A stretch of DNA of 64,000 nucleotides, taken from contig OZ076409.1 of the NCBI GenBank assembly GCA_964187785.1, positions 78,308,001 through 78,372,000 on the forward strand, written 5' to 3'. The stretch is from Amphiscolops sp. MND2022. Its lineage: Eukaryota. The notes below the pieces were generated by a model. It did no database searches, was not told the DNA's origin, and saw only the letters and a list, made by a program, of their open reading frames with translations. Positions 1-64,000 of the stretch are shown in pieces. The first letter of the stretch is position 1; every line of letters starts with the position of its first letter. The position numbers were made by a program, and so were the translations under genes.

Positions 1-1
1 T

Positions 2-628
2 AAAAATAATCACTCTGTTTCAACTTGCTTTCGTCGCCTTAATTAACTCAAAGAATCGAAACCACAATCTCGATCTCCAACTCCTACCTTTTATCAACAT
101 TTTAAAACTCCTTCAAATAAATCTCGTTATCCTCGATACCGTAGTCGAAGTCATAGTACTCCATCTCGCAAATCCTCTCGCGACAATCGCTACGACAATC
201 GCTACCATTCTCGTTCTAATTCACGTTCACATTCACGCTCTAGATACAACTATAAAACATGCTCTCGTACATATTCCCCTTCTCATAATCGTGATAGATC
301 TCGATATGACAAACATTACCATCAAAATCCTTACAAACCATATACTTCTTCACGAACATATTATAACTCTAATTCTTCTCGTAGCCCATCTAAATATTAT
401 CTCCGTTCTCGTGAACGTGGCTCCAACTTTAATACTTCTACTTTTAACAGATACACCTCTCCTTATCGTCCTCCTTCTAAACCACGCAATGATCGTTATC
501 GTAGCCGATCTCATTCAAATTCAAATCACCCCTCTCCATCTCAATATAAACCTTCCTTAAATCTTACACATCCGTCTACACCACCCATTCAAAGCAACTC
601 CCCTTCACAAACTCATTTTGAAATAAAC
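2..628 (+). CDS. gag: Gag C-terminus: end of a Zn knuckle (HSVSTC) and a long Arg/Ser/Tyr-rich basic tail, in frame with pol; in-frame TAA at 44-46
   Basis: Manual translation of frame 2: KNNHSVSTCFRRLN*LKESKPQSRSP...RYRSRSHS...; open from 47 into the 629 ORF. Confidence 0.7.
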
Positions 629-3600
629 ATGTACCACCCTAATCCTCCATTCCCTCAATCTTCTTCAACTTCTACTGAACATGCTAATGCTCTCACACCT
701 TCCACTTGGTTTGTTAACTTATTTCTTTTTAAACCCAATGAAGATACCTCTATTCCCTCTAAATTAGAACTATTATTCTTACTTGACAGTGGAGCATCCA
801 TCTGTGTTTTAAATTTACCCACCTTCACCATTTTAGCCGATCATTTTTTAAAATGTTCAAAACACTCCCCACCTCAAAATGAATATAAAACTTTAACTGT
901 TGCCAATAAATCTGAAGTACCTATTCTCCATAATCTTATACTTACACTTCATACCTCCCTCCAAGGAAATACTCGTACCCTTGTTATCCCTTTTGCAGTT
1001 GCAAATATTAAATATAATATTCTTGGAACTCCCTTCTTTGAAAAATATGTTAAAACCCTCAATATTGAAAGCATGTCATTAACATTCAATACCCCACATG
1101 AATCTCGTATCAATACTCTCCCTTTCACGGCTCATAAAGAAAAGGATTATCCATATTTTTCTTACATATACACCATCAATGTTAAAAATAAAGTTTATTT
1201 TAAACCAAATGCTTCTCAAATTATTCATTTTCCAATTCAACCAACACTTCCTTTAACATTTAAAACTTCCGATAAAGAAGTTATATTTCCTTCCACACCC
1301 CATCCATTTTTTAAAACACGCTTCAACTCCACCTTTAATTTCCTCCAAGTATATCAAAATACTAATACCGAACCTTCCAGTTGTTCTGTGATTATTCAAA
1401 ATATCACACATCATTCTGCCATTCTTGCCCCTGGATCTATTGGATACATTGAAGTTCCAGCCACTAATATTCAACCAACTCATTACAAAGTTAATGATGT
1501 TAACTCTTTAATACACACTGTATTTCATAAATATTATCCTGATCTTTCTGAACCAAAACCTCCTCGCCGACGTTCTTCTCTTCGAAACCCTCAAATTGAA
1601 ATAAACAATTTGCAACCTTCTCAAATTTTAACCCGATCTCTTCCACCATTACCATATTCACCAGACACTCAACAATTCCTTCATAAATTTAAATTCCAAT
1701 ACTCTGATGTAACTGATGAAGAATATTTACAACTTTGCTCCATTCTTGTTAAATATCGATCATGCTACGCTACACATAAAAATGATGTTGGCCAGATAGC
1801 TACTCCTTTTAGAATTCGTCTTAAACCTAATGCTAAACTTCAAACTCAAAGACCTACCAAAGTTTCTATTCACTATAGAGAAAAATTAAAAACACTCCTT
1901 GATGAATTAGAAAAACACAATATTATTCGTCAAATTGGTTCCACTCATTCTGACAAATCCATCTATGGTACTACATTTTTAAACCCCCTTATTATTATCC
2001 CTAAGGGAGATACTATTAAAGTTGTTTTAGACGCACGCCATCTTAATTCAAACACCGATCAATCTTTCGAATCTTGGCCTATTGAACCACTAGCCCCCAA
2101 CTTGCACGTGCTAACAAAAAATTCAAATCCGCTATTGACCTTATGTACGCTTATGCCCACGCTCCTTTAGATGAAGAAACTATAACTTTAACAAGCTTCT
2201 CTTCTGGTGACAAACTTTACGCTTTCATTCGTGGATTTTATGGCCTTAAAGGCTTACCAAATTTCTTCACCAAACAAATGTATTCATTCTTTCAAAAACT
2301 TATTGACCAAGGTTTTGCATTAGTTTATATAGATGATATCCTTCTCCTCGCACATACAAAACCACATATGTTAACCTTAATTGAACAACTTCATCAAATT
2401 TGTCAAACAAATAATCTTAAAATTGCTCCTGAAAAATCGTTCTATATCCTCCTCACCGTCAAAGTTCTTGGACATGAAATCGGTAATAATACAATTAAAC
2501 CTATCTCTTCTAAAGTTGATGCTCTTCACAAATTAAAAACTCCTACTTCAAAAACTGAATTAATGCGCTTTATTGGATCAATGAATTTTTACTCCAAGTT
2601 CATCAACAAATTACACATCTCTTTAAAACCCTTTAACACTCTTCTCCATGATGATATTCCATTCGAATGGACCCCCGATTTAGATAAACTTTTTAACCAA
2701 ATCAAACTGTCTCTTTCTAAAGAAGCAGAACTTGCTATCCCAAATACAACTCATTCGTTTTATATAACTGTCGATGCCTCTTTAATAGGCCTAGGTGCAG
2801 TTTTATTTCAACCAAACTCCAAAAATAAAATGCAAATAATTTCTTATAATTCTCGTATTCTAACAACCCAAGAACAAAAACTTTCTACATATGATAGAGA
2901 ACTTTGTGCTATTACCTTTGCTCTTTCTCAATATGAATTTATTATAATTGGCTCCAAATTTCCAATAACTATTTTTACAGATCACAATCCTATTCTTTTC
3001 CTTTTCACCCGTAAAGGTAATCTAACTCCTAGACAATATAAAGCTCAAATGCTATTCACCAAATTTTCAAATATACAAATAATCCACACAGCCGGTACAA
3101 ATCTTACTGTTGCAGATATGCTTAGTAGAGATTTTTCAACTATTAATACCCAAACATGCCAACTTCAACACAAAACTCTTCCTCCTCATATTGATTTTCT
3201 TCAACTTAAAAATAACAATATTTTACAACCTATTCACTACCTCGTAAAACATGAAGATGTTCTTCCTACACAAAAAAATGATTCACACATAATTTTGGCT
3301 GATTACGGTGATGATCAATTCACACTTCGTATACAAGATAAAGGCAATGTTGTTAAATATACTCCTCTAGATTCCTTTTCATTTCAATCTGTTTCTTCAT
3401 TCCTGAATAAATACAAAAAACCTGTCAAAAATAAAGTCAAAACCTTACTTCAAGAAAACCCCCTTTTAAATGAAACTGATTTATATGAAACAGACGATCC
3501 TGTTCTTAAACGTATTCCTCATCAGCATTCCCAACCATCTCATGAACTTCACACTCTTTTTACCGAAATACAACACCATTATTTCAATGATATCAATTTG

Positions 3601-5752
3601 TCTCAAGACATCCTAACCAACTTCACCAATTCCTCTCCTATTATTAATAGTACTATTGAAAATAATGCTATAACTCAAACTACTCCAAAACCCATGCACA
3701 CTCAATCTTTACCATTTTTTGACCCCTCCTTCTTTGCTCATCGTAAAGCATTTGATAATTTCTTCCTTCCTTCTGACACGTTTCTCACAGTACCTATTTT
3801 ACTCCAAGCCCAAAAGGATGATCCTGTCCTTTCTACAGTATTTAAATGGTTAAAACAAAAACAAAGACCTCATTCCTTGACTCCAGTTATTAAAGCTAAC
3901 TCCTTTTTATATACATATTATAAACAATTTCAACATTTATACCTTGATCCAAGTTCTCATCTTATTCAATATTATACTCCTAATTCTCGGGTTTTTGAAG
4001 AAATTTTATTAAAACTCAACCCTCTATTAACCAAACACGTATATGCTTACCATTCAAACTTTTATATGCTGCATTTAGTAAAACACATTCTCATGGTCAT
4101 TCCGGTGAAAAACTCTCAATTAAGACATTTAATCAATTTTATTTCATCCCTCATTTACCTTTATGGTTCTCAATTTTCATCCATGACTGCATAGAATGTC
4201 AAACTAATAAGCATTTTCCTATTAAACCCCAAAACATTTCTCCTCCTCTTCCTTTTTATGAGAATGCTACCCACTTTAATTACCGGATTTCTATGGATAC
4301 TAAAGGCCCTATTTCTCCATCTTCACAAAACAACTCCTATATTTTTGTCATCATAGATGCATTCAGTCATTTTGTTGTTACAAATCCAGCTCCTCATATT
4401 ACTTCAAAATATGCTATTCAAACTCTCCTCCACCATTGGATCACAAAATTTGGTCCCCCTCAATATCTTGTTACAGACCGAGGTACTGAATATATAAATC
4501 AAGATATGGCTCATCTATGCTCTCTTTTTCATATTAATCACTCACCCCGAACTCCTTACTCTCCTTGGACAAATGGTTTAGTTGAAGTTCAAAACCGAAA
4601 TCTTGGAACTCATCTTCGAATTTTTTTGCAAAATCCTCCTATCAATTGGTCATTTCAAACGCAAATGTATGCATATGCTCATAATACGACACCTCTTTCT
4701 CAACTTAAACTTTCTCCTTATCAGATTGTTTTCCATACTCATCCTCGTATACCTCTCACCTTTTCTCTTAACTTACCTCGTAATGCTTCAAAAAATTGTA
4801 TTGCAACTTATTGTGAATCTCTTCCCCCCATTCCCATTACAGCACCCAAGATCTTAATCCCTTCTTTCACTCAATTCTTGAAAAACCTATCTCCTCCTGG
4901 CTTTTAGCAGCTGAGACTGCAATGTTAGAAATATATTCCACTGTCCATCGTCATATAAATCATAAACTTAATTCTCAAAGTTCTACATTTGAAACAACTC
5001 ACCTGAAACAATTACCTCTTAATACATTTGTCATTCATACTAATTTTAAACCTGTTAATTTTTCAAAAAAGCTCAAACCTCTTCGAATTGGCCCATATAA
5101 AATACTTAACCATCTTTCTGAAGTAACATATGAACTCCTTTCTCAAGACGGCTCTACCTTTCAAACCCATCGAAATCATATTATACCATATTATCCCAAA
5201 GAACCTATAATTTTTCCCTATATTAAACATTACTACTCTACTCCTTCCCTTATTAATAATCCTGATACTGAATCTTACCAAGATACCTTCTCTCGCTTTT
5301 CCTCCTTAGAACCACTCCAAACCTCAAATCAGTCTCAAACTCTTACATCTTCGAATCATAAAAAACATAACAATTCCCCCACTTCCATCCCTACATATCA
5401 AAACCTTTCCAGGTATTCTTCTTCACAAGATAACTTACATAATATTCCCCCTGCTACCCCTACTAACCAAAACTCTTTACATTCCTCTCCTTCCTTTCAC
5501 AATACCCTTGACACTACTTTTGACTCTCAAGACTCTGACTCTGAAATGCTTCCTAATCCAATTTATTATTCAAATTCCTCAAATGATTCTTTCCCCCAAT
5601 TCTTTCCTCGTATTGCTGATTCTTCAAATCTTTCATCATCATCTCCTTCACTTGATCCTCTAGCTATACCTAATTCTCCAAATGAAACTACTTACACACG
5701 AGCTCCTCACTCTCCTTATAATCTACGTTCACTTCCCCCCCCAACAATATAA
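629..5752 (+). pseudogene. pol: Ty3/Gypsy Pol polyprotein (PR, RT, RNaseH, IN) broken by frameshifts near 2095, 4005 and 4826
   Basis: LLDSGAS (protease); VLDARHLN and YIDDILL (RT); TVDAS, YDREL, TDH, ADMLSR (RNaseH); HSHGH...CIEC at ~4086-4199 in the 4293 frame, MDTKGP, TDRGTEY, NGLVE (IN); GPY motif RIGPYKI. Confidence 0.93.
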
Positions 5753-6123
5753 TCCCACAAAACCAAACATCAATTTTCCCCCCTAATTAAATATTCATTT
5801 TTAATTGAATTTACTACCCTTCTATACTGACGTTAGTCTAGACTTCTAATACAGTCTGACGAATGACAATTTAATTATGACAATGTAGTTAGTAATTGTC
5901 TCTTATACACCTTTCTTCACTTTATATTGCTGAGTTTAGCTGAACGGTTGCTCTAATAAAAACTTGATTTCATAAAAAATAAGTCTTAAATTTTCTCAGA
6001 CCTTTCTTCAATACTTCCTCTTCCCTCAATAATAATCTTTCTCCATCCCTTCATATTTAACCCTCTCTGTTTTAACACCACACAATTTTCTATTTTCTAA
6101 AACCACCCCAATAAACTTTCATT

Positions 6124-7471
6124 TTGTTTCCATCCTGGATCTTACTGTATTTTTGTCTGATTCCTCCTCTCAACCTTCTTCTTCTGTTTCAAGTGATACT
6201 ATACCTTCATCACAAAGTTTTTTTACCAACTTCTCAACAACCTCCCCTAAACCCTATACCAATCACCCCCTCTTTAGATACCACCCCTGTTAACACCCCA
6301 AGTCACACTCCTATTAAAACTTCTGTTCCTCAACATACTCAAACTTCTTTAACTCTCCCACTTTCTGATACTGAATTCCTTTTTGATATAACCCCTGCCC
6401 ATTCTCCCCCTCCTTCCTTTCATATCCCTGACCCTAGTGATATTAATCCTACTCTCCTACGCAATATTAATAATCCAAACATTCCTAAATCAAATCTCAT
6501 ACCTACCTCCATAAAATCTTTTCGTAGACGTTCCCAATTAGATCATTCCTTTTCTATTCCTCAACCTTGTTCTCATACTTCTTCTAAATCTTCACTTCTC
6601 TTAGCTAAACCACTAAAAATTCCTGCTCTCGAATCCCTTGATTCTCTTCAAAAGAAATCTGATTTAAGTGAAGTTGATTCAACTACTTGCTCTCTCATCT
6701 ATCCTCGTCTTCCTCCTTCAAATTCCGCCTCTAAATACACCACTTCTTCTTTAGATAACCTCCTCGACAATACCTCCGAATCTACTCTTCACCCACCACT
6801 TCGTCACAGATATAACCTTCGTAATAATCGTCGTCTTTCCCCTTCTCTTGCAAGCACTAACTCTTCTCTTTTACGTCACCACGCTCAATCTCTTTCTTCC
6901 GAATCTCTAACGGCAAATTCTCCAACTTCCGGATATTGACACTGCCTTTTCTCGACGTTCTTCTATTTCCTCTTATACTCACACTGGTCACCTTTTCTCT
7001 CGTCCCACTTCTCAAAACTCCAGTACTCTTTCATCTGACAGCCATATACTTAATATTGACCTTACTACTGACCAATACTCTACTCCTCCTACACCTAATC
7101 GTGTCGATTACCCTTTAATCGTAAATAGCACCCTTGTTAACAACCCCCGCCAAGACCCTCGTTTTCTCTACCTTGCAACCCATAAACTTAATTCAAATCC
7201 TCACATCTCTGATGCACGCCGTCGTAAAGAATTTCTTCGTCTTGAAGATACAAATTTAGAACTCAAATTTGAAATTACAGTAAAATTCCATAACTTAAGC
7301 CCCCACCCTATTCCTTCACATACAACAGTTCATTTTAAATCCCTTCCTCATCCATTTATTACCACAAATCTTAACCTTTTTGTCAGCGACCATCCCCCCT
7401 TCCGTCTTCTACACGGTTCAATCACTTTTCTTAATACCCTAACGTTTTTAAAATATACTGCACAATTTTAA
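6124..7471 (+). CDS. Orphan accessory ORF X (Pro/Ser-rich N-half, globular-looking C-half), frameshifted near 6220 and between 6911 and 6936
   Basis: Track ORF 6124-6939 plus an ATG-less open frame 6911-7471 (LQLPDIDTAFSRRSS...FLKYTAQF*) whose stop ends one base before the env ATG. Confidence 0.55.
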
Positions 7472-7472
7472 C

Positions 7473-10227
7473 ATGCTCTCTTCCTTTCTTCACTCGTTCT
7501 TTTACTTCCTTTCTTCCTTATTCTTAGCTTCTTTCCAAATTACTCCCTCTCCTGATCATGTGGATCCCAACGATCCTCATATATCGGATCTTTTAGTATC
7601 TCATTATGACTGTTCTAAACAACACAATTTAAGACAATTTAGTCTTACCAGAGTACAACCTTGTGCTCAGGCTCCGTCTGCTTTTGAAAGTACTCGTGCT
7701 ATTGTTGATGTTTTTGTTCGTGCTAAAGCTAAACGTCTTAAAGCCTGGACTTGTGAAGCTTATGTTAAACGTGAAAAATTTGTCTGTGCACAATCCGATT
7801 ACAAATACCGTCGCCATGATCGTACGGATTATCACCAAAATACTATGGAACGCCCCCGTACTCTCGATCCTACCGAATGCAAACATGCTATTCGCCATTT
7901 AAATGGTACTAATAATCCTCAACTTGATGCTTTTAATTACTCCAACTCTTTTACATTTTTCAATGATATTCAAAAACAACGCCTTTTAGAAACAAAACAA
8001 CCTCCTTTTCGTATTACTAAACTCAATACTTTTCACTATGGTGCTTTTGCTTGGACCAGCAATTCCCAATTAGTTTTAAATTCTACTTTAAAAGAAAAAG
8101 CTGTTTGTTGGGATCGCTATGAATATATTATCGAAAAAGATAGTTGGTCTCTCATCGTTGAAGAAATTGAAATTACTTATGATGATAAAGATAACAAACT
8201 TATTTACCATGGACATACCTTACCCTGCCTCCATGATGATGGTTTTTGCAAACCAACTATATTAACACCTTTTACCATTGTTTGGTTTCCTGAAGACCTT
8301 TGTTTAATATTTTCCATACATTCTTTTATTGGTAGAATGTCTAAACTTAATAATCGCTATTGGCTTGAAACTGAACACTTTTTTAATAACCACTCCTCCA
8401 CTATTTCAACCGATACTCCTTATCATGATACCAAATCTCAAACCCGTCTCTCTCGTTTTGAAATTTTCCCTGAAAATAAAATGTTTTGTAAAAAACCGAC
8501 TCCTCTACATCTTACTCAATATCCTGATCTTTTTATAACATATAAAGAAGGATTTAATATGCAAACTGGTAAACCCAATCCTCTTCAACTACCGCAAAAT
8601 GAACAATATAATCAACTTACTACCCAGTTAATATCTGGAAAAGTAATTCATACCCAAAATAAATTTCTTTTCCCTGCTTTAAATTCTTCCAATAATTTTG
8701 CCACTATTGACTATGAAGCCCATATTAATACAAAAATTGACTATTCTATAAATCATGTATTTAAAAGCATGTCTGTTGCCGAACTTAACACCCTCCATAC
8801 TATATGTGAAGTCGAAAGAACTCAACTTTTAACCATTCTCGCCATGTCCGTAAAAAATCCACAACTTGCTGGTTTTCTCTTAACTCAAAACCGTAGTAAC
8901 TTTTTATATGTCGAAGGCTCTACTGCCTGGCTATACGACTGTCCTCATCATCTTTCACCTCTTTATATTGCAGACCAATGCTATGACAAAATTCCTGTTA
9001 ATTATCTTGACACCGTCATGTATGTCGACCCTATTACACGTCAAACTTTTGAGTATGCTAATCAAATTCCTTGTGAAAATAATCCTCAAAATGTAATATC
9101 TCTTGACCCTGATACCGATCAATATTATGTTTTAACTCCACAACCTATTAAAAAAGATCCTCCTCTTCTTTTTGAACCGACTCAAATTCAAACTGCTATT
9201 AGTCCTAACACCTTTACCGCTCAAGATGCTGGAATCTATTCTCAAAAAGAATTGAAACATTTTTGGAATCGTGTTTTATTTACTAAACACTCCGACAACA
9301 CTCTTCAACTCCTTGGAAAAGCTATTAGCTATGAATTCATGAATCAACAATCTGATAACTCATTTCCTGATAATCCTTACCGTTCACTCCGAATTGGTCT
9401 TCATGACTATATGTTTAACTTAACTCCATTTTTTTTCACCTGATTGGTTCACCGATGCTTTCATAAAACTTTTTGGCTACCCATGCTATATTTTAACCCA
9501 ATGTGGAATTTATTTCTCTACCGCTCTCTTCCTACAATTTGCTTTCAACACACTCTTTAGTATTTATCGTTCATTTACTGTTCGAAATTTGCTTAAAAAA
9601 CAAATCTCTGTAATTACTGCTTTAGGCTTTGGTTTCTTTGGAACCATTACCCAAACAATGATGACTGCTATGATTAAATCATCCAATTCACCATCAGATC
9701 CTAACGATTCAGATTCCCCCCACTCCCCATTGGCAAAAACCCATACCCTATCTTCTAGTCCCAAAACTCGTCCACCTAAATACCATACGAATATTAAAAC
9801 GAAACTCCTTAATTTAAAAAACAAAACTCCAATGCAAAGATTTTCACCTAATTCTTCTCCAAGTAAACCTATTTCTTCTCCTATTCCACATTCTACTCCC
9901 ACTAATACTGAAGATCATTTACTCCCACCCCCACATTATAATTCTCACCTTTCATCTCATAATAATCTGTCTCCTCGACCTCCTCAAATACCTTCATTAA
10001 CTTCCTCTTTATATTTACATAATTCTCCTCCTCCTGATGACACCAATTGTGATAATTCTTCAAATGATTCCCCCATACATAACCTATGGCAATCTACAAA
10101 ACTTTATCCCCCTACTCCGCCACCAATTAAAACTAATGACATCCCCTTAACTTCTGTTAATAATATTTTTGACCCCTCTGACAGTCCTGTCAAAGTTTAT
10201 TCTTCTTGCCGTTTTCCTCCTGAATAA
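7473..10227 (+). CDS. env: Envelope glycoprotein resembling class III fusogens (chuvirus G / herpes gB-like); +1 frameshift at T8 run 9429-9436 joins ORFs 7473-9443 and 9589-10227
   Basis: Hydrophobic signal peptide, HYDCS, Cys-rich ectodomain with several N-X-S/T sites, TQYPDLFI, HINTKIDY, CEVER, CYDKIPV...VDPITR; after the shift PDWF...YILTQCGIYFSTALFLQFAFNTLFSIY (TM) and a Pro/Ser-rich tail. Confidence 0.85.
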
Positions 10228-10542
10228 ATTTTCATTTCTTAATTTCTTCATTCCATATCCTGCATATTAATACTTTAATTTACTTACTTCCAAATCAATT
10301 TTACATATTAATCTTTGACCTCCTTTACATACTAATTATAAATATCGTTACCTTTTTCCCATTTCATTTGTAGTCGTTTTTGCTTTTCATTTGGTCACTT
10401 CTCTTTCTCTTCTCCAAAATCACTCATCTTTCACATTTCATAACATCCTCTTTTGCATCTACATACCTTTTCCAAACTACTCATACAACGTACGTTTGTT
10501 TCGCACTCAACTTTTGTCTTAAACTCCTTTCGTGATTTCAAA

Positions 10543-12033
10543 ATGACAAATACGAATCCTGAAGAAGAACTCTTGTCGAGTATAGCTTCATTGTCACCCC
10601 CCCCCCTTTCTCTTAAATCTGGTACCCTCGATATTCCTCTTGTCACTGACTCCTCGCTTCCTCTTGATTCTAACCCCACACCAGAACCCACTTTAAATGG
10701 TACTTCTACAACTTCGCAATCCCTTAATAAACCATCTTCTGTAAAACTTAAAACTCGTCATTCTCCTACCCCGCCTCCTAATAACCTTCATTTTACTGTT
10801 GACAATCATCAAATTCCGCACAAAAAGAAATATAATATTCTTGAAGATCCCGTCTTCCTTGATTCTGGTATCCTCCCTCCAACCCTTCACCCATTGAAAA
10901 CTCCTTCCCAATCTAATACAATGACCGACGAATTTCTTCGCACACATCCCAATTTTAAAGCCAATCTTCCTTCACTATATATGACTCCTACATCTTATAA
11001 ATTTCGCCTCCCTCAAGATCGTAATTTTGATCATTATGTCGCCTATGCTTCGAAAAACCTACCACAACTTGCTTTCTGGCAAAATAAACGTATTCGTTTC
11101 TTCCAATTTCAATTCAATCTTCTTAAACCAACACAACATGATTTAAATACCAATCCAAATGATATTACCACCACTCCTTCTGTTAAAAAACTTCACCATC
11201 AAGCCTACCAACTTTTTTTAGAACAAAAACATCCCCAAAAGTTTATTTTTCAAAATCACAAATTCACTTCCCCGTTTTCCTACCACTCTCACTATTCTTT
11301 AAATCATCTCTTCACTATTGGAACAATTCGAAATTATGATCCAGTTAAACAATATTTTATTCTTTCTTCTTACCATGATCCTACTCGCCCGTTGTTTGTT
11401 CCTCAAGAAGCTCTTAATGTAAATGATGACTTTCTCCTCCCAACTCATATTCCTAACGCTGTTCCTAACTTCTTCCCCAAAATGAATAAATTAGTTGAAA
11501 CACCTCTTGACGATCACTCCCGCTCTTTATATACAGCTCTTATTCACAAACACTATTCTCTCGCACAACTCAATTTTATTATTGCAAAACTCTCCTCCTT
11601 TATTTTGAAAAAACAATATAAATATTTCTCTTTAAATGTCTCTGATGAAATTCTTCAAACTCTTCCTAAACATACTCCGCCTAATACAGTAACTGAATCT
11701 TCTCAGGCTCCTCCTTCAACAATCCCTCCTCAATCAAATTCGTATGTGCTTCAGACTACAAACCCTAATGTTTGTATCAACTCCTTCTCTTGTCCTACAG
11801 ATAAATTTGTCTCCGAAATTCTCACTCTTCTTCGCCCTCATGTTGAAATTGCTCCTAATACTGATCCATTTGTTATTTTAAATCACATTTTTGACACGTT
11901 CCGTATTCTCCAATCTTTACTTCAACTTCATTCTTCAGATATCCAAAATTTGACCCTTTCTACAATTCATGTTAATGATTTTCTCAAAAAGCTTGTTTTA
12001 CTTGAAACTCCTCCTCAATTGACTTCATCTTAG
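10543..12033 (+). CDS. Orphan accessory ORF Y of the retroelement (~496 aa from ATG 10543)
   Basis: Uninterrupted ORF with the element's compositional bias, between env and the LTR; no recognised family. Confidence 0.7.
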   Translation: MTNTNPEEELLSSIASLSPPPLSLKSGTLDIPLVTDSSLPLDSNPTPEPTLNGTSTTSQSLNKPSSVKLKTRHSPTPPPNNLHFTVDNHQIPHKKKYNILEDPVFLDSGILPPTLHPLKTPSQSNTMTDEFLRTHPNFKANLPSLYMTPTSYKFRLPQDRNFDHYVAYASKNLPQLAFWQNKRIRFFQFQFNLLKPTQHDLNTNPNDITTTPSVKKLHHQAYQLFLEQKHPQKFIFQNHKFTSPFSYHSHYSLNHLFTIGTIRNYDPVKQYFILSSYHDPTRPLFVPQEALNVNDDFLLPTHIPNAVPNFFPKMNKLVETPLDDHSRSLYTALIHKHYSLAQLNFIIAKLSSFILKKQYKYFSLNVSDEILQTLPKHTPPNTVTESSQAPPSTIPPQSNSYVLQTTNPNVCINSFSCPTDKFVSEILTLLRPHVEIAPNTDPFVILNHIFDTFRILQSLLQLHSSDIQNLTLSTIHVNDFLKKLVLLETPPQLTSS

Positions 12034-12682
12034 CATTCTTCTTTTCCAGAATTTCTTTTCTGTGCACTTTCTCTTACAGTAATTCTCTCATTTGGCAAGA
12101 AATCAAACCTTTTCTATTAAACATCCTTCCTATATTTCCCAACACTTTTCTCCTATTTTGTTTAATGATTCGTTTTCTTCTCCAAGCATCTTATCTTATA
12201 CTTTCAAAACTTTCCTCAACTCTTTTACAATCTTTAACAATCACTCTTTTCACTTCCTCAATCTTATCTTCTTTGACTTTAATACCTAATTATATATCTA
12301 TATAATTTCATTTCCTTCCTCCTCATTTACATATATTACTTCATTTTCCTTTCATTTTGACACTTCTTCCTATTAACTTCTTTACATTTAAATACTCTCA
12401 CTTGACATTTTTAATCGTTCTTCTTTTAAAAATTCTGACAACAGGCTCTTCATCTTTTAATTCTATTATTTTTAAAGTAATTTCCTTTTCTCATTTTTTT
12501 CTTCTCATTTACTCTTTCGAAATCTCTCAACTTCACTACTACTACAAAATTTTCCTTCCTAATTTTCAACTCATCTTCTGAAATCAATAAATTTCATCAC
12601 AACATTTTCTTTCTCTATATTAAACTGCTCTCTAGTATTTACAATAAGTACAAAATAATTCTACAATAATTTTGTTTTAGTC

Positions 12683-13459
12683 ATGTCAGATTATCCTTCT
12701 TCTTCTCTGGCATACCCTCTCCTTAACCAACTCCTTGACTCTCTTCTGCCATTTCCTGTCTCTTCTACTTCTTCGACATTCACACTCTCGACCATGGATA
12801 CTTCTTTGTCTGTAGCATCATCATCAGATACTTCTTTGTCGGTGGCATCATCATCATCATCATCATCTGTTTCTTCAACTCCTACTATTCAACCGCCACT
12901 CAGCTCTCTTGTGACCACAACTACTCTTCAACCGCCACTCAGCTCTCTTGCGACAACAACTCCTTCTCTCCAAATTCCCGTGACTTCTTCTCTTCCACAT
13001 CCAACTTTGTTGCCAATCTCCACTATTCCCCTGCACCTTCACGATGCAGTCGCAACTTCTCCCAATCTTCAACAATTTTCAGCTGTTCGACAATTGACGC
13101 ACGATCTTCAAATCAAAAAACCACGGCACCCCAAACGTCCACAGCTCTCAAATGGAAACGGTCCACCTGTCCGTCGACTGGTCCACACATGGGTCTACAA
13201 ACAGAAACTTTCACAATATATCGACGCACTCAAAATGTACGAAAAACATTTAGATGAACTCATTTATCAAACTACGCTCCAATTAGATATTATTAATAAT
13301 AAACTCCCCCCTTCAAAATTACGTACATTTAAATCGCCTCCATTCACAAATAGACCTTTATCCCCATTGACTATTCAAATCCCCCCTCATAATTGCTCTC
13401 ACTATAACAATTACATTCAATGCACTACCCCCCATTGTTCCCATGTTCCAGTAAAATAA
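12683..13459 (+). CDS. Orphan accessory ORF Z (258 aa): Ser/Thr/Pro repeats, basic and helical segment, His/Cys-rich C-terminus
   Basis: ATG-initiated ORF with internal tandem repeats (DTSLSVASSS x2, QPPLSSL x2), KKPRHPKRP, and HNCSHYNNYIQCTTPHCSH. Confidence 0.6.
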   Translation: MSDYPSSSLAYPLLNQLLDSLLPFPVSSTSSTFTLSTMDTSLSVASSSDTSLSVASSSSSSSVSSTPTIQPPLSSLVTTTTLQPPLSSLATTTPSLQIPVTSSLPHPTLLPISTIPLHLHDAVATSPNLQQFSAVRQLTHDLQIKKPRHPKRPQLSNGNGPPVRRLVHTWVYKQKLSQYIDALKMYEKHLDELIYQTTLQLDIINNKLPPSKLRTFKSPPFTNRPLSPLTIQIPPHNCSHYNNYIQCTTPHCSHVPVK

Positions 13460-14914
13460 ACATGTCATTCTCCTTTACCCCCCCCCCTCTCTCTTTCCCC
13501 CGCATTAATTCCCATTCGTATTGAACCCGTAACACCACCCTCTCAATCCCCCACTCCTTTAAATGATTTAGATAATTTAGTAACTTCCTTAAACGATGTC
13601 GATTGAACTTTGCCCTATGTTTTTTTTTTAATTCATTTGTACATTTTGTTCAAAATCATCTATGCTTCTTGGTGTTTTCATACATTTCACCCCGCCCCCT
13701 ACCTACATTGATTGTCACCCCCCCACCCTTTTATTTTCAACATTTCACCTTCTTTTTTAATGATGATTTAAAATTTTTCTTTAGTGTTAAACAAAATTTT
13801 TCATAAATTTCTCTTATAACTTCGGTTCTACTGGACATAATTTTCTAAATTACATATTCCCATGCCCCTTCCGACCCAATCTCTTCCAAATTGTGGAGCT
13901 ATCTTTTTCTATTCAATTTTATTCCACTTCAATAAACATTTTTTTCAACTCAATTCCAATTTTTAACCTTTCTCCCAAAAACATTTTTAACTTTACTCCT
14001 CTATAACTTCAATTCTAAAAAATCTCCTCGTTTTTCCTTACTCTTCCCAATTCACAAATTCAAACACACTCACCTCACTGACAAACTCTTCATCCTTTGC
14101 CAATTCTGCAACTGAATTCGTTCGCTCAAAAATTTTGAAAAATGTGTGAAATGACCTGCCACATGATCTAAATTTGAACAAATGTTGACTCACATAGATT
14201 TGTTTTCGCCGCCAACTTTGATCTAATCACGCCGCCTTGTTTTGAAGTTCTACAATTTCATTTTCGTTGCTCACAAGCCAAGACTCAAAAAAGATCAACG
14301 CTTAGTTAACAAACAACTAAGAATCTTTTGTCTTCCATGTTGAACTTCTCTGTCAATCAGGCTGCCAAAATCTTGCCAAAAATTTTTCTGTCACACTCCT
14401 GCCTGCCACTCAAATCTTTTGCCGCTTCGGAAGAAAACTAAACATTAAGAAAATTGTGAATGAATTCAATACCAAAATAAATCTTATGTGAAATTTCATA
14501 CCCATCACCAACATGAACGTAAAAGCAACTCTAAACAAATTCTTATTTTAAAAACTCCAAATAAATTCTATAACTTATTGATCAAAATTACCTAATATCT
14601 GGAAAATTTTTGCTTCCCAATTTTGCACGCAACTCACGTAAGGAAAGATACAACAAGAAGACAACTTTCAAGACAATTTCCAAGACAACTTTCTCTTGAG
14701 ATATAAAAATTTTTTTTCCATAAAAATTTATATTAGCAAATACCAAATTTCCTTTTTAACCAAATACCATATTTCATCTTTAGATTTTCTCGTATTATCC
14801 CTTAAACCAATCTCCGACAATTTTAACAACACCCCAACTTTTGAATATACACTAATCAATCTTAAATTTAACACCACAGTTTACTTCCATTTTTATTTTC
14901 AAAACCCGGTCGGA

Positions 14915-15526
14915 TGATATACCATGATTGATGCTATACTATAAATTATATTTATCCCCCCGCCCCGTGTATGTCTAGACTGTAAAACTACAATTGTACT
15001 CCATTTATATTCTAGATGTAAAATGATTGATGTAACCACTTTATATTCAATACCATAGATCGATGTAACTAATTTATATTCAATACTATAAACCTTCATT
15101 TAGAACACAACTTGAATTGACTCTTCACCGATTAGTTGTCTTCACTCTAAGACCTAATAACTGCAGCTCTATTAGTGTCTCTTAAAGTACTAATCGTAAC
15201 ATCAATAAAAAGATTCAATTCCTCGTATAACTAAAATACCAACTACAACCAAGTACTTTAACAGATACGTAAGGAGTGCTCAACAACATTGGTTGTTGTA
15301 TGGCTCGCTCGCTTCGATCCCTTCGCCAAGTAGCAACATTGAGGCATGGATTTCGGCTGTTTGGGAATTCCTCATCTGGCAGTGGATCGAAGTGAAGCAT
15401 TGGAAATAAAATGCTCAACAGAATAAAGCATTTTCCCACTGTGTATTCTAAGATAAAGGGTAAGGAAACAAAGTTACTACTATAATATCTTCTTTCGCGA
15501 GTATTGCATCAAAGCAAACTATATCA
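14915..15526 (+). repeat. Candidate 3' LTR of the large Gypsy element
   Basis: TGATATA at 14915 and TATATCA ending 15526 (7-bp inverted termini); ~25-bp direct repeats near 15029 and 15062; TATAAA ~15087; AATAAA 15204. An alternative end is ...TTAACA at 15262. Confidence 0.5.
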
Positions 15527-16262
15527 CAAATACATACGTAATGAGTCTCTATCTCAAAGTTTACTGTTCAGACAGTACAGCAGGTACTGTCTGCGCCGAT
15601 GCTCAGTAGAGGTCGATGACGGATGAACTGTATGACAACCTCACTTTTTAAAACGTTGAGGATGTCAACCTTTTTGTTTATGAAAGACAGGATATCAGCG
15701 CATTTTAAAACCTCTGGAATTGGTAGTCACCTGAAAATGAAAATGTTTTGAGAAACAACGTCCCGTAACGCGAATACTATCATTTTAAGCTGGAGACTTT
15801 TGAAGATTTCAAATAATTTCAATCCTCAACTTGATGGACTTTTAAAATACATTTCGTTAGTAAACATAAACTCCATTTTTAATCCTGTAGGACTGCATTT
15901 TGTTAACTCTTGTTCTAACAACTTTTAGTATGATTTTCTAAAACTTTCTGCAATTTTCAGATTTCCCTTGTATTCAATTTTTATTAAGCTGCTTGAAAAT
16001 TTCGGCGAGCAGGAATAGCGTTTAAATGCAAAACGGGAATAACGTCTAGAGCCAACTATTCTAGCTATCTTTATACATTGAAATTAAACGCTAATCCTTA
16101 GACGTTATTTTTGTCTTCAGAAAATTTCATCCAAAACTTGGCGGCAATTTCAAGTTTTGCAAGGTTCATTGTGAATCGGTCCCAGCTCACTTGGCTGGTA
16201 TTTGGGGTAAGATCATTTGGGTGGTTTTTTCCTACCCTAAATGAGCCGTCCTTCTAAACTTT

Positions 16263-16744
16263 AACAAGCCGTGATCGTCTCAAGTCGGCTTCATATCTAA
16301 GGTTCAAAAATATTCGAGGAACAACAATTGGAAACATTTGGAATTTTTTTCAAAAAAAAGTATTTGGTGAAAAAAGTCGCATATTGCCGAAAAACCCAAA
16401 AAGAGACCCTTTAGGCTCAATAAACGTTTTTTACAAACAGAAAACTTCAAAAAAGTCAGTGGGTATCCTTTGATAAATTTCAAAACGTTTCGGAATAATG
16501 TCGCATAGTGCCAAAAAAAACCGCAAAAGCTGGACCCCTTGGTCTCCAGTATACTTTTGAAGCATTAAAAAATTGTGATTTAGTGCGAGAATCGAACCCA
16601 CTTTGCTTCTGTTCGACCTCCCTTAGCAAGATGGGAACATAAGCGGCCCCAAGGGCCGCGGGGCACTAGACGGAATGGGGACATTCCCAGGGGCGCTTGA
16701 TATGTAAGAGTCGTGCATTTTCTTCGAAAACACCGACTGAAAAA
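16263..16744 (-). mobile_element. Non-autonomous Helentron/HINE-like element inserted into another repeat
   Basis: Termini AACAAGCCG...AAGTCGGC...TATCTAAGG and ...TTCGAAAACACCGACTGAAAA match the family ends at 62641 and 63666; empty site at 37667-37706. Confidence 0.65.
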
Positions 16745-17920
16745 GATGTCTGAGAACAATTTTATTAGAATAACGGAGAAAATAACGGAAAGCAGAAAGT
16801 TGTATTTCTGATTTCAGATTTCAAAATGGCGGTCTCTAATCCGCGAAATATCATAATGTGGGGCGTATGCGGTGTATGTATGTCTTCGTTCCCGCTAGGT
16901 CTTTGCTTCTGTTCGACCTCGCTTAGCAAGATGGGAACATGAGCGGCCCCAAGGGCCGCGGGGCACTAGACGGAATGGGGACATTCCGAGGGGCGCTTGA
17001 TATGACATGTTTAATTTTCGATCCGAGTGGGGCATAATCATTTGGGTAGGAAAAAACTACCCAAATGATTCAAACCCAAATGATTATGCTTTATTGTGAA
17101 TGTTTTATTTTCAAATGCAGCTAAGACGTAATAAATTCTACTGCCACTTATGCAGATTTAAGTTCAGTCACAATAATGGAAAACGAATTTACGCATTTCA
17201 AATAGAGTTCCAATGGTAGAGGGGATCAGTAATGACATCTAACGAATAAAGGTCTAAATGCAAAAAAACGGGAATGACAACTAAAACCCAGTCATGCTCA
17301 TTCCTCATCTTTATACATTAACATTATTCTTGGACCATGTTTCTTGTTTCTTTTACCCTCGGGGGGGTGCGGGGGTGGTTTAAGCAACAAGATATCATTG
17401 TCGACATCATTTGCGTTGAAATTTTGGTCCAATAAAAATAATTGGGACCGTATTTCTTATCCCCCAAGTACACCTTGTTTTGAATCTCTAATCAGCACGA
17501 AAGCACATTTTATTTTTGGAGAAAAATATTTCACTGATAAAAGAATTTTATATGAATGTAAATACTTAGAGGATTGTCCACTCAACAAAGTAGATAACTG
17601 TTTTGACACTTCCAGCAAAAAATATCATATTTTTTCGATATTATTGTCAAAAATAGCAAAAAATAACGTTTGGAACAATCTAAAAAGGTTCTTTTGCATG
17701 CAAATTTTCTCCACAATAAAAAATTAGCAATTTTTAACTGAATTTATGTAAAAAATAGGATCATGTCGACATCAATTATTTCATTGGACCAAAATTTCAA
17801 CGAAAACGTTGTCGACATATTGGTATTTGAATCTTGTTTTTCATTCCCCGCTCCCCGCAGCCGCTTGGGGTCTTGAGGGATAAGAAACATGGTCCAATAT
17901 TTGATGTAGACATAATAATA

Positions 17921-18375
17921 CAGTACTGTGATCAAGGAAACGTCCCCCGGGCGATTTTAGGCTCGATTTTCTCGAGATTGGTTGAAAATTTTGAAAAACT
18001 TCAGAAATAGAAGTTTCTCAGAATTTCATTTAGTTTACATTAGTATGTTTTTTAAGTTTCTGAGACAAAAATTGAGAGTTACGAATAGCTGATTTTGAGC
18101 AAATTCGGGACTTTTTGCAGTTTTTCCAATTTTCGACCGCTTTATTCAGTTTTTTTGGCCAGTTTTATGCTCAATTATCTCTCACAAAGCTGCTGAGAAT
18201 CAATGGATGTATTTTGATTTCAAAAATGATCAACCGTTTTAGAGTTATCAGGCTCAAAAGGTAACATTTCCTCAATTTCAATCCGTGCGCCAATCAAAAT
18301 TGAAAGTAAGAGCAGATATACAACTTTGATTGGCTGAAAACGTCATAGGTGGACGATTTCTTAATCACAGTACTG
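17921..18375. mobile_element. Tc1/mariner-type MITE with TA target duplication
   Basis: TA|CAGTACTGTGATCAAGGAAACGTCC ... GGACGATTTCTTAATCACAGTACTG|TA; truncated second copy at ~38184-38590. Confidence 0.8.
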
Positions 18376-18379
18376 TATT

Positions 18380-19428
18380 TGGACCATGTCATCTATCCCC
18401 CCCCAAACTGCGGCGGGGGGGATAAGACAGAAGGTTCAAATCCCATTATGTCGACATCGCTTGCGTTGAAATTTTGGTCCAATAAAATAATTGATGTTGA
18501 CACAATCCTATCAATTACATTGACTGTCAGTTGAAAGTTGCTCATTAGATTTTACAGCGGACAAAACTTGCGCTAAATAGGGCCTTTTTATACGATTTTA
18601 GTTTGTTCCAAGCGTGAATTTCTGTTCTTTCGGACAATAATATCAAAAATTAGCGTCATGTTTTTGCCTGAAGTATCCAAACATTTGTAGAGACAATCCT
18701 CTAAGTATTTACATTCATATAATATTCTCTTATTAGCGAAATATTTTTATTCAAGAACAAAATGTGCTTTCGTGTTGGGGGGGGGTATTCCCAACAAGGT
18801 GTATCTGGGGGGGGGGGAATAAATGACATGGTCCCTGTATTTTTTACATTGATGAACGATTAAAAGTGGCTCATTAATGAGCCGCTCATTTAATTTTATG
18901 GAGAAAATTTGCGTTGAAATAGGGACAATGTTGGACATTATATCAAAAATAACGGTCATTGGACCTGTCATCTATTCCCCCAGGTACACCTTGTTGTGAA
19001 CCCCCCAACACGAAAGCACATTTTGTTCTTGAATAAAAAAATATTTCACTAATAAGATAATATTATATGAATGTAAATACTTAGAGGATTGTCTCTCCAT
19101 TGTTTGGACACTTCAGGCAAAAACATGACGCTAATTTTTGATATTATTGTCCAAAAGAACAGCAATTCACGCTGGGAACAAACTAAAATCGTATAAAAAG
19201 GCCCCTATTTCAATGCAAATTTTCTCCGTGATAAAATTTATTGAGTAACTTTTAGCTGACAGTCAATGGATTGGATAGGATTAATGTCAATTTGATATAA
19301 TTATGTCGACATCAATTACTTCATTGGACCGAAATTCCAACGCAAACGATGTCGACATAATGGTATTTGAACCCTCTGTCTTATTTTCCCCCGCCACAGT
19401 TTGGTGGGTGGAATAGACGACATGGTCC
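18380..19428. repeat. Foldback / long inverted repeat with ~450-bp arms (18380-18832 and 18960-19428); related arm copy at ~17445-17895
   Basis: Reverse-complement matching blocks, e.g. TTCAAGAACAAAATGTGCTTTCGTGTTGGGG vs CCCCAACACGAAAGCACATTTTGTTCTTGAA. Confidence 0.8.
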
Positions 19429-19919
19429 GGGTCATTTTTGTTGGAAGTGTCAAAACGGCGACAGAGACAATCTTCAACCATATAAAACTCTTATCAGTGG
19501 TTTCTTTTTCTTCAACAATAAAATGTGTTTACGTGTTTTGAATGGGTTGGGGAGCAAGAATAACGTCCAAGGAATAACGTCTAAGGAATAACGTCCAAAG
19601 CCAAGTCATGCTCAATCATTCTTAATACATAGGATTTTAGCCGTTATTCCTTTAGACGTTATTCCCGAAACACTTTTAGACGTTATTCCTTATTAGCGAA
19701 TCCTTAGAGGTTATTCGCGTCCCTAGAATGGGATAGTACGAAATAAGGTTTACCTGGAGAGGAATAAAAAACATGATCCTTATTTCATTGAGATTTTATT
19801 CACGGAACACTTTGTTGCCCCTTGAACTGTGTTCGCGCTCTTAAGTTACAATCAATCATTAGAAGACTCCTTGCAACAGTGTTTGACATTAAAGGAGAGT
19901 CGCCAACGCAATCACGCTG

Positions 19920-19958
19920 TATATGACGTCATATAGAACATCTCAATTTTCATTGGCT
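19920..19958. promoter_or_regulatory. Candidate promoter of the zinc-finger gene: CRE (TGACGTCA) within a 16-bp palindrome, plus an inverted CCAAT box
   Basis: TATATGACGTCATATA at 19920-19935 and ATTGG at ~19952, about 300 bp upstream of ATG 20232. Confidence 0.4.
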
Positions 19959-20231
19959 ATCGTTCGCATGGCTACTGCATTGAAATCAAGTTTGAACTTT
20001 GCGCCAAAAATAGTCATGTCAAACAAGAAAATTACTCCTAATTTCGACCAAAACTAAAATTAAAAAACACAATCCTAGTTATATTTTTGTCACATAATGA
20101 AATCTAATATTTACAGCAGAAATTGTTGAAAACCTGAGCGGAATCGTTGATAACAAAAGTAGCAGTCCATGTTCTCTGTTTCGAACAATCATTCGAATAT
20201 TTGCTCGTCAAATCTCCCGTAGAAAGAAAAC

Positions 20232-23200
20232 ATGGCTCTAGTCAACGATCGTAAGTTAGCATTTTATAATTTCGAGCATTTTCGAAAATTCTTGGTTTAC
20301 CCCAGATCTTTTCTTGGAGAAAATATATATTTGCAATGTATTGTCGTACGTTAACTTTTTCAAACGTTTTCACAATGGATGTTTCCGAATATAATTGGAT
20401 ATTATTGGTGTTGCAGTGATATCACAAGCACTGATGTTTTAGATGGTGCACATAATATTTCAAAGAATGGCGGGTCTGGAGTGAGGCTGTCAGAGCCATT
20501 TCAGTAAGTTTTATTCTGTTTTCGAAATCCAACCAATGTTTGCATAGATGGAAGCAACACTTTAGATGCTATTCCAGTTTCTCACGTAGCATGTACCATG
20601 TAATCTTCCTCAGTAGGCGAGCGGGAATAACGTCTGAAGTCAAGTCATGCCCAGATATGCTCCTTTCCAATCTTGATACCTCGAACTTTTAATGTTATTT
20701 CTTGACATGTTATTCGCGCCTCTACGTTCAGTAGTGTGGCCCCGCAAACATGTTCCCGAGATTGCTCGGGACCACACTGCTTATGGAGGTTACTGACTGA
20801 TCACATTACTTTAATCGCCATAATCAAGCATTTCAGCAATCATGAGAAATTTTGGGTATCCTTGAGTTGTATGACTTTTCCGGAACCTCCCTGAAGTAAT
20901 AAAGAGCTAAGATAACTTTTAGTTCAATTTTCAGGAGGGCTCGTCACTTGAGAATATACTCTTCCGGGTCCACTATTTAAGGATGTGTTGAAACATATTT
21001 GAGCGGGTCCTAACTACTTAAGAATTGCCAAATCTGGTTTGCGCGTCAGCTTGAGTATTGAAAATTATTCACATTCATTAGTTGAGGAATTACGCGTAAG
21101 CCAATGATGAGAAGTAATCCATCACAAAAAATTATTGACCTCAAAAATGTCATGCGATTTTTCTTCAGGGTCAAAGCAAATGCTACAGATTTACGACATA
21201 AAGTAAATGCCAAAGCTAAAGGGGTGATAACTTCATCAACGAGGCAGAACAGAGACGATGAAAACTTTGCATTGATCAGGAAAAGACACAGTTATACTGA
21301 GGTGAACGGGCAATTTAGATGCAATGGATGCAATCGGTTGTTCAAAAGAGAAGGACAACTTGATCGCCATAAATGCTTCAAAGAAGATTTTTCTCCTGAT
21401 ACTGCTGAAGTTAAAGATGCGAAACGGAAACGCCCAGATTTACCTCGCGCAACAGCGCCACCAAAGAATGCCCCATTCATTCAAAAAGCGAAGTCAGAGG
21501 TTCCTTACAAAAAGGTTGGGAATACAAAACTTGAGAATCTGGAAGAAGGGCCGTTTTTCTATCGCGTGAAGAAAAACATTCAGCTCTGTAATCCAGATGT
21601 GGAAAATGGATCCAAAAAAGTTGAAGTACAAGTTAGTGTAGAAGGAGACACAGAGGAGGTTATCCGGGAAATGTATCAATGTCTAAATTGCGAGGCAATT
21701 CTTCCTAATTTGGAAGATATTTCAAGACATTTGAAGGGCCATATGCCTACCTATCAGTTTTGCTGCAAATTTTGTCCTGATAGATGGCGATTTACTCATG
21801 ATACCTTGTCTGGAGTTTTGAAGCATGTTCGTTCTACTCATTCTAGTCAGTACGATTCGTTGACATGCGTACGTTGTGGATTTGAGGCTAGTTCGGCTAC
21901 TGATCTGGAGAAGCATATGGATTTAAAGCATTATCCAGGCACAACTTACAGCTGTTCAAGTTGTGGCGATAATTTCGGTTTATCTATTTTGTCTTTGGTG
22001 AATCATGTTCGAGCAAAGCATGCTACCGAGGATCCGTTGCTACTGGAAACTGTTGTCATCGAGGCTAAAACATTATATCAGTCGGAAGATATTTATGAAT
22101 GTAATATCTGTTCCAAAATTTTCTTCTTGAAAACTCACATCGAAGCTCACAAAGAAGCCCATGCATCTGGGAGTTTGGACATCAATGACGATGATTGCGT
22201 CGGCCTTTTCAGATGTTGTCACTGTAGCTATCAAGCTAATCACGTTGAGGAATTAAGACTGCATTTCAATTTGGCTCACCAGCATCTGATGTGCAAGATT
22301 TGTGGCGCTATTATCATATCTGGGCCAACTTTCACGGAGACTCTATTAAATCATGTTTTAGTTTCTCATGAAACTAAAAACGACTTCGACGCCCTTTCCT
22401 ATTTCGAACAGTTATTCAAAGAAGCTAAAAATCTATTTTCAGTCAAATCGTCCCTGAAATGCAAAATTTGTCCGAAAATGTTTTTCACCCGCAAGTCGTT
22501 TTCCGAACACATGCGAACTCACGAAGGTGGTAACGTTGTGAACTTCATCTGTGAAGTTTGTGGCTTCACTTGTCCTACAAGACAGAAGTTGAGGAGACAC
22601 GTGAGAAGTCATAAATTTTTGTATTACTGCCCTGATAGCAAACTATTTTTCACTAGCAACCAAACTTTACAAGAACATTTGATAAACTGCTATTCAGATA
22701 ACGAAGAATTACCATGTCATGAGTATAAACGCAGTCTTGTAGTGAGTTTGTTTTTACCGGAGCCAGGATTTCCTGCCCACATTCCACAGAATTTCGTAAA
22801 CAATGATATTATTATTGATTTCTACAAAGGAAAAACGACCAATCTATGTGGTGAAAAATTTGAGTTCCCGAAGTACGCGCAAACGTCTTTGAACAAAGCT
22901 CAAAGTAAAAACAACGAAGGAACCGAGGAGACTAATCATGAATTAGATGAAGGATATAATTCTCCGATGGAAGTTATCGAGACTGAGAAAAATGAAGCTG
23001 AAAAGTGTGATCATAATTCTCAAGAAAATAATATGGAAAATGCAGAAACTTCTGTTACAGAACAAGGGGCTTCCGAAGCAGTTGGTGAGGGAACAACAAT
23101 TTTATTGGTCACTGGCGAAGAAGGATCAGAAGAACAAATCGCCATAGAGTTGCCTCCTGGAACAGACGGTGCTCAAACTTTGCGGGAATTGGGATTGAAC

Positions 23201-26200
23201 GTTGACAACTTGAATTTACCTGAAGATCTAGGTTCAAACGGCGCAAGTTCTAATTATAGAAATAAACTGGAGCTATGTATTGATAGTCCTTACATGAATT
23301 GTGAGAACACCGAGTTCTGTCTTGCTCTGGCTTCTCAGAAGTACTGTTGGATGACTGAAGAAACGCTTCAAGCATTGATGAACTCTTTTGGCGACATGGA
23401 ATGTCTCTATTGCGGCAAGTTTTACCACAACGCTTCCCGTTTTTACGCTCACCAGAACTTACATACCAAAGCCACTCAATACAAATGTGTGGACTGCGAC
23501 TATTTCTCTCACAGCATCCAGCTTCTGCGATATCACCAAGACAGGTCGGTGACTCACTGATTCATTATTTTCCACCTTTATTTCATATCTAGGAAAAGAA
23601 ATGAAGCCCACATGTGATAGCGTTTTCATCAAAATACCAAAATTTTTCTAAGAAGTTTTCTAAAAATTTTTCTGATTTCAATCGAGGTTTTTATTATTTC
23701 TGCTTTAGCAGGAATATTATTGAAATCTCAAAATGTCTACTTTTTTTTCAGTACAATTGTTGGCACGATACTGAATAATTCAGATATTTTGTTCGGCAGT
23801 GACTATAAGCGTGAGAATTGAATTTCTCAAGCTGCCGACAACATTTCAATCCTCGTGCGATGGAACGAGCGAGTGGTAATTATGCATTCGTAAGCTGACA
23901 TCATTGAGATGAAGCGAGCGAATGTTCGTAATTGTGCTTTCGTTGCGCCGAGTTGAGATGAAGCGAATGAGTGTTAATTATTCTTTTGCGGAGAGCTTCG
24001 CCTGCATTCAAATATGTTTGCTTTAGTCCGAGATTTACTACTATTACTACTAAAAGACTGAATTGATTCTAGTCAGCAATTGATTCTAGAAAGAAATACT
24101 TGATGGTATTTACATGTACAGATTTTTTAAACAACAGATTTAAAGGCGGTATAAACGGGTACAGTGCTTAATTGTGCGCTAAATAATGAATAAAACGGAA
24201 TGTATTGGTATTCCAGATGAAAGATTGAAGCAGAAATAGTAGTGTGCCCCGGAGGGGCCTATTTTCCGGAAAGATAATTATGCTCAGATAGTTTGAGTGG
24301 AACCAATTTGCGTCTATTGTCGAGAAATGGTGTCTCAAGGCGTGTCATCAAGCTGTCTCGCAATCTGATTGGCCGATACTTAGCCGATTGGGAAATATTT
24401 GATCCTAACTCATTCGTTTTTCAAATTTTCAGTTTGTTCCAAGGTGCTTACTCTACTTTGCTTACTCTACTTTGCACAAGTTGAAAAGTTTTCAGTATTT
24501 TGAAAAGTTTCTTACTGAATCGTACAGTCAAGTCGCCCCTTCACAATTTAAAATAATGTGATTATGAATTTTTTTACGGAGAAAGTCCTGGATTTAATAC
24601 GGTGTTTTATTCTGATTTTAGAACGACAAAATTCACAATTTAAAATAATGTGATTGATTTTTTTACGGAGAAAGTCCTGGATTTAATACGGTGTTTTATT
24701 CTGATCTCAGAACGACAAAATTCAATCAAATTTATTCTCCAGCCAAAAGTTAACGGTGACCTTGATTTCGGAGCAGTGTTTACACCATTTACTTGAATAT
24801 AAAAGTTATCCCGACTTCCACTCTGTCGAGCCAATGAGCGTGGAATCTTCTAAATTTCAAATTTTGATATGAACTAGATATGATTATCATTTCTAAACGT
24901 TTGTATTTTTGAAAGTTGATCATTTTCGTTTAGAACTCATGGGATAGAAAATCTGAGATGCAATGAATGCGAGTACGTTACAACGAGTCGAGTCAGATTA
25001 GCTCAACATCTGAAGAAACATTTGCCTAAAATGGAGAAAAAATGTCAGAAGTGCCCTTTCACTTGGTATGATTTTTCTGATCATAGTAGACTCAAAAGTA
25101 TTGATATCACTTAATCCCTTTTCAATTTTCAGCGAAGTTGATCGCCGAATGAGGGAGCATTTCACTGTGTACCACCCAGAAAGTACCGCAGAAGAGATAG
25201 CTTTGGCTATCGGTGGTAAAAGAAGCGCAAACGTAAGTTACCGTATAAGCTTTATTTCCGCATTATTTTTACTGGTAAAATGGAAGGAAAGATTTGTTTT
25301 TAGTCGGCGCTTTTCTAGTGAAAAGTGCCCGACTCTTACAGTGGCTAGTTTTTTTTTCGTCAGACTACAATCTCACTCTGATTGGGCCACTTTTCTTACA
25401 ATCGAAACCACTACCATAAGGGCAAGTCCGGTCAGCGGAAATTAGTGCAAAAGGGTCACCCCTTTCATTTTTTACTATTTTAACGTAACCTACAAAACCG
25501 GACGAGACTAAAGGGTCCCCCCTTTCGATTTTCTTTCGGCATTGTGCGACATTTTTCGAAAATTTTTTAATGTCAAAATTGTCCCCCTTTCGAGTTTTTT
25601 GATATTTTGCAACAGAATATATGTTAATAAAGCCCAGAGGGTCCCCCCTTTTACATTTTTAGGCACTATGCGACATTTTCTGAAACAAAAAAAAATTCAA
25701 AAATTTCAAGTTTTTTTCAAAAAAAGTCTTTTGCGCTTTTTGAGCCTTAGATATAGAGCCGACTTTAGACGTTCCCGTCTTGTTTAAATTCGAGGTTTGT
25801 GATATCAAGACTTAACATTAAATACACCGTTTTTAACTTCAATGAACGAAATTTTAATTTAGTTGAACGTGCTTCTTAATTCCACCAATGACAATTGAAA
25901 TAGATCAATGCTATCACAATTCCAATTTAGATGAATAAAAGCTAATTTTATTTGAATAAACACGAAAGCTAACAAAACTCGACAGCCAATTAAAAAAGTC
26001 ATTCCAAATTGTCATTTTGGTTGAATAAGAATACAATTTACTTGAATACACCAATTTTACTTCTAATGAAGCATGCTTACGCATCAATTGACCGATAAAA
26101 TGAGTCGTATCCTAACCATAGCGTCGCTTTATATTTCCACATTGAGTAAAAAATCACTTTCAGTGAGCTCTAGCTGCGAACGACGGAAAACGAGGCAATA

Positions 26201-29200
26201 GAATTTTGAATTTGAATGAATCAATCGCTAAGAAAATGATTTTTCACTAAGCAGCGAGAAAGAAAACTCTAACAGTGACGTGCAAGCCTTTTGCGATCAA
26301 CAACAGCTACGTTTGTTTTCATTCTGCAATATTTATTTAAAGTGATTCTCTATTCATTTCAAATTGAGATTGAGTTGGCAGAACTTCTGATTGGTTTCCG
26401 GAAGTTTGTTAATTCTTAACTAGGTTCACTTGAAATAAAATTTGCTTCACTTATTTTGGAACTGAATTTTTTGTTTTAAGTCGTTTTTTGTTTGGCTGTC
26501 AACGCCACTTCGGTATTCAACTAAATTGGAATTCTCTTCATTTAAATTAAAATTGGTGTAAAATGGAGGGCAGAGAATCAAGCAGCAGTTGCGTAAGTTA
26601 AACTCAGCAAATTCTGTCTCAGCGAAAGAAGGAGATATTGGAAATTGGTGATTAGTTCATCTAAAATGGAATTTAATTCAATTAAATTGAAATGTTGCCT
26701 GTTTAGTTTTATCGCCACTCGCAGATTCATCTAAAATGAAATTTATTCATTTAAATTGACGTCGATCAGCGGCGACAGGTAAATGGAACGATTACATCTT
26801 ATTGGTGAATTCATTCAACTTGAAATGATATTCATCTAAATTAGAAACGGTGTATTAGGACTTAAATTATTCGAATAACTTGTGCTTTTAACCCTAATTA
26901 ACCTGGTGGTACTTTAAAGCAGCCTACCATTTTTTCAGTTTCTGATTCCTTTTGCCAGCAGCCCATATTCTCTAGCACAGTTTGTATGCAACACTTCATT
27001 GGTACCTGATTCAACAGAGTGAGTTGAACGGCACAAGCATTAGGAAGAGTAAATATGTCTCCAAAACTGAGAAAAATGAGTTTTTTTGCAAAAAAAATTT
27101 TTCTAAATTTCAGTTTTTGGCGAAATCCAGTTTTCTCAAAAAATCGTGACCCATAGCAAAAACCAAACCCGTACACTTGCATAACAAGTTCTTACGCAAC
27201 AAGTCCAAATAATATTCTATTGTTACTACAAGCCCCGCGCAGCGGGCTGCACGAAGTGCGGAACTACCGAGATGCGGCGGTACCGGAAAAAGAAACTAAA
27301 AGTATGAAGGAGGGGGCGCGCGTGGACAGGGGCTCACTTGATCGAAATGAAAGCCCAATACCAGGCCTTTCAAACGCGCTATAGTTCGTTTCTCTGGTAC
27401 GCGTAGCTGTGGAGATATTAATTAATTTATATTTTTAATCCGAATTTTTGCAAGAGCGCCCAGGTCCATTAGGGTTAATTCAAGATATAAGTTTTCCCTT
27501 TTTTCGTCGGACTACGGAATGTATCTGAATAATCCACTTATTACAGACTTCTAACCTAAGACCTAACGCTTACCCAAAGCAGCCAACGGGTTTTTGGCGT
27601 TTTTAGTCCTCCCCTTTGGATATTGTTTGACGCTACGAGATTTTTCAAAGTTTTCATTACAGACTGCGGTTTTTGAGCAAGTTATAGACGTTCTTGTCTT
27701 GTTGATTCGTGCATTGCCATAGCGAAGAATTCAAAAGATTTTACATACAAGATTGTTTTGAACAAGTATTCGGACTCCAGTGGGTTTTGTTGAAGTTCGT
27801 GTTTCGAGGACAAAGTGTGGTTTAACTTGATTGAGCTTGTATCTGTTAGTGTGTAATTATGCGGCTTTTAGATGGTGCCCAATCTGAAAATCGAGCCCTG
27901 TAAAATGTGCGGAAAGGTGTTTGAGAGCAGCTTGTTGCAAGAGCATTTGAAGAGTCATCAAAACGAGAGTGTCCTTAAAGTTAGTATTCGAACAAATCTT
28001 TCTCATTGCGACTATATTTTTCAATTTTCAACGTTTCTGCTGTTTTAGTGCTCACAGCCTCAGTGCGAATTTACCTGCAGCAATGAAGCCTATATGACGT
28101 CTCACGAGCAGCAGCACGAGAAAGCGAAAGCAGAGGCGCTGAAAGCAGCACAAAATGTTCACATGTTCTCTTGTCCCTTGTGCAATTCTCATTTGAAGTC
28201 GGAAAAAGCACTCACTTCTCACATAGTGAATGCGCACTTCGAAAGTGACGTGTGTCCACAATGCGGCCATGAGGTTGGTTAGCTTTTAACTATCAAAAAA
28301 TTGATTTGTCGAATAGTGGTTTGTACGAAAGTACAGACTGAAAGTGAATACATTTTGGCCTTCGTTTCGAACTTTGAAACACGTTACAAACATGTTTGCT
28401 TCAAGTATCAAACGTCTGTTTTGCTTTAGAATCTTTCAGCAGACTATGTACATGCTTCACGTCGTTTTTTTCTACTACCTGATATCACTTGTTAATGTGT
28501 AGGATAGATGAAACTTGAATAAAATGTTGGAATTCCGAATAAAATGTAGCTGGTCGATTATTTGAAAGTGTTTGCATCCCTTGCCTAAAGTATTTTTCAA
28601 TGCTTGCTCTGTTAGATTTTCAAATGTAAAGATCAAAAGAGCATGTGGATGATTCAAATATGTGCACTAAAATGACAGATTTTGCTATATGGCTGAATTT
28701 TATGTTATTTTAGTCTGCCAACAGAGGTGATTTTCACTGCCATCTGCTAATCCACAGCGAAGCCAAATCGTATGCTTGCAATATTTGCCCGACTGTTTTG
28801 CTGCAAGAAGCTAAAATGGAGGAGCACTTCAGAACAAAGCATCCAGGGTTGAGGGTACGTTGCCTTTTTGCGCAATTTTTAGGAGTCCGAAAAAATTTTC
28901 GGCTAATCATGCAATCGTGTCGTTTTTTTTCCCGACCTTTCATGAAAATTTCAAATTTCTCAAAAACTGTCCATACGATTTTCATAAAATTTTGCACAGT
29001 CAATCTACACCCAAAGGAGCCCCTACATGCGCAAAGGCATCAAAATCGTATGACTGGAATGTGAGAAACATAGCCAAAATTAGCCCAAAAATGGCCAAAA
29101 AACAGTCATTTTTCGACTTTTTTCGATTTTCGCAAAAACTCCATACGATTCGAACGAAATTTTTAGTCATTCTACACCATATTATGGTCCTTTGTGTGTA

Positions 29201-31619
29201 ATTTCATCAAAATCGTATGGCTGGGATGTGAGAAACATAGCCAAAATAACCCAAAATGGCAAAAAGCCATTTTTCGACTTTTTTTACAGTCATTTTCTAC
29301 ACCATAATATGGTCCTATGTGTGCAATTTCAATAAATTCGTATGACTGGGATTCGAGCGAGTCAGAAGGAAAAAGACCTAAGCCGACTCCTTTACCGCAT
29401 ATGCGGCTCTAGTTGTCTTGTCTCAAAACTGGAATTTGTGTGAAATAATTTGACTCGGCAATTGTTCCAGATGCATTACACGTCCTTCATTAACGAGAAT
29501 CCAATTCCCATCATAGACATCGTTCAATTGCAACATCAACCGGTCTCTGAAATGCAGCCTGCAACCGCAGATGGTAGGCCAGCTGAAAACAGCGGTTCGG
29601 CTGAGTCTATGCAGGATATGCAGAAGGAAACCGAAAGCATGCCTCCGGAGGTGCCAGCTGGAGATAGTGGTACTCACATGGATGATGGCCACCATGCATC
29701 TGGCGGACACCTGATCATAACAGAAGAACAAATCAACGCTGCTCTTCAAGCACTTGTTGAAGCTGGAGAAAACGTCCCTGAAGGTATGTATATTTATTAT
29801 TGGCATATAGAGATGCTACGAAGGCCTTGAATTGCTAGTCTACAAATGAATGAAAATACTTCCTATTAAACAGTTTGTCATTGGTGGGCTAAGTACTGTC
29901 AATTCGAACTCCCTGATAGCTTTTGCACACCTAAATAAGCAGTTTTAAGAACTTCAACTAAGTTACTCAAATTTTTTCTTATAATCTAGGCAATTTTTGT
30001 CATTCCGAAGTTATTCCGGAAACAACTTGAAAGCTTGCGTGGTCTAACGCAGCCGAAAAGTTCGAAAGATTGTTGGAGAATTATGTTATCACTGATAACA
30101 AATGGGGTCTCTTGGAATAAGAAGGATGATGTTTGCTTATTGCACATGACGAAGTCAATGTGCATTGCAGTCCAGCTAAGAAAGTTTTTTTTTCCACAAT
30201 AGCCAACTTCATAATAAGCGCCTTTTAGAGAAAAGCCAAAACCCCAGAGAGATTCGAACCTGCAGCCTCCCGATTGCGCGGCATAAGTGTTAACCACTGT
30301 GCCATAAGGACGTTATTGAATAAAGTTGAACTGTTGAATATATACGCATGCGATTAAAATAATATATATACGCATATTAAAATAATCGTTGTCTTCGTCA
30401 TGTGTTGCGAAGCACCGCTTCGCCTCTGTGTAATGATTGCTGTCTGGGACATCGTAGGAACAAAGTCATTAATAATTGATATGCTAATTCATACACTTTG
30501 TGCATTGAACGTGAGTTTCATATATCCATGTTGCAGTCTTGGTAAGTGATTTTTATAAATAAAATTTGGAAAAGACTAGTCGGTAGTGCTTGACGCGGTT
30601 CCAACATTCATACCCGTTAAGTGGACTAAAATTAACCAGTAGAGGGAAAACGTGCGATCACAAAATGCCAACCGAATATTTCCTTGTTGAACATAAGGAT
30701 CGTAAGGCACTGTAATTCGATGACGCTCAATCAACTTTCAGCCGCGAGAATACTTATTCGAAGGTATTAATACTGAAATTGTGTTTTAGAAGGTTATTAT
30801 AATGATTATTCGATCGATTAAGCTTTAACAGTTTAACCGCATCAAGCTCTTCTAGTAAGAAAAAAGTTGGAACAGGTTGGTGTAGTTGTGAAAACTATTT
30901 GACTAGGTGCTGAGATCATGGTGGAAGACAATACACTATTCGTCAATGGAGTCGCGAAGGTGATAATTGCGCCAGCGGACGAAGAGATGCCTCTGCCCAA
31001 AGAACAACTGGAAACTATGGAGACTGCACACAACATTGGAGCAACAGATATGAGGATGAGTAATGCGGAAATGACGTCAACCGCAGAAACTGCTGTGGAC
31101 GAGAGACACTCAGCTGTGCTTGAAATGGAGACATCCGCAATGATGTCACAGTCTGTAGTTGAAGAGACAGACTTTGCACAAAGCGTTGTAACGGATGATC
31201 AAATACCTCAGGTCACTGAGAAAATGGACTCAACAATGGCAAAAGAAAGTAACACTGATCCCGCCTCAGATATTCTGGGTTCATCTAGTAAACACGCAGA
31301 AGTTCCTTCAGTGCAAACGGAGACAGATTTTCTCACGACTGGAGATGTGAAGCAACAACCAGAAGATAACATGATGCAAGTTCAAGACATGGCGGCTGCC
31401 CCTGGAGCTGATTATACAAGTGAAGAAGCAGTTTTGGATCCTCAAGCTCAAGGGGCTGTTGCCGAGGAAGAATACATCAACCTGGATAATCTCGACTTCT
31501 CCAATCTCAATCTACCTCCTGGAAATTACAATTTAGTCATCGACGAGCAGGGTCAGGCTGTTTTTGTGCCTACTGATGTAATCGATGAAAACACTATACA
31601 AGTAGTGGCTCAAGAATAA
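20232..31619 (+). CDS. Multi-C2H2 zinc-finger protein, ~1395 aa, 10 exons: 20232-20250, 20443-20503, 21169-23544, 24934-25065, 25133-25232, 27872-27979, 28049-28273, 28714-28854, 29471-29783, 30907-31619
   Basis: Many CxxC...HxxxH fingers; all introns GT-AG with compatible phases (4188 nt total); fingers are completed across junctions; acidic C-terminus. The first two exons are less certain. Confidence 0.88.
24540..24723 (+). repeat. ~92-bp tandem duplication within an intron
   Basis: TTCACAATTTAAAATAATGTGATT...GGAGAAAGTCCTGGATTTAATACGGTG...AGAACGACAAAA occurs twice. Confidence 0.85.
25297..25785 (+). mobile_element. Helentron/HINE-like non-autonomous element (intronic)
   Basis: 5' TTTTTAGTCGGCGC; 3' GAGCCTTAGATATAGAGCCGACTTTAGACGTTCCCGTCTTGTT (subterminal IR, hairpin, CTTGTT). 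Confidence 0.7.
25825..26852. mobile_element. TA-flanked MITE with subterminal repeats
   Basis: TA|CACCGTTT...AAACGGTG|TA; recurring TTCATCTAAA / TTTAGATGAA motifs near both ends. Confidence 0.65.
26892..27474. mobile_element. piggyBac-type MITE with TTAA target duplication
   Basis: TTAA|CCCTAATTAACCTGG ... CCAGGTCCATTAGGG|TTAA (15-bp TIR, 2 mismatches). Confidence 0.75.
28875..29414 (+). mobile_element. Second HINE-like family with internal tandem duplication (intronic)
   Basis: 5' TTTTTAGGAGTC; 3' GACTCCT, then hairpin CCGCATATGCGG, then CTCTAGTT; repeated CATCAAAATCGTATG...GAGAAACATAGCCAAAAT block. Confidence 0.55.
30240..30308 (-). repeat. tRNA-derived (SINE-head-like) sequence
   Basis: Reverse strand reads TGGCACAGTGG (A box) ... 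GGTTCGAATC (B box); no convincing cloverleaf. Confidence 0.5.
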
Positions 31620-31881
31620 ATAAGGAATAGACTCAATCAAACTTCAAAATTGTCATTGTTTTTGTTATTTATGTCCTTTTGTTAAAACTAGTCAATCGCG
31701 TGAGCTTTGGTAATCAATCAGTTTAGTTAATTTTTTTTTCATATTCCTCAAAGAACTTGAAACTCACTTGAAATGAGGTATTAAACTCTTTTGTAAGTTA
31801 TATTTCTATTTAAGATCGGGTTTTGTTATATCATTAAGATAAGTTTCGTTGCTTTTTATCCTCGATAGTACACTGCGAAGT

Positions 31882-32196
31882 AAAACAAGCCGGGACCGGC
31901 CCAAGTCGGCGCCATATCTAACGATCAAAAATAGCAAAAGGACTTCAAATAGTCGAAGTATTCTCTTCTACAGCACCCGAAAAAAATTTTAGTCTCAACT
32001 CCAAAAAAATTGAAGGGGGACGCTTTGGTCTCGTCCTGTATTGTGTTACGCGGGAAACCTTTGGTTCAGTTCCCTGGGCCAACTGGGGCAATTTGAAATT
32101 TTGTAGAACTTTTGGTAGTTTCAGGTGTATCAAAAAAACACTGACGAAAAGCCATGACTATAGTCGGCTCTTTTCAAGAAAAGCGCCGACTAAAAA
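31882..32196 (-). mobile_element. Helentron/HINE-like element downstream of the zinc-finger gene
   Basis: AACAAGCCGGGACCGGCCCAAGTCGGCGCCATATCTA ... AAAGCGCCGACTAAAAA. Confidence 0.7.
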
Positions 32197-34577
32197 TTGA
32201 CAAAATTTTGGCAATGTTTTTTTCGAAGCTTCATTTCTCTATAAATCGCAGCTCAAATCGGTATTCTGCTCCTGAAAGCCCTTTACATAGGCTTTCAAAT
32301 GCACACTAGCTAGGCTGGGCCACCTTTCAAATGCCAGTCAAACTCATAACTGAATCTTCATTGAGAAAACGTCTATATGCGTCTTCAATGGTGAGACTTC
32401 AAATGTACGGGACAGTAACTTAGCAAAAGAAAAACAGTGTCGTTTTCCTATATTGTTTTTGCGTTTCGTAATTTTTTCTCGATTGCGAAAAAAATCGCTG
32501 TCCCCTATTGAGGACGAAATCACTGTCGAGGTTATGAAAGTTATCAGCTGTGCACGAATAGAAAAGCTAGAATAGAAAACAAAGTATACGAAAATCATGA
32601 AACACTGAAAAATTTTGGATAATCTTACGGCAGTTTTGCAGTCAGCGTTTTCGTCTTCACGATCTCACGTTGCCATCGTTGGGCAACCGTTTAACCTTCC
32701 GTTTGTTTTCAAATACAGTTTTTGAAAGGTGAAGCAGAGGCTTCGTTCCTATGAAGAACCAAATTGTAGTGTACTTGGATTCAATGAAAAGCTCCTTGGC
32801 CCAACTGCTTGTTCTTTTTTTCCATATACTGGATTATGGGTTCGAAGCTCACGTTTTATGAACAATTTTTGGTAAATAAATTAAACGGAAAACCTAAACT
32901 GCAAAAATTCAGACAGCTAAACCATCTGATTGCTTCATTTTTCAAGTGCGGAATGCACAGTTTCCAGAAGCTAAGTTAAATTTGATTCAAGCCAAACAAC
33001 TCAAATCAACGTTGCATCTATTCACAATTCAACAGAAGCATTAATTTTGCTGCATTTTGTATCATGTTCTTGTCAATTGATAGAGTGAGAAATGTTCACC
33101 TGAAGACTACTTTTCTGCAAGTACACAAACTCTTGGCACAGCACTGTCGAAAATATAATAGATAAATTAATTTATCTGGCTAAATTACAAGCAACATCAA
33201 TTTAAAACCAAAAGGATAGATCAATGCCAGAAAAGACTCCCAAAAGGCGATCGCCCGGTTGAAGGGAGCCTCTTAATTGTGAAATTAAGTTATTTCTGGA
33301 ACAGAAATTGACATCGGGGAAAAACGGAACATCGGGAAAAAACTATTCCATGACTTTTTGGAGGGTTTCAATGCGCGTGAAAACAGTGAGAGATCATGTG
33401 CTATCAATTATTGGCACAGACAGTCAACAGTGTATTAAGATAGCTGGAAAAACAGATGTGAAGATGAAGTTTCAATAAAATTCACTGAAAACTCCCTTGT
33501 ACCCATGCTGATAGTTTCATTTGACATTGCAAAGGTAAAAGATTTTGGTTTACTGTGAGGCTCGTACCCTGATACTCCTCACATCCCAGACATCGTCGTA
33601 AGGAATTCCGAGTAAACCTCTATGCCAAGTGGCAGTGATTAGTTCCTGTTAGAAGTTACAGAAATGCTTATAGAACTGTCACTTCGGTGATCTTTAAAAC
33701 CACTACTACAGTCGGCTTTTTTTTAAAAATCGAAAACTCCAACTAATAGTTGAAATTACAATTTCCACGTTATATTTGTGAGTCATTGTTTTATTTAAAC
33801 CTTTTGTAAGCTTTTCTTTGCCAAACTTGTGTCTGGAAAGTGTCCCATTATTCCATCATGCGTCTCAAAGTATGTGTAAAATACGACAGCACCCTTGTGC
33901 CTCTTGTTGGTGGGCGTATTTTGTAACATAATAAGTCTTACTTTTACAGAGGCAAGATTTCGTTTTTGTCATTTCTCACACTTCAGGTTAATTTTTCTGT
34001 TCAATTTGTTTAACTTCGTGAGTGATTTTAATATCGTGAAACAAGTCTAAATGTATCTAGGGCCATGTCATTTTCAGAAACATTTACTGGCAACGGATCT
34101 CATTTTGATGTTTTTCGGCATTGCGCGATTTTTTTGAAGAAATTCATGAGAACTTGCTTGAAAATCTATGAGTATATTTATGGAAGTTTGCTTTCAATTT
34201 CTAATATTTATGCTTTTAGAGCCTTAGACGAGCGCCGACTGAGACCCTCTCGTCTTGTTATTCTACGGACAGCAAAATAAACCAGGCTTTCAAGCATTGT
34301 TTTTTCAAGATATAAGATGTAACTATATACCCCACAAATCGTTAAATTAGTTATGTATGCATTGTTACATATTGGCCGTTAAAAACATGCAATGCTTCAA
34401 GAAATCAAGATTCACTATTTTATTTAATTAAACTTGGATGAAAAAATTTGAAGGAAGTTTTCGACTTGGAAAGATGCAAACATTCAATTCTTGCACGGTT
34501 GACAGGCCTGGGGACAAGGTGTGGCAGAGCGCAAAGCTCATGCTGACCTCACTTAAACTAACTCTAAAAGAACAGGT

Positions 34578-36670
34578 TGTTAGTAAACACAACCATAGAA
34601 AAGAAAGCTAAGCAACAGATCATTCACCATATGGTCTATACGTATATTACAGTTGCTAGAATTCAAGATTACAAATCTATCATCTATTCATTCAGAAGTA
34701 GCACCCACAGTAGCATTAGTTTCCAGTCCTCTAACATGGCGCTGCGAGACATGTCCATCAGCGGGCAAGCAACAACAGCAGGCGGGTCATCCATCAATCT
34801 ACAACTTGAACGAGCAAGCGTTAGAAAGAAAAATCCTAAGCATTTTATTTTTATCATTGGGTTCAGCGGCACGGAAAAGCCTCACGGATAAATTTCCTGA
34901 TATGAGAGTGACCACAATAACATTACAAGAAATGAAGGACCATTGTGAGCAAGCATTCATCAAACGCTGAAAAAGAACGCTAGAACGATATAAATTTTTT
35001 TCGAGAAAGCAGACACAAAAAGAAACACTACGACAATTTTGGCACATCCTAATTGGCAAAGCCTCAAAGTGTGCATTCGGAGAACAAACTGAGAGCCTAA
35101 TCATGGATACGTTTATTCAAAACATGAATAATAAAAAGATACAGCAAAAACTCTACTGAACCGAAAAATGACCCCCAAGAAGCTTCAGGTTTGCCGTGAC
35201 TTACGAAGAAGGGATAAGCCAGCACCAAACATTCTAAAATGGAAAACCAGAAATCAAAAGCGAACCAGCATACGCGGTAACAGAGAAGAGAAATCCATGT
35301 ACCGGTGCGGCCCGGAATTTAGCCAAAACCACATCTCGGTTTGTAAAGCCAGAAATGAGAAATGCAGAAAGTGCGCTGTAATAGGCCATTATGCCAGAAT
35401 GTGCAAACGCCCGAAAGCTGGCAACACCAGGGGAAGAGGCAATACAGCTGGACGAGCAGGTATGAGAAGAATCAACTTGATTGAGCGAGACGGCAGCCAA
35501 TCAGAAGACAGCGGAGAACAAGATGAAGACAATGTCGTACTACACATCAGCGGCAGTGGAGTTCAACCGTTTGTAATGAACGGCAAGATAAATAACCAAC
35601 CCTTCTTCACAACGATGATTGGTTCGGGTTCACCAATCACCATTTTTACACAAGCTGACTAACGGGAATTAGTGAAGGTTGATGTCATGTTCGCTAGACC
35701 ACTGCCCAAAACAGAGCAATACGTCGACTACAACAACAAACCATAGAACCTACTGGGATTCACTACATTGAATGTAAAGGTGGGAAGACGAACAGTCAAA
35801 AATGCAACAATCGTGATATCAAGAGATGGGAAACGATCTCTAATTGGGAGCGATTGGCCTAATCAACTGATTTTCAGAGTGGGGGAGGCGAATGGAAATT
35901 GTGAGTATTCCAAAATCATTAATTTAATTTCTGAACGACGAGAAATTCAAAAACAAAGGCCAAAAATCCCAGAACTGTTCAGTAGACAAGGAAAAATAAA
36001 GGGGCATAAAATTAAGTGTGAATTCCGAAAGGACACCACCACAACCCAACAGAAGGGCAGAAGAATCCCGCTCCTACTACAAGACGCAGTGGAAGCAGTA
36101 ATAGATAAACTTTTAAAAGAGGGGCATATCAGAAGGGTGGACAAAATAAGTGATGAAGTGTTCATACAACCTGTGGTGACACCAAGAAACCATAAAACCT
36201 ATGGTGACTGTCAAGAAGGACAGAACCGTCAAGATAGCACTAGATGCCAGGGCCCTGAATAACGCCATTCTGAAAGAAAAAAATCAAATGCCCTTGACAA
36301 TGTCATGGAACAAGCAGCCGAGATAATAAACGGCGGGACAGAGGGCGAAGTAGGATTCACATCACTGGATATGCAATACGCAAATTGGCAAACCGAACTA
36401 CATCCAGAGACGGCACGTCACTACAATTTTCAAATAATTGGAGGACGAGCCACCGGAACTCACGCTTTCAACAACGGTTTCCACGGACTCACAATTATGC
36501 CCCCGAGTTCCAAAATATCATGGATCAATTACTACACAAAATTCAAAAAAGGTTCGCATTCATCGATGACATACTAGTGGTGACGAAAGGCACGTACGAA
36601 CAGCACATGGCTAAAGTAGAAGTCATGAAAACGCTAGACGACGCGGGGATCCGACTAAAACTTGAAAAAT
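34578..36670 (+). mobile_element. Decayed, 3'-truncated Ty3/Gypsy element: short 5' LTR (34578-34736), PBS, gag-PR-RT pseudogene
   Basis: TGTTAG...CTAACA followed directly by TGGCGCTGCGAG; CRKCAVIGHYARMC knuckle; MIGSGSPITI (mutated protease); LDAR, SLDMQYA, FIDDIL; many stops and frameshifts. Confidence 0.82.
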
Positions 36671-37649
36671 GGTTTCCAGTCCGAAAGATGCAAACATTCG
36701 ATTCTTGCAAGGATTTTTACAGCTGCAACTTTTTCCACTCAGTCGCCCTGAAACCTCCCCGCCTTTTAACACGGGTTGACAGGCCTGGTGACAAGGGTTG
36801 GGTTCGAGTCCAGTACTGAATCATTTTTTTAATGCTTACAAAGGCAGAGAAAAAACAATTTTTTCAACCGAAGAGCCTCCGTTTGATCTTGTAGCTTAAA
36901 CAAAGCGTTTTGCGAGCATAAAAGACCCTCTGTTATATAAAATTGTTTTCCGAATCTTTCGTCAATTGGTCAGTTTTAGCCCTGTAGAGTTGATGAGATT
37001 TTTCTGAATAATTGGGGAAAAGACCCACACTTTTTCCACATTGTGCGACTATTATTCGAAAAAACTTTCGTTGGGTCAAAGGGTACGCCCCTCTTTTTAA
37101 AAGTGGGAAAAACGTTTTGTAAACTAAAGGGGTACTCCTTTTTGTTTTTTTGACACGTGAGACTTTTTGAGCATTTGGATCAGCGCCGTTCATTTGGTAT
37201 ATTCAAACGCCGGCCTTTTTGCTCCCGGAAAAAGATGTCAGTCGCCACGCAGAGTGGACTTTCATAACCCTTTTCATTTGGTTGGAAAGTATGAAAATAT
37301 TCGGACAAAGAAAATTAGATCTATTCGTTGGACCAGTGAAACTGACTTCATCAGATTTAATTTCTTAGAGACCCGGAATTTGGTAGGTCACTTGAAAGCC
37401 AATCTCGTGAGCTAATGAGAAATTAAAGTTTCTCGACCTGTACGCCTTGGTGTCCAATTATCAATAACGTACTAAAGCAAAGATTATACGTTTCCATAAA
37501 TAATTTACATGTTCAATTATAAAAACAATAATGTAAGCAGTTTTGCCTTGCTAGTAAAAATTTAATTTGAAGGGAATGTGTTGGGTAGGGCCCGCTGTTA
37601 ATTATGGTAGATAGAATACACATTGCCATCGCAGGCGGCCGCCTAGGAC

Positions 37650-38590
37650 AGTTTTTTTTCTACCCAAATGAGCCGTCCTTCTACACTTTTAAATAAAAAA
37701 GATGTCTGAGAACAATTTTATTAGAATAACGAAAGAATTCACGGAAAGCAAAAAGTTGTATTTTTGAATTCAGATTTCAAAATGGCGGTCTCTAATCTTC
37801 GCGATCTTCGTTCCCGCTAGGTCTTTGCTTCTGTTCGACCTCCCTTAAGCAAGATGGGAACATAAGCAGCCCCAAGGGCCGCGGCGCACTAGACGGAATG
37901 GGGACATTCCGAGAGGCGCTTGATATGACAAGCTAAAACGGTCCTTTTGCACGTAAATTTTCCCCACAACAAAAATTAGCAATTTTTAACTGAAATAATG
38001 TAAAAAAATAGGATTACGTCGACATCAATTATTTCACTGGACCAAAATTTCGACGAAAACGATGTCGACATATTCGTATATTCGTATTTGAATCATGTTT
38101 CTCATTCCCCGCTCCCCGCAGCCTCTTGGAGAGTCTTGAGGGATAAGAAACATGGTCCAATAATTGATGTAGACATAATAATAGAGTACTGTGATCAAGA
38201 AAACGTCCCCCGGGCGATTTCAGGCTCGACTTCCTCGAAATTGGTTGGAAACTTTGAAAAACTTCAGAAATAGTTTCTCAGAATTTCATCTAGTTTACAT
38301 TAGAATTTTTTAAAATTTCTGAGACAAAAATTGAGAAAGTTACGAATAGCTGATTTTGAGCAAATTCGGGACTTTTTGCAGTTTTTTCCAATTTTCTACC
38401 GCTTTATCCAGTTTTTTAGGCCAGCTTTATGCTCAACCATCTCTAACAAAGCTGCTGAATCCATTGATGTAATTTGATTTCAAAAATCATCAACCGTTTT
38501 AGAGTTATTAGGGTCAAAAAGTAACATTTCCTCAATTTACGTGAATTTCAATCAGTGCGCCAATCAAAATTGAAAGTGAGAGCAGATGAA
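37650..38590 (+). repeat. Diverged partial copy of the 16230-18320 repeat cluster
   Basis: Same order of blocks: AAATGAGCCGTCCTTCTA, AAAAGATGTCTGAGAAC, GC-rich hairpin unit, foldback arm, Tc1-MITE. Confidence 0.8.
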
Positions 38591-38639
38591 GGGAGACACT
38601 ACTAACGCTACAGAATTATTCGAATTGAACTTAGAAAGT

Positions 38640-39612
38640 AACATCTTTATGCCTATCTTGAAAAATGAAGAATGTGCAGTCACGAGAGTCACAAAATGAC
38701 TCGGTTCGGTCTGTTGATTAATGATACGATGAGTTATAAAGAACACGCCGAAAGTGTCTGTAACAAATCTAAACACAACTGGGATAAAACTTCAACAGTC
38801 TTGGGACGTACGTGGAGCATGGCAACTCCAGCTTTGGTTCTCCTATACAAGACGATTATCGTCCCATAGCTTTTATATGCATCGGCAATATGGTTTGAGA
38901 AAAATCGGACTACTGTGCTAAGAGTACAAAATCATTGCAATCGAACAACCTTTCAACATAACCTCACTCCTACCGTCAGCGCATGTGAAACTTTGTTTGG
39001 GAATACCTCCATTTGAACTATGCTACGAACCCAACGAAGTTAAATTTGTTATCAAGGTCACAAAAGCCAAGGATTTGGTGAGTAATACACACTCACACTT
39101 CAGATACATTAGAAGTAAATCTGCAGCATTGGAAAGCAAACTCTTCATTTTTGAAAAATCGTTGGCGCCGAAGCTCTGACTGAATAGGGCAAACAAGTAA
39201 TAGACCAATTCATCAAATAAAATTGGGTTAGGACATGGGGCGGCATACAGAACAAAGGACTCTTGCAGCATCTACCCAACACGCAACCACAGATGAACAG
39301 ATGAACACCTGTTGCCCGCTGCTAATTGGAGACCCTTACATTGCGAACAAAGTCTGCGAGTTAGTTACTGGGAACTCTTTTTTCGTTCGCCGAATATGCC
39401 TTAAAATGTGGAAATGCGATTCACCAATGTGTACACGTGGAACGTCTGAGGACAATCTTTACCACTTTTGCTTCTGCTGCCCACTTTATAACGAGATAAG
39501 CACAGACGTAGCTAGACTAAATCTAATGATGAAGATTGATTGTGAAAAACTCAAAAACTACAATTTTAATGCAAATAAATTGAAAATTCAGACTCATGAA
39601 CTTTATCATTAA
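38640..39612 (+). pseudogene. Non-LTR retrotransposon (LINE) ORF2 3' remnant
   Basis: GLLINDTMSYKEH, LLYKTIIVP, and a C-terminal CCHC-like motif C..G..EDNLYHFCFCCPLY. Confidence 0.65.
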
Positions 39613-39646
39613 CATCCTCCCGCAAATGGGGAATTTTATGCAGAAT

Positions 39647-39860
39647 TTATAAATACTTTATGACGTGATGTTTTTTTACGCTTTGCAAGTTTCCTTCGAG
39701 TATGTTTACTATGCACTCGCTTAGAAACCGAATATATTCTTTTGAACACGATTGGAGAAATTGACTTTTGCACTTGCAGGAAAATGATTGGCACGCGTGG
39801 AGAACAGAGCGATTTTGTGTGTTCATCGTCCAAAGTGTCAAATGCTTCAAACTCTCTGGG
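39647..39860 (-). pseudogene. Small Polinton-type ORF remnant downstream of the ATPase
   Basis: FLQSCSKEYIRFLSECIVNILEGNL resembles the (I/L)xECxxNxLxGN motif recalled from a Polinton small protein. Confidence 0.45.
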
Positions 39861-39949
39861 ACGTAAAACTTTGAAGGAGTCTTTCCACTATTTGTGTAGT
39901 AGCGTAATCTATCGTTTGTTCGAGGCAATAATTCAATGAGCAAATGGCC

Positions 39950-40455
39950 AAAAGGAACAGACGTTGCATATCTACCAACCCACTAGTGAGGAACCTAGTC
40001 TTAGTTGACTACTAAGCGTATTCACATGAACAATGCATTGTGTGTAGTTTGTAGCTCAATATCGCGTCCACGAGTGCTCTTGTTAAACAATTTGTGTTTA
40101 ATGTATATTGTGCTGAGTCCACGGTGTCTTATAGCAGTGGCAATTTTGACAAATTCTTTGAACTGCACACTTGCTTACAAAAATCGTAAAAAGTGAAAAG
40201 ATAATTTGTTCCGTTGTTTTTCAATGAAACAATCTACTCAAAATTCACCCCCTGACAAACTTGTTACAATAAATTTCTTTGTGCATCCTGTCGTACAGTG
40301 ATTGATAATATTGATGAAAGAAATAAAACTTGTTAAATTTGGGTTGAAAGGTTCCATTAGTTGACGACTCGTAAATCAACTGAGTTTTACTTGATTCACT
40401 CGATCCAACCATTGACTTTAAGACGCGGTTTTTAGTGAATATCAACTTGTTCATA
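39950..40455 (-). pseudogene. A32/FtsK-like packaging ATPase remnant
   Basis: MVGSSESSKTQLI (degenerate Walker A), FYFFHQYYQSLYD, and downstream IATAIRHRGLSTIYIKHKLF...RDIELQTTH. Confidence 0.75.
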
Positions 40456-40799
40456 GTCTTGGCTCGCTGGTTCATAGACACTCCGGCTGTGCTACACAAA
40501 ATTCCAACCCACACTGTAGATTTTTCACAGTTTGTTGCGAAATTAATTCTTCAAAAACTACCCAAAATTTTCAATAATATTGGGACAAGAACAAAATATA
40601 TGATGCTCAGCAGGATTGTCCCCCGCACGTCCACGATTTTAGTTCACTGTTCGTTCCGTCAAAACCAGTTTTTCCAAGTTGATGTTAGTCTCAACCATCT
40701 AGTTTGCTAGCGTGAGTGTATCGCCAAGAAAGATACCCTTTTATGGAAAAAATGTAAATTGAACAAAAATTTTAACTTTTTATGAATGAGTAATACAAA

Positions 40800-41268
40800 G
40801 ACATACAATAAACTTGCAAATTAAAATGTTGCACAGTCCATACCCCAAACGCTCTTGCTTTCCGCTGAGCACAGTGTAGATACGTCTTGTGTCTGTAGCG
40901 ATAGCTAGCGCACATCCAGTCAGTGTTTGAATGTTGAATCTTGGGGCAACCATAGTTATCCAAGTTTTCCACTTCCTTTCCCAGTAATGTGCTCACAAAA
41001 TACACCTTTCCACTCCTTTTGCAAAGTACTCTGCTCTGTCTTGTTGCAATTGAGCCAACATGGTGTTGATACGGCTATAGTCCAGTGGGCCACTTTTTCA
41101 ATCAATTTTGTGCAAGTTTTGGGTACACCAGAGAGTTGATTATTTGGTTGATAATTTTTGGGTGGTTTAAAGGAATATTCAAAGACTTGTCCGTCATTAT
41201 ATATGCACCCAATTCCTTGCCTACATTCTTTTCCGCAAGTTCAATATACAACCTTATGAGCGACATGA
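40800..41268 (-). pseudogene. Polinton-associated ORF remnant, possibly DEDD/DnaQ exonuclease-like
   Basis: YIEL...KELG, YSFKPP, WCTQNLHKI, ENLDNYGCPK, HCAQRKA. Confidence 0.45.
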
Positions 41269-44200
41269 CTGAGAGTCTACCAAATTGAGAAAATGGAGGG
41301 AAGAAACAATTTCAAGTAATACAATAGAAACTTCAGTCACGTAACCCAATAAACACGAGTTTGGACCTCGACCAATCATATAACAGTATCATAGGCCTTT
41401 ACCGTTGTGCAAATAAACAGAGCCGGCAGCGTCATGTAATATTGCATGTAGTGTGAACACTTTGGAAAAACGAAAAATTTTGTCCAAGTGAGAGTCTCTA
41501 TAACAAATTTTTCCCCCAAAAGAAAATTTTCGGTCCATATTGTGGAATGAAATGTTTGCGTCCAAGCAATGACAAATGTAAATACTATGTTTTTACGCAC
41601 AGTATTTTCTGTAAAGCGGAGCTTCAAACCTTAGTAAAAACGAAACACGTTGACTAGAAAGAGTTCGTCCGTTTCGGGTTCAGGAAAATCTCAATTATGA
41701 ATTATGGATTCATCCAATACGATGCATCAATTGTGGATTATATCCAAGTAGCCCAAAAGATACATCCTTTTAGCAAGTGCGTCTTGTACTCTGCTAGCTT
41801 TTATTCGATTTCAGTAGCCTTTAGGTACGTATTTTTGCGATAACGATACTTTACAATGTCCAGTTGAAAGCCTACGCAAGTTTGACGTCTACCACTGTAG
41901 ATTGTGCACTTAAAACAAGAAATTTCGTCCTCGCAATGTTCGAGCTCTGGTAATCGTTGTAATTCAGGTAAATTTAGAGTAATTTCTATGGGAGACGATT
42001 TTCGTGTTTGAAGGACAATATGATAGTGCTATTTGTGTTATCGATCTTAAAATTAAGTTTCTATTTTCTCCATTGTTCCAACTCATTCTCTCTAGGTTGA
42101 TTCCGAAAACGAAAGTTGCATAGAAATAACTTGCAGTATTACAGAGGTGTTCAAAATTAGGTACTTTATCAGAAACAGATTTCATTACATCTAATAAATA
42201 TGAAAATTTACCAAATTCATTGTTCACATAGAAAAGTTGTTGAACAATTTCTTCCTCCGTCCTGTGTGTGAAGAGTTGCGTCTGTGCGTAGGATGATTTA
42301 GGCTTGTCTTCCTTGTAGCGCAGCAATGTAACACACTTTTGGCGTTTAGCACCTTCAGCAAACTCAATCACTTTGTGAACGTGCTTCAGTTGTTCGTCAA
42401 TGTTTCTTGATAGCCCAACTACATTGATCATTGGTAAATTTGCCTTCCTTTGTAAAGTTGCCTGCAGCAACAAAAAACTGATTTCCGAATTACAAGAACT
42501 GCTTAATGTAGTATGGCCTCAGCGAAACACATTGACAGCGCTTGAATTCGTGGCAATATCTCTTTAAAGACTTTGAAAAGCAACTTCAAGTAATTCTTTT
42601 AAGTTTGCACCACAAAAAGAATCCAAATCTTTCTTGGTTCTTCCCAAAGCACACAAAGTCGGGGCAAAGCAGTTTGTCTAGTGTTGCATTCATTTCAGAT
42701 TCCTTTTCGCGTCTGGTTCTTGTCGAGAGTGAGTTGTGACCGAAGTAGATTTGGTGGCAATAATCGTCAGAGTTGGTGATGGGTTCAGGAACAGACAACT
42801 TTTGTTTAGCGATTCAAATATAAATTATGGTTAGAAAGGAAAAGACACTCGCTTTTATACTACTTTTCCAGTTTTGGAAATGTTTATGCCTCGTTTTTCA
42901 AAAACGGTAGATATTTCTTTTGTACTGTCATTTGTAATGTTTGTACTGTCATTCGAAACTATTACGTCATCTTTCTTTTTTAGGTAATGATTGCATTTCC
43001 CTTTATAAAGTCACGTGACTATTCCTTCTGATGTAACGATTCCATTTTTTCATTCATTTTGTATAACAAAAACACAACGTTCAGATAGCTGCTGTGATGA
43101 TGCAAGTTATTCCAAGTTTTCACTCTGTATACTCTAGAAAGAGTGTACATATTTGTACAAACACATATGAAAAGTATCTTGTCAGCAAAGACTTTTGCGT
43201 TGCTCAACACGATGATTCCATGTGTACTGTTCCCAAATGTAAATATCACATTTTGCTCATTGCAGTGAAGGATACACTTGACCTGATGCAAAAATTGGAC
43301 ACTTTTTGTTCTACATATCAGTTGGTTGACTGCAATCACTTATTATTCAAGTATCGCATTGATGGAAAAATTGTAACTAAAAATGGTCAAGTAATCCACA
43401 ATGTTGAACGAGCTGTACGATTCAACTAACGCCACAAGACGGTTGGAACGATGCCAAGTATAGCAAAATGATTGTTGCGTAAAAAATACAAGAGACATTT
43501 AATAAATTCGTTGCAAAAGACACTTTCAACACAGACGAGTGGGCCAATTTTGACAGACAGGATTGAAAAAGTTAAAAAGACTAAAATTGAAGTGGAGTTG
43601 TTAAAATTTGTAGATTGTTTTCTAGATGGTTACGGTAATAATTTAGTTTTTTTTTCAAAAAATCATTGTAAACCAACCACTGATTTCTTCACTGAAATGA
43701 GACCTGTAAAGATAGATAGGAAGTCTCACCATGACAACAAATAGACCAAAGAGAGCAACGATAACAACAATGCTTCAATAGTGTAAATTGCAACGTATAC
43801 TAAATCACAAAAGCCGGAACATTTGCTCATACTTGACTGAGAAAAAAATGCACACACATACAAGTAATATTATAAGTTTTGTCATATTTTTCCAGAGAAA
43901 ATCTTAAACGGGTCTCATTGTTTTTGGCAATCTTTTACGCGTGTCAAATTTTTCTCCGAAATTTTTACAACGTGTCAGACTATAAAGTGAACTTTTACAA
44001 CGTGTCAGATTTTAAAGTAAAAATTCTACGTTTCGTTAGATTTCAATTGAGAAATGTGCAACTAACATTCCTAAAACCATCACAAGAACTTATCAGAGCG
44101 TTTCCAACCGTAAATTGGAGGACAGTAACAAACTATAATGTTTTGTTCCACAGAACTGAAACATTCTTCCTCGTTCATGCAATAGTGCTTGTACTCTTTA

Positions 44201-46420
44201 GCGCTGAAATCGAGATTTCGTCCCACTTTTTCTGTAGTCTTTCCTTGATATATAAACAAGCTAACAGTCATGACAACATGACAATAATCAAGGCAACTTT
44301 TAATTTTGCTATAGTCTATGGTCGTTACAGTGCATCCATCTCCACGTTCGGATTCACCCAATGGAACTGAACATCGTCCAGATCGCTGGGAACAATGTCG
44401 CTGCTTACATCGTGATCACAAACGCTAGCTCGTACCTCGTCTTGCATCTCCCACGTGCCTTGCCGGTTGGGAGTTATGGGGACGCCAGCTAAATAGTTGT
44501 CCACGAACTATTGTCTTTGATTAATCAAAGAATTGAAGGCTGCGATTGGAAGTTCCAAGGAGGAAATTGTCAAGTCTTGGACGATAACTCCAACTATGAC
44601 TGTGACAGAGTCTGGTGAAAAGTCCAAAGTCCACTGGGTTGCGTTGTCGGAGACTGAGAAGAACATTGTTGTTGGTTGTTGTAGAGCGTCTTGATTGTAG
44701 ATAGTTTTCAAAAAAAAACTTTTGGCTGCTTGAAAAATAACTTTGTAGTGATATGGAACAGCCAATAGGAAACTGACACGATCATTTCCATATCTGGACT
44801 TTTTTGCTTGTGGTTCTTCTGAGCGTTGATTGGTTGGCTTGATTCTCAATCCATCCTTTTTTCGTCTTCGGTTCGTTCTTTTACTTCTCGTTCGTAACCC
44901 CTCGACATCTTGGCTCTGAATGTATGGATAAAATTATCTTTCAAGCTCAAAATGCAGCGTTTGATCCTCAAAAAGATTACCTTGCACAAGCCAATCAACG
45001 TCACATTTTGGACAATTGTAACAATAATGTTCTCTAAAATGCTCCTTGCAGTAATGTTCGAATATGGGTTTTTGTAGCTTACATTCAGGGCAGTAAACGT
45101 CCCCGAGTGTATCTGAAAGTGCGTTGACCTCCATTTGACGTCGTTGTTTTGATTCAATGCTTCAGCTTTTGGTCGATATAAAGTAGCGGTCCTTATACAG
45201 TTGGTACTGTTCGTTACGACTGAAGTTGACATTTTCTGTCGATCCAAATTTGTTTCCTCAATTTGGAAACTTTTTCAATGAGAAACAACAATTCTTTTCT
45301 TTTCCACAGTGGGAAGACAAACGCAACGACAATCAGTGTGTTCTTTTAAATCTACTTATTAGTGTAAGAAGAGTGTGTCCTTCCTTTCACAGCGTAAAGC
45401 CAATATGTTGTAACGGTACTGGAAGGGGATATAGAGTTGCCTTTCGTGCGTGGTCATTCTGTTTTAAAAGTGACGTAGTCTGTTGAGGGCTGCAGCGAGC
45501 CCTTTTCTCGTAATGGAAACTTCCTCGTCAAGGAAAAAGAGTTGTTGAGCTTTCAGGTCGCATAGTTTAAAGACCTTGATTGCAAATAAGTTTCCATTGG
45601 ACCCCTTGCTGACTAATTGGAGACGATTGTCCGTCTTTGTAAAGTCCAATATGTTGTGATAAATGTACGAGTCAACGTCAGTTCGTCCAAAAGTTGTTTC
45701 AGAACGTCTTCGTAAATTAAATACAGCAAAGATAGAGATGGGAATTGTTGTTCAGTAGACATGAACTGCTCTAAAAGAAAGTTTAATTTAAAATGAGTAG
45801 TGTAATTTAGTGTAGTGAATAGAAGCAATGCCTACGTCGCCGCAATTTAATGACAATGCGATGAACAGCACGTGACTTTGTTTTTAACAACTGCGCTAAA
45901 AGTGTTGTGTATTTTCCTCTATGGAAAGTAGTTAAAGTGATGCAAGATGAAGGAGTAATAGTCTGCCAGCTACCCACGCGTCTCATCTTTTGTATTGGGA
46001 TGACTCCTCTACATGAGGGGCTTTGCCAGACGTATCGGCGTCTATAACAGGGTGTTTGTTCCACCTGAGTGATTTTCTCAGACAATGTGTCGTCTCTTGA
46101 GGGAAACGTGTTCCACTTGAGTGGTTTTCATAGACAGTGCGGCGTCGCTTGAGGCAAAAGATTCCCACTTGAGTAATTAACTTTCAGAGCGATAGTAGGT
46201 GATTGACAGGTACCTGGGATGTAACTGACACTAGTGCGTATTTACTTTTTTATGGTAGATTACCTATTCCTCACATAATGAGGTCACTCATACCTTCCGT
46301 ATATAGTTCGACCAATTACATGAAATCAGTTTCCAGCCATTTTGATTTCATTTTTTTTTCACATTTCTTCGATCTAGTTGCTTGCTGTCAGATTATTACT
46401 TGTCACACTTCCTGCCTACA

Positions 46421-49400
46421 ATGCCTGCTCTTGATCGAAATCGAAAAGTTGTCTGCGACAATTGTGGAACTCAAGTATCAGGGCAAAACCTGGCAATACA
46501 TTAAAATAAAAGTCCAGTGGAACATTATATTGCTCTCAGTGCCCCAATTTCTCTGCAAAATCCCGAAATGACTTTTATAACTACATTGCAAAGACGCATG
46601 GAGCCCCCAAGCCTAAAATTGCACAAACTTGTAAAGAGTGCAAAGAAGAATTAAGTGGCTTTTGTGCACTAAGGCAACACAAAAATAAAGTGCATGGACA
46701 CAGTTTTGAAACAAGTGGCATTTCTTCTCCCCTCCTTTATGGTATCAATGATGACAGTCTCAAGGAAGAAATACGTGCCTGTCAACATTTCCTTGTCAAT
46801 TCACAAATGGAAAAAAGACGTCGCACAGTTTTCATCTTCGCATTGGACATTTCAGTACTGATGAATTCAACCCCAAAGCAGGATTATGTGTTTCAACAAC
46901 TCAATTGTGCAGCTAAAATTAACATGGCCTTTGGTTTTCTTTTTAAAAATATCGAAGACGGTAGCTGTCGGTATTGTTATGCACACGAGAATAACACTCT
47001 GTTGGAGAAGTCCAAATTGCTTAGCACTGGACTTGGAACACTTTAAAACACTGCTTGCTGGAGAAGATGTCATTGAATCTTGTGCCTGTGAAAGAGTCAA
47101 CACAATGTGGAAATTCTTTAGGCTGACAATAGTGACTCTTTTTGCAGCGCTGCTCACAGAAAATCCGATGGGTTGTAAAGATACATAGCTGCCTGCACAA
47201 AACACAAGGCAACATTATAATGACAACTAACGCTTGTTCAGAGACTTGTGCTTACACTTGGTAGAGGAAGGAGCCAACAAATTGTTTAACTTTACCTACA
47301 AAAGAAAGACGGAATTGAGCCAGCATCTGTTCAAGGTGTTTGCATGGACGATACACCAGCAGTGGAGGAAATTACTGGGATAAAAATTTTTCTTTGTGAT
47401 GTTGACATCCACGCACTACTCAACGCTGTCCGTTGCTCGACGCGTGATTGTTACTTTGATCGAACAGGCAATCTTAAACCTCATTTAACCATTTGCCAAA
47501 AGAGAGTGAAACAAGTGGATTCACAATTTGTGTGTTCGCTGCAAGAAGCGCTTTTCGAGAAAGTGGATTACTTCAAAATACCTAACACGGACGAGCAGCA
47601 ACTCTTTAAAAATGTTGCAATCTTTGACGTTGAATCATTTTGTGTACCGAAAAATGGTTCCAAAAACACAGATGGATGGAGACAACAAGATGGATAGGAA
47701 AACACGTTCCGATATCTGTATCAATCTCGTCGAACTTACCACAAGATCCAATTTTCATTTGCGACTCCAACCCGTGTGATCTAGTGTCAACTTTTGTGGA
47801 TGCAATAGAAAATCTGGCAGCTCAGAGCGAAATCTCAGATGCGAATGAGTTCCCTTGAGGGGGAAACCGCAATAAAGAGTAGACTTTCAAATCTAATGGA
47901 ACTGTTGATAAATCGAGGCGAGAAGCTACATTCATATTTGAAGATCAGTGTTGTGAAGCAGAGTCAGAGGGAAAAGACGTATCTACAAAGTTCCTACATA
48001 CGCAAAAGAAGCAATTGATTGAATTACAGGATCATTTTGAAAAATATTGTATTGTACTGCCAGTGTTTGGATTCAACAACGATAAATGACCTTAACCTGA
48101 TCAAGAAATTTTTATTACCCATACTTGTGGAGGGTAGAGATATTGATCCTATTGTGATCAAGAACGCGAACCAGTAGGTGTCATTCAAGTTCGGTGATGT
48201 TCAATTATCGGGCGTTTTGAACTTTCTTGGAGGCAAACCTCGACTCATTCCTTAAGGCATACAAGACAGAGGGAGGTGACAAAGGGTTGCTTCCCCGATG
48301 AATGGTACAACAACGCGGAGAAACTGTCACGTGATCAGATTCCATCGTATGAATGCTTTTAAAGCTAACTTAGCAATTGTAATCCATTAGAGAAGGAGTA
48401 TCTGGATTACGAGAAGCTAATGCAGATTGGTTTGTAACAAGAATCTGCAAAGCAAAAATTTCACATAACGTGTCTAACGCCTACAGGAGAGCAAAATTAG
48501 GAGAAAGATTTGCCTACATAAGTCTACAAATTTTATCCATTTTATCCGTCCCAAATTCTGTCCATTTACTAAGGCTGATAAGGACTTGCAGGAGAAAAAT
48601 AGAGAGAATATGGTCGGCGGTTACTCGATTGTCGTTACACGCAGAGCTGTAGTTGACGAGACTTTTATCCGCAAATCGCAAAACGTGTGCATGTCCATTG
48701 TTGAATTGACGCTAGTGAACTTTATCTGTTTTCAATGTGTCAACCCATAGCTATTGGTCTCTACACCCGAGACGAATAAGACTCTGATTCGCATCGATTC
48801 AAGCCTCGTCAAAACAAAACACGCAGCTTGGAAAATATGGTCAAGTCTTATTTTCGACGTTTTCCCCCGAATGTAAAATTGAGAGCATTATAACTACCGG
48901 AACTCAAAAGAAAATTAATTGCTCCAGTGCTGACGGTTTTTATAGTCACTTCAATACTGTTTTTGAAGCAATGGGATGCTACCACCACTACTGTCTCTGT
49001 CTGGAGTCGCCTCCATCTCTGAGCGACAAAAAAGTAGAGCGTGGCAATAAAAGACGAGAAATGGACGAAGTTCGGAGAGACTATATTAGTGGAAAAGGAT
49101 ATAACATTGTGGAAGTGTGAATGGTGGCGGCTCTACAAGACAGAACCCCTCGTCAAACCTCATCTCAGAGAATCGTTTCTCTACAAATCACCGCTAAAAG
49201 AGGAAGGTTTGTTGCAGCGCATCAAAGAAGGATATTTGTTTGGTTATGTGCAATGCGATATTGAAGTGCCTGAACATTTGAGGGAGAAATTTGCAAATGT
49301 TCCGACCACTTTGAAAAATACATACGTTTCTGAGATGATATTGGACCTTCAATGAAAGAGTATGGTAAAAAAACAATGTTTCTGAACCTCGCCGAATGTT

Positions 49401-50415
49401 GATATCAAGCTTCCATCTAGTGAATGGTATTTTGATTACTCCGCTGTTTTTATTTTATTTGGATTTGGGATTGTTCTGCTTAAAAATATACAGCTTTGTG
49501 GAATATACTCCAATGAAATGCTTCAACAAGTTTGTGCTGTCAGCAGTGAAAGCTAGACGACAGGGTGATGAAAACCCAAACTCAACTGTTGTTGCAGAGA
49601 CCATGAAGCTGCTGTCCAATAACTCCTATGGACATCAGATTATGGATAGGAGTCGCCACAGAGTGACAAAGTATCTGAACAATAAAAAGACCCATGCAGC
49701 AAAAAGCAAAAAAATGTTCGAACTACTGGATTGCATAAACGACAGTTTATACGAGGTTGAATTTGCTGAAGCTGAGGTAGAGCATGAAGAGCCCATCATT
49801 GTAGTGATTTTCATTTTGCAGTATGCGAAGCTGGGGATGCTTGAACTTTACTACAATTTCTTTAAAGAGTTCTGCAATGACATGTATGAAGAAATGGAAA
49901 TGGACACGGACTGGCTATATCTAGCGTTAGCTGAAAACAGCTTATTTGATTGTATTCAAGAAGACACGAAGTAAGTGTGGGAGTTTTCCCGCAGTGAGGA
50001 CTGCAAGGACAATTTTGTTGCGGCTTCCAGTGGTAACTTTTCCCACGCACGTGCTGTGAAAAAGACAAGAAGCACGACACGAGAGAGCCGGATCTTTTCA
50101 AAGAGGAGTTCCGCTGCACTGAAATGTTGTGTCTCTGTAGCAAAACGTATTCTTGCTATGATGCAAAGTCAGACAAGTACAAATTCAGTAGCAAAGGACT
50201 GAATAAGCGTACCATTGAAGACTGTGGCGATAGACCAATAGTCAAATATCGAAGAGTCCTAGCTGATCAAGATAATGTAACGAGCTAGAGCTCTAACAGA
50301 GACTTCCGAACTGAAGTCTTGCAACATTTGCACAGACAAAGAAGGGACTCTTTTACTTTTACCGAGAGAATAGTTGAAGAGGATGGACTCCTCGCGGTTC
50401 CCTTAAACCTTTGAA
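46421..50415 (+). pseudogene. Protein-primed family B DNA polymerase with N-terminal Zn fingers and an internal Vsr-like nuclease insert
   Basis: MPALDRNRKVVCDNCG; IFDVES (ExoI); PVFGFN (ExoII); IDASELY (motif A, ~48705); KLLSNNSYG (motif B); MDTDW (motif C); FKEEF, KTY, KGL; many disablements. Confidence 0.9.
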
Positions 50416-51599
50416 AGACAATTTTTTATATTGTTGTTTTTTAAGTAGGTACACATTAAACTTTAATTTTTTTCGATGTAAACTCGATTTTCCCCTCAAC
50501 ACAGAGTACCCAAGTAATTAGCTCAACCTTTATGACCGATAAATAATTCCGGGGGCGGAAAAAAAATTCCGCAGGCGGATAGAATTTTTCGCAGGCGGAA
50601 AAAATTTGCGGGTGCGGGTAAAATATTCCCACGACAGCTGGAATTTTGCATTTTGGGCTGAAATTTTGCCCGAAGTCTTACAGTGCCGAAAATGTCTCAC
50701 AGTGCCGATAATGTCGCACAGTGCCGGAAATACCGCACAGTGCCGAAAAACCCTATCACCAATCTTGATACATTGCGGAAGCTATTTTCTATTTTATACA
50801 TTGAGCACATCTTTATCTTCAAACATTAGCAAACAATCGTCTCCAAACCTTTATACATTGAGTCAAGTCGTCAGCCAATCAGAATCGAAAACGACACGAG
50901 ACAACAAACAATCAGAGAAAAACCCAAGCAAATTCAGGGGTGGAAGACCTTTCTCGGCTCTGGGCTCGAGTCGTCTCGCTATAGCCTATCTTAAAACATG
51001 TGGGTCTTCCACCCCCTGATCTGCTCGTCATCTTACTATTCACACCAAAGAAATGAACTACAGCGCGTTTGAAAGGTTTGGTACTGGGTTTTTTCGGTCA
51101 GGTGAACCCCTGTCGCCGCCAGCCCCATTCACATTCATCACAGTTTTGGTTTCTTTTTAAGGAATCGCCGCTTCGCGCCCATTTTCCGGGTTTCAATCTC
51201 CATTAGATTTATGCATAAAATCTTTTTAGAAAGGCTGCATAGATGGGTTTCGGTTGCACTTTAGAGTTGTTCGTCGGATCAAAAATTGTCCAGAATTCCG
51301 AAAAATACCGCGATGTGTCTATACAGCTTTCAACCAAAAAACTCAAACATTCTTCTCAACAACTATTAACGTGAATAACAAATTGGGTTATCCGCCCTGT
51401 TCCTACGAACAATGACTATTCCATAATTGATTGAAATGTATATGTATTCAAAACGGTGAGCCCATCTTTCGGAGTTTTTTCGATAGAGTCTACTGATGTT
51501 TTCAAGTTCAAAAATATTTGGCAAGAATTGTTGAGGTTGTTTCATTCTAGTTTGCGCGTACAGGTTTCCCTTCCACACAAAAACACAAAAACAGGTCAA

Positions 51600-52385
51600 T
51601 CATACTCTGCCATCATACTCAGAATATGATTCCAGGCTGATCATACTTTGGACCATAAAAGTTTATGGTTCCAGGCTGACCATACTCTGGATATAAGTGG
51701 TGCAGTCAATGATGCGCCATGTTCCATAAAAAAGCAAAGTTTATGGTTCCAGCTTGACCATATTCTGGGCCATATATGGTTCAGTCTATGATCAGCCTGG
51801 AACCATGAAACTGTATGGCCCAGAGTATGGTCAGCCTGAAGTCATAGAAAGAAAATTAGCATAATGTAGTCAATTAACGAATCCACTGATGAAATTACAA
51901 GATATTCCTCAACCAAAGGTCCAACACAATCACCAAATCGAAAACAAGGTAGCCATCATCAATTTTTGGCAGCTTTTGTTGAATTATTGGTTTCTCGAAA
52001 TAATCGAAAATCACACTGCAAAGTGGGTACTGCCTGCTGCAACCAAAGAATTCGTTATCAACTAAGGATAGGCTGAAAACAAATTGAGTGACTATAGTTT
52101 GTCTTTGATGCAGTTTGTTCTGACCTGATGGTTTGCAGATACAAAAAGTCGAATGTGGCTCTATTGCCCTCAGCCCATAAAGCTGGCTGTTCTCAATAAT
52201 TGAAAATTTTTGTTTGGGCTGTATGTCACGTCAACCTGCTTTTGGAACAAAAATTTATGATTCCAGGCTGATCATAATCTGGACCATATATGATTCCAGG
52301 CCGATCATGGCAAGATCATAGTAAGGAAAATTTTATGATTTGTACGGTTCCATAATATGGTCAGATTATGATCGGCCTGGTCGGG
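51600..52385. repeat. Arrays of ~30-bp TATG(A/G)TTCCAGGCTGA(T/C)CATA units in both orientations; probable subterminal repeats of a DNA element
   Basis: Units at ~51626, 51664, 51742, 51786-51840 (inverted), 52256, 52289, 52365 (inverted). Confidence 0.6.
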
Positions 52386-52599
52386 AAACCCGGGCAGTTA
52401 GTTACTTCATCAGCAACTGTTTTCAATCAATGCGAGACTTCTACAGGGGCATTCATATTGGGCTGCAAACTCTTTGCAACAGTTTCCGTTTTATTCCCGG
52501 CTTCAAGCTTTCCTTTGAGAATCACTTTCAACTTACTAGTTCTAAACGTCTGTTGGGTTCAGTGATTGTTTAATTTCCATTCAAAATTCTTCATTTTTT

Positions 52600-54660
52600 C
52601 AAATTGACTGACAATTTTTCCGCTTATAACCGTGCACGGTAGTTGAACTGTTTAAGAGTAGACTGTATTGTTATTGTAATTCGACATACCCATTGTTCCC
52701 AAATGACCCTTTGTTGACATTTTCTTTTTATCAGGTAGTTGATCCTTCATTACAACAGCTCCGGGTTTTACCTCGACGATTTGTGGTGTGCAGCATTTCT
52801 AATCAATTGTGTAATCGTAGAACTATTTGGGTCTCTCTTGTTGTCGACTGCGACGTTTCTCTCTTGAGTTCTTCGGTTATGAAAGTCCCTTCATTCTGGC
52901 CTAGTCGGAACGTAATTGTGTTCTCAGATACTCCGGTTATGATCCCCTGTCTTTTACTGAACCGGCCAGCCAGTTTCCTTTGTCGCATTTGTCACGACAT
53001 TGTCGTGCGGAAAGGCGTCTAAATTCTCAAGCAGGAATGTTGTGCCGAAATGTAAATCAACATAGATCTTCCAGCAGTTTCCTCAGGTTTTCATAGTTTT
53101 TGACAGTTTTTCGGTTGTTAGTATTTCCGCTATGGTACTTCTCAGGTCTCCTCAATTTGGCTTTGATTTTGATGATCTCATTTACTGCTCAGCCCCTCAG
53201 ACTATGTTTTAAGCACTTTAATCCTTTTGTGGGACATCGTTTTTCTACCTTTTAGAGAAAACTATTCCGCGCTCACCACACTCAGTCTTTATTTGGATTC
53301 CCAATCCTTGAACCCAGGCGCGTCTCACAAGTGTTCGCGCACCACTCTCAGTGCTCTGGCTCTATCGGTTTTGCGTCAGCTTCCACCTGTCCGTACACAG
53401 CTGGCTTCCAGAAACTATTTGGTTGTTGAAATCTTCGTGCTTAACATTTTTCTTTGTTGATATGCCCCCCTTTGTAAATATGGCCGCCTGTTCCATCAAT
53501 CAACCCAGGGAAGGTCTTTCGTTTGAACGTCCTTTGCAGCACAAAGTGTTTATTCTCAAGTCACTACATGTTCCCACAGTTTGACTTCGAGTACTATGCC
53601 AGATTCTTCTACCAAGCCAATTACTTTTTCACTGAATTCATTTTTTTCTGAGCGGTTCTTCATGATTTTGGGCTTTGTTGAGCCTATCTTTTCTAGATGC
53701 CCGGTCTTTCCGCACATTCAGCAATCACTGCCCTCTGCTTTACACACTTTCAAACAATCGGTTGCTAAGGGATTTCTATTCTACAAAGTTGTAACATTTC
53801 GCGGTCTTGTCAACAGTCATTGCTGGTTTGTACGCTTTGTACTGATGCTTCTCTTACTGGTCCATTTATTCAAATATTGTTGCGTGTTTAAACGACTCCT
53901 AGTTATTTTTCGGCTCAGCTGTTGGGTTTCACGTAATGGACACAAGTTTCGTATACCTGACCTTGTGTCTGGGTCGTAAAGTTAGAAAATGCGGCCAAGC
54001 TGAGTGAAGCATGGCTGAACTGTTCCAACTTTTTTCCTGCTTTCCATTGAGGTATTTGTTGAGTTTTTTTCTGGAATGCATCGCTACACCATTAATTTTT
54101 TTCAAATTCTTATCTAAATTGGAATTAATTACCACAAGCGTTCTCCTCACCGCCTGTTCCATTGGTTCATCCAGCCAATCCATCAACCCCTGACTAGCGT
54201 GGACACCTCGTTTCGTCTACGGAGATTGATGACTGTCATCAAATCAGCTTCAAATAATTCCAGCTATCTGTGCCAAACCTGGGAGTTGCCCTCCGCAGGT
54301 TCGTGTCTGAAAATCGATATTCCAAACAGGAGCAACTTGAGCTTGCAGCGCCATGTACTTCATACTGTAGCAAAATTTCAGAGTAGACGGCATGGCAATT
54401 ATTTTGACACTATCGTCGTTTCTAGTTGACGTAGCCTTTCTCTAATCTTTTCGGAGATGTCCCTTTTCTTTGAAATTCAAGATAACTGCTGAAAAAATCT
54501 CAACTGAATCGAGATACGTTTTCCTTTCACAGCGTTGCTGCTGGAAAATTCATAAAGAATTTGGGTTTCAGCATACTTCAAAAAATCACACAGCAGACTG
54601 GTTCGTTAAGACCATCATCTTGCTAATATCTCGGTTATACGGTTCATCCGTCACCATTCT
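52600..54660 (-). mobile_element. Heavily decayed, internally deleted LTR retrotransposon (Gypsy-like)
   Basis: Gag-like LELFEAD and WLDEPMEQ; Zn-knuckle remnant C*MCGKTGHLE near 53700; IN-tail-like RKLAGRFSKRQG; candidate PBS TGGTGACGGATG at 54645-54656. Confidence 0.5.
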
Positions 54661-55674
54661 AGAGGACTATTCGAGTTGTTGGTAAAGAACTTGGATTAGA
54701 TATATTCATTTTGATGTACGTTTGTATTGGATAAACTACGAAATTAGAAACCTTGCATTTTATGCTTTCCTCTTTCTTAGCTTCATAGTTTTAGTATACA
54801 ACAATCTCTTCTCTTCCTGGAAACTATCCAGATCTGCATCAGATAAAGATTATCATCTGTTGCATGACCAACGTACTAGCTGGATGATCAACTGAAAAAC
54901 TAATAATTCATTTTTGACATGTTAGTATGTAATCATTACCAGCAGCGAGTGTACACGAAATGAGATTGATTTTACCTCATTTGGCCGCCGACCACTTTCA
55001 GCCGATTGATACGTTTCTAGACTATTGATTACTTGTTTTTAAAATGGTCTAGCTTGAAGTAGATTTCGAAATCATTTAGGCTGTAAGAATGCAGAATTGG
55101 CCAATTGCAGTTCTCAAATTCTACTAAATGAACGAAAAATAGAACTTAAGAACCCATGTCTTCAAAATTGCAATATTTGTGAACAAGGCAGTGAAAATCT
55201 TCCGCCAATCATTTAGTGATTTCATTTATCCAAGGTTTCCGAAAATAAATCGACAAAAATCGAATCAATATCGAAATTTATACCGGGTTGTGGATAAAAG
55301 AATTTACGAGAATAGAAAATTGCGAGTTTCTCTTAGAAGAACCTCTTCCAACGGCTACGTTGATGGACAAATCTGTTCAGCGCATCAGTTAACCTAACCA
55401 GGGAGAAGAGATTCAATTCATTTAAAAGCCTTTATTCGCGAAACACTCATTTGCGAAGATACTGCAGTTTTCTACAAGACTGCTAACTTTTTCCAGGATC
55501 TTCCAAGTGATCCCTCAAGGCATAGAGTGTGACAAGTAATATAAAGCTCAAAACCTGTCTGCACTTTGTTCTATCTATTCAAAAACAAAATGTGAAAGTA
55601 AATAAATTCGGAAACATATATTCTATATTTAACTGAAAAGGACAAAAGAATTAATGAGAAAAATTTCGCAAATA

Positions 55675-56882
55675 TCAAGTAGGACATTCAGAGGCTTCTG
55701 AAGTTGTGGAACTGATGAAGGAAGCATTACTTTCAGTTAAGCAGCACTTCCAGGGTCCAGCAGGAATGTACCTAAGAGGAGGCTTGACACAATGTAAATG
55801 GTACAGTTTCTGACAAGCACAGCATTTTAGGATGTTTTGTCTCAGACCACAAACACAGCAGAGATCGTTATTTGAGAACGCTTTTTGGTGCAAGTCAACT
55901 CTGCGAGTAGCTTTTCTACGCAATTTGAAGTTCTCGTGTTGTTCTTTGATCAAAGCTTGAACTTCTTCGTAGATTCTGTTCCAATGCGAGTCATCCATTG
56001 GCCCTTTCTTGAAAAAAAACTAGATTTTTATTGTATAAAATATTTGTATAAATCAAAAATGTTTACATCAGAAAGTGGAAGTTACTTAGTAAGCCGTAAT
56101 TTCCTGGGGTCCCAAGATAATGTCCGTGCCCAAAAACGTGGAACCCCTTCTAATAATGACACCTAGGCAAGAATTCACGCTGAACGATCACTAAATTTAA
56201 CATCCCTATTTACGCTAATTTTGCTCCATTTTCACGCTAACTTCACGCACCTTTTTTTCAAAGTTAAAAAATTCTTTCGATTGGGTTTGACATACGAGGA
56301 CAGCAATTGCTTCAAAATTCAAATCTTGACGCTCAGTTGTGAGGATTGCCCGCTGGCTGCGAAAAACAGCTTTATCGGTGCTGATTGTGAAACAAAAAAA
56401 TGTTCTGCCAAAATTGATAAATTTGGTATTTTTCACTCAATTTTACGCCATATTACGAAGTTTGGAGCGAAAACTGGGTTATTCCACACTCTTTCTTCGG
56501 TGACACGCTGAAATATGACTGAACAATATTTCACGCGATTAGACGATTTCACGCCGCGTGAAATTCTGCGGAGCTTCATGACACCTTTTTGTAGAACACT
56601 TCTGACCCAATGTCAAAAACTCGGCAAAATCAATAAATTTGCAGTATCAGCATCCCAAAACAAGAAAAATGAACATCAACTAACTTGAAATATGGCAGAT
56701 GTAACGTCGTCCTGTTCGTTGTTTGCAGACTTAGTTTCGGCTTTGATGACTAGATCACTGGAATGACTATTGCAAGCGCCATTGAGATCTAACTGCGGAA
56801 ATTTACTGCTACACGGTGGCAAATCACTGATAGTACTGCTGTCAGAAGCTGTAGTGCTGTGAATCCCATTGCACTTTTTCTT
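55675..56882 (-). CDS. Last two exons (56882-56685, 56007-55675) of a minus-strand gene ending in a PHD finger; further exons probably near 56940-57050 and 60457-60592
   Basis: CCVCG...LKCCACQKLYHLHCVKPPLRYIPAGPWKC; GT-AG phase-0 junction joins ...SAIFQ to KGPMDD. Confidence 0.65.
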
Positions 56883-57274
56883 CTGAAGAAACAGAATTGT
56901 CATACTCGCAACACTCTGTCATAAACGTTTAAACACATATTCATTGTCATAAATTTTGTCAGTTAAATTGTAGCAAAGGCATTTCGGAACATTGGTGTTA
57001 AAGTAATAGCTGCATTTTTCAAATTTCTCCAGACCGGCGGAATGCCCTGTGATTCTATGGACCAATTAAAATTTTACACAAAAAAGGAAAAATCACTAAA
57101 CATAGGTTCAAATAGAGTTCAGTTTCAAAGAAAAAGAAAACTATCTTTTATACCTGCTTCTATCTCATCCAGTATATTGGAGCCTTAATTAGTTTTTTTA
57201 ATGTTGATGTATGAAACCTGAATTATAACTTCACAATTATTTATTTGTACAATGTTTAGACTCCTTTACCACCA

Positions 57275-57601
57275 CAGGTGACTTCTACCTTTAAGTGTAG
57301 AATTGGAATTAAGCCATAAATTCATAGGGCACCAAAAGCATCAAAACTATAGTTTTGATGCTTTTGGTGCTCTATGATTTTATGGCTTAATTCCAATTCT
57401 GCACTTAAAGGTAGAACTCGCCTGCACTTAAAGGTAGAATTTTTTTCTTTGGAGATTCTAACACTGTGCGGTTTGTTTGAAAAAATTCCCAAACTTGGGG
57501 TTTTGATGCCTTTACTCATAAGTAAAGGTATCAAAACCCCAAGTTTGTGGGAATTTTTTCAAACAAACCGCACAGTGTTAGAAACTCCAAAGAAAAAATT
57601 C
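57275..57601. repeat. Two adjacent long palindromes (57275-57424 and ~57437-57601)
   Basis: Centres AAAACTA|TAGTTTT and TTTACT-CATA-AGTAAA with near-perfect arms of ~75-80 bp. Confidence 0.9.
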
Positions 57602-58259
57602 TTTCCACTAGGAAAACGCATTTTCCCGAAACATTTGAAGGAGAGACCTATCGGTGAAATTAAAAACTTCGGTCCCACAGTGCCGAGAATTCAAAGGTCC
57701 AAAGAACCCTTTGTTATTGTCTAGTTTTGCAATTTCAAAATTTGTAGATCAGCGCGGGATCTGAACGCAACAACTGCTATGTCCCAGCTTCGCATGTTAA
57801 TCACAGTGCCAAGCGTCGTGAATCTATGGACGAAAAGTGGACGATTCGCGTTGAGCGGAACAAAAAAATAAAGAAAACTAGCCATTGTCTTTATTCTTCT
57901 TAGGGTACCAGGGAAGGACACTTGGAAAAGTTGATGATTATACAATGAAAACAATGACTGAATCATCAAATGCTGCAGGGAAACACAATAGGCAAAAAGA
58001 AACAATACTTAGAATAATTGTTGTTTAGTTTGGTCACCCATCATTTCGGCCTATGCAATTTCAACCGCTGCCATTTCAGCCTATTGCACTTTCAACTGCT
58101 TGCAATTTGCACCGAAGATCTTCTTATTTAGTTAATTGTAACTGACAAAATTATCTCAATAGTAAAATATGATAGACAAAACTCGAAATAAGCACTCACA
58201 AAACAAATCATTGAAGCAAAAATAGTTTATTCCAAAGATTTCAGCTGCATTCGACCACT

Positions 58260-59090
58260 CGCAAATGAGGCAAGACGTTTTCAAAATTATAGCTACTTTG
58301 GATGATTTGCAAGTTTTTTAAATATATTTTTTATATCAGGGGATCTTGGAACAAACAGCTCTAGTCGTCTCTTGGATGTATATGAAGTTTTGCATCTTTG
58401 AATCTATCTCTAGGCTCCGTAGAGGCAACTATATATTTAGCTGAGGGCCATTGAAATAAACATTAAGTTGTTAATGTCATCCTTCTACGCAGTTGGTTGT
58501 CCTTGCCATTCCCTCACCAGTAGCTCCGAACTAGTTCCACGTTTCTATTGGAAAAAGTGTTTCCGTGACCGTGAGGCCCTCTATAAAGGTGTTCTTCAAA
58601 TACAGTGCAGGTTCGTCCACTTCATCACTGATGTTGTCATCAAACTTTTCTTCATCAATTACTTCTGCGATTTCTTCCATTACCATTTCAAAACACAGGA
58701 CGGTACAAAAGCCAGCTTCAAGCATTCAAGTTGGAATCCGGGCACTTCTTGTAAAAAAACGTTCAGAACGATTTAGTTTCTTTTTCAATTCAAGATTGTG
58801 TTCGTACAGGAGATTTTTCCACTGAATTCGTTTAAAACCGCGTTTTCAAATTCTGCCAAAATGCGATCTGGCTACGCGTTGGTTTCTTCGCAGAGCATTT
58901 CAAGTATTCGGGAAAACGTATTTTCTGTTTTGTTTGGCGCCAGCAAATAAAAAGGGACGAAACGCGGATTGTATATAATTGGTAAAAGTGGTCAAGCGTA
59001 GACTTGGGAGTTTCATCAATCGGCCACGTTGCCAAAAAAATCTGCAAATTTTTCATTGTTGTAACTTTCAATGAATGCAACTCAAAGTAA
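58260..59090 (-). pseudogene. Mutator-like (MULE) DDE transposase remnant
   Basis: WPIDETPKS...FYQLYTI (degenerate DGTFK...QLYTIH) and LFPIETWN...ARTTNCVEGWH. Confidence 0.75.
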
Positions 59091-59094
59091 CTTG

Positions 59095-59735
59095 TTTTTA
59101 GTAGGCGCATTTTAGAAAATGAGCGCGACGATTACAGTGGCTAGCTTTTCGTCAGATGTCAGAAAATAGGCGTAGTGGACGCTTTCTACAGAAACTCCGA
59201 AACTACTGGAACGGCCAGCGGAAACGCATCTAAAGAAAAGTAAAAGGTCCCGCTTTCATTTAATCCGTCTTTAACGTAACATACAACACCGCATGAGACT
59301 AAAGGGTCCCCATTTTGATTTTTTGGCACTAAGAGACTCTTCAAAATTCTCAATTTTCGGGGTGATATCAAGGTTTCTCAATATAAATCCAACAATTTTT
59401 TTCAACACTATCCGAATTTTTGACGTTATGGCCGAAGTAAAATGCGTTTCACTGAAAAGAAGGCGAAGATTCAAAACGTTTGCGCTATCTCCGCATTTTT
59501 GATGTTATATCTGAACTATATTGCGTTTTACTAAGCAGGAGGCGGAGGTTCGAAAACAAGCAATCCCATTTGTCTCAGCACGCTTTCTCCATACTTTTGA
59601 AGCTTGTTTCGAGCGCGAAAGGCACCTTTTGTGTATTTCGACACTTCTATGTGTTTTCCATGAAACGTCCTGAGCATAACTTTGCGCTTTTTGAGCCTTA
59701 GGTGTAGTGTCGACTTGAGACGTTCCCGACTTGTT
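59095..59735 (+). mobile_element. Diverged HINE-like element
   Basis: TTTTTAGTAGGCGC...TTACAGTGGCTAG (shared with the 25297 copy); 3' GAGCCTTAG...CGACTTGAGACGTTCCCGACTTGTT. Confidence 0.6.
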
Positions 59736-61149
59736 GATATAACTGACTATTAATGCGACGTTGCCCACGCTGTTTGATTTCATTTGAAGTAGCAGGTTTT
59801 GACTTTCGATGTTCATTGGATTTGGCGCGTGGAGTGGTTGCGATTCAGTCGACTTCGCTATTCATACTACAAACCATTCCAAATAATTTACACTTTTCAT
59901 AGTATAAAAGATTAGTTGCTCGACTTGTTTCTTAGCATTAGTAATTACAATAAAAGTTTTTATAATTATCTGAGGATAAATTGGTTGAAGTGTGATAGGT
60001 TGAAATAGCCGTAGGATGAAATTGCGAGCAGTAGACATTGTGAACGACTGAATTGTAAGCGGTTGAAATTGCATGAGTTGAACTTGCATAGGACGAAAAG
60101 TCCCGACACCGTTTAATTGCTAAAAGTTGTGTTTCTGCACAATTTTTGTATCTTTATAGAACCTAGTAGTTATGCACAATAATCGAGTATCGTACAACTG
60201 CTAATGTTGACCGTTGTCATTGCTTTTCCCAAGGACATTACCGTTTCCGAGATGCAATTTCAACACATACGCAAAACGCTCCCGAAGATTTTTCAAAACC
60301 GAATTAAAATACTAAACGCGCCTAAAGTGGGCGTCCACCATCATGCGCACACTTGAAGAAAGCAAGAGATATGGATGAAAAGGAGATCGAATTTTCGGTT
60401 CAACCGAAATGCTGATGGAAGCTTCGATAGTTTGATTATTTGTTCGAAGGTACTAACTTCAGGCGTTGCGTTGTAGGATGCCAAAGCTGCGGCTCGTCTC
60501 TTCTTCGAATCGCACTGACCGATACAGAAATTGATTCCATCATGCGGATGTTCGCTTTTAATGTCTTCTGGAACATTAATTTTCAATTGAGTTCTGCACA
60601 ACGAAGATTTCAATATTCAATGAAAGCAAAAACAAAAACATGTTAAAAAAACTAATGTAATTTTTGGCTCCACAATAATGATGTATTAGCATATCGCCAT
60701 GACATTGATCATGATGATAGCTAGAACTGTTAAGACTAGCAAAGCCTCAACCATTTAGTTATTACGCCACATCTCATTGATAATTTACTGTAAAAAATTA
60801 ATGACCTGATTGAACAGCAAAATTGAAAAAATATATCTACTAATATCTACAGCTCTAAAACTTCCAAATATTTGATAATTGATATTATCCTGGCATATTT
60901 AAACACAAAATACGTTTTCTACGCACAGGTAGAAAATTAAAATATTTGTACAAAATTGCCAAAGAAGGGGCATCAAGTAAGCTATTAGAAAACTTTTTGT
61001 GAAGATCCCCAAAAGAAAATAATGTGGTGCAAAGTTAGAGGCATTTCCAAGAGACTGGATAAGACTGTTTTTTGATATTTTTAAATATATTTTTAAAATT
61101 TTTATTTCTGATCAGATATCGTATCAGCAGAATCATCCTTGCAAGTCCT

Positions 61150-62630
61150 TATGTGGATATGTGGAGGACTATGCCGTGTGAGAGACTCTGCAATATTTAT
61201 TATAGATGATATTTATGAGTTCATCATTTCCAAAAATGTATACATCTGCAATTTCGTGGTAGAACTTTTTATATTGCTTTTCATCCATTTCACATATGTT
61301 TTTATCAGCAGGCAATACTCCCAATTGCGCAGTGCATTCGTTAAAATTATGGCACGATAACAGAAAAAATCATTTTTTTCAGCAAAGTTCCATGTATTGA
61401 GATTTTGGTTCCTCGTTTGTCTATTTTCTATCCCAATATTAGGAATTTTGAAACCATTTCTGATCTGATCGAGTGAAAATTTGAATATATCATAGAGGTG
61501 ATGTTCGAATACTGTTTCAATCCTGAATTCCTTGAAATTTTCCATGACACTGGCGCAGGGAGAAAGCCGTAGAACTATCCCGATTAATTTTTTCTGAAGC
61601 AATAAATTTTTTGTGGACTAGAATTGTGGCATAACCCTAAGAAAAGTACACCATATTAAACAACCGGTGATACATGTGATCTAATGTACTGTATTAGTCG
61701 TCTTTTATTCAGAGTTTCCCTAAATTTATAGAGTATGTCACTATGTCGCGCAAGTTTTTGAATGACATTGGTAATGTGTACTTCAAAATTTAGTTTTTTT
61801 TATCAAAAAACAATCCCAAACATATATAACTCTCAATGGAGGATATTTCATTGTCCCCAATTTTTATATTCGAATACTTTACAGATCTTTTCTGAAAAAC
61901 GACAAATTTTGTTTTTTTTGAAATTACAGACAACTCCGTTTAACGACATCCAATTTTGCAATAAATTTTTAATCATCAGAGTTAGCGTTTAATTCATCAA
62001 TCATAGATGTATCATCAGCATAGAGTGTAAGGTCGCCCTGCCAATTTGGGTCGGTACCAAGATCATTTATATGAACAAGAAATTACAGGCCCCAATATTG
62101 ATCCCTGAGGTACTCCAAGTTTTATAGGTTTAATCGTTGAGCTTTTATCTTCAATTTTCACGAACTCATACCTATCTGTCAAATAATGTTCCAAGAGTTT
62201 ATGGGATATGCCTCTGATACCGATATGGTATAACTTTTGTAATAAAACTTTGTTTTCAACTGAATCAAACGCTCTTTTAAAATCAACAAAAATACAGTGA
62301 GTTTTCACTTTGGTTTTCCAATTACTTGTAAGCAATCTTTCTTTTTTCCAAAACCGTATTGATTTTCTGAAAGTATTGAAAATTTTTCTAGATAATTCAT
62401 GAGTCTTTTATGAATTACTTTCTCAATATCTTTGATAGATTTCCCAAGATCGAAATCGGTATTTAGTTGGATGTTTCATTTTTTTCTCCGTCTTTAAAAA
62501 TCGGAACACTTTAGCAATTTTCATACTTTCAGGGAAAACGCCTTCGAATATACATTTATTAAAGGCTGTTTTTAAAAAGGGAGTGATGATTTGAGCCGCT
62601 GCTTTCAATATTCTCACGTTCATGCCATCT
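61150..62630 (-). pseudogene. LINE (CR1/L2-like) reverse transcriptase remnant, cut at its 5' side by a HINE insertion
   Basis: FNKCIFEGVFPESMKIAKV, FVDFKRAFDSV, GVPQGSILGP, LYADDT. Confidence 0.85.
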
Positions 62631-62641
62631 AATCCAACCGA

Positions 62642-63666
62642 TTTTTAGTCGGCGCTTTTCGAAGAAAAACGCAGACTATAGTAGTGACTTCTTTTTTTTT
62701 AAGACCAACGAACTGACAGATTTTATAAATTTTATAAGTTGACCGACTAACACTAAACTGCCACACTACTTCACTGCCACTTGGCATAGAGGGTACAGCT
62801 TTTTTGAGGTCTGCCAAGCAGAAGGACATGGGTTCGAGTCTCGCCCTTGACCAAAATTTTTTTGTGCAATTTTTTTTTCGGCTTTGTGAGACTTTTTTCG
62901 CAAATATCTCCAATGGGTCCACCCGTCATTTTATTGTCTATTTTGCAAAAAATGGATGTTCAAAGAGTCCCAGAGTGCCCCCTTTTACATGTTTCGGCAC
63001 TATGCGACTTACCGGAAACCAAAAAAATTCGAAAAAAAATTTAAAAAAGTTCGGATTTTTTTCTCCAATTTTTCCTCAAGTGGGTACTGTAGAAGAGAAT
63101 ACTTGACACTATGAAGTCCTTTTGCTACTTTTAGTCGGCGCTTTTCGAAGAAAAACGCAGACTATAGTAGTGACTTCTTTTTTTAAGACCAACGAACTGA
63201 CAGATTTTATTAATTTTATAAGTTGACCGACTAACACTAAACTGCCATTACTGCCACACTACTTCACTGCCACTTGGCATAGGGGTTACGGCTTTTTTGA
63301 GGTCTGCCAAGCAGAAGGACATGGGTTCGAGTCCCGCCCTTGACCAAAATTTTTTTGTGCAATTTTTTTTCGGCTCTGTGAGACTTTTTTTTCGCAAATA
63401 TCTCCAAAGTGTCCACCCGTCATTTTTTGTCTATTTTGCAACAAATGGATGTTCAAAGACTCCCAGAGTGCCCCCTTTTACATGTTTCGGCACTATGCGA
63501 CTTACCGGAAACCAAAAAAATTCGAAAAAAATTTAAAAAGTTCGGAATTTTTTATTCCAATTTTCCGCAAGCGGGTACTGTAGAAGAGAATACTTGACAC
63601 TTTGAAGTCCTTTTGCTATTTTTGAGCCTTAGATATGGCGCCGACTTGGGCCGTTCCCGGCTTGTT
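62642..63666 (+). mobile_element. Tandem dimer of the HINE-like element (62642-63128, 63129-63666), each unit with a tRNA-like cassette
   Basis: Two near-identical ~490-540-bp units; only the second has the full 3' end GGCGCCGACTTGGGCCGTTCCCGGCTTGTT. Confidence 0.8.
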
Positions 63667-64000
63667 TGTTTTTTAATTTGGCAATAAAATTATAAAGTTC
63701 ATCATTAATAACTAGAAATTTTATTTTCGATGCTAATCACAACGCACCAAACCCGAGCTCGATCGGAGCATTGTACGTGAAGTTGACTTTCCGCGAGAAA
63801 GTAAGGTCGAGCTATCATATGTCAAAATTTCAACAGCTTTGTTCACTTCTACTGGTCCGATTTAGTTCATTTAAAAAGCAGCATACTCAGTGGCCAAAGA
63901 CCCTTCTAACGAGGGGTCGTAGAGAGCTGTAGCTTACTTGGGGGCTGAGATATGAATTCTCTGCAATCTGATTGGCATTTTGAACACTTTTCAATTTTTC

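Follow-up and report, generated by a model that had tools for sequence, protein, structure and literature searches.

The first quarter of the 64,000-nucleotide stretch of DNA analysed here (the window; Amphiscolops sp. MND2022, contig OZ076409.1) carries a series of long reading frames downstream of a retroelement pol, which raises the question of whether they form one element and what its additional genes may do. The window element is a Ty3/gypsy LTR retroelement with a total length of 18,789 bp, and its family has eight ORFs in the order three small membrane ORFs, gag-pol, X, env, Y and Z, with all features given below on the forward strand. The original prediction of gag-pol, X, env, Y and Z in one orientation and with a common base bias over 1-15.3 kb was borne out, and the 5' LTR and 5' gag that it placed outside the window were found upstream on extension, together with the primer binding site (PBS) and target-site duplication. 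The 5' LTR lies 3.5 kb upstream of the window (L011, 5972-6317), and its 346 bp are identical to those of the 3' LTR (14915..15260; 346 bp, TG...TA ends, AATAAA at 15204). The element's end had been placed at 15,526, which was wrong, since 15,261-15,526 is host flank, where homology to other copies stops at ~15,260. The 4-bp target-site duplication ACAG stands at 15261..15264 and again directly before the 5' LTR, and 17/19 other LTR pairs also have a 4-bp duplication, within the 4-6 bp usual for Ty3/gypsy elements; LTR ends are TG...CA in families 2 and 3. The G content is 8.6% in the element vs 19.2% in the flank, and a GC skew of -0.3 to -0.67 along the element stops near 15 kb. The PBS is a 12-nt match to the host elongator tRNA-Met(CAU) plus CCA. 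Host tRNA-Met(CAU) genes end in its complement, and at one locus (L075) a tRNA 3' half with CCA is fused to the family's LTR end. A tRNA-Val or tRNA-Leu primer was rejected for the window family, with an 11-nt match against the 12 nt and fossil junction for tRNA-Met; in families 2 and 3 the PBS matches a tRNA-Val gene over 13 nt. The 3' untranslated region (13611..14914) contains small ORFs that evolve neutrally and ends in a conserved AAAACCCGGTCGGA. No polypurine tract was found before the 3' LTR, the longest purine run in the 60 nt upstream being 4 nt in the window and in 20/20 copies. The genome holds at least 150 copies, and 19/20 fetched copies have the LTR pair, with X, env, Y and Z inside it; no related loci were found in metagenome or viral contigs. 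Judged from these sequence features, the element is almost certainly copied from LTR to LTR through RNA, primed by elongator tRNA-Met and integrated with 4-bp duplications. The window copy itself is disrupted by ~11 frameshifts. Taken as a whole, the locus is probably best explained as a recently and repeatedly active, env-bearing Ty3/gypsy (Metaviridae-type) retroelement with a complex eight-ORF genome.

The 3' part of gag-pol occupies 1..5790, in a frame that begins 2,106 bases upstream of the window, where Pfam matched Retrotrans_gag. Within the window Pfam matched RVT_1, RT_RNaseH, rve, Integrase_H2C2 and SH3_Tf2-1, and the parts follow as an RS-rich gag end, protease (LDSGA, 782-796), RT (YIDD, 2326-2337), RNase H, a bridge of ~330 codons, integrase (HHCC at ~4086-4199, DDE core, SH3) and a low-complexity tail. 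Frameshifts near 2090, 4000, 4810 and 5720 interrupt the window copy, and 4/20 copies have gag-pol as a single frame of >2,500 aa. Against solved structures, the RT matched the Ty3 RT best (E 8e-29), the second entry at 2e-22 (presumably a caulimovirus-type polyprotein) and foamy-type Pr125Pol at 4e-9. Identity to named relatives and outside RTs was 28-32%, none being closer than 32%. A tree of 29 rows, none of them a labelled GyDB/Repbase reference, shows no more than that the env-bearing families of the genome group together in a single long-branch clade (100/100). Complex Retroviridae have an RT with a connection and a new RNase H, and a class I env; they were rejected here, as the RT is far closer to Ty3 than to foamy/MLV-type entries and env is PF24664. 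The BEL/Pao element 'Anakin', which has a chuvirus glycoprotein, was likewise rejected, with Pfam giving Ty3/gypsy-type domains only and no gag or protease of BEL/Pao type, as was Troyka with its CG ends and 3-bp duplication (PMC12440569).

The env gene (7473..10227, ~920 codons) matches PF24664 Monjiviricetes_fusion (Pfam E 2e-27) and consists of a signal-like N-terminus, a Cys-rich ectodomain with 14 conserved cysteines, a membrane segment at ~9490-9570 of only moderate hydrophobicity, and a cytoplasmic tail. The tail has PPxY at 9772 and 9928, and PPxY is found in 5/5 env tails of families with X. The frame is broken near 9420 in the window copy and open in 6/20 close copies; the ORF at 9,424/9,658-10,227 is not a separate gene but part of env, whose membrane anchor and tail have been displaced by a frameshift. 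Env contains no R-x-[KR]-R furin site, and a sequence search of the PDB gave no match. A single-sequence fold model was unusable (pLDDT 33), its top Foldseek row being a chuvirus-like glycoprotein at E 0.02, which is not significant. The sequence supports a chuvirus/gB-type env. Of the class III-like fusogen proposed earlier, this type stands, with PF24664 above the cut-off, while the fold itself is taken from Pfam and the literature.

ORF X (6135..7471, ~445 codons) contains no Met, here or in the other families, and is open in 16/20 close and 12/12 subfamily-1b copies; breaks near 6220 and 6920 disrupt the window copy. A disordered, S/P/T-rich N-part with YPxL (6697-6711) precedes a conserved 125-aa C-domain (7094-7468), and the protein is Ser/Arg-rich and basic in parts. 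All 5 family representatives have LYPxL in X, with a probability of 0.01-0.02 for each on shuffling, 33/45 database homologues have YPxL, and PSAP is additionally present in two families; these motifs are short, are shared by descent and so not independent, and are missing from MATH-type sister families. One of eight distant-family loci (L057) lacks X. Internal Met occurs 4 times per 17,507 residues in the 45 homologues of X, as against 120 per 12,332 in Y. A candidate start is the CUG at 6135-6137 in an A-n-n-CTG-GA context, which stands at the same position in all families although CTG makes up ~2% of Leu codons. No AUG occurs in any frame of X in 11/12 subfamily-1b copies, and X of families 2 and 3 retains 2-3 AUGs, which open short frames. 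A search for a hairpin following the CUG found none. In the gap between pol and X, a splice-acceptor-like site YAG/TCTAG (5834..5841) is present in 19/20 close copies; it is aligned in 2 subfamily-1b copies and found at 3/12 subfamily-1b loci, the other 9 being perhaps uncovered. An X-env subgenomic RNA may have its 5' junction at this site, and short AUG frames lie between it and the CUG.

ORF Y (10543..12033, 496 aa) belongs to no known family, has 633 relatives at E<=0.001 and is open in 12/20 copies by a motif-anchored count, which we prefer to the start-anchored 7/20. It has a conserved core FQNHKF..RNYDP..VPQEAL (11248-11415), which may resemble a Tudor/SH3-like fold, and a C-terminal helix. 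The sole profile matches of the core, to designed repeat proteins, were rejected, as they arose from a 20-residue turn summed over six repeats. The fold of Y from a 16-row alignment was unusable (pLDDT 38), and structure searches with the low-confidence Y and env models returned helices only (Z<=5.2) and were uninformative. ORF Z (12675..13610; ATG at 12683, ~304 codons in the family) has an early stop at 13459 in the window copy and is open in 15/20 copies. Its S/T-rich N-part is followed by a helical middle and a Cys/His cluster, and the frame is preceded by a conserved acceptor-like T-rich-YAG/TNATG, acceptor and ATG being present in 20/20 copies. X, Y, Z and Z2 had no match in Pfam, PDB or Atlas. 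Upstream of gag lie three small ORFs of transmembrane type (hydropathy 2.8-3.2), which start with MP, MF and MN and have no basic tail; they are under selection (pooled P=4e-5; P=4e-6 against neutral 3' UTR ORFs), sORF-A is homologous across families, and the end of sORF-C shares bases with the gag AUG in TAATG.

Whether these extra frames are genes at all is decided by selection and conservation. The G content of only 8.6%, and alternative frames that stay open in low-complexity gag, would suit passenger or chance frames arising from composition. Against this, dN/dS between subfamilies at near-saturated synonymous sites (dS 0.7-1.35) was 0.10 for X, 0.05 for env (0.04-0.05 for its ectodomain), 0.07-0.09 for Y and 0.23-0.31 for Z, the ORF slots are the same in four families, and neutral controls behave neutrally. 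Gene order is also the same in families whose RTs are 57% identical. Shared and singleton variants differed for X (P=0.02 and 6e-5, the 5' piece taking in ~35 codons outside the family frame), env (2e-8) and Y (5e-7); the within-family test for Z was not significant (P=0.18). Chance frames thus appear largely refuted by the variant test and between-subfamily dN/dS, and are a very remote prospect. X, Y, Z and the three membrane ORFs are very probably protein genes kept by selection, with Z the weakest case. The reading of X, env, Y and Z as genes of the element was confirmed by their place inside the LTR pair, by open frames in other copies and by dN/dS far below 1; the count of three accessory genes held for X, Y and Z and had missed the three small 5' ORFs and the lack of an AUG in X. 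As to expression, gag-pol would be translated from the full RNA, and a spliced RNA starting in the pol-X gap would carry both X and env; the smaller share of ribosomes would start X at the CUG, whose context is ideal, and the remainder would scan through the AUG-poor X to the env AUG. In the available text on RTBV, a non-AUG start and leaky scanning through AUG-free ORFs provide a precedent in a reverse-transcribing virus (PMC5902531), as an analogy, since RTBV is a pararetrovirus of plants that starts at AUU and has neither env nor integrase. Alternatively, X may receive its N-terminus by splicing to a leader AUG exon or by recoding from pol, with an incidental CTG and with env made by stop-restart or from its own RNA. 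The acceptor-like site would serve such splicing equally, the depletion of out-of-frame AUGs with the protein fixed is modest (1 vs 1.8, 3 vs 7, 4 vs 6), and the X stop lies 1-8 nt from the env AUG in family 1 and in 7/12 subfamily-1b copies, which like the TAATG of sORF-C and gag fits termination-reinitiation. However, between -200 and +300 relative to the CTG the families have no AG in common, pol and X are ~340 poorly conserved, stop-containing bases apart, position -3 is constantly A next to a variable -2 and -1, and the first env AUG of families 2 and 3 lies within X, giving an overlap of ~55 nt, an arrangement more in keeping with scanning than with restart. We therefore regard this alternative as rather unlikely and favour, on balance, the predicted bicistronic X-env RNA with a CUG start and leaky scanning.

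The products of this RNA may act together. Late-domain motifs are contacts for ALIX, Tsg101 and Nedd4, and X may be a budding adaptor in a matrix-protein role that recruits ESCRT via LYPxL (and PSAP in two families); the env tail would add PPxY, and enveloped particles would bud and then fuse through the gB-type env. This scheme is plausible but falls somewhat short of probable. Weighing against the account as a whole are the AUGs of X in families 2 and 3, the short AUG frames ahead of the CUG, the shared descent of the late-domain motifs, an env that is open in few close copies and has no furin site and a weak anchor, the L057 locus without X, the non-significant test for Z and the missing polypurine tract. 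A rather doubtful alternative is that the element stays within the cell as a retrotransposon and uses its accessory genes for RNA export, for suppressing silencing or for manipulating the host, X being no budding factor; env would then mediate local cell-to-cell transfer at most. Such accessory genes are known from the available accounts of Cer1 CERV (PMC10309623) and the Burro domains (PMC6431247), sister families carry MATH/TRAF, X is Ser/Arg-rich and partly basic, and hundreds of germline insertions require no free particles. An env ectodomain with dN/dS 0.04-0.05 and 14 conserved cysteines, and late-domain motifs kept within otherwise divergent disordered regions, speak against it. As a tentative reading, Y may be a conserved regulator, one that might bind nucleic acid or chromatin. 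For Z, the chances seem about even that it occupies an exchangeable, spliced host-interaction slot, where sister families have an unrelated ORF or a MATH/TRAF protein.

How far the element departs from known ones can be judged from the literature. Env-bearing Ty3/gypsy elements with a gB-type env are a described and widespread kind (Chary & Hayashi, eLife 2026, PMC13524379), and Burro, in the available text, is a giant gypsy element with both env homology and accessory ORFs (PMC6431247), so the kind of element found here is not new. The undescribed lineage of the original prediction thus survives only in the layout, for which no described family was found in the literature searched (Repbase and subscription journals lay outside the search). 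Like 'ancient errantiviruses' of the HSV/gB env type (PMC13524379), the window element has Ty3/gypsy gag-pol followed downstream, inside the LTRs, by a chuvirus/gB-type env, a tRNA PBS and many recent copies, and a furin site is not required. The main text of that survey treats three-ORF elements with env adjoining pol, whereas six ORFs are added here, X standing between pol and env; LTR spans are about 7-11 kb in the available part of its table, against 18.8 kb here, and the window element lacks their polypurine tract. Ancient errantiviruses also have an RNase H plus 'mini' domain in the bridge region, which in the window element comprises ~330 codons. Burro/GYPSM1 of planarians shares giant size, env homology and accessory ORFs, and MATH/TRAF domains appear among the other cargo of sister families in the present genome; as far as the available text goes, Burro is >30 kb, places its env-like sequence in-frame after gag and before pol, and has identifiable BIR/BCL2/ankyrin domains (PMC6431247), in contrast to the separate downstream env and orphan X, Y and Z at 18.8 kb. 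Pfam found no MATH, BIR or BCL2 domains in the window family, MATH occurring only in sister families. The family could already be catalogued in Repbase/Dfam or a genome paper, only its annotation being new, since it is abundant (at least 150 copies) and its proteins are present in public assemblies. This is improbable, given an RT identity of at most 32% to named relatives, a PBS absent from the 1,512-element errantivirus table, and a pol-env gap of ~1.7 kb against the <=1 kb of that survey's first filter (PMC13524379).

The entry mechanism of retrotransposons with gB-type env is called unknown in PMC13524379, and the family offers candidates for env function and particle exit, namely a late-domain protein linked to env, the PPxY of env tails and the small membrane proteins, and hundreds of its copies are young. 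The family shows that selected accessory genes can be as numerous in Metaviridae as in complex retroviruses, and that such lineages can escape surveys demanding env beside pol or ORFs started at AUG. More speculatively, a deep, isolated Ty3/gypsy lineage may have independently become a complex enveloped virus. Such a virus would combine a matrix-like X started at CUG, produced by leaky scanning in fixed ratio to env and recruiting ESCRT for budding, with the conserved regulator Y, the small membrane proteins and a slot for exchangeable host antagonists (Z, Z2 or MATH/TRAF); if true, it would be an invertebrate counterpart of complex retroviruses that is still multiplying in the Amphiscolops genome. 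Among other Ty3/gypsy-type elements, C. elegans Cer1 makes an accessory regulatory protein, CERV, from spliced RNA (PMC10309623) and Oikopleura Tor has a separate env transcript (PMC4402516); the available texts give them at most one accessory protein and show no sequence link to X, Y or Z. Small selected transmembrane ORFs upstream of gag are also found as sORF1/sORF2 in the Drosophila MDG1 group, which has no env and whose sORF2 carries a patch of basic residues and, in most cases, a myristoylation motif (PMC11952523), whereas the window element has neither this motif nor a polybasic tail and does carry env.

The first 15.3 kb of the window belong to a Ty3/gypsy LTR retroelement in which, as had been predicted, all ORFs run in the same direction and share one base bias, a strong C-over-G excess that stops near 15 kb (G content 8.6% in the element vs 19.2% in the flank). 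Extension upstream located the 5' LTR outside the window, identical to window 14,915-15,260. The element is 18,789 bp long (3,529 upstream of the window and 15,260 inside it) and is flanked by a 4-bp target duplication; the original prediction had placed its end at 15,526, 266 bases too far into what is host DNA. Pfam searches of the window detected RT, RNase H, and integrase domains as well as PF24664 (Monjiviricetes_fusion) at 7,452-9,440 (E 2e-27), and gave no match for the orphan ORFs X, Y, and Z. The gag terminus (window 47-560) is an Arg/Ser/Tyr-rich tract in which no zinc knuckle was seen, and a second reading frame across it is uninterrupted in 16 of 20 copies.

The element is real, multi-copy, and recently active. 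Searches of the 1.07-Gb genome of its host, a eukaryote and presumably an invertebrate, found at least 40 copies of the 3' end, at least 40 of the Y-Z region, and at least 39 of the X-env region, while the Y core is present at 90% identity or more in at least 150 copies (the best 150 of 6,990 candidates were scored, and all 150 qualify). Twenty of the 38 other X-env matches were fetched at intervals along the ranking. An LTR pair is present in 19 of these 20; because the pairs are 97.7-100% identical and 17/19 have 4-bp target site duplications, several sublineages inserted recently. In this family gag-pol is a single frame, longer than 2,500 aa in 4/20 copies, and intact frames number 16 for X, 6 for env, 12 for Y, and 15 for Z. 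In the window copy about 11 indels shift the frame of coding sequence (4 in gag, 4 in pol, 2 in X, 1 in env), and Z has a premature stop. Given the identical LTRs, this damage could stem from errors in the assembly or from a defective template that was replicated in trans; of the 12 indels catalogued (one non-coding), nine adjoin homopolymers of 5 or more.

Comparison of the copies indicates that the accessory ORFs are maintained as proteins. Shared variants are much more often synonymous than singletons in X (P 0.02 and 6e-5), in env (P 2e-8), and in Y (P 5e-7), with no significant result for Z among these copies (P 0.18). Against three of the 12 loci of a subfamily at 77-79% DNA identity (dS 0.6-1.35), dN/dS is 0.10 for X, 0.07-0.09 for Y, 0.23-0.31 for Z, 0.04-0.05 for the env ectodomain, and 0.14-0.16 for the env tail. 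Gag is preceded by three short ORFs for hydrophobic products of 45, 37, and 78 aa, with shared nonsynonymous/synonymous counts of 1/10, 0/5, and 7/11 (pooled P 4e-5), vs 12/6, 11/4, and 10/0 in 3' UTR control ORFs (P 4e-6). The first is homologous in three families, its alignment score being reached by 0/500 shuffles; homology of the third is confined to families 2 and 3. A 46-codon ORF in the Y-Z gap (window 12165-12305), whose ATG is kept in 20/20 copies, has a shared ratio of 5/6 vs 13/1 for singletons and is a possible ninth gene; the gap around it aligns poorly in the subfamily.

ORF X is devoid of Met in every family, and 45 homologues contain 4 internal Met in 17,507 residues, compared with 120 in 12,332 for Y. 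Sequence conservation sets in at window 6,135, on a CTG that has A at position -3 and GA at +4/+5, a context kept in 19/20 close copies, 12/12 subfamily copies, and all five distant-family loci listed; CTG makes up about 2% of Leu codons, yet it is conserved at this position. X of the window holds one AUG triplet in any frame vs eight expected, and 11/12 subfamily copies hold none, the out-of-frame deficit being modest once the protein is held fixed. No AG acceptor around the CTG is common to the families. Acceptor-like sites occur about 300 nt upstream of the CTG (19/20 copies) and 2 nt before the Z AUG (20/20, preserved within divergent DNA). We infer that X and env would share a spliced RNA on which X is initiated at CUG and env is reached by leaky scanning; it is also possible that in family 1 env is translated by stop-restart after X. 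Initiation at CUG with leaky scanning would resemble RTBV, for which a non-AUG start and leaky scanning were demonstrated, with AUU as the start (PMC5902531).

X consists of a disordered region of about 320 residues and a conserved 125-residue domain. LYPxL occurs in the disordered part in 5/5 family representatives, YPxL in 33/45 database homologues (many of them truncated), and PSAP in families 2 and 3, while the env tails of 5/5 X-type family representatives carry PPxY; the gag pieces tested contain no such motif. In the budding of enveloped viruses, LYPxL/YPxL, PSAP, and PPxY act as late-domain motifs for ALIX, Tsg101, and Nedd4, respectively, and from their presence in X and the env tails comes the hypothesis that X may be a matrix-like adaptor, which we hold tentatively and at somewhat below even chance. 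These are short motifs that were passed down together, and the sister families lack them. The bolder reading, in which the element became a complex enveloped virus on its own and starts its matrix-like protein at CUG, is less likely than not.

Y has 633 relatives in a deep search, none of them named, and database and fold searches found neither family nor fold. Some relatives are only 38-45% identical to anything scored in the host's own genome, which suggests that other hosts carry the lineage too. In further families (RT 57% identical, eight loci) the order pol, X, env, Y is retained, with X deleted from one locus (L057); in another (L055), pol sequence recurs after Y. The last slot of these loci holds Z2, an orphan ORF of about 150 aa that takes the place of Z in families 2-4, is conserved at 60% identity (L052 6928-7377; L059 6942-7418), and is unrelated to Z and absent from the window. 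In more distant sister families (RT 43%, env 28-30% identical; six loci), pol is separated from env by 4-5 kb of other ORFs, including two paralogous orphan ORFs of about 150 aa, and the last gene is a coiled-coil plus MATH/TRAF ORF, recognized by Pfam (E to 8e-22) at L089 5060-5830, L087 5298-6320, and L083 5373-6005 and by similarity at L085 4981-5799. The Y core aligns weakly with the short ORF that these families carry in the corresponding position after env (hhalign E 0.003 and probability 11% over 48 ungapped columns; a control with X gave E 0.45). The sister element of L080/L081 (12.2 kb; gag, pol, env; 508-bp LTRs; same primer site) has a single extra ORF, a 524-aa coiled-coil protein after env. 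This genome is thus home to a radiation of complex elements that bear env and whose cargo is exchangeable.

A 12-nt primer site lies 2 bases past the 5' LTR and is complementary to the genome's own tRNA-Met(CAU) genes plus CCA. At locus L075 a tRNA-Met 3' half plus CCA abuts the LTR end of the family, the latter in reverse complement; this junction is a fossil of priming in which the primer tRNA was copied into the genome. Locus L071 has a like junction. No polypurine tract was found before the 3' LTR; at its expected position lies a conserved non-purine motif, AAAACCCGGTCGGA (window 14901-14914), which a CCCGG motif resembles in families 2 and 3. Past the primer site, upstream of the window (L011 6395-6650), there are four to five tandem units of about 51 nt, each predicted to form two hairpins borne on a GUAC stem; where the units differ, the changes are paired (z -5.3 vs dinucleotide shuffles), and the array is a candidate packaging signal. 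Families 2 and 3 have other leader repeats, with a weaker folding signal. The best relative of the RT among solved structures is Ty3, and the nearest database RTs outside the lineage are 28-32% identical. Every env-bearing family of the genome falls in one long-branch clade (100/100) in a 29-row tree without labelled references.

Functionally the element behaves as a Ty3/gypsy element of the env-bearing kind, but differs in exceeding the three-ORF layout and in lacking a polypurine tract. The review by Arkhipova and Yushenova covers Burro, with its env homology and MATH, and mentions additional ORFs that lie either in the pol-env interval or past env (PMC6431247). The MATH/TRAF ORF of the sister families has its parallel in this planarian element. 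Chary and Hayashi report Ty3/gypsy elements with gB-type env across metazoans, first filtered for a pol-env gap of at most 1 kb and later searched 3-5 kb out; in the parts considered, accessory ORFs are absent from the text and the primer site of the 18,789-bp element from the element table (PMC13524379). Partial precedents are the MDG1 sORFs (PMC11952523), Cer1 CERV (PMC10309623), Tor (PMC4402516), bdelloid ORF3s, chuvirus glycoprotein captures (PMC10084718), and Troyka (PMC12440569). The proposal of an undescribed complex lineage is partly supported. In the papers searched, neither this layout nor an LTR element with a gene started at CUG turned up, though a description may exist in Repbase or Dfam, in subscription journals, or in supplements of preprints and parts of those of the eLife paper; the env-bearing kind itself was already described.

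In the flank, an 824-codon C2H2 zinc-finger ORF (window 21086-23560) is probably a host gene or exon, and nested inverted-repeat (MITE-like) elements and a tandem duplication of about 493 bp occupy 16000-19700, 37700-38540, and 62640-63670.

Follow-up and report, generated by a model that had tools for sequence, protein, structure and literature searches.

An envelope gene of predicted class III fusogen type, with late-domain-like motifs in its tail, in a Ty3/gypsy element of a probable acoel

Positions 7473–10227 of the window, the 64,000-nucleotide stretch of DNA analyzed here, comprise the env gene of an 18.8-kb LTR element. The element is almost certainly Ty3/gypsy, with this env encoding a protein that is, by prediction, a class III fusogen. 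In our overall reading, to which we assign a probability of roughly 0.8, this gypsy env is an old companion of its pol gene, and the tail of the Env protein may drive budding.

The element spans 18,789 bp between its TG...TA termini and is flanked by a target duplication of 4 bp. Its features are the following (window positions, unless stated otherwise):

G000:C1:78304472, 3.5 kb upstream of the window: 5' LTR, identical to the 3' LTR
47..5752, + strand: 3' part of gag-pol (protease with DSG, RT, RNase H, integrase with GPY/F tail), by Pfam
6115..7471, + strand: ORF X, Pro/Ser/Thr-rich, Met-less, in two frames in the window copy
6697..6711, + strand: IYPRL in ORF X, ALIX-type late-domain-like
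7473..9443, + strand: env, putative signal peptide and predicted class III ectodomain, 656 aa, 14 conserved Cys
7605, + strand: YDC motif of env, in the 656-aa frame
8514, + strand: TQYPDLFI motif of env, in the 656-aa frame
8724, + strand: INTKIDY motif of env, in the 656-aa frame
8805, + strand: CEVERTQLLTILAMSVKNP motif of env, in the 656-aa frame
8979, + strand: CYDKIPV motif of env, in the 656-aa frame
9024, + strand: VDPITR motif of env, in the 656-aa frame
9424..10227, + strand: C-terminal part of env (membrane-proximal region, anchor, second helix, Pro/Ser-rich tail), in a separate frame in the window copy
about 9490–9546, + strand: predicted membrane anchor of env (hydropathy; alignment with a relative)
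about 9604–9660, + strand: second hydrophobic helix of env (hydropathy)
9772..9783, + strand: PPKY (PPxY) in the env tail, present in 11 of 12 sibling tail readings
9928..9939, + strand: PPHY (within PPPHY; PPxY) in the env tail, present in 9 of 9 sibling readings long enough
10543..12033, + strand: ORF Z, 496 aa, conserved in the sister family (42%)
12683..13459, + strand: ORF V, about 260 aa, with a Ser/Thr/Pro-rich start, weakly constrained
14915..15260, + strand: 3' LTR, 346 bp, TG...TA ends, identical to the 5' LTR
15261..15264, + strand: target-site duplication ACAG

In the window copy gag-pol is distributed over four frames, with the start of gag located upstream of the window; in parts of sibling copies it is found in one frame, and at least one break is present in each of the six sibling copies examined. 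The Pfam families matched in the window are RVT_1, RT_RNaseH, rve, and SH3_Tf2-1, Retrotrans_gag being found in a sibling copy, and the nearest solved reverse transcriptase is that of Ty3 (E 1.4e-29). The domain order PR-RT-RH-IN, the Pfam families, and this nearest structure bear out the original assignment of pol to the Gypsy lineage. A pol of the BEL/Pao type, as in Anakin, was considered and ruled out, since the Pfam matches in pol are of the gypsy type only.

The gene order in six siblings is gag-pol, ORF X, env, ORF Z, and ORF V, and the gap between pol and env is 1.7 kb in the window element. No Pfam family is matched by ORF X, ORF Z, or ORF V, and the AlphaFold model of ORF Z (pLDDT 39.5) is unusable. 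ORF X, 30–36% identical to its counterpart in the sister family, is devoid of Met in the five copies examined and in both families (477 and 418 aa), so that splicing, a non-AUG start, or recoding is needed for its expression; it also has a YNLR motif in common with the end of integrase. The primer site, located upstream of the window (G000:C1:78304820-78304831), shows 12 nt of complementarity to a tRNA-Met(CAU) that is probably the elongator; in three related families this extends to 18 nt, and the first 11 nt of the site are common to all seven families examined. No purine tract precedes the 3' LTR, where positions 14895–14914 read AAAACCCGGTCGGA; comparable CCCGG-type motifs occur in related families. 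The LTR ends (15259–15260) are TA in the window family and CA in six related families. The whole element within the window (1–15260) has a strong skew of C over G, down to −0.64, as does the sister family, and this skew is much weaker in other families.

The frame of the env ectodomain starts with Met at 7473 and stops at 9443, whereas the anchor and tail are found in another frame, 9424–10227. In sibling copies these two parts form a single ORF of about 920 residues; thus, env of the window copy is broken once, near 9424–9443. All env motifs listed in the original prediction are located in the single 656-aa frame, and only the spacing of the CEVER motif had to be corrected: the motif is present at 8805 as CEVERTQLLTILAMSVKNP, but the spacing given earlier before the P was two residues short. 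The N-terminal stretch 7473–7529 is hydrophobic (Kyte-Doolittle 1.48) and plausibly represents a signal peptide, as predicted by hydropathy. The anchor (9490–9546) is weak in the window family, with a Kyte-Doolittle value of 1.41 compared with at least 1.6 for the first C-terminal hydrophobic segment in 32 of 35 relatives, judged by hydropathy only; an alignment with a relative (E 1.6e-9) places it at that protein's anchor region. For the second hydrophobic helix, again by hydropathy only, a value of 1.6 is attained by 11 of the 35 relatives. All 14 cysteines of env are kept, in 14–16 of 14–16 aligned rows, at about 30% identity.

The class of the protein is indicated by both profile and fold. 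Env matches PF24664 (Monjiviricetes_fusion) with E 2e-27 and 95.9 bits, above the curated cut-off of 27, and this is the sole Pfam family found at E up to 1; a sequence search against solved structures gave no match. The predicted structure, a monomer model with pTM 0.57 and uncertain domain placement, has a gB-like multidomain fold with a long central helix, and is nearest to herpes gB and the chuvirus and xinmovirus G, although whole-chain TM-scores are low (0.2–0.4). The profile match and the predicted fold thus agree with the earlier proposal of a class III protein resembling chuvirus G and gB. A baculovirus F-type env is ruled out, because PF12259 is absent from the window env at E up to 1 and the predicted fold is that of class III. 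The domain order, the long central helix, and domain IV, which superposes at 3.5 Å, are shared with herpesvirus gB, while the identity to it is about 10–12%, and no gH/gL-like partner, as present in herpesviruses, was found for the window element. The glycoproteins of Monjiviricetes (PF24664: Jingchuvirales, Xinmoviridae, and relatives) share the profile and provide the best viral structural matches, those of chu-like viruses and xinmoviruses, yet the window env differs from them in sequence (12–15% identity), in being encoded by an LTR retroelement, and in its long Pro/Ser tail. With the loops placed from secondary structure only, the predicted fusion loop 1 is polar/basic in the window family (AQSDYKYRRHDR), whereas most relatives have W, M, or F there, and the predicted fusion loop 2 is hydrophobic.

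The window family consists of many near-identical copies and has recently multiplied. A 200-aa env query of the genome gave 7564 candidates, and all 150 that were scored are 96–100% identical. Among 30 LTR loci fetched, 22 form 11 pairs that delimit elements of 18.8–22.8 kb; the paired LTRs are identical at 342–346 of 346 positions, with exact target duplications in 10 of the 11 pairs. Even though its LTRs are identical, the window copy has about eight or more frame breaks between 47 and 13459, and about half of the frame-changing indels relative to siblings are located in runs of at least four equal bases; these breaks reflect either assembly error or mobilization of a defective RNA in trans. 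The pN/pS ratios, pooled for the window copy against six siblings in comparisons that are not independent, are 0.18 for the env ectodomain and 0.30 for the env C-terminal piece, 0.26 for RT, 0.17 for integrase, 0.34 for ORF X, 0.38 for ORF Z, and 0.72 for ORF V. These values point to purifying selection on env, with the ectodomain ratio as low as that of pol.

The tail that follows the anchor contains candidate late-domain motifs. Late domains of the classes P(T/S)AP, YPXnL, and PPxY are described, in the part of PMC8402826 available to us, in Gag, matrix, and other structural proteins; the same three classes occur in the env tails of this clade, but here the candidates, known from sequence alone, are located in the envelope tail and in an accessory ORF. 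Besides its two PPxY motifs, the tail of the window family has LYPPT only, with no canonical YPxL or P[ST]AP, and the sister-family tail has PPPFY. No canonical YPxL is found in the env tails of these two families, and both carry LYPxL in ORF X, as LYPRL in four of four siblings and as LYPPL at the same position in the sister family, where ORF X also carries PSAP; the shuffle-based chance of LYPxL in ORF X is 0.05 and 0.07 in the two families.

Tails of the clade were taken from 303 env-search proteins, the ORFs of 13 loci, and the window piece. The 98 tails kept (with an anchor region and at least 25 residues) fall into 35 clusters at 60% identity, each represented by one member, genomic context being available for a minority of them. 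The null was provided by composition-keeping shuffles; the motifs had been spotted in the alignment before they were tested, so that the counts are post hoc, and the tails share ancestry, although none of 595 tail pairs align by BLASTP. The motif [LIF]YPx[LIV] is present in 13 of 35 clusters (shuffle mean 0.3, maximum 3), YPx[LIVMF] in 20 (2.7 in shuffles), P[ST]AP in 7 (0.26), and PPxY in 6 (1.7, with 6 reached in 2 of 300 shuffles). Any strict motif is found in 21 clusters against 2.1 in shuffles, and 14 have none of the three. Motif counts in 32 env ectodomain stretches were 0, 0, and 2, and no late-domain-like motif was found in 7 Gag ORFs and 8 integrase tails. Single motifs of this kind occur also in two other downstream ORFs. 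The host genome carries a gene with an ALIX V-domain.

With the motifs enriched in env tails and none in the seven Gag ORFs, budding driven from Env rather than from Gag may hold, and we consider the chances of it about even. That all three late-domain classes reside in the fusogen tail and not in Gag, part of their task having moved to the Met-less ORF X in this giant acoel lineage, is a slightly less secure suggestion. In the life cycle that we propose, Env would be made from a subgenomic RNA, enter the secretory path, and trimerize, anchored by a single membrane helix with its tail in the cytosol. The PPxY motifs of the tail and LYPxL of ORF X would recruit Nedd4-type ligases and ALIX/ESCRT, and Gag-Pol cores would thereby acquire an envelope and leave the cell. 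As in other class III proteins, the ectodomain would then fuse with a target membrane, through which the element could reach germ-line or stem cells. The window copy, being broken, would be unable to do this alone and would depend on other copies.

Two readings accept the identity of env and differ in what it does. In one, the motifs of the tail act in protein sorting or in turnover (endocytosis, ubiquitin-dependent degradation, exosome loading), or the tail is not cytosolic; we regard this as a tentative alternative, less probable than budding. Any YPx-hydrophobic motif also fits the tyrosine sorting signal Yxx-hydrophobic, and Nedd4-dependent turnover of membrane proteins is likewise signaled by PPxY. 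The topology of the tail is ambiguous, since the second hydrophobic helix might be membrane-spanning in 11 of 35 relatives, in which case the tail would sit outside, and the 0 of 7 counted for Gag does not fall short of the 0.1–0.9 expected from shuffles. However, only the proline form is enriched in the tails, while Yxx-hydrophobic without proline is not (17 against 17.3 expected), P[ST]AP is no adaptor signal, reversed motifs number 0, 0, and 2 in the 35 tails, and all three late-domain classes occur there; moreover, LYPxL appears in ORF X of exactly the two families that have no YPxL in the env tail. The other reading, in which env of the window family is a relic or has lost the ability to fuse membranes, with multiplication of the element confined to the cell interior, is unlikely. 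The polar loop 1 would suit it, as would the broken env of the window copy and of many others, but many copies of the family retain a full-length env frame, and in the sister family 50 of 50 scored copies are 98–99% identical over the whole length. The low pN/pS of the ectodomain and the complete set of 14 cysteines likewise speak against it.

The origin of env was predicted to be an independent capture by a Gypsy lineage, whereas our data favor ancient co-inheritance with the pol lineage as the probable history. The genome holds further PF24664 families beside the window family, and at least five further env families are located downstream of a related pol (integrase identity 32–67%), with the same primer site. 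A related gypsy pol is found upstream of env in nine of nine other elements examined, with RT/RNase H identities of 44–71%, compared with 28% to env-less gypsy; among the nine is the metagenome contig L053, a distant element with the same pol lineage and env. Trees of env, integrase, and RT took in 10 retroelements, viral G sequences being left out; the env and integrase trees agree in their supported groups, with F752 left unplaced by the integrase tree, and no branch of the RT tree is starred. Since env co-diverges with integrase over these 10 elements and a related pol lies upstream, long co-inheritance fits and a fresh capture does not. Recent capture of a chuvirus glycoprotein by one Gypsy lineage is very unlikely for a further reason, as env is about 30% identical to the env of other retroelements against 12–15% for viral G, even though chu-like and xinmovirus G provide the closest viral structures, the PF24664 family belongs to Monjiviricetes, and a precedent exists in BEL/Pao, with chuvirus G captured in mosquitoes according to the accessible part of PMC10084718. 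An ancient exchange with an ancestor of Monjiviricetes-type viruses, in either direction, is possible.

In a genome-wide first look, PF24664 gave 5702 candidates and PF12259 (F-type) 5, with one weak match, so that the genome seems to contain almost solely gB-type env. Orphan ORFs are located behind env in other gB-env families as well (L053:9651-12095, L126:2026-3597, L128, L130, and L132); those of L053, which has a tandem pair, and of F821 are related (E about 1e-8). In three related families (L149/L128, L150/L130, and L151/L132), the LTRs measure about 2 kb, and pol is separated from env by 4 kb of mostly non-coding sequence.

The presence of a gB-type env on Ty3/gypsy is already known, and its capture is probably old. 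In the accessible parts of PMC13524379 (Chary & Hayashi, eLife 2026), gB-type env in Ty3/gypsy is reported to be as abundant as the F-type and widespread across animals, homologues of the BEL/Pao chuvirus-like gene are described as adjoining gypsy pol, and an ancient origin of gB-type errantiviruses is argued, with the entry mechanism and mode of transmission stated to be unknown. Those elements likewise contain gag-pol followed by a gB-fold env, are multicopy, and show env co-diverging with pol, and their Env also has a signal peptide, conserved cysteine bridges, and a C-terminal anchor. The window element differs in its length of 18.8 kb, its three extra ORFs, the 1.7-kb gap between pol and env, and its TG...TA ends; the automatic filter of that study was limited to regions of 10 kb and gaps of 1 kb, some groups being extended by hand. 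Acoels were not found in the portions of its text and supplements available, and its main text, as far as accessible, contains no mention of tail motifs or ESCRT budding. Anakin, a BEL/Pao element with a chuvirus-derived env (Dezordi et al., accessible part), carries the same env family on an LTR retroelement, but its pol is BEL/Pao whereas that of the window element is Ty3/gypsy. Our literature search, with most subscription papers outside it, found nothing relevant on an acoel endogenous retrovirus envelope and no work on late domains in gypsy or errantivirus env. What is new here is the likely acoel host, the five-ORF layout with the Met-less ORF X and the orphan ORFs Z and V, and, in the tails of the clade's Env proteins, the candidate motifs resembling ESCRT late domains.

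The host is very probably an acoel, as suggested by its genetic code and homeobox genes. Mitochondrial COX1 of the genome reads with table 5 at conserved positions, and this code excludes flatworms, echinoderms, tunicates, cnidarians, and vertebrates. Among the best 30 of 82 homeobox matches, with classes assigned by eye, are one anterior, one central, and one posterior Hox gene on three contigs, as well as Cdx; one anterior, one central, and one posterior gene is also the acoel Hox complement described in the available part of PMC5054442. Duplicated exons of Cdx (L075, L076) and Lhx (L069, L070) are located close together, possibly through duplication in the assembly. Elsewhere in the window are exons of a host C2H2 zinc-finger gene (21086–23560 and 28714–31619), a decayed env-less gypsy fragment (34568–36819), and a decayed DNA polymerase B-like remnant (46510–49974; Polinton-type, by eye).

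If the host is an acoel, the argument that these elements arose long ago would gain an early-branching bilaterian phylum. The genome, with several recently expanded gB-env families, is available for comparison. If the proposed role of the tail is true, Env would act both as a budding adaptor and as an entry protein in gB-type Ty3/gypsy elements, and budding through the Env tail would offer a route to how env-bearing retrotransposons of invertebrates leave cells.
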